Position numbers and translations under genes: made by a program. This document shows positions 1-64,000 of a stretch of DNA of 64,000 nucleotides, piece by piece. The notes under the pieces are model-generated. The model saw only the letters and a list, made by a program, of their open reading frames with translations. It did not search any database and was not told the origin of the DNA. Numbering within the stretch: position 1 is the stretch's first letter; each line of letters begins with the position of its first letter. The DNA comes from Botryllus schlosseri (Eukaryota), in assembly GCA_051294905.1 (NCBI GenBank), contig CM119377.1:10664001-10728000 (forward strand), given 5' to 3'.

Positions 1-703
1 CTTTTTTTTCAACTTGTATAATTATGCCAAATTGTGTAAATACTTTCCAAGGAGCATGCAGTATAAGCCTACGGACGATTTTCACCCGATATATCCGACG
101 GAGCCTATATATGATATGTAATGGTTAAGGTTAGAGCCCTGACGATGACCATCGACCGTGAAACGCCGCATAACGATGTAGTCCTGGTTAAAGACATTTT
201 CGGTCCGTATATGACAGGGGTAAGAAGCCTATACTTGGTTAAAGGAACTATATCACCCTATATGGTCAATTGTCAATGGCATTTCACTATGACGTCACAG
301 TTGAATATCCGTGACGTTAGGACTTGAAAAACATGTTTTAAACAAGGGCATTGTTTGAACCTGTTTGTTTCAAATTGATTTTTGTTTTAAATGCAACCCT
401 ATACGTGTAAAATTACAAATCAGGTTCCTGCTGGCTATGTGAATATGTTTTGATAATTCGTATACCACCGCCTTCCTCGAATGAGGGGCTTCCTTTAGAA
501 GAAATATTTCTTGGTAAAAATAAGTTTCGAGTATATATAGGCTACTTTTGTGTAGCCTATAGCCCGTACAGTACAATCTATTGACAAGTGTACAGTATCT
601 AGCAACAAGCATGGTAACTTCGTCCGTCTAGCTGTACTGAAAAGCCTTTAATTAAGAAAGGAATGTCGATTTGAACGTCCCTTTGCATGCCAGAGCGGCT
701 CAC

Positions 704-6503
<5,800 letters not shown>

Positions 6504-6909
6504 CATTGAACTATATAATTGGAAACGATGCGATGCTGCAGTAAATATAATAGGAATAAAAATTATTTTGGATTATGATGGGAGTAGTGTGTTGTGTGGT
6601 TTTCTGAAATCCTGCAATGCGGTCTCCACAATAGTGTATATTACTCGCGAACAACCAAGATTACCGTCGGTTTATTCAAATCTTCATCTCATAATTTCAG
6701 ATGTCATTGGCTGGTCCACGCATATCTATAATTTTATATTTAGCCTACTCATGCCCTTTTTCGGTAAAATACTGCATTTAATAGGAATATGACGTAGTAT
6801 ATTTTCGTCCTTGATGTTTTTGCGGCATATGCACCGACACATGATATACCTCATACTGTAGGAACTCGTAGAGCACACACGATCTGTGAATTGCATACAC
6901 ATACCATGG

Positions 6910-6985
6910 TCTGACCCGGCCGGGGATTGAATCCACGACCTACCGGTCAAAAAGTCACTCCATCGTTACTATGACCAAACCCACT
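6910..6985 (-). mobile_element. Possible tRNA-derived SINE head in the putative 5'UTR intron of beta-tubulin
   Basis: Minus strand GGTAGGTCGTGGATTCAATCCCCGGCCGGGTC resembles a Pol III B-box/T-arm; A-box is poor; no second copy in the window. Confidence 0.3.
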
Positions 6986-6996
6986 TATTTCTTACT

Positions 6997-7195
6997 TCCA
7001 ATTTACGAACGATATAATCATTCATTTTTGTAATCCCCCAACACGCTCGGTTCAGTAGCCTATATATGAGATCGGTATATACCGAACTCCCATCTATGTG
7101 AGATTGGTCTGCGTTCTGTTTGTCATGTCAACGGCTACGCTAAATTCCCGACGGACAATAATAACGAACCGTCGCTGAAAACGACAACCAACTTA
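6997..7195. promoter_or_regulatory. Candidate compact bidirectional promoter with two divergent non-coding first exons (tubulin minus, Spire plus)
   Basis: Minus-strand donor GTAAGA at 6996 pairs with acceptor TATAG at 6511; plus-strand donor GTAAGT at 7196 pairs with acceptor TTTCAG at 8731; ATTGG (CCAAT box) at 7103-7107 and TATATA near 7053-7058 lie between them. Confidence 0.5.
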
Positions 7196-8772
7196 GTAAG
7201 TAATTTAATATTAATTGAAGAAATTGTATCTTATACTGCTGATTGCGAAATGTTCAATTTTCCTGACTTCGCGGCGCTTGTAAGTCAACAACACTATGAA
7301 TATAGTGGATATTTATCATCCCTATGCAACAAAAAAAGTCATCAAACCCCCTAAATCTCAAGCCAACATATAGCTACCTACATCCATCTGAAAGTCGCAC
7401 AAAGACATACACAATCAACTAGACGTTGCTTCATGTTTAAATGTCTATTGGTTCCCCTGATTGAAATACGTGCGTAACAAGTAATTGCTGAAGAACTATA
7501 TGCTCTTCGCCGCTGAGTACGTTAACGCTGTGGGTATTGAATATGGTATTTGATAGAGCAATAAACAGCTGTAGCCTAGTGTCATTTGAATGCATAAATG
7601 TAGGGCACAGGCAATCGGGCATTAATTGCTCACTTGACGATATTACATGCTGCTAAGCGATGAAGGTTTCTCCGTTTTCTTGATATTTATATATTGCTGT
7701 TCAACTAGAATTCTATTCACGACTTTTCGAATTATACTTTCGGAAATTACCAACTGTTGAACCTATAGAGTGACTGATCCAGATTCTTAACATGCTTTTG
7801 CGAAGAAACAGTAGATCGCTATGGAAAATAAGCGTACGGTATCCACGTCCCACGTACATGGCAACACCAGTTTCAGTAACGAAATAAATTATTCAATTTC
7901 ATGATATATTCGTGATATATTTGTTTATTTGGTCGTTCATACTTCATAGTTGACTGTTCTATTCTTTTATGTAATTGATTTCGTTTGAATATCTATCAAT
8001 CACATCATGCTTTATGTCTTGACATGTATTCCGTTGATGCGTTGCTCTCTTTCGCAGAGCGAAATATCCATTCCGTTAATAACGAGGACGCCCTCGCCAT
8101 GACCTTCGTCGTCTAATGACCATGGACGACACAAAGCCAACAAGTTATATTCATTGCACTATTTCATCACCGTTGATTTTATTCATACATTTGAAAACTA
8201 TGAAACCAAAGAGGCAAGAATAGCAATATATGTCATCTTTTCCTGGTAGTGGGAAAAGATTGCGATTCCAGCTAAGGTTATACTGATAACTAACCCGTAA
8301 GTTAGTTATCTATAGTTATACAGCATACACCATGGCCTCATCTCATGGGTTAGTAATCTACGATACGACGTTCGTCGGTGAATCACTTTCGTCCACCGTC
8401 ACCGTTAGATGTCCTAACGGAGAAATCGATTGTTTTTTCTCTTGACTAATCAACCGTGGCAAGACACGAATAAAGCGATCTTCAAATTTCTCATTCAGTC
8501 TCGGAAAACCTTGCGAGTGAACAACACACTAATTACATGCGGGAGGCTGGAGTGGATAGGTTACACGTTGAAAATGTTTGAGCTGATTGAAGAGGCGTAA
8601 TCGTTTTGGATTAGGTAGTAGGCTCTTCTCGATGTCGGTTCCGTCCTTTTGCATGTACCGGTATTGTGCATCGATATTCCAGATCATATGATTCAACATG
8701 CAGTAGTGTAATATCATTTGTCGAATTTCAGATGTACCTTTTAGAGTAGGGATTATTAGGCTTCCTACCATA

Positions 8773-8991
8773 ATGAACCTCGCGGAAATAATTCAAGTTT
8801 TCAACACCTCTCTGAACGAAGAACAAATTTGGGCTGTCTGTTATCAATACGTAAAACGATTCATTGCCAACCGAACTGCTGAAGGCTACTCGAAAGGATA
8901 CGCCATCGCTACTGATCTGGAATCGGTATGCGTAAGCAAAGATGGGGAGATATCAGTGGTCGAGGAAAGGTTAGAGAGCTCCGACAGAAGG
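8773..8991 (+). CDS. SPIRE: Spire coding exon 1 (KIND N-terminus)
   Basis: MNLAEIIQVFNTSLNEEQIWAVCYQ...; donor GTAAGT, phase 0. Confidence 0.92.
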
Positions 8992-11900
8992 GTAAGTTCA
9001 TTTCATTCTAATTCATTCATCTTTACTACGGCATTTGCTGTACATTATGGCGACGGATAACGAGCAAACGTGACTGACTTGCCAGGATTTATTAAGGATA
9101 GTTGACGGTCATTTGCGCGCATTCGAGCAGTTGAACCGGGTCTAGTAAAGATCATATTGTGGGATTTCATGGTCCGGGGTCAAGTTCCGCTAATACTTCC
9201 AAAACTGGTGTTATCGACTGTTAATGTGCAAAATTTAACTGAATTCGGTTCCTTGTTTCACTTCCTTGCATAGTTGCGCACACTTTTGAATCTGATTTCA
9301 GTCCTCGGGTCCTCGCACGGTCACAGCCCGCAAAATTGCACTCCGACGAAAATGCTAATTCGAGCTCCGAGCGCCGATCTGATTTGTTCGGGCATAATTT
9401 GAATGTTCAGCTACTTTTATTTGCGAATCATGCATTCGAACCCTCAGGCAGCACCATGTGAACTACCGCACCCATTGTTTCTTACTACCAACCACAATAG
9501 CGGTCAAGGAAATCGCAACTAGGCACTGGGAATACCTGGAGCAAAATACTGGGGTAGTGCATTAATTTGGGATTATTAGAGAAATAATTATATACACTTA
9601 TGTATTACTCGATGGTATATATGTTGCGTTTATTTATCGAAGTCTTGTTTTGTATTCGATCACAGTTTCTTATCCTATTACCAATCTACATCTATTGTTT
9701 GAATTTGTATTTATCCGTTGCAAAGTCACACGATCATTACGCTGTATTTCGCTGTTAGTCTTAATCGGATGAGAAGTTGATTACAAGAGGTCAGCTCTAA
9801 TCGCGACATTGGAAAATGGATACCATTGCAATTACTCAAGGATGAAATCATAGCCCCGCGAATGCAGCATTTATTGTGTGGGGTATATTTCGTTTATATC
9901 CAAATTTTAAACCCTCTGGTGCAGTTGCAGTGTAATCTTACGTGAGCTTCTGTGCATGATAAGATCGATTTTATAGATTTTCCCTAGCCTTCTATATGAT
10001 GTGAAAAAGTCGAGCATCGCCTTTGGCGATTCGTTCTCGCAATGTATCGCAGCCACTGCATCGTTTCGTTATCTGATAAATGGCGTTGATGTGCTAATTT
10101 ACGCGATCAAACATTGTCGTGCTGTTTATTGCTGGCTTCAGATAAGGATATACGTGTTTCAAAAATTGACATGCGCCTTCCAAAGCATTCGTACGATGCC
10201 GTTGATGTTGCCTGTTCAACTTCTATATAATCGCATGTCGTTGTATTATCACGCGTCGAGCTGTGGGGCGATAGATTTTACGTTGGTCATTATTTTTAAC
10301 GTTCAACTGCTCGCATGAATCACTGGTTGTGATTATGATTACTGATTCCGATAATACATAATTGGTGACATTGGTGACAGCTATATATTTACGTGTGCGA
10401 TCACAGTCGGCTAGCGTAGGGTACGTATATCGCGTATTATAACCAGCGCAGTATATATTTTTGTTACGTCAATCGAATCGGATTTCGTCGGTTCTACCGA
10501 AAATACGGCGTGTTAGTGTTGTTATTGAGATATCACACAATTTTGAACGTGCCGCGCCCTTACTATGAGAGGCACTCGTTTTGGCTTTGAAGTGTTTCCA
10601 CGGAGGACACTTGAAGATGTCTACTGGCGTATTGCAATGCCTCGACCTGCTTCCCACGCTACTTTTATTTCTGCGTTGCGCGGATATTGGTATTTTGTAT
10701 ATGCGCGACCTATTGCAGCCGGAAAGAACTGTGTGCAGCGGCGTTGAATGGAATAAAAAACGCGCGATAACTGTGTCCCGTCGTAGGGTGAGACAATCTC
10801 TATTTTCATACCGTGTCATCGTCACGGGACCATTTCGTAATGATATCGGGCCGTTGTCTTTTATTGAAAGTAATGTTTAAACGCGACACCGTTTCGAATA
10901 CAAATCATGGCTTGAGTAAACATGAATTTTTTTCCCCGTCGCGTCAGGTCACGGCGTAATCGCCGTTGGTAATTTGAAAAGTGCAGTGCGTATAGGGTCA
11001 GTGTCAAAGCGTTGTTGTGCCGTGGCCTTGTGTATTTTTAAGACAACATTAAAATGCCTCAATAACTGCTGCCCGTTGATACTTCGTCGCGTTCACACAT
11101 CATAACAACTGCAACTGCCCCACAATAAATAATCTTGCTACTATATTTGTGCTCTAACATACTTGTGCTACGATACATGGTTCTAATGGACAGTTACCTT
11201 GACAATGGCTTTGGATAATATTCGTGATGGGCAACATAAATGCGCTTGTGGCTCTGTTGTAGTTCTAGTTTAATTGAGATTGTTCTTGTACTTAATGACT
11301 ATGCTATGAATATAGACCGCTGGACCTCATCATCTCACCCCTCTCTCTCTCAGTCGTGAAAATCTAATTGGTAGAGATTTCGTATTGTGGCCAAAGCTAA
11401 CATAATTACAGTATGTAACTTTCGATGATAGATATTCTGTAGTATAGGTGTTCGGTAGGCGAATGGAATCTGACCTTACCTAATGTACTTATTTGCTTTG
11501 CGTGCTGTTTGAAATCGTAGTGCTTGAACATGTGGATTTGCTTGTGATAACACTGATACGCGGGTAAACACGGGTCTTCCCGGCGCGGGCAAAACTTGTT
11601 CGGTGTGTCAAGTGTTTCGCGTAAGAAGTGTGGCAAGATTTCCAACGGCCAGCTAAAATCACTGATGTCTATTAGAAGCACTGGAATATATACTCGTTCT
11701 TTGCGTATACAAATAGACTGTCATAAAGTTCGTTGCTTTGGAATTGATACTTCATTAGGGATTTATTATACTTAGTCATTTTCCTAAGTTACTCAAGCAT
11801 GGCGAATTCCAGTGATAATAAAGTAAGGGTGACGCCAATTGCAAGCAATATGCCACATTGCTAGTACGGTGTTTAATGTTTATTCCATGATATACTGCCT

Positions 11901-14900
11901 ATACAGAAAAGTATATTGTGACATTATGCAACTGTAATTTAGTAGATTAAAAGGGTGAAAACGCAGTCAACTCGAGAACAGCTAACCACCACATTCGAAA
12001 TCAGAATTAACGCAGATCTTGTCATAAAAAGCTTCAAGATCACTCTCATCTTATGATTGTAACTAACGTTAAATATCATTCATGAAAGTAATCAGACATG
12101 TGTAAGTAAACACGTCGCAACACGGTAGACGCAATATGAGCGTTAGGAATGACGATTCAAAATGTGCGTCTTCGTGATCGATGCATATTTAAAAAAATGC
12201 TTGATGCCGTTTACGTAAGGCTCAGCCGAGCATGGGGCTCGGCGAGTCATTGAATAATTAATATAGTCGTATGCTGTAAAGTCGTATTGAATGGTGCTGT
12301 TTCTCTATATGTTATATGCGAAGAGCACGAGATTTGGAAAACTGTATTGCAACTATATGTTTTTCTTCAACAAAATATAGCCTAACGATCATTGGCTACG
12401 TTTACTAAAGTCTAAAATCGTGGTGACGCAGTGTCAGTTGATGCAATTGTGTTTGGAGCAATTTTCTGATTCAGTTGCGCGTCAGAAATGAACGTCACTT
12501 CCAACACTGCAACATCTTAAAAAACCTGCTAGTGTTCGCCCGACATTTTGAACTCTACTGTAAAATCAATTTATATTACATTGTGCGCTGTACCGACGTG
12601 CCCCGCCGCAATACCTTCACATTCATGTGGTACTCGGGGAACTGGGGCGCTCTGTTTTTTCGGCATACGCTTAGGGTAGTGCGGGGCCTACGATAAGTTA
12701 AGTTATCGTAGGCCCCGGGTAGTGTGATATCATCTTTTGTAATGAAACATTTACCGTAGTGGCCCTCTGATAAAACCGTGTCGGAACTGCCTGTTGGGTT
12801 CGATATTCATAAATATGCAATCTTCATTTAAACGGGCCAATCTCCTGTACAGTTTCATCTCGTAACTAACCGCGATGCGAATCTTCTGATATCCACAATA
12901 TACCAGTTACCGGATACGGATTTAGTTAAAATTATACTAGCTTTAGGAAACTGTTGTCTTCTACCTTTTGCCCGATAACAGTAATTCCATATGATTGATT
13001 TGACTTTCAGATAACCCGACTCGATATCGTTAAATCTAACCCGTATTCGTGATTTGAGCTTCGAATCCGTAATTCGTTGCGTGTCGTGCGCAATGCACAT
13101 ATCCAATTCCAGCGAATCGAATCCGTTGAAAATTCGCATGATGGCATGAATATTCAGAGTCATCGCAAGTCTCTTCTCCAAATTTCAATCCGCCTTCGTC
13201 GAAGTCGTAATTCCAAACCTTTCGACCCAACCGAAATATTTAATAAATCGATGCGATTCGGTTCCGTGTCACGTGACGTGTCAAGCAAGACCCTAGGAAT
13301 TTGCAATCAATTAAACCGGAGTAAACGCGTTGCTCCCTGTCAGGTGTTTGAGATTTGGAATTATTTATGCCGGTGTTTCTTAACCGTAGGTCGTAGAGCC
13401 AGTCTCGTGGGTTCGGCGGAAGTCAAGACAGATTTGCTCTGAAGTGTAATATTGTTGATATGTCTCATGATCGTGTTTCACGGTTTTTGGCCATTAAACA
13501 CTGTTGTTGACGCACAGTTCATTTTGTGCACCAGTATGGAGTATTATATAGAAGTGTTTTAGATGTGCAATAGTGTAACATGGTAGATTTTCGTAACGCC
13601 GGAGGCTTGGAGACTAGCGCAACGGTTCGTCTGGTTAGCAAAGGGTAATAACCACCGCTTTATGTGCTTTCAGCTTATCGACGCGTTTGGAAGAGTACTT
13701 TTCGAGGCCTCGGACTACCGCACCGATCTGAACGATGAAAACGCGATCGGCCCGGACCTCGAGCGTCTCATCGAGAGAATGACCGTGGCCTACGACGGCA
13801 TTCTGACGGAAGAGGACGACGAGGGCTACGAGGACTACGAAGAGGAACACCACAGCCTCGATCACGGGCCGTGCACCTGGGAGATCTTAAAGAAGGTCTG
13901 TTTTTACGAGCTTTCTATTATTGATGATATCTGATTTCGCACCGTACTACCCGTTGATGTATGCAGCGCTCATATTGCATAAGCTTTTGTTAGAGTTAGA
14001 TTGATAGACAGAGCGCATTAGTTATGTTGATGTTGATCATTCCGCACAGCTGATGCATACCGTAAACAGTCCTGGGCTTCCTTGTTAGCGCTTTTTGCCG
14101 CTACATTTCCAATCCCTATTAACGCAGGGTGGGATTTCGAAGTCTATTGATTATTTCGAAGATTGTCTTCCTGCCGTTTTGCAGTGAAAAGGCAGGCGTA
14201 TGAGCGTAAATGATCTCTGTCTACCCGCACCTGCATATTGTGTGCGGCATTGAACTTGCAATTATGCGAGACAAGCCGACTTTTATTATACGAGAAACAA
14301 AGAGTGGCGTGTCGTTTCCAAACGCGGTCGATTTTGCATCGATCTTGTTGCGATCCGTTGCTGCACGAATATAATGGGATCTACGGTTTGATACCGATCA
14401 AGGAATACGCACAGGCTAAAACAGAGAACGTATAAAGTGACTTGATACAGCGAGCGACTTGAATCTGTGACGTAACAGAGAAAGATGTAACTCGCGAGAC
14501 TTAGATGTGTGACGACACAGTTGAATTTACGCTAGGCTTCATTTCGTCCGAGACGGTTTAGGCTTGTATGCATCCTGCAATGCAACGCTATCGATTTTAT
14601 ATTCAATATCGTCTTACTTTTTTAGAACTGTAGTTTGTGTGCTTCGTTTATGGTTTTGTAGACCCGCGTGTTTTTACGATTAGGAATGGTGTCAGTCGAT
14701 GAATTGCTAGCTATTCGGGAGAAAATCAGTCGGGAACGTTCCCGGGTGAACTTACGGCGTAGGCTCAAGCTTTTACAACTCACGGCCCCTGAGGAACACT
14801 TTCATCGAGGGTACAGTGTCCGCGTAACCGAAGTTACAGCGGCATGTCGGATGGTAGCCTACGGCGCGGCTTGGATCATGCTGCTTCTGTGTTTGTTTCT

Positions 14901-17900
14901 GGCTGTCGACGCCGTGGGTAGACTCGCGATCGCTTTTATTTTCGGCTTCGTCGTTGTTCTGGCGGTCAAGTTCGTGGATGACGTGCTGGATCAATTCAAC
15001 AAAATTCGGACTACTGTCGATATTCCTTTATTGAAAGTAAGGTGGTGTCTAACTTGACAGAGTGACCATAGAATTCAGAATGTTTAGATTCAATCGCGAG
15101 AAGCACAATGCACATGCGCTATTTATGTCGGCAGTCTTGATGCTGCGTACTAAAATTTTCCATGATAGATACGTAAAGCGGCAACTGTGCAAGGTTATGA
15201 TCAAGCCGTGAGGTTCTGAGCGACAAGTCATTCCTGTGATCTCAACTTTTGACTCGAGTCCGGTCCAGTCATTTTCATTTCTCCATTGAGTCAAGTCCAA
15301 GTCAATACAGAAGGCGGAGTAGTCCAAGTCATTGTGCGAGTCGTGGTGAACTGGTCATGCTGTGCGTATGTATGGAATTGTATTGAATTGTCATGCAGCA
15401 ATCATGAGATTATCGCTTAGCTATTTAATCAGAGATTAAAGGAGGATCAGAGGAAATTTTATGGGTAAATCCCATTCAAACGTTTGACTTGGTCGTAATG
15501 GCAAGTCGAGTCGCCAAAAAATTCAGACTCCAGTCACTACAACCCCCGGGACAGTACAAAAGACCCCTCCGCGAGAGATTGTGGATGCGCCCACACCCCA
15601 CATCGAAATACGCGTCAAGTGGCTACGCGGCTCTTGGTTGAAATATCGGACACTTTGTGAACGAATACGATGCTTGAATTTCCGAGTAAGTCTGATTTCC
15701 GAATTTTCGTTACAGCTGTGCGAAGAGCACTTGGATAAGCCTTCCAAGGCAAACGAACACTATCTCGCGGTATGCCGCGCGCTCATCACGGAAGCAGTCG
15801 ACCTGAAGTCGTTTCTGGAAAAAGTCTCCACTGCTGGAGAGGTGAGTGCGGATGCAAAAACATTTTTCGGTCTTCCGTTTCTGTGTGTTGGAAATTGGTA
15901 ATGCTATGTAAATTTGCCTTTTACCAATGCACTCTGGTTAGAATTCAGATTTTATAGTGATCGTAGTTTGATAATATACTGTGCAAGTTATGAATTCTAG
16001 TCCCTTTTTTATTTACTCGTTTATTTATTTATTTTTTATTCTGTGAAAATCACATTTTAACGAAAATTTAGTCATGGATCACTCACGCACAAAAAAGGCA
16101 GCTAAATCGAGAAATCATTTGTTCGTAATCTAGATTATAAACTTAACACGTTCAGCTTATATCAAGCTAGTTACTGCAGTAATCTTACCAACGAAATAGT
16201 CCCGGTCAGAATACAGCCTGTAAGGCACATCGTCCCGTTAGGTTTTCCATGATCAAGTTGTGCTGAAATGTAATTATTTCCACGAACGATAGCCGTGTAC
16301 TGTGTACTCGTACACGTCACTGCTCCAAGTGTCGTCAAGAATGTTGACAATCATAGAGCCCAACCTACCGAAATTAACGAAGCGACAACTCCTCCAATTA
16401 TATCACGCCGCACTACAAAAGCCCTGATTTAACGTCCGCTTCCTTAGTCTATTGTCGCACGCATTCCTTGCGGGCGATCCTGTCTTTTCGATATGTTACG
16501 GTGGTTGGACTTGAACTCATAAGTTGTAAGAGCAGAAACTATACGCTTTCACAAGACCGAAACGGTGGTGTTTGTAGTCGTTATGCGGAAGAGCCGTGTT
16601 TAGCGAGGATGCCCATTGCTCAACCAAATGGAAATGTCCTTAAAATTGTAGGCGTATTAACTGGAGTATTACGCGGCATAACTTTGAGTACTATTTCAGT
16701 CCACAATTAATCTGTTTTCATAACGCGTCTACTTCCATTCGTACCTTCAAAATCATCAAATACTGTTTTCGGACGATATTCATAATCATATGTCACATCG
16801 AGTCAAATATCTCGGCGACATTTTCTCCATTGTCTCGCGTAATTAGACCCGTGTTTTCGGCGGAATACGGCGTTAATCCGCGCCTTTGACACTCGAAAAT
16901 GCGACGATAGATATCCGCTGCGCGACTGACTCACGAAATGTAGCGTTTACGAATGCCGGTAATCGGTTCCTTAATCTCGCCGTCGTTGTATCACGGCGCT
17001 ATTTGATATTTTTCGCAGTTTGTTGTATACATATTTCGGTTTCGCGGCTCTGTCGATCTCGCTCAGGAAATATATGCTTACGACTGCATTTACTGGGTTT
17101 TTGTAGCCCGGCGTTGCTGTAATTTGTGCGCTTTACGGTCATTAACGTGTTCTAAGCGCCGTTGTAGTACTTTTTCCCTGCCACGATTGCTCTTGTGTTG
17201 CTCAAATATAGGTCATAATTTTGACATAATAAGGCACGTTTTGATAATCATAATAATGGAAATATTGAATTTAGTGGCATTTTCGTCGGCAAATCGCGAT
17301 TGTATTCTACATAAGTGAAGGTTCGCACGGTCCCGCTTACACTAGGGCTCTTCAAAAATGACTTTTTTCCTCAAATCGTACTGGCTACTTGATAAAATTG
17401 TTCGGTTACCTAATTTAAGCCTACAGACCAAATTTGGTTCAATTCCAACCAGTAGCCGCATTGCTACAGGAGAAAAAGTTTCTATTTATTATATAAAAAT
17501 AAATAACAAAAAATTTGAAAATTTTCTGCTCACCCCATGAAAGTGTTAGGTTGTCTATAGAAACGATGTTCACCAAATTTGGTTCAATTTCAAACAGTGG
17601 AAACGGAGTAATTGCTGTCGAAAAATTTGGATTATGAATAAAATAGTATTTACGGTGACCAAATCTTTAATTATTTATTTTAGTGGTGCTCACCGTAAAT
17701 ACTAATTTATTCAAATCCACATTTTTCGACGGAAATAACTCCGCTTCCACTGTTTGAAATTGAACAAATTTGGTGAACATCGTTTCTATAGACAACCTAA
17801 CACTTTCATGGGGTGAACAGAAAATTTTCAAATTTTCTGTTATTTATTTTTATAAACTAAATAGAAACTTTCTGCTCCTGTAGCAATGCGGCTACTGGTT

Positions 17901-20900
17901 GGAATTGAACCAAATTTGGTGTGTAGGCTTAAATTAGGTAACCTAACAATTTTATCAAGTAGCCGGTACGATTGGAGAAAAAAAGTCATTTTTGAAGAGC
18001 CCTAGCTTACACTCGAGATATCAGCACTTCGAATCAGACATGCACAACATTTAATCAGAATGACAATGCTTGATATTGATCCCGGCTCGTTTTTTAGGAT
18101 CGTATGGAAATCGATGAACGTTCCGAATTCGATGTCTAAATCATATACCAATCAGTTTTTTCAAGTTAAAACCCATTGCCAGTGTCTGTTTAAAACTATG
18201 AAGTGTCCATATTGCGGCGATTTAACCCCCCTCCCCAATTTAACCCCCTCCCCGATTGTTATGTAATGCTCCGTATCCAAAGACAGAATTTATCATGTAC
18301 CGTGGGATAGCACGGTATCGTTTCACTTTCGGATGTCATTCATGGATTGCGTACACGCTGAAACTCTCTAATAGGATTAAAAGTATTAAATTTTGTAAAG
18401 GAAGGATTCCTGATGTCAGTTTAGCGTACAGTGTGCTGTGTGCTATTCTGCTCATTCGGGCTTCTCGCTGTGTCCAGCCGTAACCCTACTCCGATCGCCA
18501 CTATTGCGCGCAGCGACATAGCGCAGAAAAGCATGCACCAGTCCAGAGTATATCGCCTAATTTGATGCCAGCATAGCTTTCTGTGAAATATGCGCAAGTG
18601 GTCAGTAACGAAGTATGGCACTTCTACTTTTTGAGGTACTCAAGTAGGTTTTCCCTACTCGTATTACGTAATCAAGTGGTTATGATTTTTGGCTACTACA
18701 TATACTTCACTAATTACGGCATGACTTCTTCTTTTCCTTGAGTACCAACTTGAGTACTTAATTTCTATGGGAGTATGTCAACATGCGTAGCACTAGTAAG
18801 TTTTTTTTCAAGTTTGCGCTTAACGGCAATCCGATTTGCTGTTCAGTAAAGTCCTGAACTCCGAACAATGATTTTTATCGACAAATCTACTTCGACACGT
18901 ATGGATCTAGCTGAGTGTGCTATCCTCGATCCGTTGTTTTGCGAAAATCCGCGATGCGGTATTTCAACGCGCTACATACCCGGCGGAACCTACACGCGTC
19001 ACATCAATTGGATAAACTTGACACCGGTGTCGTGTAAGATAATACGCCCATTGTTTTTAGTGGGGGATTTATGCTGGTTCTCGAGAGCTGAGATCTCGAT
19101 GCAGCATTACGCGATTAAAGTCATAGATAAACCATAATTCGCGGTCTTGTTATGTTCTCAAGCGCTTATAGTGACGTAGCACTTGTCACCGTGTGCTGTA
19201 ATCCTTCGGAACAAAGATGGTAGTAATGAGATAACGAAGATGGGACTTTGTCTTAAAATTCCCGAACTATTCATTAAGCAGACTGTCGCAGACTGTTAGC
19301 GAAAGTCAAGTTTTTTTGTGTATCGCCGTTTGTTACATGGTTTCCCTATCGCCCTTACCGTAAATGTACTCGGGGCTGACAAAAATGACAAAGAATAGTC
19401 AAATATTACATCAATGTCTTTGATGTCGGCGGGTAATCAGTAGGTTTGATCGCACAAATGAAATCGTAAACGACGAACAAAAAGAGATAATTGTCTCTTT
19501 CGAGTTGGTTTCGAAATAACTTCAAAGACCAGAATTCCGTCTTCGCTAGTATATCGATGTTCTAAGGCTCAATTTGGTTGATTTTGCTCGTGTTATTACG
19601 CGATATACCGCGATTCGTATGTTTCGGTAATTCGTACGTAATTACCCCGTTTACTTGTTTTGCTTGTTCCATCTCGTTTCTTGTGCCGGTAGCTGCCAAG
19701 ATTTTTGTAGTTATGTGATACCTGTATTTCGAATTGCGTTTACATCGATCGAATGCGAACTCCAGTGACTTATTTCTCGCTGATTTATAGCTTTTCGAAA
19801 TTTTATGCTCCAAGCTAGACTACTTCCTCTTTGTTTAAGTCAAACCAACACACCTGCGGCTTTAATCTTTGCCATTAGGTCACGTATGGAATGGGTAAGG
19901 CGACGCCGTCATTCCATTGCGTTACATTCTAAATATAGCCACTGCGGCGCGGTACGTAAAGCGATGGTTTTCGCAGTAGCTTTTGTCCTTGGTTGAGTTA
20001 TCATTGCGTGCTACGCCAAGTCTTACTGAAGCATTTAATAGAAATCACATGCGCTGCATTTGTATCACGATTATTATCAAATAAATATCATTGTGGTTAT
20101 GGCACAATGGACAATTGGCACGTTTATTGATATAGATATCGCCGTATCGGGTATGAGATATTGTATGAATTGTCGTGTGCCGGTGTGTGGGTCCCTTATT
20201 TGTGAAAGATGGACGGATTTTATATTTGTGGATACGAATTCATGGCGTGTTTTGGTCTCAATTCAAAGTCCTATTCCGTTTGAATATCAATCAAATCTTG
20301 TTCAAATACAGTTCCATATCTTGCAGTTACGCAAATGCGCATGGAAACTGTAGATTCTAGAATCTTTCCCGAAGCCCATCCTGCTCTCAACAGTGGTGGC
20401 TGTCGCAAAATTCGTAAATCCTATTCCGACTGCAATCTTCAGATTAATTTATTCCGAGTCCACCCTCATCTCAATTGTATACATATGTATTACCTCCCCC
20501 GAATTATTTAATGAGCATGTCGTGACGAAACTAATCCCGTAAGCTTATAATCCATTGGTGTAATTATGGTCACGTGATTTTCGAACGCCCGAAATTCCAG
20601 AAATTCAATACTACATCGCTGTCTATAATATAGTTCATGCAAAGTAATATATAATTGCTGTCGAATCGTTATGTTTCAACAATCAGTACATTTCCTTGCT
20701 GCTAATGCAGTTCTGGATTGGTAGCGAGATCGAGACATTCTGGCAGTTCTGGCAATCCATTGATTGTCAGCCAGACGTAGTCCTTCACTCCGTAGCGGTT
20801 TGTAGCGCTATCTACGCCAGTGCCCAGTGCCACATCGTGAAAAAGTGAACAAAATGAGGATATAGTTGACTGATAACAATCTTAAAAATAATACCAATTC

Positions 20901-23900
20901 GTTGAAAGTTTTATCAAAATGTAGGGAGAAATGTTTCCGGATTTCCTATAGAAATAAACCCTTTGACCCCCTGAAGGCCTACAGTCGAGAACCGTTACAG
21001 TTACCACTATATCAATCGGCTTGTGCTCAATGCCTGCTTGGACTGGGCTGAATATACTGACAGTGCTAATCAAAGCGGAATATGGAAACGGTGACATTGT
21101 TAAAATCTGTTGCGAAATGGCTGCAGCAATCCTGGCGCCGTTGTAAGTCCAAACGAGCTTGCAAGTCGCCACGAACCGCATAAAATAATATCCGAGGTGT
21201 AACGCACTAGTGCTATTATTGAATTAGATCGTAATCAGATCATATAGGTCGTGGGTGGGTGTGCCTTCTCCTGTTGTATCTGTCGCCAGAGACCCTTTCT
21301 CATGTCTCAGAGATGTACTTGGTTCTGAAAGCGGCCGTACAAAGACATGCTTGATTCTTAATATGATTACAAACGGATCCCTGTATTAATAGGAAATGGT
21401 AATGCGTTTGCAAACGCCCATTGTCAAGCGTAAATGTATTGAAGTTATTGCGTGTGACCGCGATATATTCCACGCGTCTGTACAGTGTACACTGTGCGCA
21501 ATAGTTGTACTGAGGGGTGATGGCAGTTGAATGGTGAAACGGGTACTCTTTTAGAATTTTAGCTGTAAGGAAACAAAGGTAATGGACTAGTAGTGTTTTG
21601 TATACCTGCTCATAATGCTTTTTTTAAACGGGACGCGTTTTGTTTTATATACTCCTTTGTTGATCTTGAATTTGAATCTTGTGTGATGCGACAGATTCTA
21701 TTCGTAAGGACTGTTAAAAGTTATGCGATGACATGCACGTGTTTTAGAATGCACCTTGCTCAAAATCGGAACATTGCGCTATAGCAGCTAGCCAGCTAAG
21801 CGGTGTCATGAAGGACTATTTTTCTTCCCTCAACGAGATATCTATCAGTGCTGGCATACTGATTGAGTACTTGACTTCGAATATAGTATCCGATATGATA
21901 ATTAGAGTCCTGCAGTGAGAACCGATGTTATCGAATACCGAATTGTACGCACTTTATTAATTTATGGACGAAAATGGGCGCTGCGATATTTTTATTGCCG
22001 CTGCAGGAGCCTTGAAGTCTCGATAAGACAGCATGACATGCAATACATGTGTCTTTTATGGTAACGACGTTTCTTTACAATAGTGATCGACCTGTATTGT
22101 CTCCCATCGCAATGACATCACTGTCAGCAAATTTGGAATAATATTTACAAATATGTGTAACAGGCAATATTTACTTCGCGGTCTCATAGAAAGCGTGTAT
22201 TTGATTGAACAATGAACACTTCACGTCCCGCTTATTGGTATGACGTCATGAGTGGCACTCGGCACATCCCTGGATTTCATTGTCACCAATATTGCGATGC
22301 TTTGTGATTAAAGTCGCTTGGGATGGAGCGGGGCCCCGGATGGAGCTAGCACAATAACTGTATATATTACGGAATGTGACTGATAAACGCCGCTAGCTTG
22401 CCGTGATTGTAGCAGCGCTGCATCATTTTATCAAATATCTTAACTTCAGCTTCATTTCAGTTTTTGTCTCTTGTTCAATGTCGGGGCTGTAATAATTAAT
22501 CATGTTCTCCCAGAGGTGGTCCTATAGTAGCTATCATTGGCACTCAAGTGAAGGAACTTCGTAAATTTATACTCCATTAAAAGTAGAAGTAGCGATTTTC
22601 AAATACGTAAAAAAGTATGTATTCCATGTCACTTTGTGTCTTTAACGACTTGTTTACGTTGCGGTTACGGGTGTTATGCAACAATAGCAGTAATAATCGA
22701 TTGTTCGTGAGAGGCGGCGCAAGGCCACGATTGTTGATCGTGCCATCTGTCCGAATCTACTTGAGGAAAATTACAGATTGTCATTTCCGGTTGATGCACT
22801 TGGAAGTGATTATACGCCGCGGATGAAATGCGTGGCAAAAGTGAGCGCGGGTCGCGGTCGCACTCGATAATTTAGCATTTCACACCGCGGTCGCGCATAA
22901 CCCGTGGCTGATCGCGTTTAAGTGCCTGGGCTGACGTTGTCAAAATATTTCAATTGCTAACTTCAATAGGCGGTGTTGTCTTGGCCTGGTGTGTGATTTT
23001 TTGTTATAATTGTCGGTCGATTTTCGGTCTCCGATTATGTTTTGTTGTTATGTCGTTCGCCGATTTAAATTAGGTTATTGTCCGCGTCCGTTATCGACAC
23101 TTAGCGTGGTGGCGAGAGCCGAGAGATATGATGTAAGGTGCTAGTTAATACCGAGTTTGATACATTATTGTGTCCTCAATGTACCGCGCCCCTAAAAAAT
23201 ATTGAAATGAACTTTACCAATGTCGTCTTTTGTTCTGATTGGGTTATTTCTACCACAATTAACTGCGTGTATGGTGGCCGCACCAGATAGAGGTCTTGTA
23301 CAAATCCGATCTTGACTACCCCTGGCATCAGTAAAGAAGTATCTTTGTACGCGGTACGCCTTTTCCACTATATATCAACTCTAATAGCGTATGTTTGTCT
23401 CCACGTAATCAAGGGCAAACAGTTAGTTATCCCCCGAGGTTATCCGGCAGTGTTATTGCAATATTACTATTTCTTCCAGTATTCTGGCATGTGAATATGA
23501 TACACTGTTGTTAGAACTAGCTATGTGATGCTTTCGTTTCGTGCTGCTAAATTTACAGCCACGATGAAGTCGTGTATCAAACGTAAATATGGTTGTATTA
23601 GCGCGGAAAATAAGGTATCAGTACCCGAAATGTCCCGACGCAATTAGCTTCCACTTACGCTCCATCAGACAACTCTATTATTTTTGATTAGTTTTGTAGT
23701 GTTTGAGCATATGACCAATTTTCTCCGCGTGCCCGTGTTCAAACACGGCAGGTAATTGTCGAGATGTTCGACGTTTGAACTACTTCGCCACGTTACCGCT
23801 TTGATCTTGCTTCCTGCGCGGAATTGCGCCCCACGTTTTAACACCAGATTATACAACGTCAACGTTCAGTATACACGGTCTTATGACCTGATTTCCTAAG

Positions 23901-26900
23901 CTTTATCGGCGTGCGTTAGTTCATGTGGAATAATGATTATTCGTGTAGGTGGAATAGTACTAGCTCGCAAGGTCTTACTGCGAAATGTGAAATTCTAAGT
24001 CAAGATTAAGTGATTAGAAGCAAGCCTCCATGTTCAGTATGCTGTTTCCTTTTCAGAGCTTGGAAAGCGTCGCTAATTTGAATAACAACAACGACACGGC
24101 AGACGGCAATAAAGAGGACTTTCCGGCCTTGAATTTCACGGAATGGGTAAGTGACAGATCTTTAACTAAATCAACTAGCGCACGCAGTAATGAAGTCCTA
24201 CTTTTTTGAAGTTGCCTACTGAAGTAGGTTTTGCTTAATTGCTTGATTACTTCTACTTCTACCTGTACATGAGTACTGTACTGACGCTGAACTACACCTT
24301 TGGTTGGTTATCTGTATACTTGACCTCGAATTCCCAATATCTTTCAGGCCCATCTCTGGATTCAAGTGGTGAGCGACCTGCGCGTGGGCGTTAAACTGAA
24401 GAAGCTGGAAGGTTGCGCGCGCAACCGCGAATTCGAGCTGACTCCGTACGAGATCCTGATGTCAGACATCAAGCAGAGGAATTACCGCTTGAAAAAGGTA
24501 AGCGGGTTCGCGCGATTGTATCCCCCGGGGCATTGGCCGTTCGATTTTTGACGCCGGATTTTGTTGCGCGCAGATCGCGGTGAACGGGGGGGCGCCTAGG
24601 AGGATCAGTCAGGATCCCCACGAGGTTATACTGGAATTTATAAGGTCGCGGCCCACCTTGAAACCGGTGAGTTTTTCAAGTGTCTGTGTTTCGATGTTGC
24701 CTTGCTGTGATTATAATATCGATAAAAGTATCCGACCCATCGAGCAACTTTACTTTTGAAACTATTTACGCGAGTATTTTCAGATCTTTATATCCTACTT
24801 GAAGTAGTTTTGACATGTCTTTGGGAATGCTACTTCTACATGCAATTAATTATGTATTTAAGACATTACTTCTACTTCAGGACCAATGCTTGACCACCTT
24901 GACCTCCTATGATAGATAGTTTTTGAAATCTGTGCGTTTAGGTGTCGTCTAGCTTTGTAGCCTAAAGATTAAAAGATTAAGTATCTCAAATCTCAATCGC
25001 GGATACTGTCTACAATGCAGCGTACGTGGTACGTTTGCAACTTCCTTGTTTTGCTGTGTTTGAAAACCCTGTTGAATTTTGTGTGTATTTTTGCTATGCT
25101 CTATCATTCATCAATCTGTTTTATCATACATCGCGTCAACGTGAGTTGCTTAAAGCCGCCATAAAATTCCTACACTGATTTCTGATACCTACAGAAGGTA
25201 CTCCATTGAGATTCTTTGTTATCATTCGGCCCTCTGGGGTTGTCTTACTATCATCATACTATGGTTGAACTTTTGCGCTATTGACATTATGACGTCAAAA
25301 TACGATTACGTACGTCATCATTTCTGAATATTTCCGCGACGCAACCGGGAAGTCGCTGTATATTTTATGGCTCGATCACACACAATCAAACATTCCAACG
25401 CGCGGTTTTGTTCTCACTCCAACCACAGCCACAGGGTGGCCACACTGAACAAAACAGTGAACAGGCTGCGCGAGTCCAGTAACCGCGCGAAAGTTTGTCT
25501 CCAGCGAAGCTTTCGGCTGACTATGCACAGGAATAGTTTGCAGAACTGGAATAATGTATGATTTCGAAGAGACGCTGATTTCATTGGTCAGGCAGCATGT
25601 GCATTTATATGACCAATCGACAAAGTCCTACAGGAAGTCTTCTCTTCGTGAATAGAGCTGGACAAGCATTGGCAAGGCCTTGAACATACCAGGTGAGAAA
25701 TGAAATATTGTCTACTGTTATGTCTATCTTATCTTTTAATTAATTGTCGTACAGCAGAAGAGGCTAAAGCTAAATGGGACTCTTTAAGGCAGAAGTACAT
25801 GAGGAATCGCCGTGATGGGAAGAGACTGAAGAAAAGTGGAGCAGGGGCAAGCTTTATCAGTGAGTGGCCCCTTCAGAAGCAGATGGCTTTCATCGAACCG
25901 TATGTGCAGTCAAGAACGTAAGTTTGGTTCGCATACCATACCATCTTCCTTTCTTCGAATTGTCCTTGTTTCATCTCATTTTCAATAAAACACGAAACTT
26001 CCATCTTCGCCGTTATATTTATTTAATTTATCGTTCATCAAATAACCTATGCCTATATGTTCATTATATCGCAATCAGTGTATTTATATTTGATGAAAAT
26101 GTTATCAAGGGGATGATTAGGCCGTATGATGAATAATATTACGAGTCTATGAAATCATTGACTACCGATTTTCTCGCACACATTACAAATTCACTTCTTT
26201 TTGCAGGACATCCAGTAACATGGATAAAACGATCATGATCGAGTTAGTACAGGAGGAACCCGTTTCTGCAGATTTAGATCCTGAAGCTGAAGCTATCGAG
26301 GCTCAATCAAATTCTACGGATCTGGAATCTACCGGGGACGTGTTGTTATCTCCTACACAAGAAAGCTATAGCTCTCCCTTGCCATCAGTCTCTTCAAAAA
26401 ACTCAAGCCGCCTATCAGTCTCTTCAAAAATATCAAGCCTATCTTCAACACAGAACACAAGCATGACTCCCGCGAGAAAGCGTACGGAGGTGCTAGACGA
26501 CTTTGATTCGCTTGTTCTCAAACACTTGAAACAAGATTCTGATGAACTCGACTACTTTGCCAGATTTATCACAGGATCAATGAAAATCATCGAAGAACCT
26601 AAGAGATCTGAAGTGATAGAAGAAATTACGCAGTGTATTTCGAAGGCGAAACGTAATGTTCTAACTGCACAACAAATCAATACATGTACTCAGTGAATTC
26701 AGCTGTAATGTTTTCATTGAACAACAAACCAATACATGTACTCAGTGAATTCAACATGTACTCAGTGAATTCAGTTTCAGTGAATGATTGGATGACTATT
26801 GAAATAGTCGGTGTAGGCATTTCGAACGTTTTTTGCAATAGTAGTGGAATTTCCAGTATAATGATCCATCGAACGATCCTCAGGAATGATATCATCCGTA

Positions 26901-29900
26901 GAAGATTCGGTATAGTTGGGCGTATGTTTGAGCAGAAAATTGTGGAGACAACAAATTGCCTTGACCATGTTATCCACATTTTCGACCTTTAGGGGGACAG
27001 GCTTTAGTAGAATCCGGAAACGTTGGACGAGGATGCCAAACGCATTCTCCACGACACGCCGTGCCCGAGATAGTCGTTTATTATAAACTTATCTCGGTTG
27101 GGCCAGGTATTTTCCAGGGTATGGTCTCATCAGGTGATATGATAGGGGGAAGGCTTCATCGCCAACAAATACATATGGCAACGGAGGCTTTCCTGGCTCA
27201 ACTTCCCGATCTGCAGGTAGCTGCAGTTCATTTGCAGCTAGTGCACGCCCAAATGGTGAATCGCGGAAAATTCCTCCATCCGAGGCGATATGATCCAGCG
27301 ATTGTTCTGAATGAGTCCCCATGCGCGAGAAATCTCAAAGTGACAGCCAATCTTTCCTCTACAGAAACAGCTTTCCTCCAGTTGGTATCGAGTTTGGCGA
27401 TATCTTCTCCAATCAGTTGGATTAGATAATGAAACTGCTGTGGTTTCATCCGAAAGTAGTCGAAATAATGCGCTTCTCTTTCTAATTCATATTCCTTGAC
27501 CAACCTGTGATATTCTCCTAGCTGTTCCCGCCGTTGTAAAATAGGATGCACCCAGATCGATCTGGCCTGCATCTTTTTTTTCAATCTTCTTCGAATGCAC
27601 AAAATTGCCAAGGCTTTCTTCTGATCAGGAGTTAATATCATACTGCAAGATATAAATACACTGCAAGGTATAAATACAGAGTCATTGATGTGATATGAAG
27701 ATACAGAGGTACCCGCAACTCTGCCCAAAGCAAATGTACCACAGCACACAGATTTGTACTAACTACTGGATTTGAAAAATGCGCAACTACCGGTATAGAA
27801 CTACTTAATTATCAAAATGGGTAGTTTGTTCAAATCAGACTAGTTATATTACACCAATCGCTATGCAACAACATCACCAAAAGCCTTCTGTCTTTCTTGT
27901 CTAGTACCACAATCGCCATTCACATGCATCGCTCACTGCCCTCGTACGATATGTCAGCACGACAACCACAGCAACAAAATAGGTACCATCGCCCTCTCGT
28001 CGCATCGTCATTCGGACGGAATCGCGCTCGCGATCATTAAGATAAAGATACAAAGAAATGCTCCGCCGCATCGATCGCTGTTGATCTGGTCGCATTGTGT
28101 GTGATCGACCCTTCACTGCCACGAATTTGGCTTGCCCAACGCACGATAGCTCACCCACACGTGTTCAAAATGTTCGGTGTATACAAAATAATCTATTTTT
28201 GGAGTAGGTTCATTTTACACGCATTTATGCCATCCTTTAGTGACATTGGACACCCAACGCGTAGTCGATGCGACAATATATCCGTCATTTTCATACGCGG
28301 CCGCGTACTTGGTCGCGGTATGTATGGTATTGCGTCATTGAAATTGTCAGCAGAATGTCACAATATTATTCGGTGTCAGTTTGCGTTCGATTTTGGGTTG
28401 AAATCGTGTTTATTTACAGCCGCGCCGAGTCCATTTGTAACGCAAAACACAAATTTAATGACTACTCAAATTTTAGTGATTGCTTTGTGCGCATTGCCAC
28501 GCCTTTTTCCGAAGCGATTATTGCTAGCGTTAACTATTTATGATATTCCAACCGGTAACGAGATAGTAATGCTTATTCTGGTTTAGATTAAAAATCGCAT
28601 ACTCGGGCCTCCGCCGCCTCGGTCCAAGTCGCTACACGAACTGTTGCTGGAACAGATCCAAGAGCCACCGTTGCCGTTACGTCACGTCCGCCCGCCGCCG
28701 GAATCGCCTTTGATGAAGAGAATCGACGACTGTCACGGCTTTATGACGTCGGCGCGGTCTTACGACGATATGCTGAGTGAGTAGAATCGCCAATGTTTTC
28801 CGCTAATTTTTTGCATCGTGTTGTTGGATTTGGCCATTTGGGCTTTAGTTAAAGATTTTGGTATCCTGTATTTTTGTGGGGTTAAATCGGTGCCGGCATT
28901 TTCTCGAGTAATCCGGCAAGGAATTTTGCGACGCTTGACTTTTGAGAGTGCCAGACCGAGTAATTCGGGATTTCGGATAAGCAGTGGTGATAACTGCTTT
29001 ACCCCTGGACATAATGGCGTCTGCCGCAGTCTCGAGCGCTTCGCCAACTGTATTTCACTTTATTCACAATTGCGAAATTTGAGAGCTTGAAGGCTTGTCC
29101 CTCAATTACGAAATAAAACGCCTGATTTTGAACAGATTTAGAAAATTAGAAGTCTTCCTGATATATTTACGACTTGTACGCGGCTGCTTCGCAATGCTGT
29201 GAGTGTTGTGAGAAACCTTTTGAAATAAGCATACAATTCGTTTGGGACCAGTAATATGTGGAAGCATGGCCTACTAGGCCATGGTGGAAGCTAAATCGAC
29301 TTTTTTAAACGACATTTTATCGATATTGACAGTAGAACAGGCAGCGAAGTCGCATGCCATTGAAAAGAAACCAAACAGCAATCGAGTTGGTGGCTTCTAC
29401 GGGACTCTCTGCCTTGCAGAATAATAGGTTTACTATCAAAAAGACTCCAACAAATTTCTCACTGCAATAAACTTTCAATGACGAAATTTTACCGGACCGC
29501 ACGCTAAAAAGGCTAAGAACCAGTTATCCACAGCCCTGATGCTGTAAACCAGTGTTTTTAGGCCCAAATCGGGATGAAATTACTGTTGTGGCCGGTCTTA
29601 CATGGGCAGGCTCACACCTCTGTACCGGAAAGTAATGTCACACATAAAATAGCGTAATGCAGGCGGATATTTCTTATTAGTCCTTCCATTACAGCTGTTT
29701 TAACTGCGTTTCCTATTTAAACATCCGCGCTGCTGTGGTGTCGCAGGCGTAATTGGAAATTAACAGTTTCCGATTGTAAGAAACGCGGCGCTGATTGCAG
29801 ATATAGCAGCTCCGTTTTGTGACGACGCCAATTTGCCGGATTACTGCGCGATCCGCTTCACCTGCGAGCTTATAATTACCGGTTTTATGACGTAAGAAAC

Positions 29901-32900
29901 CGCACGGAAAGGTCTTCCGAGAACGAACGACGGCGAGACCGCCGCTGGTAATTTACGCCGATGAACAATCGGGAATTGTGATGATGTCATTTTTGCGACA
30001 ATTTATATGTTAAATTTGATGCTCCTCGCGCGTGAGATTCTACTCGAATTATATTGCATTTTCCGGGCTGTAAACGGAGATAATCACACGTTTTCCTGGC
30101 TGTACCCGGTGCTCGCGACAGCCGCTTACTTGTAATTGCGATATAATCGCGGCCGTTCTCCCTTATAAGGAATTATAGTGCTGCCGCGTTGCGATGCGTG
30201 CGTTTCACGGAAGTTAGCTAAACTTTCGGTTGTCCTATTTCGGGAAATGGACTGAATGTCATTTTTTTATGAACAGATACGAGAAGGACAAAGCGAAAAC
30301 TTGACGCGCCGCCGTATGCCGCGCAATTCGGGGTCGCCGTGAGCTCCACGGACTTTGACGAGGTAATCATTCCACGCTTATCTCTTTGCAATCGCTTTGC
30401 TTGTGTAAAAGCCCCGAATGTTAGTCGTGGAAAAATCTACAAAGCAGACAGAAGCAGTGAGGAAGTCCTTGATGGCTCCCGAGTCGGTTCAATCGTTGTA
30501 TTTATGCATAGAATGCAGCTGACAATCTCCTGTATCCAAAACTTTACTGTCTGTTAAATCGTTTTGGAATTGTCTGTTACTGCATTGATATATTCGGTGC
30601 TTGTTTGTGTTAGAAGAGAATTGGTTTTGCAGCTTGATAGATGCCATCGCAATTTTTGATTGAATCTGCGCATCGCAATCCGTAGCAAATTAGGACTTGG
30701 TTTGACCTTCGGATAGTTTCAATTATGACCATCGACTAACCTTATCAACATAGTGCAAGTCGACTTACTGTCCCAATGCAAGTATTCAAATTATAACTCG
30801 AGGCTAAAAGCTTCCATCATAATAACATACCCTCGACGAACGTGCCCACGACCTGTGCCGGCTATTTCTCGATACACGCACTAATAACAAATTGGTTGAC
30901 AAGAAAACATGGAATTAACGGCCCTGCCAGCTGGACTTAATCCTCGACCCTGGACCTTACATTCTGCACGGCGAACAGTTTCAAGCACAATCTTGCTTAT
31001 GAACTCGTTGGAATAATTAGCGGCGGAAGATGGTCATGACCCGTATGCAGATGTGGTCAAAGTATTAATGGTTGGTGATCAAGTAAAACTAGAAGCAGCG
31101 ATTCATTGTCAAAGTCAAGTTAATTCTTAAAAGAATGAGATCGGTTGAGAACTGTGCAACATCTGGCTACCCCATGAAATTGTGAGGATGTCCGAACAAA
31201 CGATGGACAACAAACAAATAAGTCCCAATTTCAACCAGTAGAAGCAAAGTTATTGATGTTCAAAATTTAAGATTTAAAATCATAGTAGGCCTATATACGG
31301 TGGTAAATCAATAATTATTGAAGAATTTGCGACCGTAAATAATTTTTTGTGCTTCAATAACCATTATATTTACTTTATAAATAAATCCAGATTTTTTTAC
31401 TGCAATAACTTCGCTTCCGCTAGTTGAAATTGAGCAAAAATTAGTGTGCATCGTGTTTTAATGTAACCTAACAATTTTATCAAGTAGCCTGTAAAATTTG
31501 AAAAAGAATTTAATTTTAAACAGCCGTAGTGTACAGGTCTTCAGCATTATTTTCAGGAAATCTGGAAAATAGATTGGTATTAATTTACTGGCGTTTCGCT
31601 CTAATTAAACGAATGAGGCAACTAGAATTTTCTACCTCTCCAAGTCGCGTTAATGTCGATGTCACATCGTTACAACCAAATAGGCAGACGGCTGCTAATC
31701 TGTAATGTAGGATTCCATGGGTCTGCAATGTAAGGGTTCATAATGGGATTTTTCAACGAAGGACTAGCCAACGTTTGGGATGTGACGCGATTATCGTGAG
31801 ATTAATGGCTTGATACTGTGACATTGCCGTTTTTGTTTCAGTCTGACACGGACTCGGAAGATACCAGCGACAGCGATAGCAGTTTTATGTTGGGCTCCAG
31901 CACGCCCGAATCTCCGTTGAACGACGACGAACCGCAGTCATTCCAACGTCACAATAGAGACTCGAACCCGTGTTCTCTCAGGTCGTCAGGTAAGACGCCC
32001 GTTATAACTACTCATGTTAATGCATGATGCAGTAGTTAATCGCTCCGAATCCTATGAAAATTTACCTAATAAAGGTGATGTTAACTTACCCCAAAAACAC
32101 TATCGACTTAACAGAATCCAAAGTCAAAAAGTATGTAGCGGGGCCTACGATATTTAAATATCATAGGCCCCGTATGTAGTTATGCCAAAAATATCTTCAG
32201 CAGAAATGGAAGTAATCTGAAATCATAACTGCCGGGACTTGGGTATTCCGAAAACTTAGAAGAGCTTCGCCACTGCTCAGTGCTCATCTATGAATTTGTA
32301 TGCGACCTCGAAGTTTATAGACCACCCTCGGCGTATCCCTCGTTATTTATTATTCCCACTCTGTTGTGCTTTCCGAGCGAACCTGTTTTGTCGCGGTTAA
32401 ATTTTACAAGGGTTTTCGGCGCGTGAACATGTCCGGCTGGTAGATTTTATGTAGCGATGCGCCTCTCGCCTGGAGGCGTCGCTTCTTTAATCCTGTGCGT
32501 TTTAATTGCGCGTAGGTTTTACTGGTAATTGGCCGCGCCAAGGTGATGTTTACTTAACGCGAAATCGACCCGAGTATAGGTTAAATTGCCCATACGTTGT
32601 CCGACGAAGATTGATACCCGCAATTAGATTTGTTACGCGGTTTAAATATCTCGGCTTGGTACGCGATTTCACCGTGTAGTTCATGATGCAGTTTGCTGGG
32701 CCAATCGCATTACGTTCATTAGAAATTGGGATTGCGTTTTTACTGTTACCAGTGAATCTGGCATGTTGAAATTGGCTTTAGAAACGTAATAACTATTATT
32801 ATTATGAAACGGATGCATCAATCAATATTATATCAAAGTATTAATAAATTCGAAAATGATTATTTCACTGAATGTTAACGTGAATTGTGAATAGTAATAC

Positions 32901-35900
32901 ACGTCACTTGGTCAATTCGTCAAATTGAATTCGGCAGTCCGCGCTCGGTTTGTAAGTAATAATGTATTCGGATTAGGGTTGGGTTACGGTTAGAGGTTAG
33001 CTCAGGAGTTCAGTGCCAAATTTAACATGCCAAATTCACCAGGTGCCAAAATCACTGGTAATCATTTTGCCGATTACCAGAGAACCCGGCCCTTGGAGAA
33101 CCCGGCCCTACCAACTCGGCCCTCGGTCAACCCGGCCCTTGGAGAACCCGGCCCTCGGAGAACCCGGCCCTCGGGAAATTTTGTATATCAAGCACGCGTG
33201 GTCTACTTGTGGTATTCATGGTGTTTTTCGACTACTCTGGACCTCGGTGAATGCGGCCCTCGAATAATTATGCATTAAATGTGATATGATTCTCAGGTAG
33301 GGAACAATCACGTGCCGTGGTAGATCTCCCAGTGCGAGAGCCTGATATCGAAGAATCTACCACGCATGCTACCGGTTCACCATGATTGGTTGCCAGGGAA
33401 CTCGGCACTTGGAGTTTGATGCCGCAGCTTTGCAGCATGTGGCCTAATATCCCACCCCGGCAACCCTAATATCCCACCTCCGGCAACCCTAATATCCCAC
33501 CTCCGGCAACCCTAATATCCCACCCCTGGCAACCCTAATATCCCACCCCGGTAACCCTAATATCCCACCCCGTGAACCCTAATATCCCACCTCCGGTAAC
33601 CCTAATGTCCCACCCCCCGAACCCGAGGAATTCACCGAGGGCCGGGTTCCCCAAGGGCCGAGTTGGTAGGGCCGGGTTCTCCAAGGGCCGGGTTCTCCGG
33701 CAACCATTTTGCCTGCTATGTCATTTCATGTTAGATTCGGTTGCCAGACATATGAGCATGCGACACAATGGAAAACGACAGTTGAGCATGGGACACTTAG
33801 CGTGCGTCACTTAGCGTGTGACTTTATAGCCCCAAAACTAACCCTAACCGAAACTTAACCCTGAAATTAACTGCTATATATATATTAACCCCAAGCCTTA
33901 CCCTAACTCCAACCCCAACACGTAATTTAACCCATATGCTCATGTGTCGCATGTTATAATGTCGCATGCTCGTGCTCATATGTCCATGGACCAGTAGATT
34001 CACTTATTCACATACCTGTTTTGCGTGAAATGCTATACCCCGACCAAATCCACATTTTGAAACTAACTTGAGTAATTTTGAGTTCTTTTATTTATCGCTT
34101 CAACTTGAAGTAGTTTTGACACGACTTGGATATCGCTACTTGTACTGTAATTTAGCGACGTTGCTTGTACGTCTACGTAATTAGTAATGGCGCCACCTCT
34201 GGATTCGGGATGATATTGTAATTTGTTGCAACTGAGGACGGGCCGTTGTCAGTGCGCTTGCTGTAATCAACCTGTGCAAAAGCACTTCCAAATACGGCGA
34301 CCTGAAAGGTTCCGTGTATTCTCAGGAACGTCTGGCGTGTCGTCGGGTGGCGCGGACGAAAATGATCCGTCCAATGCGAAAAACAAGTCGTTTCACAGAA
34401 ATACGTCGACTGTGCGTCAGAAAAAAGGTACGCGCCGAAATGTCATTTGTTTTCGAGCCTCCAAAAACAGAGGTGGTAATTACCGAAGCACTTATACTAT
34501 TTCCGAGTGCTCAAGCACGTTTTGCCTGGTAGCGCTTCTTTTGGTTATGATTTTCTACTACTTCCACTTCTATCTGAACAAGTTTTAGCAAAACTACTCA
34601 CTCTTTACAGTTTAGATATGGTGAAAAGTAGATCGTAGTTTGGGGATTTCAGAGTAGGGGACATCGTCTATAACTTTAGGGATATATCTACTAATCTTCT
34701 GCCTTTTTGCAGTGTAGTCAGTCGTTTTGCATGAGACGCCAAGATACATGTTGCAATTTCGCTTCAAAAATTCATGTGGTATTGATGGCGCACTGCGCTG
34801 TCACATGATGTAGGCCTCTATGCATTTTGATGGATGTAACAGTGTCTTGTCTCTAAATTTACTGTCATCTTTCTTTTGATAATTCCTCTCTCTTCATTCT
34901 CTTACTCGTATTCACCCTTCATCGGGTCTTAGTAGGTGTATTTGGCCCGCGGGCCTTATAATGCCCAGGTCTGAGGTCGGATTCGAGTTTTGGTTTGGGT
35001 AAGGGTAAATTTTGGAGTTAGTTAAAGTGTTATTTATTCACATTCTCGTGTCTCGCGTTCAAATGTCAGACTCTTTGATTTTCCATGAACCCGCGTCATT
35101 TCCCTTTCAGTTCTTCCAGTCGAAATGCCAGACTACTCAGCGTCGGGTGAGACCCGATACCGCAAATTCTCCTCACGTACCGGCGGTGTGAAGCGCGCTC
35201 ACACCTTCTCGGCCAAGTCTACCGAACAAGAAAACCCGCTGTGTGCGGTGCGGCCTACTTGGAGAGAGTTGCGGGCTAAGGCTGCTAAGAAAGCGGCGAT
35301 GGCATTTGAAGACAGCGATGAAGTATTACCTCTGCCGCCACGAGCGTTGGTGGCGTCACCGCTACGGAAGATACATGAAGACAGGGGATGGACGCAGATT
35401 CAGAAACGGCCTGATGACTATCCTCGAGGACAGGTATACTGTCAGTTTAAAGATAATGACTTGTGACTTTTTCGCCAACCGGTTCGTGGGCCTGTTGCGA
35501 ATATCTGTTTCCGTATCACTTGGGTTGGGCGCTATCGAGCGCCCGAGTCATTCTGTTCTGAATCGAGTGTGAGGCTTTGAGACGAGTCTAATATTTGACA
35601 TGGGTGGTCAAAATACTTATCGTTGGTACTCAAGTAGAATTTATAGTAGCAAATTCTGAGTGTGTGAAAAAGTAACTATTCTAGGCCCAGTAGAAATAGT
35701 CCAACATTGTAAGTAACCACTTGAGCTAGTAGTGCGAGTCGCTAGTGAAGTAGAAGTAACATCATAAATTTCTCAATTGCTCAATTACAAGCAAAAGTAG
35801 CGATTTTCCAAGACGTGCTAAAACTACTTCAATTAGTAGAAATGATTTGTCTGAAAAGTATGCAAGTAGTTTTTAAAAGTGGTTTAGTATTAAATTGGTA

Positions 35901-37790
35901 GTGGCCTTATTGCGATATTGCAAGATGAATTGTCACGATAACAAAAAAATCTGTGATTGATTGTTTACACCTTTTTTCCATCAATTCCTACTCTCTGCCG
36001 ATTGACGTCGCGATGTGCGTAATATGTGTACATCTCGTATCTCGAAGTTCGTGCAATAGCTGTGAAGAGCTGTTTGATATGCAAGCCTAAGTGGGGGCAC
36101 ATTTGCAAAAGTAGCCGTTATTTATCCGCACCTCAACTTTGCTGTACAGTAAACACTGCGGTATGTACGAATCTAAACCCATATGCAGATTCCCAGGAAC
36201 CGTAATATATATTTCATCAACTCCGCTAATGAGTAACATGTGAAATCTGCTCTACAGGGATTTTTAAGTCGCGAAAGAGTGCAGTATGTCAGTATCACCA
36301 CTGACGAATTGATCACAATACGCAAAAAGCTCGTCGCTCACGATCTGGAACAATATCAAGACAGGGGGCAGCTGTACTCTTTACTAAAGAAAGGAAAGGT
36401 AACATCATCTTCCTTCTAACAGTCCCTGGCATCGTTTTGATATTGTGAAAACCTTTTCATATGAAAGTTAACCTCTTTATTTTACAGATATGTTTCAACT
36501 GTCGCGTGAGAGAATTCAATATCTTTTGGTGGGCAAGAAATTGTCAAATCTGTGAACAGAAGATATGCTCCAAATGCATGCGTAAGGTAATTGCGTTTAC
36601 TAATACCAGCACTGGTCATCAAAATGAACAAAAAAATTCATTAGCAGAACTTTTAGGAGCCATTACTGGGGTTTTCAAAGTTGCTGATTACGATCACTTT
36701 ACTTCCGCCATATTGACTCTAGTTTAGAAGATACTTATACCTCAAGAAAAGCCCAAAATTGCTGTATTCACCCTTGGATATATCATTTGATAGGAAGTAA
36801 ATCGTAGCTTTTTCAACACATTCAGAATCGGTGCCTTTTAGAACCCCCTAAACCACTCTTACTTTGTTTGCCTAAATATGTGTGTTGGTGTAATCTGTAA
36901 AATATCAATAGCTGGTGTAATCTGTAAAATATCAATAGCTGCCCTGACTTACAATGTCTTCTGGTATTAGGTCGAAACGCCGTTCGGCAAGAATCTCGAG
37001 GCGAATGTACAAGATTTAAAACCGACGCTAGCGACGGAATCGTACGGCTACAAGCAATCACATTCAGCGCAACAAAGTAGCTCATCAAGGTAATGATCAG
37101 TCACTCTCTGGCTTTGAAGATTCGGTTAATATTTTAATGATGCGAGCATGATAAAGTGTCCTCATCTGAATTTTCTTAGGCCAAATCCCCAATCCAGTCA
37201 AAAAATTTCATTGCATGCTCAATGCCAGTTGAAAATTTGTGCGAAGTTGTCACAATTTTTTCACTGTGCACGAGTACAGAATTGTGCATGACTCGACTCG
37301 TTATATATGACTTACTGTAGTCTCGTATATCAGGAACGATAGTTGAACCTTATGACTTGGGAAGGATTGCAAATAGTCAAAACCTCCTAGAGTATTGGGA
37401 AAAAGTAAACTACTGACCACTTCCGGCAATGACACCGTTCCTAATCACCTTTGCAGGTCATTTGGTATGTCCTTGTCGGCACTGCTGGACCGAGGCAACG
37501 GTCAACAGACAGGCTCGCCGAAAAGACCACCCACATCAGACTCACAAAAGTTGCGCAAAATGGACGTATGCGAAGCTTGCCAAACGCTGGTTGTCCGCGT
37601 GTTGGCGTCTAACGAATCGCAAACTAACGCCAACCACTTGCCCGGCGGGGACTGTCTCAAACGGTCCTCCTCCAGCGTAGGCGGATTGCACCGCCCCACG
37701 AAAACACTGGCCCGATCGAGCACCAGCGTGGGCACTTCAGGTATGCAAGGGTTGCGGGCCCTAAGTAAGTACCGCCCGATAGAAACGTAG
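8773..37790 (+). CDS. SPIRE: Protein spire homolog (actin nucleator), 15 coding exons: 8773-8991, 13674-13895, 15716-15841, 24057-24146, 24348-24497, 24574-24666, 28587-28776, 30277-30362, 31842-31989, 34326-34427, 35111-35433, 36258-36398, 36488-36586, 36971-37089, 37457-37790; about 813 aa
   Basis: KIND (LNEEQIWAVCYQ; DEGYE; HYLAVCRAL), four WH2 repeats (DLRVGVKLKKL, DIKQRNYRLKKI, EFIRSRPTLKPI, EQIQEPPLPLRHV), Spir-box-like RKLDAP, DELITIRKKL..LKKGK, modified FYVE CFNC/CQIC/CSKC/CEAC. All phases close into one 2442-nt frame. A very short extra exon in intron 1 cannot be excluded. Confidence 0.93.
12682..12717. mobile_element. 36-bp palindromic micro-insertion with 7-bp TSD
   Basis: CGGGGCCTACGATAA-GTTAAG-TTATCGTAGGCCCCG flanked by GGTAGTG on both sides. 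Confidence 0.8.
13674..13895 (+). CDS. SPIRE: Spire coding exon 2 (KIND)
   Basis: LIDAFGRVLFEASDY...LERLIERMT...DEGYE...WEILKK; phase 0-0. Confidence 0.92.
14662..15036 (+). CDS. Candidate alternative Spire exon (or alternative first exon, ATG 14686) encoding a two-segment hydrophobic region
   Basis: Stop-free 125 codons, acceptor TTTGTAG at 14661 and donor GTAAGG at 15037, both phase 0; codon style similar to the Spire exons. Confidence 0.55.
15716..15841 (+). CDS. SPIRE: Spire coding exon 3 (KIND C-terminus)
   Basis: LCEEHLDKPSKANEHYLAVCRALITEAVDLKSFLEKVSTAGE. Confidence 0.93.
17343..18004. mobile_element. 662-bp near-perfect palindromic hAT-type MITE in Spire intron 3
   Basis: TAGGGCTCTTCAAAAATGAC...GTCATTTTTGAAGAGCCCTA; perfect 8-bp TSD GCTTACAC; older partial relatives at about 31290-31530 and 58915-59115. 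Confidence 0.93.
24057..24666 (+). CDS. SPIRE: Spire coding exons 4-6 (24057-24146, 24348-24497, 24574-24666): linker and WH2-A/B/C
   Basis: ...LNFTEW/AHLWIQVVSDLRVGVKLKKL...LTPYEILMSDIKQRNYRLKK/IAVNGG...HEVILEFIRSRPTLKP. Confidence 0.95.
25554..26696 (+). pseudogene. Harbinger MADF/Myb-SANT DNA-binding protein gene with BESS-like C-terminus; 3 exons (25554-25692, 25755-25917, 26207-26696); premature TAG at 25653-25655
   Basis: MYDFEETLISLVRQHVHLYDQSTKSYRKSSLRE*SWTSIGKALNIP/AEEAKAKWDSLRQKY...SGAGA...W..QKQMAFIEPYVQSRT/TSSN...DELDYFARFITGSMK; GT-AG introns in phase. Confidence 0.88.
26777..27641 (-). pseudogene. Harbinger (HARBI1-like, DDE_Tnp_4) transposase pseudogene with internal deletion/frameshift and a nonsense codon
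   Basis: WVHPIL..R...GEYHRL, FDYFRM, VSVEERLAVTLRFLAHGDS | SDGGIF, YVFVGDEAFPL, PYPG, * (27089-27091), YNKRLSRARRVVENAFGILVQRFRIL, ICCLHNF. Confidence 0.93.
28587..28776 (+). CDS. SPIRE: Spire coding exon 7 (WH2-D)
   Basis: IKNRILGPPPPRSKSLHELLLEQIQEPPLPLRHV...; donor GTGAGT, phase 1. Confidence 0.9.
29265..29283. mobile_element. 19-bp palindromic micro-insertion with 7-bp TSD
   Basis: GTGGAAG-CATGGCCTA-C-TAGGCCATG-GTGGAAG. Confidence 0.72.
30277..30362 (+). CDS. SPIRE: Spire coding exon 8 (Spir-box-like)
   Basis: TRRTKRKLDAPPYAAQFGVAVSSTDFDE; phase 1-0. Confidence 0.8.
31842..31989 (+). CDS. SPIRE: Spire coding exon 9 (Ser/Asp-rich)
   Basis: SDTDSEDTSDSDSSFMLGSSTPESP...; phase 0-1. Confidence 0.8.
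32139..32172. mobile_element. 34-bp (17+17) palindromic micro-insertion with 7-bp TSD
   Basis: TATGTAG-CGGGGCCTACGATATTT-AAATATCATAGGCCCCG-TATGTAG (one arm mismatch). Confidence 0.8.
32926..33080 (+). mobile_element. Short Helentron/HINE-like element
   Basis: Sub-terminal inverted repeats TGAATTCGGCA (32926-32936) / TGCCAAATTCA (33028-33038), internal GGTTAG-like repeats, terminal stem-loop CTGGTAATC-8nt-GATTACCAG. Confidence 0.55.
33080..33697. mobile_element. MITE-like element with modular TIRs (GAGAACCCGGCCCT units) and internal minisatellite
   Basis: GAGAACCCGGCCCTTGGAGAACCCGGCCCTACCAACTCGGCCCT is mirrored at 33638-33697; no TSD recognised. Confidence 0.75.
33443..33622 (+). repeat. Minisatellite, 8 x 22-23 bp (CCTAATATCCCACC[T]CCGGCAAC)
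   Basis: Eight units counted directly. Confidence 0.95.
33698..33982 (-). mobile_element. Second Helentron/HINE-like element, opposite orientation
   Basis: Inverted CATATGAGCATGCGAC (33749-33764) / GTCGCATGCTCGTGCTCATATG (33961-33982) enclosing TAACCC-like repeats; similar architecture also at about 60-240. Confidence 0.5.
34326..34427 (+). CDS. SPIRE: Spire coding exon 10 (symmetric phase 1-1, possibly skippable)
   Basis: TTCTCAG/GAACG...AAAAAAG/GTACGC; GTSGVSSGGADENDPSNAKNKSFHRNTSTVRQKK. Confidence 0.65.
35111..35433 (+). CDS. SPIRE: Spire coding exon 11
   Basis: Inside ORF 35125-35466; phase 1-0; donor CAG/GTATAC. Confidence 0.75.
36258..37790 (+). CDS. SPIRE: Spire coding exons 12-15 (36258-36398, 36488-36586, 36971-37089, 37457-37790): modified FYVE and C-terminus
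   Basis: DELITIRKKLVAHDLEQY...LKKGK/ICFNCRVREFNIFWWARNCQICEQKICSKCMRK/.../...MDVCEACQTLVVRVL...stop 37790. Confidence 0.9.
36886..36939 (+). repeat. Perfect 27-bp tandem duplication in Spire intron 13
   Basis: TGGTGTAATCTGTAAAATATCAATAGC x2. Confidence 0.95.
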
Positions 37791-39487
37791 CACTGTGTTG
37801 CGTGGTTGCTATGTCATGTCTTCCGGAAATCTCGCGTATTCTTATTGAACTCTGTAATTTTTTGATTTTCGAGCGTTATCGACTTTTTTTTATGAAGCTG
37901 TGACGCGGTATCGGGAATTCAAATCTCGAGATAGTTTTGCTGGGCACCGCGTAATAAATGCAATACAACACACGATCCTAACTGTACTGATACCAATGGG
38001 TCGTGATGGAACCTATTTATATTAGCAATGCTCGGTGTAATGTGTAGCCTACCTACTTTTGAAGGCGGCAATGTAAGGTACTTTTGAATATTGTTTGTTT
38101 AGCCGCGCAGTATTGTGAAATCTGCCGATGGATATTGGATATCTGTACACAAGTACAGTCTCTGTGATATGCTTGATAAAGGTCCGGTTTCGGTCGCTCG
38201 GTATTTCTGATTTGCATTATGACATCATATCTGTGACGTCAGGACGTGATACTGGTGATTTCTTTACCTCCCCCAAAGAACACAATTTTGTAGCTACCGC
38301 ACCGAAAGCAGCACTAGTGTTCGCAACTGAAGATTGCTTTTGTACATCGATTTTACGGTGCTATTTCATTTTCTTTTCGGTACGCTTGTTTATTATGTAT
38401 TTATACGCTGGTACAGCTGGCCTGGACCATTCCTGTGTTTAACATCTGCGTTATCGCTGGGCCAACTCACCCCCCTTTCAAATGTTGTGTTCGTATGTTG
38501 TCACTTTATTAGTGTCGTTGCGTTACCGCTACAATTTTTTACCCTGGCAATCCCATTTGTCAGGAGAATTAGGCCGGTTTGCTGACTGATTATGTGGCGT
38601 GATGAAAGTACCGTCGTTATTATTCGTGAGAACTGTGTTTATGCTGTGTCGACTATCGTACAAGCGCTGGTGATTTTTAGTCAGGCGATGTGTTTGAATG
38701 TACTTTTGTGGAAATTATTTTCTCTTACTTTTCGAAATGTGCAACTGAATAATAGACTTAACCGTGTCGATGACTCGTGTTGGATCTGACGTGTATCAGT
38801 AGTTCCAAAAGTGGGCGATATCGTCCCCTGTGGACGATTCTGAGAGGCAGAGGGAGAAAAATACGACGAGGTGTATATGGGGCGACACGTTCGAAGGGGG
38901 TCATAGGCGAGGTGCTAATAATAAGAATGCCCACAAACTTATATGCAACCAATTTTGGGTTTCTCGTCAACTAAAATTTATTATATCAATGGATGTTGAT
39001 AGAGTAAGTCGATGCTTGAGTCATCCCGGCCCGTGACAGATGGAAAGGATCAAATCGGGGAAGTTTCATTCAATTGAACTTGGTTGTGAATTGTCTCCGC
39101 AGCAACGCACGTGCATCCAAAAATTAGTGCTCTGCATCTAAAATCTTTTGGAAGTAGTGACACAATACAAACAAAACTACTTGGGTAAGTGAAGCAAGTT
39201 GATAAAACGTGCTTTGGTAGGCCTACTATGGAAAAGTAGATTATGATGACGATGACCTCTAGCTTTTACGGGGCGAAACAGTCCGGAACCACTGATCTAT
39301 ATAGAGGTAGCGTAGTGGTATGTCCCACTCTCCCACAGCTGAGCTAAGACATCATTGGGTTGCGAGGTCGACTCCAGAAAATTCCTACTTCAATGTTTGA
39401 GCTTTATCTAGGCTGCTCCTCGCCATGTGATCCGCGTAAGCGGTGTCTTGCAAAAGCCTATAGGACCAAAGTTGGCCGTGCTGCTAG

Positions 39488-40256
39488 TAGGGTTACCATA
39501 TTTTTGAAATCTAAATTCCGGACGCTCTTCAGTGCCCACTAGCGGATTTCAAAATGAGGTAGGAGCAAATTGTGGATCAATATGACGTCACACCCGCAAA
39601 GCTTTGTCTATCGACTAGAGGTGGTAGAGGTAGAGGTTATAACCAGGACCGAGACCACATTTTTTCAGCCCCATCCCGCCCAAATAAACACTGATCTTGA
39701 GCCCATCGTAATCGATGCAACTTCTCGGGTTTACTATATGCATCTGGTCGTTAAATGAATTATGTCAATAATATTGGTTCTTCCATATATTACTATATAA
39801 TTTGATCCGCTCTCCGCCCATGATCAGAGTTTGCGGTAGAGCTGGTGGAGGATGATGACTTCGAAAATGCAAGGAGCGTAATTGTACTTCGTTAAGTCAT
39901 GTCCAAACGGCCTACATCGACTCTATGAAGATACCGTTATCTTGTAATTGCGATAACAATTAAACTCATTTCTGTAACTGAATGTTATTTTTATTTATTT
40001 TTGATCGCAGTTTTGCGAGGGTTGTCGTTCCCATATTAAGACCAATATATGTGACACTAAATAGCGCGCAGCGCGACGTAAAACTTCATGTAGCATAAAT
40101 CGGCCCCAAAATAATATTTTTTACCTTGATTTAGAAAAAATGAGCTTACTTCAAAATTCCGGACATTTATGCATATTTTAGAAATTCCCCCCGGACGCAG
40201 TTTTACCAGTCAAATTCCGGACATGTCCGGGAAATTCCGGACGTATGGCAACCCTA
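39488..40256. mobile_element. 769-bp TIR element (TAGGGTTACCATA...TATGGCAACCCTA), hAT/Blackjack-like termini, 6-bp TSD
   Basis: TSD TGCTAG (39482-39487, 40257-40262); TTCCGGAC subterminal repeats; partial inverted copy at about 50690-50880. Confidence 0.85.
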
Positions 40257-41214
40257 TGCTAGTCGGCAGCTCAAGAAGCATACTAAGGAATATTGGCATG
40301 GTGTAAATCAGTGGTGTCAAACTTAAATGCGCTCACGGGCCAGTTCCCTGGTTATTGATGACACCGCAGGGTCGCAATATTGGTATTCAATGTTTTTTTC
40401 TCAAGTAGGACTATTTAGCAGGACCTTGCAGACTGAACACACACACAGACACACACATTGTGAAAATGCGATTGACAATTGCGGCAATTCACACCTGGTA
40501 CAGACCATAATCACATTCTTAAATATTTGAATAAACTCGTTGTTTTACTTGGTAGAGAGTAAGCATAATTTGTCAAAATTATGAGATATAGACAACATGC
40601 CTTCTGAGCAGTGTGCAGGTTGAATAGCCTTTATGTTGGGCGAAGCTTGACCGAGTGTTTCGTGCTTTTGTCATAAGACCAACTTTAATTAAAATTCTTA
40701 ATCTCGGCGTCATGATCGGCAGAACCTGAGAGGATGGGTTTACCCCTGACTCCATAATGAGAATATTTAGTGCTATAAATTATAAACCTAAAATTTTCTT
40801 GAATTTCAGTTTTCGACTTTCTTTTTTTGGCATGCCCGTTATTCCTTCATGAGTGATGGGTATGATGATGAGTCTAATCGCGGGCCCTGATTGACTTGTT
40901 TCACGAATTAGGGATTTGTAAATATATCACGTCGCAAATTGAATAACATACCTTATAGTGCGTAATGTGGCAATGTCATAGACTCATAGAGAAAGGTTTG
41001 AACTAAACTATATGGAAAGAGTGATTTCTTGTGACTTCAATTGCCACTCACAATTTGCCATATATTACCTTTATTTCGAACCTGGATTACGTAGGCAGCG
41101 TAATCGTGGCATATTAACGGACAGACTTCAAAGTAAATGAATTTCCTCCTTGTTTGATACAGCCTTTTGTTTTGATCATTCAAAAAGCAAGTTTATTATT
41201 TTGAATTCCAGGCA

Positions 41215-41290
41215 ACATTTCGCGGGCCGCACAGAATAGCGTCGCGGGCCATATTTGGCCCGCGGGCCGCACTTTGCCCACGTCTGTTTT
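41215..41290 (-). mobile_element. hAT-Charlie-like MITE terminus; related fragments at about 40310-40590 and 48870-49150
   Basis: Minus strand CAGACGTGGGCAAAGTGCGGCCCGCGGGCCAAATATGGCCCGCG, a typical Charlie-type end with GGCCCGCG repeats. Confidence 0.65.
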
Positions 41291-42679
41291 ATAGTCTGCT
41301 TCCACTCAACAGTTTTCAATTTTTTACTTACTAGGGAATCGCTACTTCTCCATTGTAGCAGTTGCTTCGTCATGGCGACTTAAACGAACTCAGCACTTTT
41401 AAATGCTATTCCAGATCTAGATTTCAAGATGGAAGCCTGGATCCATGTCTGGAATTCCTGGCATAATTTGTCAGCTACCATATTTGTTGGTAACTATATC
41501 TCCAGTGAATTGACTTGATATTTTATCTTCATTGGAGAATCCATGCTCATTCCGAGTCCGGTTCCGCGACATTTGGAGATGAAATGTCTGATTTGAACCG
41601 CACTAAAGATTTATAATATGATTTTCCGACGCCGAGTGGTGAATATATTTGTTAGGATTATTGAAAATTAATTCAATCAATGCGTATGGGTGAGTAATGA
41701 ATGTGTTGTTTTCGCTACGGTTGTAGTTTGGGCCTGGTCATCTTGGCGTGATGGCAGTTACGAGGATACAATATAATCTATACAGCGGTCGTGGTAAAGT
41801 TCGAGACTCAAGCCTTAAGCCAAATCGCAGAGCCAGGAATGTCTTTTGTGCCGCTGGTATCAACGTCAAGGTCCCAGACATCAGTTTCAACGACGGTGTG
41901 CGACTGCGTCATATGAACTGTTTTTGTAAAGCTAAAATTGCTTTGAATAGTCGAATCCTTCTTTGAAAATAAGGCTACGAACGTGACTCTCGTGGCTAAA
42001 CGAAGTTGCCACCTACAAGAAGTACCAAGCCGCGACTCACGAGATACCATGCAAATTTAGTATGCTAACACTGCTAAAATAACGTGTCATTTCCTTTAGT
42101 GTGACATAAAGCACGTACGTAGCAGCGTATATCGCTATCTTCAGAGAGTCGACAAGGAATGTATTGTTCCATTTTGATAATTTTCTGCAAATTCTGTTGT
42201 TTATTGAACAATTGCGTAACACCTCAGTTTGATCAAGAACAGCAGAAAAATCCATCCTGAGTCGATCGAATTTACCATTTGTAGTCGTTGCAAGAAGAAT
42301 ATTAGTAACCAGTTACAGTAGGATCTCATCTGAGGAAGACTATAGGGACTGACTGTGTCGTCCACACTCGGTATTCATGGTGTTTGTCGAGTACTATGGT
42401 CATTGGTCAGTCACACCAGGCCGATATTTTTCGTTTTATTCCGTAACTGCCGACTTATAGCACGGCCCACTTCTAGGCTTTTTGTAAGACGCCGCTTACG
42501 CGGATGAGGTGGCGTTGGCGAGGAGGTAGGTTTCCTAGTTATAACCCTGCAATAAACGCACTATTATAGCATCAATTGTGATAATTCGAGTCCGAGCACC
42601 GAAATTATAGGAACGAAAATTTTCATTACGATACCTTCTTACACCACTGCCTGCCGGAGCCTTGAAGTATCAATACAAG

Positions 42680-43016
42680 GTAAATTATATTCACCAATAT
42701 TTTCGTGAAAACATATTTGTCACTCCATAACTACTGTGCGCGCAGAGCAACAAAATTTCAGGGCTTTACTTGACCTTTCTGAATATTAAATGTTGGTACT
42801 CCGTGAAAACAGCCTCGAAATATTCAGGCTATCTTTCGTATTGGCGGATTTTCTACTTGATAACTGAATACAGCGAAAAGTACCAAGTAAGTAGATCACA
42901 AAATATTACGAAATATAAGTAGAGAAAATCAGATCTAGTTGAGTAAGTACCAGAAGTAGAGGAAAACTATTTGAGTACTGCAAAAAAGTAGAAGTACTTC
43001 GTTACTGACTACCTCT
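42680..43016 (-). mobile_element. Representative of an abundant TACT/AGTA-rich MITE family with AGAGGTGGTCAGTAACGAAGTA terminus
   Basis: Closely matches 61109-61462; degenerate fragments also at about 18597, 22530, 24185, 24760-24900, 34050, 35600-35900, 47910, 48328, 49660-49802 and 63041. Confidence 0.75.
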
Positions 43017-43097
43017 GATGAAGCCACTAACACGGCAGCGACATTTCCCTACATGCAGTGAGAGACCTTAAGTATTGTCTCAACATGCAATGACAAC

Positions 43098-43464
43098 GAG
43101 GGTTACCATATTTTGGAATCGGGAAAGGATGACACTGTCCATGACATCATGAAAGTTAGTTTACAGAGATAGAAAACAGCTGATTTTGAAATATATCATG
43201 GAAATGTTGTCGTGTTGACTAAAAGGTCATCACACCGACTCGACTCCCGAATTACTCACTTTTCAACGATATGTATACTTCTCCGGTATTGACTAAGAAA
43301 AGGTAATTTTTCAGATTTGACTCACGCGTAACCCGTTGTCAATCTTTTAGGCAAAAATAGTTTGTCCTTTGTGGCCTTTTTGGACATTTTAGGCTAAAAA
43401 GGAGGACAAATTGTCAAAAATGAGGACATTTCTTCAAAACGTAGAGAGACGTATGGTAACCCTA
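43098..43464 (-). mobile_element. Short TAGGGTTACC-family MITE (reverse copy of the 45091 and 52868 elements)
   Basis: (G)AGGGTTACCATATTTTGG...GACGTATGGTAACCCTA; no TSD preserved. Confidence 0.7.
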
Positions 43465-45090
43465 CTGTCAGCAACTTTGAATAAATTCGTAAAAATAATT
43501 TTCTTCGCGGTTGCTGAAAACTACGAGTCTCTCTTATACGGCCATGACACCGCAGTACGTGAATACTAGGGGATTCATTTCGTACTAGACTACTAATCGA
43601 ATCACTCACGTATTCCCTTATCCCCAGCCAATACGAACAACACCTGGCTCGTCACGCATGTAAAAAGCTGTACTATGGCGTAACAGAGATTCATTTATGT
43701 ATTATTTTGCTAACACTACCACGTGCCAAATGATGTGTCAGAAAATGTCGTGCTTCGTGTACCAGCTATAGAAAGAAGCTGACTGCATTTCGTCCCCGGG
43801 AAACTTCATCGGTCGGTACTTTATATATTATTAAAGAACGTATTTATAGAGTTGCAAGCACCAATCTGTCCAGGTGGCCGGTTGCGCTAAAAGGCTGGGT
43901 TGGGATATCTTCTGCTGTAAATGATTCCTACTGTTCAACCGGGTACATATCCTTAATTTGGCGATATTCATGCGTTTCGAGCTCCGAGAGAGGAAGGATG
44001 GATTGCGCTTGTAACATTCTGGTAATGCGGTTTTTGCCGAGTTGGATCGCATTTTTTCACTTTATTTCGCACGCCACACCTGTCACCATCGGGCTTAGCT
44101 GAATGGTGGTCATCAAGGATCTCAATTTGGGTCACGGGCGGGATTCATACCTTTTGACTGTTTGCCCGTCGGCCCAGTCACATGATGCCAAAATATTATC
44201 TCCAAATCCATGTCTCTGTTTTCAGTGGAATGCTTAATTACCAAGCATATATAATAGGTAATATTAGCCTTCGGATCATAGCGGCTGTATTCTAGAAACA
44301 CCGTTATCAGCAAACAATTGAATTTGAAAGAATACAATGAATGACCGATTGAATTCTGTTATAAACCCACTGAACAGTGGCTTTAACCTGCGAGTCATGG
44401 CGATATTTACGTTGGCATAGCCTACTTCCGCGCTCCCTCTGTTCTAGTCGTGGCCATTCCTGCGTATGCGTAGTGAGTGCTACAAAAGACTTATCAGAGA
44501 GCGCGGACTCTTCGCGGGTCGATTGAAATAGGTTTGCGGGCTTGGTATACAATAGTGTAATTATTCTCTTATAATTTCTATCTCAATTATTTTCAAATTC
44601 AATTCAATTACTTATAAAATACTTCAAATAATTACATACCATTTCCAATTACTTTTGATATACTGCTGTATATAACATATTATTGTATCCGGGGTTATTT
44701 TACCTCTATAGTTTCAACCTGTTTTATGCTTTACGTTTTTCTTTAGGAATCTGATATTTAGGTGTGTGCGTGTGATCTGATTGTGGCAGGTAGGGTACGA
44801 TAAGCTGAAAATGGAGTGAGGTGTGCTTTACGCATGATGGGTTGTGTGACATCCATGAAATTGGGTATGTTTCCCTATACCTGCTTAACGTCAGACTTGG
44901 TAATATGATCCTACGGCATTCTATGATATCAAACATTTTGTTCTAGCAGTGGCAACAAAAAGAACGGGAGAATTGCTCAAGTTTATGCTGGACCTACAAG
45001 TCTACGACTGTATTGTACAGTAGGCCTACATATGCAATTAATCATTGCCAAACTCAATCGGTATTATTAGTTTCACAAATTCAGTAGTAG

Positions 45091-45376
45091 TAGGGTTACC
45101 GTACGCCCTCTTTTGATAGGATTTGTCCTCTTTTTTGAGAATTTTGGTTAAATATAGGTTAAAATTCGACTGAGATATGGCAAATTAGTACTCGAGTAAC
45201 GTTCCGGCGACAAAAGTGCATATTTCAGGAGTCGAGTCGGAAAAATGACGTTTTTTAGTCAACCGGCTACGAAGTCAGGAAAAATTTACCATTTTTTTCG
45301 GATTTTACTCCAGTATTGTAACTCTGAAAATTTTGAAAAAGTGTCCTCTTCACATTTCCAAAATATGGTAACACTA
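45091..45376 (+). mobile_element. Short TAGGGTTACC-family MITE
   Basis: TAGGGTTACCGTACG...AATATGGTAACACTA; homologous to 43098-43464; no TSD preserved. Confidence 0.7.
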
Positions 45377-48300
45377 AGTTAAATCAGGATGGTAGCAATA
45401 TTCATCAATTACAACTACATTAAATCACAATTAAATCGCTTCAGCTCTGTTGAGCATAGCTAAATCCGGAACGATGTTCATGGTCATCGTTGTTTGAGCA
45501 AATTCGATCAGAACTTCTTTCCCCCTCAAAAGTCAAAACACGCAATCACCACCGCATGTGGTAACACAACGAAATCAGATAGGGTTGATGACTAACATGA
45601 TAAAATATTTGTTTTTCTTTTGCATAGGGTTGTGTTCTTGGCGTATGATTTGTATGGGATCGAACTACCGAAGCCCTGGGGCTCCACGATTGGTAACACG
45701 AGTTACGATTTCATAGCATAATTCTACAAACGCCTGAATTGTGATTGCAAATCATCAGCCCGTTACAACACGCATAAAACACTGCCAAGCCTCGCTGAAG
45801 CCGGTATACCGTATGCAGCTGTAGTATTATAGCTACCAAAGTAAACACGAAGTATAAGGTACGACTATGTGTTACGCAAAGAGATTACGTATAGCTGTAA
45901 TTCGCCGATATCCTGCGCATTCCCGTTCTGGCCTATCAATTTCGCGCCTTTAACATGCTTTTGTGACTCGATAAGTGACTGCTCGAATGACACAGACTGT
46001 ATTCGCCGATCAAATACTGTGCGGCGAAGCAGCAAAAACAAGCGTGATTGTAGTAAACAAGTATCTAGGTTTTTTGAGACCAGGTCATGTTTTCATCCGA
46101 GCTCGATTTATAATGCAAGTTATGTTAACCATGACCATGAATGACTGCAATACAATTAGTGCAAGAAACAGGTGAAACGTTAAATTTCCGTAACCAACTT
46201 TTAGATATAGAGTAGGCGTGGCGTCTTCCGCACATTGCTCAACGCTATACCATGACTGGCATTCGGAAGAGAATAGCTACTGATATTGGCTTCAACAGGA
46301 AAGATGTATCTGCAGTGGATTTTGTTCAATTTCAGGTGAGATCTGACTCCGTGCATTTATCATCAGGAAGGTCTCGTCAGGCCTATGATTAATCATGCAA
46401 GTATTGGAATTTGGGTTGAAATAATACATTACATGTTTCGGAGATCCCCTGCCTGCTAAACGCCTGGTAGGATGTTTCGAAATGTTAGGCAGAATTGGCA
46501 AAATTCTCTATTGACTTCGCTGTCCAGTCCAGTGCCTTTCCCATTATACCCACTTCGCGAGTCGCGACTACGGTGCATATCGAAAACGCCATAAACAACC
46601 AGTAGTGATGTGAAAGTGCGTTTTCGTAATTTCAAATGATAAATTCATTTCAAATAGGTTGTAATTTGATCCTAGTTTCTAAAGCTTGCGAATTAGAGGC
46701 TGCCTTGCAGAACTGTTGTATTGGCCATAATGTAGGTTAGTTTTTCCATCTTGGTCAAGGTAGCGTGGGCCATCAACCTCGTTATTCAAAAGATATGTCG
46801 ATCCTTGACGTATATAAATCATAGAATAAAAGCCAGTTTGTCAGACATGTTTACCTGTTCTCATAGTGATTTTAGTTTACACATGGCTATGTCATACTGA
46901 ATCTAAATGCCAGTTCCAAGTGTTATTGATATCTTTTCAAAGTCCAAGATTCGATGGCATATATTGCGGTGGTTTACGTCGTTAGAAAATACAAGATTAT
47001 ACCATATAGGTACCCGGCAGATTGCAGGACATAATTAGCGGTGTATAATTCGAATCCTGTCTTGGTAAACAATTAATAGGAAATGAGCTTGAGCTTATAG
47101 CAGATGAGACTGCATCCATGATATGCGGACATCACCTCGCATATATATTATTTCGGAATACACCACTATTGGTTTTTTATATAAGTCGGCTGAAGATTTG
47201 AAGGGGTGAACTTGATTATATTTCACTACCTCTAGACGTCTCTCAAGTTCTATAACAATTCCGAAAAATGTATTTCGAAATAATTTGTTTAGGATATAGT
47301 CTAATTCATATCGGATCTAAGACTGCTGTATTCAAATTTCAAACGTTACCCGAATGCGTTCCTAATTCGTAAGCAATGAGCCCGCGAGAATCATAAAAAT
47401 TGCTGGCGCGGGCTGTAGGACCTACTGTGTCACGCATTCTTCCCTGCTAATCCGATGTAAAATGGTATCGTGTAAATATGCAAGGATTACAAAGCTGTCC
47501 AACAACAAGTTTTCGTTTCTGCAACGCAACATTGGAGCTGGAGGAAAAACCCGGGGTCCGGAAATTATGTCTCCCTTTTGAACGTGCCGCCGGTGTAGCT
47601 TCGATCACTCATGCGTTAGTTGCATACTTCAGGCCGCGTAGTAGCATAATAATAGTAGGTCTCATGCACTACCGCCTCTGTATATAACGCGTATAGTTAT
47701 GCGACAATATATTGGCGGATAATCACGTAACTTTGAGGGTATATAGGCATAGGGGAAAATGTAAACAACGCCACAGATGATTGTTTCACATTAACTAAGG
47801 CTATGACTTCAGGATGTCAAACCTCCAAACTCGGATTGGGCAAGAGGGTCTGTCCATTGTCCAAAAGTGGTCAATTTAGTCACCGCCGCTTCTCAAGTAC
47901 AAATATCACGGTGAATTAAAAATAGAAGTAGCAATTCCCAAGACACGCCAAAAGTCCTCAAGTTAGCCTTCCAAAAATAGAATTGGTCGCGGGGTGGTAT
48001 GCCTTTAGCAGTTTATTGGAGATGGCTACACTGTAAATTAAATAGGCGTAACTCCACACCTTCAAAGATGGTACAAACAAAACACCCCATACACCCATGG
48101 AGGGGATTTTCGCCACGATTCACCCACATCCTAAGGTGACCAAGATACCTTCCCACCACTTAGCATCGTCACCAAGATGGGTGTATTATTAGTTATCTCA
48201 CCTTATCTGAATCCTACAGATTCCATAAAACAGGCTCAATATTCAATCATATATTATTGCTGCAACAACTGAATTGGGACAATAAATAAATCAAGGAAAT

Positions 48301-49884
48301 AATTCGAAATTGAAAAAGCTCAACAATAGAGGTGGTTAGTAACGAAGTAATGCGATCAGATTTTGCTTGTCACTTTGATTGTATAGGATTATAGACTGTG
48401 ACTTCAGTTTTTACATTTTGCTTGCTACTTTAATTGTTATGATTTTAGATTGTGACCTCAGTTTTCCCATTTTGCGTGAGTTAGCACTACTGTATGATAC
48501 ATCATGCTATATCAAAAACTAGAAACCAGTGCAATTTGATACTCCCGTGGGGCATGTAGAAACATGGATTAATTGATATCTACAATATATTAGATATGGT
48601 CATGAAGCAACTTGTGGTTTTGCCTACCATGGAAACACTATACTGCTCGTACTGACATATAATCATGTGTTCAGAAATGAAGGCCCTTGTTATGTCTACT
48701 TGCAGTATATAAGTGCTGCACCGTTAGAATACCTAAATTTCTACTTCGGCACCTTGAGAAATCAATCCATTTACTTTCAGCAATAGATTTCGTATACTAG
48801 AAAGTGGCACGGGAATCGATTTGCACCCGAATTTGAGCTGCGTTTTCACGTTAGTCAGGATGACATAAACCAGTGCGGTCTCAAACTCGAATGTGCTCGC
48901 GGGCCAATTTCCTAGTTCTTGATGGGGCCTCGGGCCGCAGCATCACTTTTTAAGGGCATTCAATGTCTAATTTCCAAATAGGCCTTATTTGACGGGTCAC
49001 TGGTCGTTGCAGACCGGCATTTCACGAACATCGTGAAAATGTAATTTACATTCGTACTATTCACGCTTGGCACGGAAGAAATCACGTTTTCAAATATTTT
49101 AAAAGCAATGTTTTTGTGCTGGGCATAATTTGTCAAAATAATGAGTTATAAACACCGTGCGAGAGGACAAATGCAAAATTGCAGCCTAAAAGCTGACGCG
49201 TTATAATTTTGCAACCAGCGGATTCCGTGGTCGAGTGTTCTTTTACGAATCACACCCCAGACAGTGATAATGAAAACACTGATGGTGTGGTTCTACACCC
49301 GTTGCGATCTTACTCCGTTTACAGGTGTGTTCCCGCAATTTATCACCCGACATTTAAGGTGAAATTGCAAAAATTTACACCCACAACGTGTATCGGCTGC
49401 AAATCCACCCCCTCACATGGTTGAGTGGGGTGTGAGGCTACACTTATTCCGTTTACAGTGTATCTGTATACTTTCGTAATTGCAAGGTGTAGGCTAGATT
49501 ATCGTGACTGACGCGAAATGACAAACTACAATTACGTATGATCTTCGAAAATATGTTCGGTTACCATGATACTGACCATTACAGAGATAGGTTATTTCAC
49601 GCGTTTCAATCTCGCCCATAAAACCGATCCCAAAACTATACTTTCTATAATTTGCAAAATCCAAATTTTAAAAGCGAGTAGTTTTGTCTGAAAACTGTTC
49701 AAGGACAGAAGCGGAAGGAGTGTGAAAATATATTCCCGGAGTCAGTAGGGCAAATACTACGTGATTACTCCGAAAAAGCAGATTTCGTTACCGACCACCT
49801 CTGCGTCAGTCGCCACCACGGACGCTACGGTGCTCACATGTCTCTTGTTGGGCGTAATATGTAATCTCACTGATTGTGTTTCAG

Positions 49885-52384
49885 TTTTGTAGCTGCCCGG
49901 CCGGATTTCTCGCGTATCGCCTCGCCGCGCTTTCGTTATACGTTGGCTGGCTCGTAGCCGATCTCTTGAGGTGTGCCAAACTGTCCAGAATCTCATCGTT
50001 CTTGTTTTATTTATCGAATTGGGTCGCGATTACGATCTCTGCTTATCTGTTCTGCTCATTCGCGATCGTGCTTGTCTGGTTCATCCGCTCAAAGAGGCGC
50101 GATGCTGACAATGTCGATGACACGGAGGATACTTATTCTGGTGAGTGACTTTGTCGATTGCGGATGGAGTCAAGAGTGAATCTTGTCTCTCTCTCCAAAT
50201 GATGAGAGAGAGAGATCAGATATATTTTCGCCCGCACCATCGAGATGCTTTAACAATGGAGATGGAATAGACGACCTTGAAGTAAAGTTATCTAGTCTGC
50301 ACCACCAATTTTTCTCCTCCATGCTATCCGTGGATGCTGAGTCTTTGGTCTGACCCGGTTGAGGATTGAACATACTGATCAAGTAGCCGGACGCTCGGGG
50401 CCTATCGTCACCTTGGCCGCGTCCTGATATGCAGCGTCTGCTTGATTGTGGACAACTGGATGAACCCGTATACCCGTTCCTAATCCCTGGCCAACAAGCT
50501 TTGACGAACTAAAATAAACTACTTTATTACTGAACCTTTCATTTTCAACTTCCGTTTGAAGTAGTTTTAACAAGTCCCGGAACACGCTTCTTCTACTCGC
50601 AATGTGACAACTGGGTATCTGATTCCATAGACTACTCCAAGTCGCTTCGACCCCCAGAAGTTGCATCGATTACCCTATGGTAGACCCAAAAAGTTTATTT
50701 GGGCGGGAGGGGTCTGAAAATGTGGCCACATACTCCTGAACCGGATCGTGACCACCTCTGGTCGATAAGCAACGATTTGCTGGTGTGACGTGATATTGAC
50801 AGACAATAACTCATTTTGAAATCCACTAGTGGGCGCTAAGAGTGCCCGGAATTTGAGTCACAGAAATATGGTTACCCTAAACTAGGGCAAGTATTTGCAA
50901 CTTTTTTTTGCAACTTACGGCAGCTTCCTAAATACTCAGAAGTAATTTTGTATGGTGTTTTAAGCTGTTTGGAGGAATTTTATATTGTAACTTTTCATGC
51001 AACTTTTTGCAACTCTTTTCGATTTTTAATGCAACCAACTTTTTTTACTGGAAATATTCGGCACTATACGTTGATACATTTCTTGATTATTTCACTATCG
51101 TTTAAATTTGAGGCCCTTTCTGATTTGGCGTACACTCAGGCTAGACCGCCGAAAATTATACTTTCACTGGGTCATTTTTTCAGGCTATTGATTTTGTTGA
51201 AGTCGCCAACATTTGAGTTTTGCTACAGTGCCTTGCATACGGAACGATTCGAGTATCTCATACCCTAATGTTTTCAAGGAACTTGTCCACAAATGCAACT
51301 TTTTAGTGCAACTTTTGCGAAAATTAAATGCAACTTCTTACTGCAACTTTTGTGAAAAATAAGTGCAACTTTCCACGGATTTGTCCAAAGTATAACGTAT
51401 AATGGCTACGGCCGGAATTGAATGACTACAAATTTTTCAGCTTTTCAAATTGAGATTAGAATTAAAGCTATATACACAGTTTTCAGAATTAGAAAGAAAT
51501 GCAACAAATATTCAATTCAGTTCAGACCATATCAAAGTTCATTCACGTAAGCACGAGAAGAGCAAATGTCTGTACACCAAGCTTGGCTCGTTGCGCACTA
51601 TAGACTATATGTATTCCTCCCGCAGTATGTTCAGGAACAGAAATTGATTAAAATTAGATTACCGACATTTCGCCCTATAATTAGTCTTAATTATAGTTAA
51701 CCACGATTATCTCGTCCAAGTGTGGCTATAGCCATTCTGGGTCAATCCCGGAAATGTCAATATTCAATGCGGTATTCTGCATACAATTTGCAGCTTACAC
51801 GAATATTTATATATGCAGAAGCTTGTGTTACGCCGGAAGAAAAAGTCAGCGGCACAGCGGAAACTCACAGAAACGGTTTATTACCAAACGCCAACAATAT
51901 CCTCGAATCCAAAAGAAATTATCTGACTGTGAAATGGTTTCATAAACTATGCTGGCTAACGTACGAGCTCTCTTTCGTGGGATCGTGTGCCGTCACAGCA
52001 GGTTACTGGGGATTCAGCGCCGATGAATCCGAGGCACAGATCCAATTTCAATTCTTCAAGCACGGATTAGGCTTAATACTGTTACTACTAGACACTGGAC
52101 TTTGCCGCTATCCTTGCAATATAATGCATTGCATTTTCGGTTGCCTTTACGGTATATCGTACGTGATCTTTACATATATTTTGTACGTGATAGCCGAATC
52201 TCATGATCCGAATCATGTCGTCATTCCGGAAAGAATGTACTGGTTTTTAGACTGGAACCAGGGTGCTGGAGCTCCCGTTACGTTATGTTTCATTATGATA
52301 CCTGGCACACTGCTTTTCCAACTTGTTTTGTATTCTTCGAGTCGCATAAGGATTTACGTCCATTTTCGTTGTGCTAATCCGTGA
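49885..52384 (+). CDS. rost: Protein rolling stone-like multi-pass membrane protein; exons 49885-50140 and 51819-52384; first exon not identified
   Basis: FLAYRL...YLSNW; KLCWLTYE...VTAGYW; KHG...LLD...YP...HCIFG..YG..YVIFT; YWFLDW match the rolling-stone motif order from memory; intron phase 1-1 fits. Confidence 0.8.
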
Positions 52385-52867
52385 TTTCGTACTACTACTT
52401 TTGATATAATTAAACTTTTGTAACGCATGTGTTTGTGTGTAGTGCACACATCTTTTGCATTTGATTGGGTTTGGAAGTAAGCCAAGCCGGTGGCCTTCGG
52501 TATAGAGGTGGAATCGGACCAGCGTGTATATGGCCCCGAACCCGGGGAATGATATATTGCAGCCTGATTGTAGGCCAAAAGCTACGCCGTATATTAGTCG
52601 TAGATTCGACCCGAAATGATTTATATGTCGATTCCAAATTCCACCTATGCTTTAGCAGGACAGTGCTTCTCAGCCTTTCGTCGATCGCGTACCACCTGGG
52701 TCCCAATTGTCTCATGTTAACAAAATGTAGCGGTCTTCGATTGTGATGAATCGATGAGTTTTGTACTCTGGATTATACTTCCGTTTCCACATGATTATAA
52801 TTTATCCTGGTTACTACACTGATGAATTCGCACGGTATTTTAAACTAATGCTGTAATAGCTTTCAAC

Positions 52868-53136
52868 TAGGGTTACCATACGTTCTTCTTTTTCAGGTTT
52901 TTGAAAATCTCCTCCGACGTCTAAGCCTACAGCTTTTAAAGCCAAGATAATGGATAGATTCGAGTGACAAAATGGGCATTGACGCTAAATAGGAAATTCA
53001 TGGTTCGATCGAGAGCGACGAATTTTTTTTAGTCAACCCACCAACTTTTCCAGCAAAAATAGCGAAATCGACTGATTTCAGTTTTGATAAACTAATTTTT
53101 GTGATCCTTTCCCGATTCCAAAACATGGTAACCCTA
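52868..53136 (+). mobile_element. 269-bp TAGGGTTACC-family MITE with 7-bp TSD
   Basis: TAGGGTTACCATACG...CATGGTAACCCTA flanked by TTTCAAC (52861-52867, 53137-53143). Confidence 0.85.
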
Positions 53137-53631
53137 TTTCAACATAATTTTTCTCAAATAATAGTAGTGCGAACTCGACGAGTGGTGATGAAAGCTGTGA
53201 ATTCAAGATTACAAATATTTAACAGAAATGGTCTACACTCCATTACGATCGTATTCTGTGCACGCGAATCGCAGAATAAATGATAAGGCAAGTAAAACCA
53301 GTTATGTAATGGATGCGGGATCAATGGGTTCTGTAACCGCCTGACCTATGACCTCCGCGCGGCAAGACCACTCAGGCATGCAGCAAGGGAAAGGGTTCTT
53401 CTGAGTAGAGTTGTGGAGAGCGTGGTGCGTTGCGCATGGGCTTGAGCCTTGTGCGATTTGGAATATATAATATATCCGCTCCAATCGGTGCAGTCTGTGT
53501 ATCCAGGGAAGAACCTGAAAGGAATAGTGATCCTCTTCTGCTACAGTGTTAGATGTGCGAGGGAACGGCTACAGTTCGCCTTACGGGTGCTGCAAAAACA
53601 ATCATATGTAACCGGTCATCAGCGATACATA

Positions 53632-54321
53632 TGTAGCGACCCCGCTACGGCGGATACCAGTAGCAATAACGGGGATCGCGGGTGTGTTGCTGGGCTCGGG
53701 ACCTCGTCTCTTTGCGACTGCCGCCAGCTCGAATGACACTTACAATCACGGCACAACCGACAACACCACCAGTCTATGCGGTATTAATATTATATTAATA
53801 TGACACCAGAAACTCAATACACCGATACTCATGGACAAATAAAACGGAACCCAGACGATGTACGAACCCTATTTACGACGCACGCACTACACATCAAACT
53901 AACGACACTCCACGCTAACCCCACGCCGCACACACACATTGTCACATACCTATCAGCCTAAACCTAGCCCAGCAGCAGTCTTGCCATCTACAAGCGAGTA
54001 CGAACTACCAACGGGGCAACATCACTCCCTAGGTGCTCGCGCAGCACCGTCAGTGACTAGGCCGTGACCCAGCCTATCCGCGCAGAGATTCCGACCGGTA
54101 CGTCCAACTCAAGCCCGCCAATACAAGACCAACTACCTACTAGTTCACGCCCTAACCGCCTAATACCACCACTACTTCACGCTGCTGCCCCAGACTACTA
54201 ATACTTCACGCTACCAAACACAGAGACATACTCACTCGCATCAATCTTCAGCCACGCTCTCAGCCAACTCCCTCACTCAACTCAACTCAACACGCGGTCT
54301 CCAGCCATACCACGCGCAACA
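53632..54321 (-). mobile_element. Probable solo LTR (about 690 bp)
   Basis: TG...CA ends with short IR (TGTAGCG / CGCAACA), strong strand skew and abrupt compositional borders; only a 3-bp flanking match, no internal retroelement sequence. Confidence 0.5.
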
Positions 54322-54388
54322 ATATTCTAAACGGCAAATACAGAACATTCTGGAAACCTCGGGTTTCCACACATATTTCACATAGAAT

Positions 54389-55913
54389 CAGTGGCGTAAC
54401 ATTGTGCTGCCGCCCATGGCTTTCGTTGAAAGTGCCCCCCTCCCCCCTCAAGTAGACTGCAGCAAATTTCGACATAGTTTCATGTTCAAGCAATCTTTAC
54501 AACAAAAATAATTACAAATAATATGCCGCGTCTCAGAAGTCTTATACTGCTTGAGAAAGAACCACACCGTCTCAGCGTTTAGACCGAAAATATTAAAGAC
54601 AAGAAATAGTGAACGAATGTTTTAGGCAAAAAAATCAATAGCCGCCTTAAAACTGAACTTTTCGGGCTTTCGCCGAAGCGATATCAGCGACAATATCCTC
54701 AAAATCAAGTTTTTGAACGTAGTCTCTTTCTATAGAAAGAATGGATAGAGCTGATAGCCGATCATCATTCACTTTATCAGTTTGAGCTTTGAGAAGCTCC
54801 TCTCACAGCTTGCAATTGCTACACCAATGGTCAGACAAAGTTTCAGACACGAGCATAAATATGGTGTCTTATCAAGTATAGGTGATGCGATTTACCTATA
54901 ACCACTCTTAAAACATCAAACGCTGTTGCATCACCATCAAACGTGCATCAAACTGCTCCGCACCAGCCTCTTATCAATATCAATAATGAATAATATTAGA
55001 TTATAATTTCATCTGAACAAGACACCCACAATGTACAATGAGATAAGACGCAATGCGATGTAATGATCAGATAGGAGGTTGCCGAACGACCGGTTGCGTT
55101 TGGAGTAGCGGTCTCTTGAACTGGCATCCACCTTGGCCTCGCGGCACTATCCCGATTACACAGTTCTTTTTTCGATGTTATAGTCTCTATTCCGCGGTCT
55201 TTTGGTCTTTCTCCAATCCTTGTGAGTGCGCTCTTTCATCGGGGCCCTTTCTGGGCTTTTTTGTCGCCGTAAGAACGGCGACGCGGGAAGAGGATCCCAG
55301 AATAACCTCTGACTCAGAATCGACCATGGCCGCTTGGACGGTAGGCGTTCATCGTCACAACTACGCTATCTCCCCGCTAACTCAGATTTAACAATACTGA
55401 TTTTATCGAAAGCTATTGTTGCCTTGATTCAAGAAATAGGCTACAATTTAAAAGCTGGTCAGGGCAACGGAACTACCCCGAAATAGCCATCAAAGTCTGA
55501 ACATTGGCATTCTTACGAATAATCGCTCGATATAATTACCATTGCCAAGGTTATTGTGGCGCGGTTCTGTATAATCGCTCGATATAATTTCCATTACCAT
55601 GGTGAATTGCTGGTTATGGTCATTGTGGTGTGGCGCTCCGATTGTTCGGAAATATCGTCCTTGACGGCTATTTCGGAATGGTTCAATTGTCATGCTCATT
55701 GCTCACATTATAATTTGTGTTTTCGGAATCAGTGCGACACCAGCTTTCGATGGAGACCAGTTTTATTAAATTTTAGCTCTCTGGTCGCTAGCGTTAGGAC
55801 TACCAATTACGCTGCTTTTAGCTGGCTGTGTGCACTGTGTGTGTTGCCTAATTTTGCCGCCCCCTTGGAGCCTGGCGCAGAGCCATAACCGCCAAGTGGC
55901 TGCTACGCCACTG
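54389..55913 (-). mobile_element. 1525-bp non-autonomous hAT transposon
   Basis: TIR CAGTGGCGTAAC / GCTACGCCACTG; perfect 8-bp TSD CATAGAAT (54381-54388, 55914-55921); retains a transposase C-terminal relic. Confidence 0.95.
54647..54880 (-). pseudogene. hAT transposase C-terminal dimerization-domain fragment (frameshifted)
   Basis: PYLCSCLKLCLTIGVAIASCERSFSKLKLIK, frameshift, NDDRLSALSILSIERDYVQKLDFEDIVADIASAKARKVQF*. Confidence 0.88.
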
Positions 55914-56232
55914 CATAGAATATAACGGAGCACTTTATTGGCTCAAGTTTACGCTTAAGTTTACGTAAATGAGTTAATGTTCTCTGATACCAATGTAGTG
56001 AATGTTATGAGTAATATGGACGCAAACCAGATATTATTCTCATACGGAGCCGGGCAGAATCAGGATATTTCTACGGAAGCGCGGAAATTTTCAATATTTT
56101 CAAATGGCCAATTTTCAATGCCGAATGCAACCTCGTGGGCTGTGATATATAAAATTGTATCTTTTCGATTCATAGCACATTTCATCACACAACTTGAACT
56201 ATTGATTACTAGGTTAGTAATCTATACTTGAA

Positions 56233-56282
56233 CAAAGTCACTCAACTATGACATAGTTGAGTGTCATAGTTGAGTGACTTTG
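56233..56282. mobile_element. 50-bp micro-insertion: perfect 20-bp TIRs, 10-bp spacer, 8-bp TSD
   Basis: TACTTGAA-CAAAGTCACTCAACTATGAC-ATAGTTGAGT-GTCATAGTTGAGTGACTTTG-TACTTGAA. Confidence 0.85.
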
Positions 56283-57152
56283 TACTTGAACAGCTTCGTT
56301 GTTGAGTTCGATAATCAATTTGATTCCACGGGCGATGGCGCTAGCGGTCAGATTAATTTTGTACCCTTTTGTTACTGCTGTCTCGATAGCAATTCATCTC
56401 TCGCACATCGAGCGGATTGTCGGACAGTTCTCAAACTTACATAAACTTGATCCATATCAGAGCTGGCCCGGTAGATGAAATATCAGGATCAGCAAATCAG
56501 AATGAAAATTAACACATATATAGAGGGCAGGATTCAGCTAACTTTTGTACTGCGATTCGTATGGTTATCACAGTTACCTCTACTACCGAAGACACTGCTC
56601 CTGGGTTAGGGATAAGTATAATATTATGAATATAAAGATATGTAAATTCTCAGCAATCTCGAAATCTAAACAAAACCTGCCTGAAGCCCCAGGTCCAATA
56701 GCTCAGTGGTCTGGTCAGTGTTGTTTCTTGCTGTTCACCGAAGTGGAACAGCATTCTGATATAGGAAGATGAAACATGACAACCGAAGTGACTTTTCTCT
56801 AGTTTACCGGTGTCCGCCCTTGTATTGATATATAATACGTTTTGTTGCTGATAATGGTCATGCGATCACCTGATAATTCTCGTGATTATTTACATCTAGA
56901 TTTAACATATTGCCTCTTTTTACGAAGTACCGGTAATCGTAGGGGTAAGCTTAAACTATACCTTCGAGACGAAGTTCATGATCGTGTGCGGAATACTGAA
57001 TGAGAATCGGTGACGTTTTACATAACCTAGAAAAAACAATGACAAGTTCGAATATTTTAATAATTGATTCAACTCCCGTACTTTCATGTTGTTATCCATA
57101 TTTATAGGAGTGTGAAATTCTTCAAGATCTTGCATTGGCCGGTGCTCAGGTC

Positions 57153-60100
57153 ATGAACTCCCCCAAAGTTACAAGCAATGGAAATGAAAATATCACTCAC
57201 CGTTCAAAGAACGAAAAGCCATCTGGTGATATTGTTGAAAGAAGGTATTCGAAGCAAATTGCTGCCAAGACACTGAGTGAAATGTATAGTCCTCGTAAGT
57301 GCTTGTTCATGTTCATGGTTTGATTACAATTGAAGTGCTAATTAAGTTTGTTCCAAGGGTGAGATTGAAATTATGGCGCGTCTTTGATAGAACTTCTATA
57401 ACCACCTATCATCAGTCTTCTTCATGAATGTGCATAAATTCAGGTTATTTCACATTATTATCAGTGATTTTCCCAACTATACCGGTACTCACTACTCAAT
57501 ATATGCACATTAAGGACATGCATCTACAGATTCGAAATTGTGCCTTTGTTTGTTTTAAATACAAGGACTGAAGACCAACATTACGACGTTCCCATATTCA
57601 GGACAAAGACGTTTGCGAATATAGGCCTACAATAAATTCAACACCCGATTTCGCACATTCGTTTATGACAGTGGTTCATAACTGGGAACGAATACCCCCT
57701 GGGACTTGATTTCACAGAAACTAGATTTTGTTTTAATTTTCGTAGTTATACTTACAAGGACTCTGGATGTACTGAATACTCTGATGGATTTTAGTGGAGT
57801 GCATACTGTATACATAGTTCATACAGTGTTGAGGCCTGCCATGTTTTACACAGTGTTATTAAGTAATTCATGAATTGCAAGGCATAGAAAAATCAATATC
57901 AATTGCTTGAAGTTTGATGAACATTCTGTATTGATTTTTTATCGAGCACTAAATTACGTGCTAGACATTAATGATCATGTGTGCTATGGGCTGGTGATTT
58001 TTCATGACTACATCTCTTTGCAAGCCCGCTATTTGCAACATTTCAGGCCCCGTGCATATATTCAGATATCGCAGGTATCACTACTGTGGATATACTCAGA
58101 TATCGCAGATATCATTGTGGATATACTCAGATATCGCAGATATCACCAGAAACCGCAGACATCGAGGTCATATAAAGGTCACGCTTCGTTTAGAGCGCAG
58201 ATATCACGACTTAAGCATGTCTAGGTCGATTCAGTGCGCAGATATCAGGTCCGGACCATGCCTGGGGGAATTATGTGCGCAGATATCAGCTTTGGAGCAT
58301 GTCCGGATAAAAATAATACGCAGATATCAGGTCTGGACCATACCTGGGCTCTTTTGGTGCGCAGATATCAACTCCGGAGCATATCTGGATTTAACCAGTG
58401 CGCAGATATCAGCTCCGGAGCATGTCCGAATAAAAATAGGGTGCAGATATCATGTCTGGACCATGCCTGAGTTCTTTTGATGTGCAGATATCAGCTCCGG
58501 AGCATGTCCGGATACATATGGTGCGCAGATATCAGCTCCTATATGAGCATTGAACATATGATGCCCTAACCAGTGCGCAGATATCAGGTTTGGCGTCTTT
58601 TTCATGCGCATATGTTAGCTTCGGAGCATGTCCGGATACAATTAGAGCGTTGCGACGGTCAACTTAATCGAATACGCAGGTAGGCCTAGTCGAAAAACAT
58701 GGTGAATACTGTTTAAACAGCTAAATGAGAAACTCCGACCATTTGCTCTTTGTTCGGCCCACGCATTAGCACGAAATCCGAGCTTCGTCGGATTCTTCGG
58801 GAATAGTATATATTGGTAGATAATCCGAGAATTATCAACGAAAAACTCAAATACCGCCGCTTCTACTTTTTGGAATTGATTCAAATTTGTTTTGCATCGT
58901 CTGTGAAGAAAACTGAACAATTTCTGGGGGTTGACAGGAAAATTTGAAATTTTTTTAAACATTTTTTCTAATAAATTAAAAACTTTAATTGGCTCTGCGG
59001 TGGCTTATATACTTGTTAGAATTGAACCAAATTTGGTGTGCAACGTTTTTTAGGGTAACCTGACAATTTAATCAGTGAATGGCTGGAATCCGAAAAAAGG
59101 GTTATTTTTGAACGACACTGTACTCATGACACACAAAACCTTAAAGTACCTCAGATTTAAACCGCGGTATAAATACAGCTAGTAGCCTAGCCTACAACAT
59201 TTTAATCCAAATTCTGCATGCTCGTAGTAACGTAGAATGGTATGCACGTATAGGCACGTAGGATTTATGACCGCTCTATAATTCTTAGTTAGGTTATGTT
59301 TTCTTGTACCACTCTTCTCCGCCCTTCAGGTGTGAATACACACTCTTTTCGCAAGGAGTGTGAGGCTATTTGAACATTTATCATGACAATTATTCTTATA
59401 AACGTGATAGAAACATGTGCCAATACTACTCTCTACTTTAGAAAATCCAAAGTGTAAAAAAGTATTATTATTTCCTAAAAATTTTTTCAAGTAGAATTGG
59501 ATGTAGTACAAAGACATATAACCACTAGAGCAGGGGTGTGAAACATACGACCAGACGATTTTATCCAGCCCGCGAAAAAATTCCGAGTTGATGGAAAAAT
59601 GCTTGTATTATCCTGCATATTTCTAACAAATGTTGATATTTTTAGTACGTGAAACTTCTATTAACTAATCCCTCAATGCAACAAAGGTCAAGTGCATACG
59701 CCACATTTTAACAATTATTTTGTGGTTTAACTCTAGCAGTATTAGCAAAAATTCGGTGACATTGACATGCAATTCCTGGAAGCCAAAATGGAGAACACTG
59801 AGTTCAGAGTTTTATGGAAAAATTGACCTAGAATTTGTTATTCACAGAAGCGAAAACTCCGATGTGAAATCGTTGCATGCATGAATATATGGAGAATATA
59901 GTAGTTACAAAAATGTCATTCAAATATAGCTGCGTTCGCACTACTGCATCACTTCTGACTGAAAAGGCTCCCGACCACCAGAGGAAAACGAATCGCGATT
60001 TAAATGGACCGAATTACAACGGCCACGTCTACAGTTAAATCTCTTGTATTCCTCCCAACGTATACGCAGAGTTACCGCTAGATTACAACTGAAACAAGGG

Positions 60101-63100
60101 GATTATAGAAATATGCTTATATCGTCGTAAGAGCCCCTGTTTTGGTTTGTAACTATATTCAACCAGTCAATATTTGTATTTTTGCAAATTTCATTGTTTG
60201 CGAATAAACGTGTCGCTTGAATAGAACCCCAAATCCCTTATGTTCTGAAGGTTTGAATGCGGCCCCGCGAAACAACTTGAGTTTGACACCCCTGCACTAG
60301 AGTAGCCTAAGTGATGCAAGCAGGCAAAATCTGCCTGAGGACTCCAAAATAACTGTAAGTGGTCTGTTACTGGTCAGCTCTGACCAGTGACCAGGCCTGA
60401 CCATTTCTATCCAGACGACATGATGTGGAGTTGATATCGACCAAAGAAATACCCTTAGGCATGGCCCAAACCTGACATCTGCGCAATGATTGTATCCAGA
60501 CATACTCTGGGTCTGATATCTGCGTATCGTTTGGCGTCAGACATGCTGCGGACTTGATATCTATGCAGGAAACAGCGCCAGGTATGGTCTAGACCTGATA
60601 TCTGCGCACTATTTGTATTAGGACATGCTCCGGAGCTGATATCTGCGCATCAAAAGAATCCAGGTGTGGTCCAGACCTGATATCTGCGCACTATTTGTAT
60701 TCGGACATGCTCCGGAGCTGATATCTGCGCACCAAAAGAATCCAGGTATGGTCCAGACCTGATATCTGCGCACTATTTGTATTCGGACATGCTCCGGAGC
60801 TGATATCTGCGCACCAAAAGAATCCAGGTATGGTCCAGACCTGATATCTGCGCACTGGTTAAGGCCAGATATTCTCCGTAGTTGATATCTGGGCATCTGG
60901 TTAGGGCATTATATGCTCAATGCTCATATATGAGCTGATATCTGCGCACTAGGGTTGTCCAAAATTTGGAAAATCTCAAAAAGTCTCCGTGATTGTGTCT
61001 CATTCTATAGATTATTGATAAAAAACAACAATTAGCCTGAAAGAAGCTTACAGGAAGGCCGTTAAGATTTCGGTCAAAGCGTTTAAAAGTAGCTGCTCAA
61101 GAATGGGCCACCCCTCCACCTAAATTATATTCACAGATACTTTCGTGAAATCATACTCGTCACTCCGTATCCACTGCGCGCGAAGCGCGACGAAAATTCT
61201 GTGCTTTACTAAACTTTTATGAAAATTAAATGTTAACACTCCTAGAAAACAGCTCCGAAATTCCTCAGGCTATCTCCCTGATTGTAAGATTGAACTACTT
61301 CTACTTGACAAACTGAAAATAGCGAAAAGTAAGTAAGTAGATCACAAAATATTAAGAAGTAGAAGTAGCAAAAATCAGATCTACTTGAGTAAGTACCAGA
61401 AGTAGAGGAAAACTACTTGAGTACTTCGAAAAAGTAGAAGTACTTCGTTACTGACCACCTCTGGTATTCACTGATGGTGGATCCGTACTGAAACGGTGAA
61501 TTCGCTCAACACTTGCATAAGCGCCTTTGCTTTGTCTCGATGAAAACACGACATGTAGGCTTCAGCCGTTTCCTTCACAATGAAGCAGTCATGCTGTAAA
61601 AGCTTCTGTGAAGCAGGTGTTGTTTGTTCATCATGTATTTCGTACCTCAACATGTCCTGAATTAATCTTAAATCATCACCTGCCAAACTACTAACAATGC
61701 GCACTCAGAATCCCCGCCGGTAGCAGACTTCTTGAACTCCTGATCAGCAAGCTGCTGCTGCCGTGGTCATTGAAGCATAGCCAATTAGCCAATCAAGAGC
61801 CGTGGTTATTTGATTACTAGTCTTCTCGCCGTTCTGTGGTCAGTGGCACGCCCATTCTTGAGCAGCTACTTTCAAGCGCTTTGACCGAAATCTTAACGGC
61901 TTTCCTGTAAGCTTCTTTCATGCTAATTGTTGTTTTTTATCAATAATCTATAGAATGAGACACAATCACGGATACTTTTTGAGATTTTCCAAATTTTGGA
62001 CAACCCTACCGCGCACCATTTGTATCCGGATATGCTCCGAAGGTGATATCTGCGCACCAAAAGAGCCGAGGTATGGTCCAGACCTGATATCTGCGCACTA
62101 TTTTTATCCGGACATGCTGCCGAGCTGATATCTACGCACAAAATTCCCCCAGGCATGGTCCGCACCTGATATGTGCGCACTATTTGTATCCGGACATGCT
62201 CCGAAGGTTATATCTGCGCACCAAAAGAGCCCAGGTATGGTCCAGACCTGATATCTGCGCACTATTTTTATCTGAACATGCTCCGGAGCTTATATCTGCG
62301 CACAAAATTCCCCTAGGCATGGTCCGGACCTGATATCTGCGCACTGAATCGTCCTAGACGTGGTTAAAACATGATATCTGCACTCTAAACGAACCGTGAC
62401 CTTCATATGACCTCGATGTCTGCGGTTTTTGGTGATATCTGAGTATATCCACAATGATATCTGCGATATCTGAGTATATCCACAGTAGTGATATCTGCGA
62501 TATCTGAGTATATCCACGGGGCCACATTTCATCTTTCTTGACACAAGATATTTTATTCACAGAAAAGCGACTTCAAGAATGGATTTGTGTTATACTCTGT
62601 GGAAACCTGATGTTGTTTAATTTACTTCACCTCATTTTCTATTTTCGAATTGACACTCTTCATATCATGATTTTATCCAGCTGTGAGTATAGTCTGCTTT
62701 TTCATCACATAACAATAGTTGACTATCTCTACTCTAAACCAGCAGTTATTTGATGATGTCAATTGGCTGGATTATTTAGACTAGAAAATCTGCATACCAT
62801 TTTGCCATATCAATATTTGAGCGTAAAAATGAACTTATTGTGACTCTGCAAAGAACTGTTACCGGTATCTATTTTCAAATCTACATTGTGATAAGAATGG
62901 TAGTAGCTTTGTTATGGTGAAGTAAAGAAACAACATTATTAAAGTTAGAAAAATAGCATACATCTCCTTTACGGGCTTTTTACTTATTTTGCCATGCATC
63001 GATCCGATTTTAATAGCCTTCTGAAAAGGCATACGCACAAGCAGAGGTGGGAAGTAACAATTTACTTCTACTTTTTCAGAATTCTCAAATAATTTTATTT

Positions 63101-63629
63101 ACTTTTACTACTTAAGTAATTATGTTTTAGACTACTTCGCACTTCTACTTCAGCAGTTCTCAGGCAAATATACTTGCTGTTACTCTATAAGGATTTTGGG
63201 ATATTTTATGAAGGAAATGGTCATAGCAAGTGTGCGAAAATTCACCATTTGTAGTGTCTTTCGTCATTTTGTGTTAGTCGCAAAGATGCACACTGTAATT
63301 CCGGAAGTAGCCGCCTCTGATTACCTGCAATACTTAATGCTAAATATCTACCTTTAAAACGTTTTGAGTACAATATTGATGTCTTTGTACAGTGGCGGGA
63401 ATTCTCACTGCGGACTTTGCTTCTGGGCTGGTACATTGGGCGGCGGACACTTGGGGTTCCGTCAGCATTCCTATAGTAGGCCGGGCCTTTATCCGCCCGT
63501 TTAGAGAGCACCACATTGATCCCACCGGCATCACAAGGCACGATTGGGTGGAGGCTAACGGAGATAACTGCATGTTAACGGTTATTCCATTAGCTATCAT
63601 GGCAAGGAACTTTCTCATGTTACCTGAAG
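57153..63629 (+). CDS. PEDS1: Plasmanylethanolamine desaturase PEDS1 (TMEM189/Kua); coding exons 57153-57294, 62563-62682, 63393-63629; continues beyond the window
   Basis: ...[11 protein letters not shown]/(Q)[12 protein letters not shown].../[60 protein letters not shown]; His-box motifs of the TMEM189 family; all junctions phase 1. Confidence 0.95.
59531..60294. mobile_element. 764-bp hAT-Charlie/Buster-type MITE nested in the foldback spacer
   Basis: CAGGGGTGTGAAAC...GTTTGACACCCCTG; perfect 8-bp TSD CACTAGAG, resembling the NTCTAGAN target preference of Charlie/Buster elements. Confidence 0.93.
60585..60860 (+). repeat. 82-bp higher-order repeat (two alternating 41-bp monomers with GATATCTGCGCA core) in the foldback right arm
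   Basis: TCTGCGCACT recurs at 60601, 60683 and 60765; the array resumes at 62010-62345; inverse array at 58215-58640. Confidence 0.92.
60950..62008. mobile_element. Chimeric deletion derivative of the 1227-3816 hAT foldback family, nested in the foldback right arm
   Basis: TAGGGTTGTCCAAAATTTGG...CCAAATTTTGGACAACCCTA; TSD CTGCGCAC/CCGCGCAC (7 of 8); 159 bp of left arm + 354 bp of the AGAGGT family + about 545 bp of right arm. Confidence 0.9.
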
Positions 63630-64000
63630 GTAGGTGACTTCGAATTCCATTTACGTAGGTAGGTTAGTGCTTCTTTATATTGTAATGCCGTATTGGAATT
63701 GTGGATTGTTCGAATACTAGTAATGTCTCCCGATTCATTATGGAATTAGCGATTGTGGCCAGTATAATCGTATAAATCATGTCAAATGTGTAATATAAGT
63801 AATCAATGGGACTGCTTTGAACTGAGGCTTGTGCCTCCGCGTTATGTAGATATAAGCATATGCATGTACAACGGTATTTTATGATACATATTTTCAGTGA
63901 GTGATGCATCATATATCACGTTCTAGTACCTTTCTAGTGTTATTCATACTGGCTCTATTTAACATGTCGGGGGAAATCTTGCCTGTCATTTCCCTGCTTG

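What the first reader, a model, noticed from the sequence alone, without database searches (positions are those of the whole stretch)
14662..15036. Candidate membrane-anchoring alternative exon of Spire (KIND-less, two-helix N-terminus)
Seen: a 125-codon stop-free block in intron 2 with phase-0 acceptor and phase-0 GTAAGG donor, in frame with exon 3. It reads MVSVDELLAIREKI...MVAYGAAWIMLLLCLFLAV-DAVGR-LAIAFIFGFVVVLAVKF...DIPLLK, then LCEEHL; the normal junction is WEILKK|LCEEHL. Established: Spire uses KIND to bind FMN/Cappuccino formins and reaches membranes through its FYVE domain and Rab/MyoV; mammalian Spire1C gains a transmembrane exon elsewhere in the protein for mitochondrial targeting. 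Inference: an independently evolved integral-membrane Spire isoform (alternative first exon from ATG 14686, or cassette) that keeps all four WH2 repeats but loses or breaks KIND, giving formin-independent actin nucleation on an organelle.
Basis: partly seen in the sequence, partly recalled or inferred. Interest (0 to 1): 0.8.

Follow-up and report, generated by a model that had tools for sequence, protein, structure and literature searches.

The report
Unproven membrane-hairpin ORF in Spire intron
An open reading frame with exon-like borders that would encode two membrane-spanning helices really does sit inside an intron of the actin-nucleator gene Spire and is odder than chance easily gives. 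It has no relative anywhere and no evidence of use, so it cannot yet be called a Spire exon.

Summary
Window 14662-15036 (+) is 125 stop-free codons with TAG|A on the 5' side and AAA|GTAAGG on the 3' side. It is in phase with Spire exon 2 (..WEILKK, ends 13895) and exon 3 (LCEEHL.., starts 15716), and it encodes a charged helix plus two strongly hydrophobic helices.

ORF length alone is ordinary: the window has 16 stop-free blocks of at least 125 codons. The combination is not ordinary. It is the only exon-like block of at least 80 codons in the window. Its hydrophobic part is the most hydrophobic and most A-poor stretch of all 64 kb. Its codon and amino-acid make-up rank in the top 2% of non-coding ORFs.

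Against a real exon:
- No homologue among 1.84 billion protein representatives, and no Pfam family.
- No ORF like it in the one close relative whose ORFs for Spire exon 2 and the neighbouring Rost gene are in the same collection.
- Synonymous codon usage is not significant.
- No RNA data could be reached.

The question is unresolved. My estimates:
- About 45%: fortuitous or very young ORF in a T-rich, A-poor intron patch.
- About 30%: genuine lineage-restricted Spire exon.
- About 15%: separate nested gene.

As a cassette it would sit in the variable loop of KIND and need not break that domain. It is unrelated to mammalian ExonC. Another intron ORF with two membrane helices was flagged elsewhere in this genome.

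The parts
14662..15036 (+). Candidate exon: 125 stop-free codons, phase 0 at both ends
14659..14661 (+). TAG that both opens the stop-free block and supplies the candidate acceptor AG. Preceded by tgcttcgtttatggttttg
14686..14688 (+). In-frame ATG (codon 9 of the block) with G at -3 and G at +4. Possible start of an alternative first exon or of a nested gene
14695..14781 (+). Charged, Arg-rich predicted helix (residues 4-32 counted from the ATG)
   Evidence: AF2 single sequence, pLDDT 70-77; Arg is 19% of the first 63 residues
14851..14976 (+). Two hydrophobic helices (MVAYGAAWIMLLLCLFLAV, loop DAVGR, LAIAFIFGFVVVLAVKFV). Most hydrophobic and most A-poor stretch of the window
15037..15042 (+). 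Candidate donor GTAAGG, phase 0, six codons before the stop
15055..15057 (+). TGA that ends the ORF if the donor is not used (123-aa product from ATG 14686)
8773..8991 (+). Spire exon 1 (KIND profile 1-63), donor AGG|GTAAGT
13674..13895 (+). Spire exon 2 (KIND profile 75-144), acceptor tgctttcag|C, weak donor AAG|GTCTGT. About 95% identical in a relative's ORF (P0003)
15716..15841 (+). Spire exon 3 (KIND profile 163-197; human Spire1 KIND chain residues 185-220 of 3R7G)
36258..36398 (+). Spir-box exon (..ITTDELITIRKKLVAHDLE..LLKKGK), followed by the FYVE-type exon 36488-36586

Best explanation
The block is most likely an unconserved intron ORF. It would be a fortuitous or evolutionarily very young reading frame created by a T-rich, extremely A-poor patch of Spire intron 2. 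A-poor DNA has few stop codons, and with T at the second codon position it reads as Leu, Val, Phe and Ile. On this reading it is not an established Spire exon. The canonical mRNA joins 13895 to 15716, and the block is removed with the intron or is included only as splicing noise. Shown here: the ORF, its borders, its composition, and the absence of any relative. Inferred: that it is not used.
For: No homologue: the word-indexed search found none. phmmer against 1.84 billion representatives gave one hit at E 8.6e-4, which BLASTP does not reproduce. No Pfam family passes threshold, and metagenome scans were empty. The same collection does hold genomic ORFs of a close relative (Logan run SRR25569784) for Spire exon 2 (P0003, exon part about 95% identical) and for the Rost exon (P0002, 81%), but nothing like this block. 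Any annotated cassette isoform would be the longest Spire product and so a likely cluster representative, and none was hit. ORFs of this length are common here: 16 blocks of at least 125 codons. The acceptor's phase follows from the TAG that opens the block. The coding-like signal comes almost only from the hydrophobic part. The N-terminal 60 codons score near zero, the C-terminal part scores negative, and synonymous-codon usage is not significant (p 0.18). The N-terminal third is 19% Arg, which is typical of translated non-coding DNA. The sense strand of the whole gene is T-rich.
Against: The coincidence is large. It is the only exon-like block of at least 80 codons on either strand, against 0.02 per window expected for at least 120 codons. 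Its hydrophobic 43-mer scores 2.13, against 1.65 for the next in the window and 1.55 for a genuine Rost membrane exon. The tail extrapolates to about 0.013 per window, or 0.27 on the conservative log-linear fit. Only frame 0 of the A-poor patch is hydrophobic. Codon log-odds and three-base periodicity are reached jointly by at most 0.2% of simulated blocks. They rank third among about 85 unexplained blocks, behind the block's own antisense frame and a block antisense to a probable Spire exon. Amino-acid composition beats 98.5% of non-coding ORFs. GC is 0.50 against 0.43-0.44 in the flanking intron. The language-model recognition score is 1996, closer to a real Rost exon (2317) than to a chance ORF (1097). 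The relative's contig with exon 2 ends about 475 bp after the exon, short of where the block would lie, so non-conservation is not demonstrated.
Confidence: 0.45

Rival explanations
1. It is a genuine, lineage-restricted alternative coding exon of Spire. Version one is a cassette (13895-14662 and 15036-15716). It would insert a helix plus membrane hairpin into the variable loop of KIND and tether a full-length, KIND-containing Spire to a membrane. Version two is an alternative 5' exon translated from ATG 14686. It would give a hairpin-anchored Spire that lacks KIND positions 1-144 but keeps the WH2 motifs, Spir-box and FYVE. If the genome is a sea squirt, as earlier notes say, an internal transcript would leave the AG at 14661 without an upstream donor. 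Such an unpaired acceptor receives the spliced leader, which would put the ATG 24 nt from the 5' end. Both ends of a hairpin face the cytosol, so the actin-nucleating part would be exposed there.
For: One hypothesis explains the in-phase acceptor, the in-phase consensus donor six codons before the stop, the length of 375 nt (a multiple of three) and the well-placed ATG. It also fits the coding-like composition and periodicity, the extreme frame-specific hydrophobicity and the raised GC. The upstream exon 2 donor, GTCTGT, is weak, as often seen next to alternative exons. There is a functional precedent: mouse Spire1C is anchored to the mitochondrial outer membrane by an alternative exon (PMC4574297). 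Spliced-leader addition only at unpaired acceptors is documented in Ciona (PMC1488885). A similar 'hidden first exon' claim in this genome was reported as conserved by another follow-up (unchecked).
Against: There is no expression evidence. There is no homologue in any Spire or any other protein, and no counterpart among the relative's called ORFs. The non-hydrophobic parts show little coding signal. A 125-codon lineage-specific in-frame exon is rare in itself. AGs lie 23 and 35 nt upstream of the acceptor, which constrains branch-point choice. Four short upstream ORFs lie between a TATA-like site at 14432 and the ATG.
Confidence: 0.3
2. It is an independent small gene nested in Spire intron 2. 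It would encode a 123-residue orphan membrane-hairpin protein (ATG 14686 to TGA 15055-57) from its own transcript, possibly spliced-leader trans-spliced at AG 14661, and would not be joined to Spire exons.
For: It has a complete ORF with a good start context and its own stop. It shows coding-like composition and hydrophobic helices. An ATTAAA lies about 380 nt downstream, near 15436. The nearest language-model neighbours are small hypothetical membrane proteins of 123-127 aa, though at a score of only 0.86.
Against: The in-phase GTAAGG just before the stop would then be a 2-5% coincidence by my estimate. There is no homologue and no called gene on record. No promoter evidence could be obtained.
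Confidence: 0.15
3. It is a decaying fragment of a transposon-borne or duplicated gene that landed in the intron.
For: Periodic composition and raised GC could be left over from past coding. The gene already hosts a Harbinger-type transposase remnant at 26.8-27.1 kb.
Against: There is no second copy in the window. There are no terminal repeats or target-site duplications around it and no tandem repeat. There is no Pfam hit in any frame on either strand and no protein relative at all. The frame is intact over 131 codons.
Confidence: 0.07

Closest known systems
Mammalian Spire1C / mitoSPIRE1 alternative exon 'ExonC' (Manor et al. 2015, PMC4574297)
   Same: It is an optional exon of a Spire gene that encodes hydrophobic helices. 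It is proposed to embed as a transmembrane or hairpin anchor with the actin-nucleating part facing the cytosol.
   Different: ExonC is 58 residues and lies after KIND and the WH2 repeats, just before the Spir-box. It is conserved from chicken to human and shown experimentally to target mitochondria. The block here is 125 residues and lies inside the KIND-coding region. It has no sequence similarity to ExonC, no known relative and no expression evidence.
Alternative 5' ends made by spliced-leader trans-splicing at unpaired acceptors in ascidians (Satou et al. 2006, PMC1488885)
   Same: An AG acceptor lies a short distance (24 nt) upstream of an ATG, inside a larger transcription unit.
   Different: No spliced-leader read, no internal promoter and no proof of the organism were obtained here. 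The ascidian identity rests on earlier unchecked notes.
Membrane-helix-encoding ORFs that arise de novo from thymine-rich non-coding DNA
   Same: A T-rich, A-poor non-genic stretch reads as transmembrane helices and has no homologues.
   Different: Those cases are free-standing yeast ORFs with measured fitness effects. This one sits in phase inside an animal gene's intron, and nothing is known about its expression.

Membership tests
Coding exon of the Spire gene | Reading frame compatible with flanking exons (phase and length) | tested here: met
   Exon 2 ends and exon 3 starts in phase 0. The block is 375 nt and stop-free.
Coding exon of the Spire gene | Plausible splice signals at both ends | tested here: met
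   ggttttgTAG|A and AAA|GTAAGG compare well with the gene's real sites. It is the only such block of at least 80 codons in the window.
Coding exon of the Spire gene | Spliced into mRNA (junction reads or cDNA) | not testable with these tools
   No transcript data for this species could be reached. ORF-level products of this genome are not in the protein collection.
Coding exon of the Spire gene | Conserved as an open frame at the same position in related species | tested here: inconclusive
   Nothing similar exists among 15 billion predicted proteins, although a relative's ORFs for exon 2 and Rost are present. The relative's exon 2 contig stops about 475 bp downstream, and its DNA could not be fetched.
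Coding exon of the Spire gene | Codon usage and composition of coding sequence | tested here: inconclusive
   Full codon log-odds, periodicity and amino-acid composition are in the top 0.2-2% of null ORFs. Synonymous usage is not significant, and the signal is confined to the hydrophobic part.
Spire1C ExonC-type mitochondrial anchor | Position between the WH2 repeats and the Spir-box | tested here: not met
   The block lies between KIND profile positions 144 and 163, about 9.4 kb upstream of the first WH2 motif. ExonC lies C-terminal to the WH2 repeats.
Spire1C ExonC-type mitochondrial anchor | Sequence similarity to ExonC | tested here: not met
   BLASTP finds no alignment at E up to 100.
Spire1C ExonC-type mitochondrial anchor | Hydrophobic helix or helices able to embed in a membrane | tested here: met
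   Two segments have 19-residue Kyte-Doolittle means of 2.4-2.5. AF2 predicts helix with pLDDT 87-98, though as one long helix rather than a hairpin.
Transposable-element or repeat-derived sequence | Other copies, terminal repeats, or a transposon protein domain | tested here: not met
   Only the 64-kb window could be searched for copies.

The most novel reading that the evidence does not exclude
A sea-squirt-lineage Spire gene has independently acquired an exon encoding a membrane hairpin inside the KIND-coding region. Used as a cassette or as a (possibly trans-spliced) first exon, it would make an integral-membrane actin nucleator. That would be a convergent counterpart of vertebrate mitochondrial Spire1C, built at a different place in the protein.
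Probability: 0.28. Interest if true: 0.65.

Novelty: not a real feature. Interest (0 to 1): 0.3.

Why it matters
If the exon is real, it would be a second, independent case of an actin nucleator of the Spire family being hard-wired to a membrane. It would show that organelle-anchored Spire isoforms are a recurrent solution. It would also give a natural test of whether KIND tolerates a large loop insertion, or can be dispensed with. If it is not real, it is a useful caution. T-rich, A-poor intron patches can imitate membrane-protein exons very convincingly, down to in-phase splice-like borders. Such calls therefore need RNA or cross-species support before they are believed.

Tried and rejected
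1. Resemblance of the N-terminus (VSVDELLAIREKI) to the gene's own Spir-box (ITTDELITIRKKL). The pairwise E was 0.003, but in a blastp of the block against all 1341 stop-free pieces of the window it was only the second hit, at E 3.9. DNA identity was about 63% over 30 nt. I rejected it as noise.

2. The single phmmer hit, P0001. It is a 2474-aa protein with unrelated Pfam domains, and BLASTP does not reproduce the match. I rejected it.

3. Antisense coding. The minus-strand block 14776-15027 shares the periodicity but has no Pfam hit and is only 84 codons. I did not pursue it.

4. Degenerate triplet repeat as the source of the periodicity. TRF finds nothing at score 30.

5. RNA gene or SINE. 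No Rfam or tRNA match.

6. Fetching orthologous intron DNA. The relative's Logan contigs are about 1.7 kb and their DNA is not retrievable. Metagenome scans with exon 2 and with the block found nothing. Full-length Spire proteins could not be reached, because spliced proteins have no reference and single exons fall outside the length window of the indexed search.

7. Literature. The Spire evolution paper (PMC11231147) mentions no transmembrane or alternative exons in invertebrate Spire.

8. The bacterial-type promoter and terminator scan is not meaningful for this eukaryotic locus.

9. The AF2 model was not used for a fold search, because two helices would match anything.
Full report
**What is there**

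It is the first 125 codons of a 131-codon stop-free block, 14662-15054, closed by TGA at 15055-57.

The block is opened by the stop codon TAG at 14659-61. The proposed acceptor AG is the last two bases of that stop, so its phase 0 is automatic. The tract upstream (tgcttcgtttatggttttg) is pyrimidine-rich.

The donor AAA|GTAAGG at 15037 is in phase 0, six codons before the stop. ATG 14686 has G at -3 and +4.

**The host gene**

The host gene is Spire. Three exons match the Pfam KIND domain PF16474:
- Exon 1, 8773-8991: profile positions 1-63.
- Exon 2, 13674-13895: profile positions 75-144.
- Exon 3, 15716-15841: profile positions 163-197.

Exons 2 and 3 also align to the solved human Spire1 KIND domain, at chain residues 104-162 and 185-220 of 3R7G. 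All these junctions are phase 0.

Downstream lie three WH2-like motifs (24.4-24.7 kb and 28.6 kb). The Spir-box exon is 36258-36398 and a FYVE-type exon is 36488-36586. The normal junction WEILKK|LCEEHL is therefore right, and the block is in frame both as a cassette and as a first exon.

**Is it more than chance?**

Length alone is not. The window has 16 stop-free blocks of at least 125 codons, and this one is the 13th longest. The combination of features is unusual.

- *Exon-like borders.* I required a YAG acceptor with at least 8 of 12 pyrimidines, an in-phase GTRAG donor and at least 80 stop-free codons. This is the only such block on either strand. Second-order Markov copies of the window give 0.175 per window for at least 80 codons and 0.02 for at least 120.
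- *Hydrophobicity.* The hydrophobic part (residues 64-106) has a 43-residue Kyte-Doolittle mean of 2.13. That is the highest of all stop-free 43-mers in six frames. The next non-coding one scores 1.65, and a genuine Rost membrane exon in the window scores 1.55. Extrapolating the empirical tail gives between 0.013 (curved fit, which the data favour) and 0.27 (log-linear fit) such segments per window.
- *A-poor patch.* The same stretch is the most A-poor 130 nt of the window (9% A). Only frame 0 reads as hydrophobic; the other two frames score 0.3 and -0.7.
- *Codon use and periodicity.* Codon log-odds (+0.11 per codon) and three-base periodicity fall in the range of true exons. Among about 85 unexplained blocks, only the block's own antisense frame and a block antisense to a probable Spire exon score higher. 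At most 0.2% of simulated long ORFs reach both values.
- *Amino-acid composition.* It is more protein-like than 98.5% of non-coding ORFs.
- *GC content.* 0.50, against 0.43-0.44 in the flanking intron.

Their thresholds were also chosen after seeing it.

**What weakens the coding case**

- The signal comes almost entirely from the hydrophobic part. The first 60 codons score near zero and the last 17 score negative. The choice among synonymous codons is not significant (p = 0.18).
- The N-terminal third is 19% Arg, as translated non-coding DNA tends to be.
- The sense strand of the whole gene is T-rich.
- An A-poor patch is both stop-poor and, with T at codon position 2, hydrophobic.

**Relatives**

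No relative was found by any route:
- The indexed search of 5.8 billion proteins found nothing.
- phmmer against 1.84 billion cluster representatives gave one hit at E 8.6e-4, to a 2474-residue protein with unrelated domains. BLASTP does not reproduce it.
- Pfam gave only sub-threshold noise.
- There is no similarity to mouse ExonC.
- Metagenome scans were empty.

This genome's own ORFs and annotated proteins appear not to be in the collection. The lack of an annotated isoform therefore means little.

The collection does hold genomic ORFs from one close relative, Logan run SRR25569784. One spans Spire exon 2 (P0003). Its exon part is about 95% identical, while the flanking intron translation is unrecognisable. 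Another spans the neighbouring Rost exon (P0002, 81% identical). Two of two real exons tested have a counterpart there, and the candidate has none.

That counts against conservation, but only mildly. The relative's exon 2 contig ends about 475 bp after the exon, while the block lies 767 bp downstream in this genome. The contig's DNA could not be fetched.

**Other origins**

- No second copy in the window.
- No terminal repeats or target duplications around the block.
- No tandem repeat.
- No Rfam or tRNA match.
- No Pfam hit for neighbouring or antisense ORFs.

The N-terminal resemblance to the gene's own Spir-box falls to noise in a window-wide comparison.

**What the protein would look like**

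AlphaFold2 without an alignment gives mean pLDDT 80. It predicts a helix at residues 4-32 and a long helix at 39-111, with pLDDT 87-98 over the hydrophobic part. It does not bend the chain at DAVGR, and such confidence is usual for hydrophobic helices.

The language-model recognition score is 1996. A chance ORF from the window scores 1097 and the real Rost exon scores 2317, so the candidate lies in between.

**Consequences if the exon is real**

A hairpin puts both ends on the same side of the membrane, so the rest of Spire would face the cytosol.

As a cassette, the insert falls after the acidic stretch of exon 2 and before the last 35 KIND residues. In that region the KIND profile and the human structure do not align to this gene. 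KIND need not be destroyed, and formin independence does not follow.

As a first exon from ATG 14686, the protein would lose KIND positions 1-144.

Earlier notes of this scan call the genome a sea squirt (unchecked). In Ciona, the spliced leader is added at acceptors that lack an upstream donor (PMC1488885). An internal transcript could then be trans-spliced at AG 14661, leaving 24 nt before the ATG. That would explain the acceptor and the ATG together, but it is inference only.

**Comparison with what is known**

Mammalian Spire1C is anchored to the mitochondrial outer membrane by the 58-residue ExonC. ExonC lies after KIND and the WH2 repeats and just before the Spir-box, and it is conserved from chicken to human (PMC4574297). 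The block here would work in a similar way. It fails the tests of position and sequence, so it is not a member of that exon family. A survey of Spire evolution mentions no such exon in invertebrates (PMC11231147).

**Verdict**

I weighed the intrinsic signals against the lack of any relative, the weak signal outside the hydrophobic part, and the large number of windows and features screened. My estimates:
- About 45%: a fortuitous or very young intron ORF.
- About 30%: a genuine lineage-restricted Spire exon.
- About 15%: an independent nested gene.
- About 7%: a decaying inserted fragment.

A single RNA-seq alignment would settle it.

Noticed in passing
window 599-5298 (-): A beta-tubulin gene runs off the window start on the minus strand, head-to-head with Spire. 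Pfam Tubulin matches at E 1e-35 for 4897-5298. The sequence is somewhat divergent, for example [18 protein letters not shown].
   Followed up: partly
window 26133-27758: A Harbinger/PIF-type transposon remnant lies inside a Spire intron. DDE_Tnp_4 matches at E 1e-11 on the minus strand (26780-27088). There are further open blocks (27231-27758 minus, 26133-26693 plus) with strong three-base periodicity but no Pfam hit.
   Followed up: partly
window 49858-52384 (+): A Rolling-stone (Rost, PF21534) family membrane-protein gene lies downstream of Spire. Its large exon is 81% identical to an ORF from Logan run SRR25569784 (P0002).
   Followed up: partly
window 63380-63640 (+): An exon of a PEDS1/TMEM189-type lipid desaturase (Pfam Lipid_desat, E 6e-28) lies at the window end.
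   Followed up: partly
window 58137-58650, 60358-60985, 61929-62441: Arrays of a 41-bp tandem repeat occur in three places, partly in inverted orientation to each other (arms up to 329 nt, 85% complementary). Near-identical 130-400-nt segments are shared between 1.2-3.8 kb and 60.9-62.0 kb.
   Followed up: no
window 33443-33624: A 22-23-bp tandem repeat (CCTAATATCCCACCYCCGGCAAC) coincides with the highest GC and strongest negative GC skew of the Spire region.
   Followed up: no
window 12442-12693 (+): An 84-codon stop-free block in Spire intron 1 has strong three-base periodicity (0.22 per codon) but neutral codon score and no Pfam hit. It is unexplained.
   Followed up: partly
whole window: CpG observed/expected is about 1.1 overall, with no depletion in the gene body. 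This suggests little germline methylation of this locus.
   Followed up: no
window 14432-14476: A TATAAAG at 14432 and a CRE-like TGACGTAA at 14469 lie about 210-250 nt upstream of ATG 14686. Four short upstream ORFs lie between them and the ATG. Their significance is unknown.
   Followed up: no

What the first reader, a model, noticed from the sequence alone, without database searches (positions are those of the whole stretch)
32131..32179. 34-bp palindrome of exactly 17+17 bp with a 7-bp TSD: P-element-type excision footprint or micro-transposon (key member of a family)
Seen: CGGGGCCTACGATATTT|AAATATCATAGGCCCCG between TATGTAG direct repeats. Two relatives (12682, 29265) share the C..GGCCTAC terminus, and each has its own different 7-bp flanking repeat, which is very unlikely by chance. 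Established: Drosophila P transposase cuts with a 17-nt stagger, so excision sites often keep about 15-17 bp of each TIR between the TSDs; P-superfamily elements make 7-8 bp TSDs. Inference: these are scars of a P-superfamily family (no full-length parent in this window) that leaves tiny hairpins through the genome, or they are themselves among the smallest mobilised units. Because G precedes the left repeat at both 12682 and here, an 8-bp TSD with an asymmetric end is an alternative reading; the 29265 copy favours 7 bp.
Basis: partly seen in the sequence, partly recalled or inferred. Interest (0 to 1): 0.85.

Follow-up and report, generated by a model that had tools for sequence, protein, structure and literature searches.

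The report
P-transposon excision scars, 7-bp duplications
The 34-bp palindrome is most likely the scar left when a P-type "cut-and-paste" transposon jumped out; hundreds of such scars in this animal genome indicate that these transposases cut about 18 bases inside each element end, close to the 17 known for the fruit-fly P element.

Summary

**The window.**
- 32139-32172 is a 34-bp palindrome with one CpG-type mismatch, flanked by TATGTAG twice.
- 12682-12717 (36 bp, GGTAGTG x2) and 29265-29283 (19 bp, GTGGAAG x2) are relatives.

**Genome-wide.**
- CGGGGCCTAC-N(0-30)-GTAGGCCCCG occurs at 380 sites; with N(31-60) only 18; reversed controls give 0.
- The CAT/CAG-GGCCTAC sister families add 105 sites.
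- In a sample of 52 sites, 43 carry a 7-bp direct repeat (at most 1 mismatch) exactly abutting the palindrome. Shifted controls give 0-1.

**The parents.**
- Elements of 2.4-7 kb share the same ends and 7-bp duplications.
- Two sister-family elements look autonomous. L114 has one 853-aa THAP plus P-transposase ORF and TIRs identical over at least 65 nt. L063 is an insertion polymorphism, with an empty allele in two samples.
- A profile of the transposase family hits Drosophila P transposase (6p5a) at E=2e-20, with the DDE residues aligned.

**Why these are scars.**
- Arms never exceed 18-20 nt of TIRs that run well past 60 nt.
- Junctions without extra bases are at most 36 bp and recur at self-complementary microhomologies (CG, ATAT, TA).
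- Junctions with extra bases never recur (p=1e-4).

This fits end-joined overhangs from a staggered cut of about 18 nt. It argues against mobile micro-transposons and against an 8-bp duplication.

It is a new member of a known kind. The scan flagged the same thing on another piece of this genome (s1-291514).

The parts
32132..32138 (.). left copy of the 7-bp target-site duplication TATGTAG
   Evidence: abuts the palindrome exactly, as in 43 of 52 sampled genome sites
32139..32172 (.). 34-bp excision footprint. It holds 17-18 nt of each TIR of the CGGGGCCTACGATATTTA|CGGCC subfamily, joined at a central TA. There is one CpG-type mismatch in the right arm.
   Evidence: both arms match the parent TIR (L035 5' end) for 18 nt with a 2-nt overlap
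32173..32179 (.). right copy of the duplication TATGTAG
12675..12724 (.). second footprint: GGTAGTG | 36-bp palindrome (subfamily CGGGGCCTACGATAACTTA|CGGCC, one C>G change) | GGTAGTG
   Evidence: The same 36-mer without the change recurs at 3 independent loci among the 43 sampled.
29258..29290 (.). third footprint, from the sister family with CATGGCCTACTAAAAACA|CGGCC ends: GTGGAAG | 19 bp (12 nt + 9 nt with a TA overlap) | GTGGAAG
   Evidence: The parent family includes L114, which has an intact 853-aa THAP plus P-transposase ORF and the 7-bp duplication GTCCCAT.

Best explanation
The three window palindromes are donor-site scars left by excision of P-superfamily DNA transposons (THAP plus P-transposase). 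These elements share the end architecture C-R-K-GGCCTAC-N8-CGGCC and make 7-bp target duplications.

**Inferred mechanism.**
1. The transposase cuts the transferred strand at the element tip. It cuts the other strand about 18 nt inside the TIR, just 5' of CGGCC.
2. Each flank therefore keeps its copy of the duplication plus a 3' overhang of about 18 nt of TIR sequence.
3. The two overhangs have identical sequence, so they can pair only at self-complementary motifs: terminal TA, ATAT, or CG. Otherwise they are joined with no overlap or with templated extra bases.
4. Fill-in then gives a near-perfect palindrome between two intact duplications.

**Shown here:** family membership, the 7-bp duplication, the cap on arm length, the junction spectrum, and recent activity of one sister-family element.

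**Inferred:** the cleavage chemistry and the repair pathway.
For: 1. **Parent elements.** Elements of 2.4-7 kb carry the same 13-nt tips and 7-bp duplications: L031 ATCGCTC, L035 GTGTAAC, L036 GTGTGAC, L038 CCTCAAT, L041 GTCAGTT.
2. **Transposase.** L038 and L063 carry THAP (E about 1e-13). L063 also has TNP-like RNase H (2e-12) and the P-element HTH (4e-5). L114 holds one 853-aa ORF with THAP and RNase H hits, TIRs identical over at least 65 nt, and the duplication GTCCCAT. The family profile hits 6p5a at 2.4e-20.
3. **Counts.** 380 sites with a gap of 0-30 against 18 with a gap of 31-60; controls 0. A further 105 sites belong to the CAT/CAG sister families.
4. **Duplications.** 43 of 52 sampled sites have an exact-offset 7-bp direct repeat.
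5. **Arm lengths.** They pile at 11, 15 and 18-19 nt and never exceed 20, although the TIRs run well past 60 nt. An unambiguous 18-nt arm occurs in the asymmetric junction L094 and in the zero-overlap 18+18 junction L088. In contigs laid on L063, two different right arms both start exactly 18 nt from the tip (table 5).
6. **Recurrence.** Of 43 independent loci, 24 junctions have no extra bases (at most 36 bp) and 13 of these recur. None of the 19 junctions carrying extra or mismatched bases recurs. Fisher p=1e-4.
7. **Recent activity.** The L063 element is absent, with a single intact GTAGGAC, in contigs of two samples.
8. **Established knowledge.** Drosophila P transposase makes a 17-nt staggered cut (PMC7776569). 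Galileo, also of the P superfamily, makes 7-bp duplications with consensus GTANTAC (PMC4168063). This matches the GTnnnAC target logo found here.
Against: - No locus was found where a full element and a footprint are alleles of each other. Reads were laid on L063, which showed only occupied and never-occupied alleles.
- The cut position is read from repair products, not measured. 17, 18 and 19 nt cannot be fully separated, because in a palindromic junction the base after one arm is by construction the complement of the other arm's last base.
- No copy of the CGGGG subfamily with an intact ORF was found. Its long copies (L033, L035, L036, L038) are internally deleted or decayed. The intact elements belong to the sister CAGGG and CATGG families.
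- About 15% of sampled footprints are secondary copies carried inside another repeat, so 380 overstates the number of independent excisions.
Confidence: 0.88

Rival explanations
1. The micro-palindromes are themselves tiny non-autonomous transposons (a pair of solo TIR tips) that the P-like transposase mobilises in trans. Each would create its own 7-bp duplication on insertion.
For: Identical 20-, 26-, 31- and 36-bp sequences occur at independent loci with different duplications. The duplications are intact and exactly 7 bp.
Against: - Only junctions predicted by microhomology and lacking extra bases recur. None of the 19 idiosyncratic junctions recurs (p=1e-4).
- Each TIR subfamily yields its own 'canonical' product ending at the same homologous point.
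- Lengths form a repair-like spectrum rather than one master copy plus point mutants.
- The arms lack the subterminal GGCC-containing repeats present in full ends.
Confidence: 0.04
2. The scars are products of aborted homology-directed gap repair (synthesis-dependent strand annealing copying the element from the sister or homologue and stopping early). They would then be extreme internal deletions and would say nothing about a long staggered cut.
For: - One site (G000:C13:22967071) keeps 37 nt of one TIR.
- Some extra bases copy TIR positions beyond 18, for example L095 with TTTACG twice. This implies some templated synthesis.
- Many internally deleted long copies exist.
Against: - Random stopping predicts a broad distribution of arm lengths. 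Observed arms stop at 18-20 nt, and site counts fall 21-fold between the gap 0-30 and gap 31-60 classes.
- The same boundary, just before CGGCC, is seen in the CGGGG, CAGGG and CATGG families.
Confidence: 0.06
3. Palindromes unrelated to transposition (replication slippage, hairpin-forming regulatory elements or chance), with coincidental flanking repeats.
For: None beyond the palindromic shape itself. The heptamer GGCCTAC is also enriched in this genome for other reasons.
Against: Both arms are identical to the first 17-19 nt of TIRs of elements that encode a transposase. There are 380 sites against 0 for the control. The 7-bp repeats sit at the exact offset.
Confidence: 0.01

Closest known systems
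Drosophila melanogaster P element and its excision footprints (17-nt staggered donor cleavage; PMC7776569)
   Same: - THAP plus RNase H-like transposase homologous by profile (E=2.4e-20 to 6p5a, DDE aligned).
- Short perfect tips within longer imperfect TIRs.
- Scars that keep up to about 17-18 nt of each TIR between intact duplications.
- A palindromic target motif.
   Different: - 7-bp duplication, not 8-bp.
- The TIR sequence is unrelated (C-R-K-GGCCTAC... against CATGATG...).
- The inferred stagger is 18 nt (17-19) rather than 17.
- The transposase is too diverged for a single-sequence phmmer hit to 6p5a.
- The host is a non-insect marine animal.
- The evidence here is natural genomic scars, not biochemistry.
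Galileo / 1360 clade of the P superfamily (7-bp duplication, consensus GTANTAC, palindromic 15-bp target motif AANGT...ACNTT; PMC4168063)
   Same: 7-bp duplication. The target logo is G-T-n-n-n-A-C with A/T-rich positions 2-3 nt outside it. The transposase carries a THAP domain.
   Different: - Most copies lack kilobase-long foldback TIRs.
- The tip sequence is different.
- No relationship to Galileo was tested beyond the length of the duplication and the target motif.
Vertebrate THAP9 and zebrafish Pdre P-like elements (PMC10983969)
   Same: P-transposase homologues outside insects. Zebrafish THAP9 excises Pdre2 and P elements. The domain set is the same (THAP, RNase H).
   Different: The passages of that paper I searched cite the 17-nt stagger only for the Drosophila enzyme. 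They report no cut position or natural footprints for the fish elements. Here the cut position is inferred from hundreds of natural scars, and the elements are multi-copy and polymorphic.

Membership tests
P superfamily of DNA transposons | Transposase with an N-terminal THAP zinc-finger DNA-binding domain | tested here: met
   Pfam THAP: E=7.6e-14 (L063:1897-2400), 4.4e-13 (L038:1629-1916), 1.6e-13 (L114 ORF). The profile also hits the THAP1 and THAP2 structures.
P superfamily of DNA transposons | RNase H-like catalytic domain homologous to P transposase, with the D-D-E triad | tested here: met
   Pfam TNP-like_RNaseH_N at 1.9e-12 and 3.5e-12. Profile A1 against 6p5a gives E=2.4e-20. DEM, the second D (V-S-D-N-H) and the E of D-P-x-E-R-R-F align and are invariant in 19 homologues.
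P superfamily of DNA transposons | GTP-binding insertion domain inside the catalytic domain | tested here: inconclusive
   Pfam TNP-like_GBD at E=9e-4, 20.1 bits, below the 24.8-bit cut-off. Some homologues carry PF21788. GTP dependence cannot be tested here.
P superfamily of DNA transposons | TIR-bounded element flanked by 7-8 bp target-site duplications | tested here: met
   7-bp duplications flank nine long elements and 43 of 52 footprints. An 8-bp reading is rejected: G at position -1 in 11 of 44 sites.
P superfamily of DNA transposons | Unusually long staggered donor cleavage (17 nt in Drosophila) | tested here: met
   Indirect evidence only. Retained arms are capped at 18-20 nt, junctions without extra bases are at most 36 bp, and two laid footprints have right arms of exactly 18 nt. 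There is no biochemical mapping.
Transposon excision footprint (donor-site scar) | Both copies of the duplication retained, with only terminal TIR nucleotides of a family that has full-length members between them | tested here: met
Transposon excision footprint (donor-site scar) | Occupied and footprint alleles at the same locus in different haplotypes or individuals | not tested
It showed occupied against never-occupied (exact empty site) alleles, not a footprint allele.
MITE / mobilised micro-transposon | Copies of one master sequence, including its idiosyncratic features, at many loci, each with its own duplication | tested here: not met
   None of the 19 junctions with extra or mismatched bases recurs at an independent locus. 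Of the 24 junctions without extra bases, 13 recur, and they match products expected from microhomology or zero-overlap joining.

The most novel reading that the evidence does not exclude
The exceptionally long staggered donor cut has been measured only for the Drosophila P transposase. It may be an ancestral, conserved property of THAP9-like/P transposases. Here it would be readable at single-nucleotide resolution from natural scars in at least three TIR families of a non-insect marine animal: an 18-nt cut placed immediately 5' of a conserved CGGCC. At least one family (the intact 853-aa ORF element L114, the polymorphic L063) would still be active, giving a second experimental system for P-type transposition.
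Probability: 0.55. Interest if true: 0.5.

Novelty: new member of a known kind. Interest (0 to 1): 0.45.

Why it matters
- **Mechanism.** The scars are a natural record of how a distant branch of P/THAP9 transposases cuts DNA. The full-text searches made here turned up no cut-site measurement or genome-wide footprint census for P-like elements outside Drosophila.
- **Annotation.** It explains a class of several hundred perfect hairpin-forming palindromes in this genome that would otherwise be mistaken for regulatory hairpins or MITEs.
- **Follow-up material.** It points to apparently intact, polymorphic elements that could be tested for activity.
- **Repair.** The junction spectrum also records the host's end-joining preferences: self-complementary microhomology and templated extra bases.

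Tried and rejected
1. **The ORF in L031 is not the family's transposase.** The roughly 600-aa ORF inside the longest first-fetched element (L031) looked like the transposase. It belongs instead to a nested 2.8-kb element with CACTG...CAGTG ends and a 3-bp TAA/TTA duplication. Its other copies lack the CGGGGCCTAC ends.
2. **Some direct searches gave nothing.** Pfam found nothing for the decayed L033 ORFs. Single-sequence phmmer of the L063 transposase against the PDB also found nothing. An alignment profile was needed.
3. **8-bp duplication reading:** rejected.
4. **A single 32-36 bp length peak:** not seen. The spectrum is discrete and bounded at 36 bp.
5. **The third family's transposase could not be reached.** Its long copies do not coincide with the 150 best PF21787 matches.
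6. **The window's own footprint sites were not tested for polymorphism.** The read laying cap is 1.
7. **GTAGGCCTAC as a Tc1/mariner-type TA-GGCC-TA scar:** rejected. The 8-mer with other flanking bases is only 1.4 times its control.

Full report
**1. Observation.**

The window is G000:C7:10664001-10728000 of a 495-Mb genome. Only 5 ORFs of 150 aa or more occur in 64 kb, which indicates a eukaryote.
- TATGTAG (32132-32138) | 34-bp palindrome (32139-32172) | TATGTAG (32173-32179). The two 17-nt halves differ at one position, CGTAGG against CATAGG, a CpG-type transition.
- GGTAGTG | 36-bp palindrome (12682-12717) | GGTAGTG.
- GTGGAAG | 19-bp palindrome (29265-29283) | GTGGAAG.

GGCCTAC is over-represented in the window, 18 occurrences against 2.9 expected.

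**2. Genome-wide family.**

- The 13-mer CGGGGCCTACGAT has 764+740 hits against 0 for the reversed control.
- Hits fall into two classes: plus/minus pairs 13-40 nt apart (micro-palindromes) and pairs 1.3-7 kb apart (long elements).
- CGGGGCCTAC-N(0-30)-GTAGGCCCCG gives 380 sites. N(31-60) gives only 18. Controls give 0.
- The sister tips CATGGCCTAC and CAGGGCCTAC give 105 more sites.

I fetched 50 consecutive sites from the first two contigs and added the two window copies.
- 28 sites have a perfect 7-bp flanking direct repeat and 15 have one mismatch.
- When either flank is shifted by 1-11 nt, at most one site matches.

So the duplication is exactly 7 bp and abuts the palindrome.

**3. What the parents are.**

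*Ends and duplications.* Long elements share the tips and have 7-bp duplications: L031 ATCGCTC, L035 GTGTAAC, L036 GTGTGAC, L038 CCTCAAT, L041 GTCAGTT. Their TIRs continue well past 60 nt. Subfamilies differ at positions 14-18:
- ...GATATTTA|CGGCC
- ...GATAACTTA|CGGCC
- ...GATACTTA|CGGCC
- ...GATATTCA|CGGCC

*A false lead.* The 600-aa ORF in L031 belongs to a nested CACTG-ended element with a 3-bp duplication. Its other copies lack these TIRs.

*The real coding content.*
- It showed up in L033 and L038 and in a search of the genome with an L033 fragment.
- L038 (tips CGGGGCCTACGATACTTA, duplication CCTCAAT) keeps a THAP ORF and a fragment with a weak, sub-threshold match to the P-transposase GTP-binding domain.
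- L063 (tips CAGGGCCTACTATATTCA|CGGCC, duplication GTAGGAC) has a THAP ORF and a 695-aa open frame. Pfam hits are TNP-like RNase H (1.9e-12), P-element HTH (4.4e-5) and a sub-threshold GTP-binding domain.
- L114 (tips CATGGCCTACTAAAAACA|CGGCC, TIRs identical over at least 65 nt, duplication GTCCCAT) carries one uninterrupted 853-aa THAP plus RNase H ORF. It is 50% identical to the L063 protein.

*Link to the Drosophila enzyme.*
- 298 database homologues of about 850 aa have the same domain set.
- A 19-sequence profile hits the Drosophila P transposase structure 6p5a at E=2.4e-20. The DEM motif, the second Asp and the Glu are aligned and invariant.
- The genome holds at least 150 matches to the P-type RNase H domain over the Pfam cut-off, including several families with 790-813-aa open frames.

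*Recent activity.*
- Contigs of two samples (X1, X9) join L063:1354 directly to 4869 with 7 shared letters. That is the exact empty site with a single GTAGGAC.
- The same call shows that other copies lack 2 nt at L063:2398, the point where the THAP frame and the 695-aa frame overlap.

**4. Why the micro-palindromes are excision scars.**

*Arm lengths.*
- For each sampled site I measured how far each arm matches any parent TIR.
- Arm lengths pile at 11, 15 and 18-19 nt.
- None exceeds 20 nt, although arms of up to 40 nt would have passed the search.

*Symmetric products.* They are explained by two identical 3' overhangs pairing at self-complementary motifs:
- CG gives 20 bp.
- ATAT gives 26 bp.
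- A terminal TA gives 34 bp, or 36 bp in the subfamily with one extra base.
- The ...TTCA subfamily, whose end is not self-complementary, gives an 18+18 = 36 bp zero-overlap product (L088) and 17+17 (L093).

*Other junctions.*
- Asymmetric junctions show a full arm paired with an internal microhomology, for example the recurrent 31-mer.
- Sites longer than 36 bp contain extra bases, often templated copies of nearby arm sequence.

*Recurrence test.*
- Of 43 loci with independent flanks, 24 junctions have no extra bases and reach at most 36 bp. Thirteen of these recur at another locus.
- None of the 19 junctions with extra or mismatched bases recurs.
- Fisher p = 1e-4.

This is the pattern expected from repeated repair of the same kind of break. 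It is not what copying of a mobile micro-element would give.

*Same boundary in the sister families.*
- Two footprints of the CAGGG family, laid on L063, have right arms starting exactly 18 nt from the tip (tables 5 and 5c).
- CATGG-family products fit 18+17 or 18+18.

*One exception.* A single site keeps 37 nt of one end. It probably reflects aborted templated repair.

**5. Cut position.**

- 17 nt cannot produce the recurrent 36-mers of the ...AACTTA and ...ATTCA subfamilies without added bases.
- 18 nt for all subfamilies fits every canonical product. So does a cut just before CGGCC, which means 18 or 19 nt depending on subfamily.
- In a palindromic junction the base after one arm is by construction the complement of the other arm's last base. 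For that reason 18 and 19 nt cannot be separated in one subfamily.
- I therefore state about 18 nt (range 17-19).
- The Drosophila value is 17 nt (PMC7776569, and cited again in PMC10983969).

**6. Target site.**

Forty-four independent sites give G(27) T(25) n n n A(18) C(22). Positions 3 nt outside the duplication on each side are A/T in 42 of 44 sites. This resembles the Galileo target GTANTAC within AANGT...ACNTT (PMC4168063). G at position -1 occurs in 11 of 44 sites, so the 8-bp alternative fails.

**7. Comparison and novelty.**

- The family passes the tests for P-superfamily membership. The exception is the GTP-binding domain, which is sub-threshold.
- P-type footprints are classical in Drosophila, and P-like elements are known in many animals.
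- New here: a genome-scale set of natural scars in a non-insect, the inference that the long stagger is conserved in a transposase so diverged that single-sequence search misses the fly enzyme, and candidate active elements.
- My literature searches found no equivalent report. The library lacks most subscription journals and Repbase.
- Another first-stage note on a different piece of this genome (s1-291514) records the same kind of object.

**8. Caveats.**

- No occupied/footprint allele pair was shown.
- About 15% of sampled footprints are secondary copies carried inside another repeat. These have flanks TTAATATCAGCC...AGTCG (L068, L073, L078, L082, L100, L102, L107, L110).
- Only the first 100 rows of each genome search are visible, so the histograms rest on samples from two contigs.

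Noticed in passing
window 56225-56290: A footprint of a third family, unrelated in sequence: TACTTGAA | CAAAGTCACTCAACTATGA (19 nt) + a 12-nt templated copy of the right arm + the 19-nt inverted arm | TACTTGAA, an 8-bp duplication. Its 17-mer has 110+116 genome hits (control 0/1). These include pairs 2.3-4.3 kb apart and, within the first 100 rows, eight micro-palindromes of identical length. Arm length is again 18-19 nt. The transposase was not identified; none of the 150 best PF21787 matches falls in its long copies.
   Followed up: partly
window 39217-39226 and 45020-45029; genome-wide: The 10-bp palindrome GTAGGCCTAC, which is the TIR heptamer GGCCTAC in both orientations, occurs 10,508 times against 119 for the reversed control. 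The core 8-mer with other flanking bases is only 1.4 times its control. Of 65 sampled sites, about 70% lie in at least 11 different repeat families and the rest in unique contexts. No flanking duplication is visible. Unexplained. It could be a transposase or THAP binding half-site pair or a component of several repeats.
   Followed up: partly
L031:1939-4325 (G000:C1); also L056:3829-6645, L057, L058, L060-L062: A 2.8-kb element with CACTGGTCAACAAA... ends and a 3-bp TAA/TTA duplication (CACTA/CMC-like). It encodes a protein of about 600 aa with a weak Pfam RAG1 importin-binding (RAG1 N-terminal) hit (E=0.003). Atlas feature hits to RAG1_RNase_H and Transposase_21 clusters score 0.77-0.79. It has 137 protein matches in the genome. 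It may be a relative of Chapaev / N-RAG-TP.
   Followed up: partly
L063 (G000:C15:12615500-12622500), element 1362-4868: Insertion polymorphism. Contigs of samples X1 and X9 carry the exact empty site (joint 1354->4869). Other copies lack 2 nt at 2398, where the THAP frame and the 695-aa frame overlap. Run X13 covers only the element interior, not the flanks, so it may be RNA.
   Followed up: partly
L032, L034, L037, L039, L042, L043 (G000:C1): Many copies of the ...GATACTTA subfamily are flanked on both sides by the inverted sequence CGTGAAGTGTACAAATTTCG instead of a duplication. They alternate with a 2.4-4 kb unit that has those ends. This looks like a larger composite or array-like repeat.
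   Followed up: no
L068, L073, L078, L082, L100, L102, L107, L110 (G000:C1, C2): One footprint site (flanks TTAATATCAGCC ... ATCAGCCAGTCG) was itself amplified as part of another repeat. The copies now carry different versions of the palindrome (20 bp and three 27-bp variants), which suggests the palindrome is unstable after duplication.
   Followed up: no
whole genome: At least 150 matches to the P-transposase RNase H domain over the Pfam cut-off. Several distinct groups have 792-, 799- and 813-aa open frames, an unusually rich and apparently young P-superfamily complement.
   Followed up: no
window 41222-41281; 42914-43009; 61360-61459: A short stretch similar to an internal part of L038 (78% over 60 nt) lies at 41222-41281, beside a GC-rich palindrome at 41243-41282. 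Two copies (92-93% identical) of the sequence flanking L033 lie at 42914-43009 and 61360-61459, so that is another dispersed repeat.
   Followed up: no
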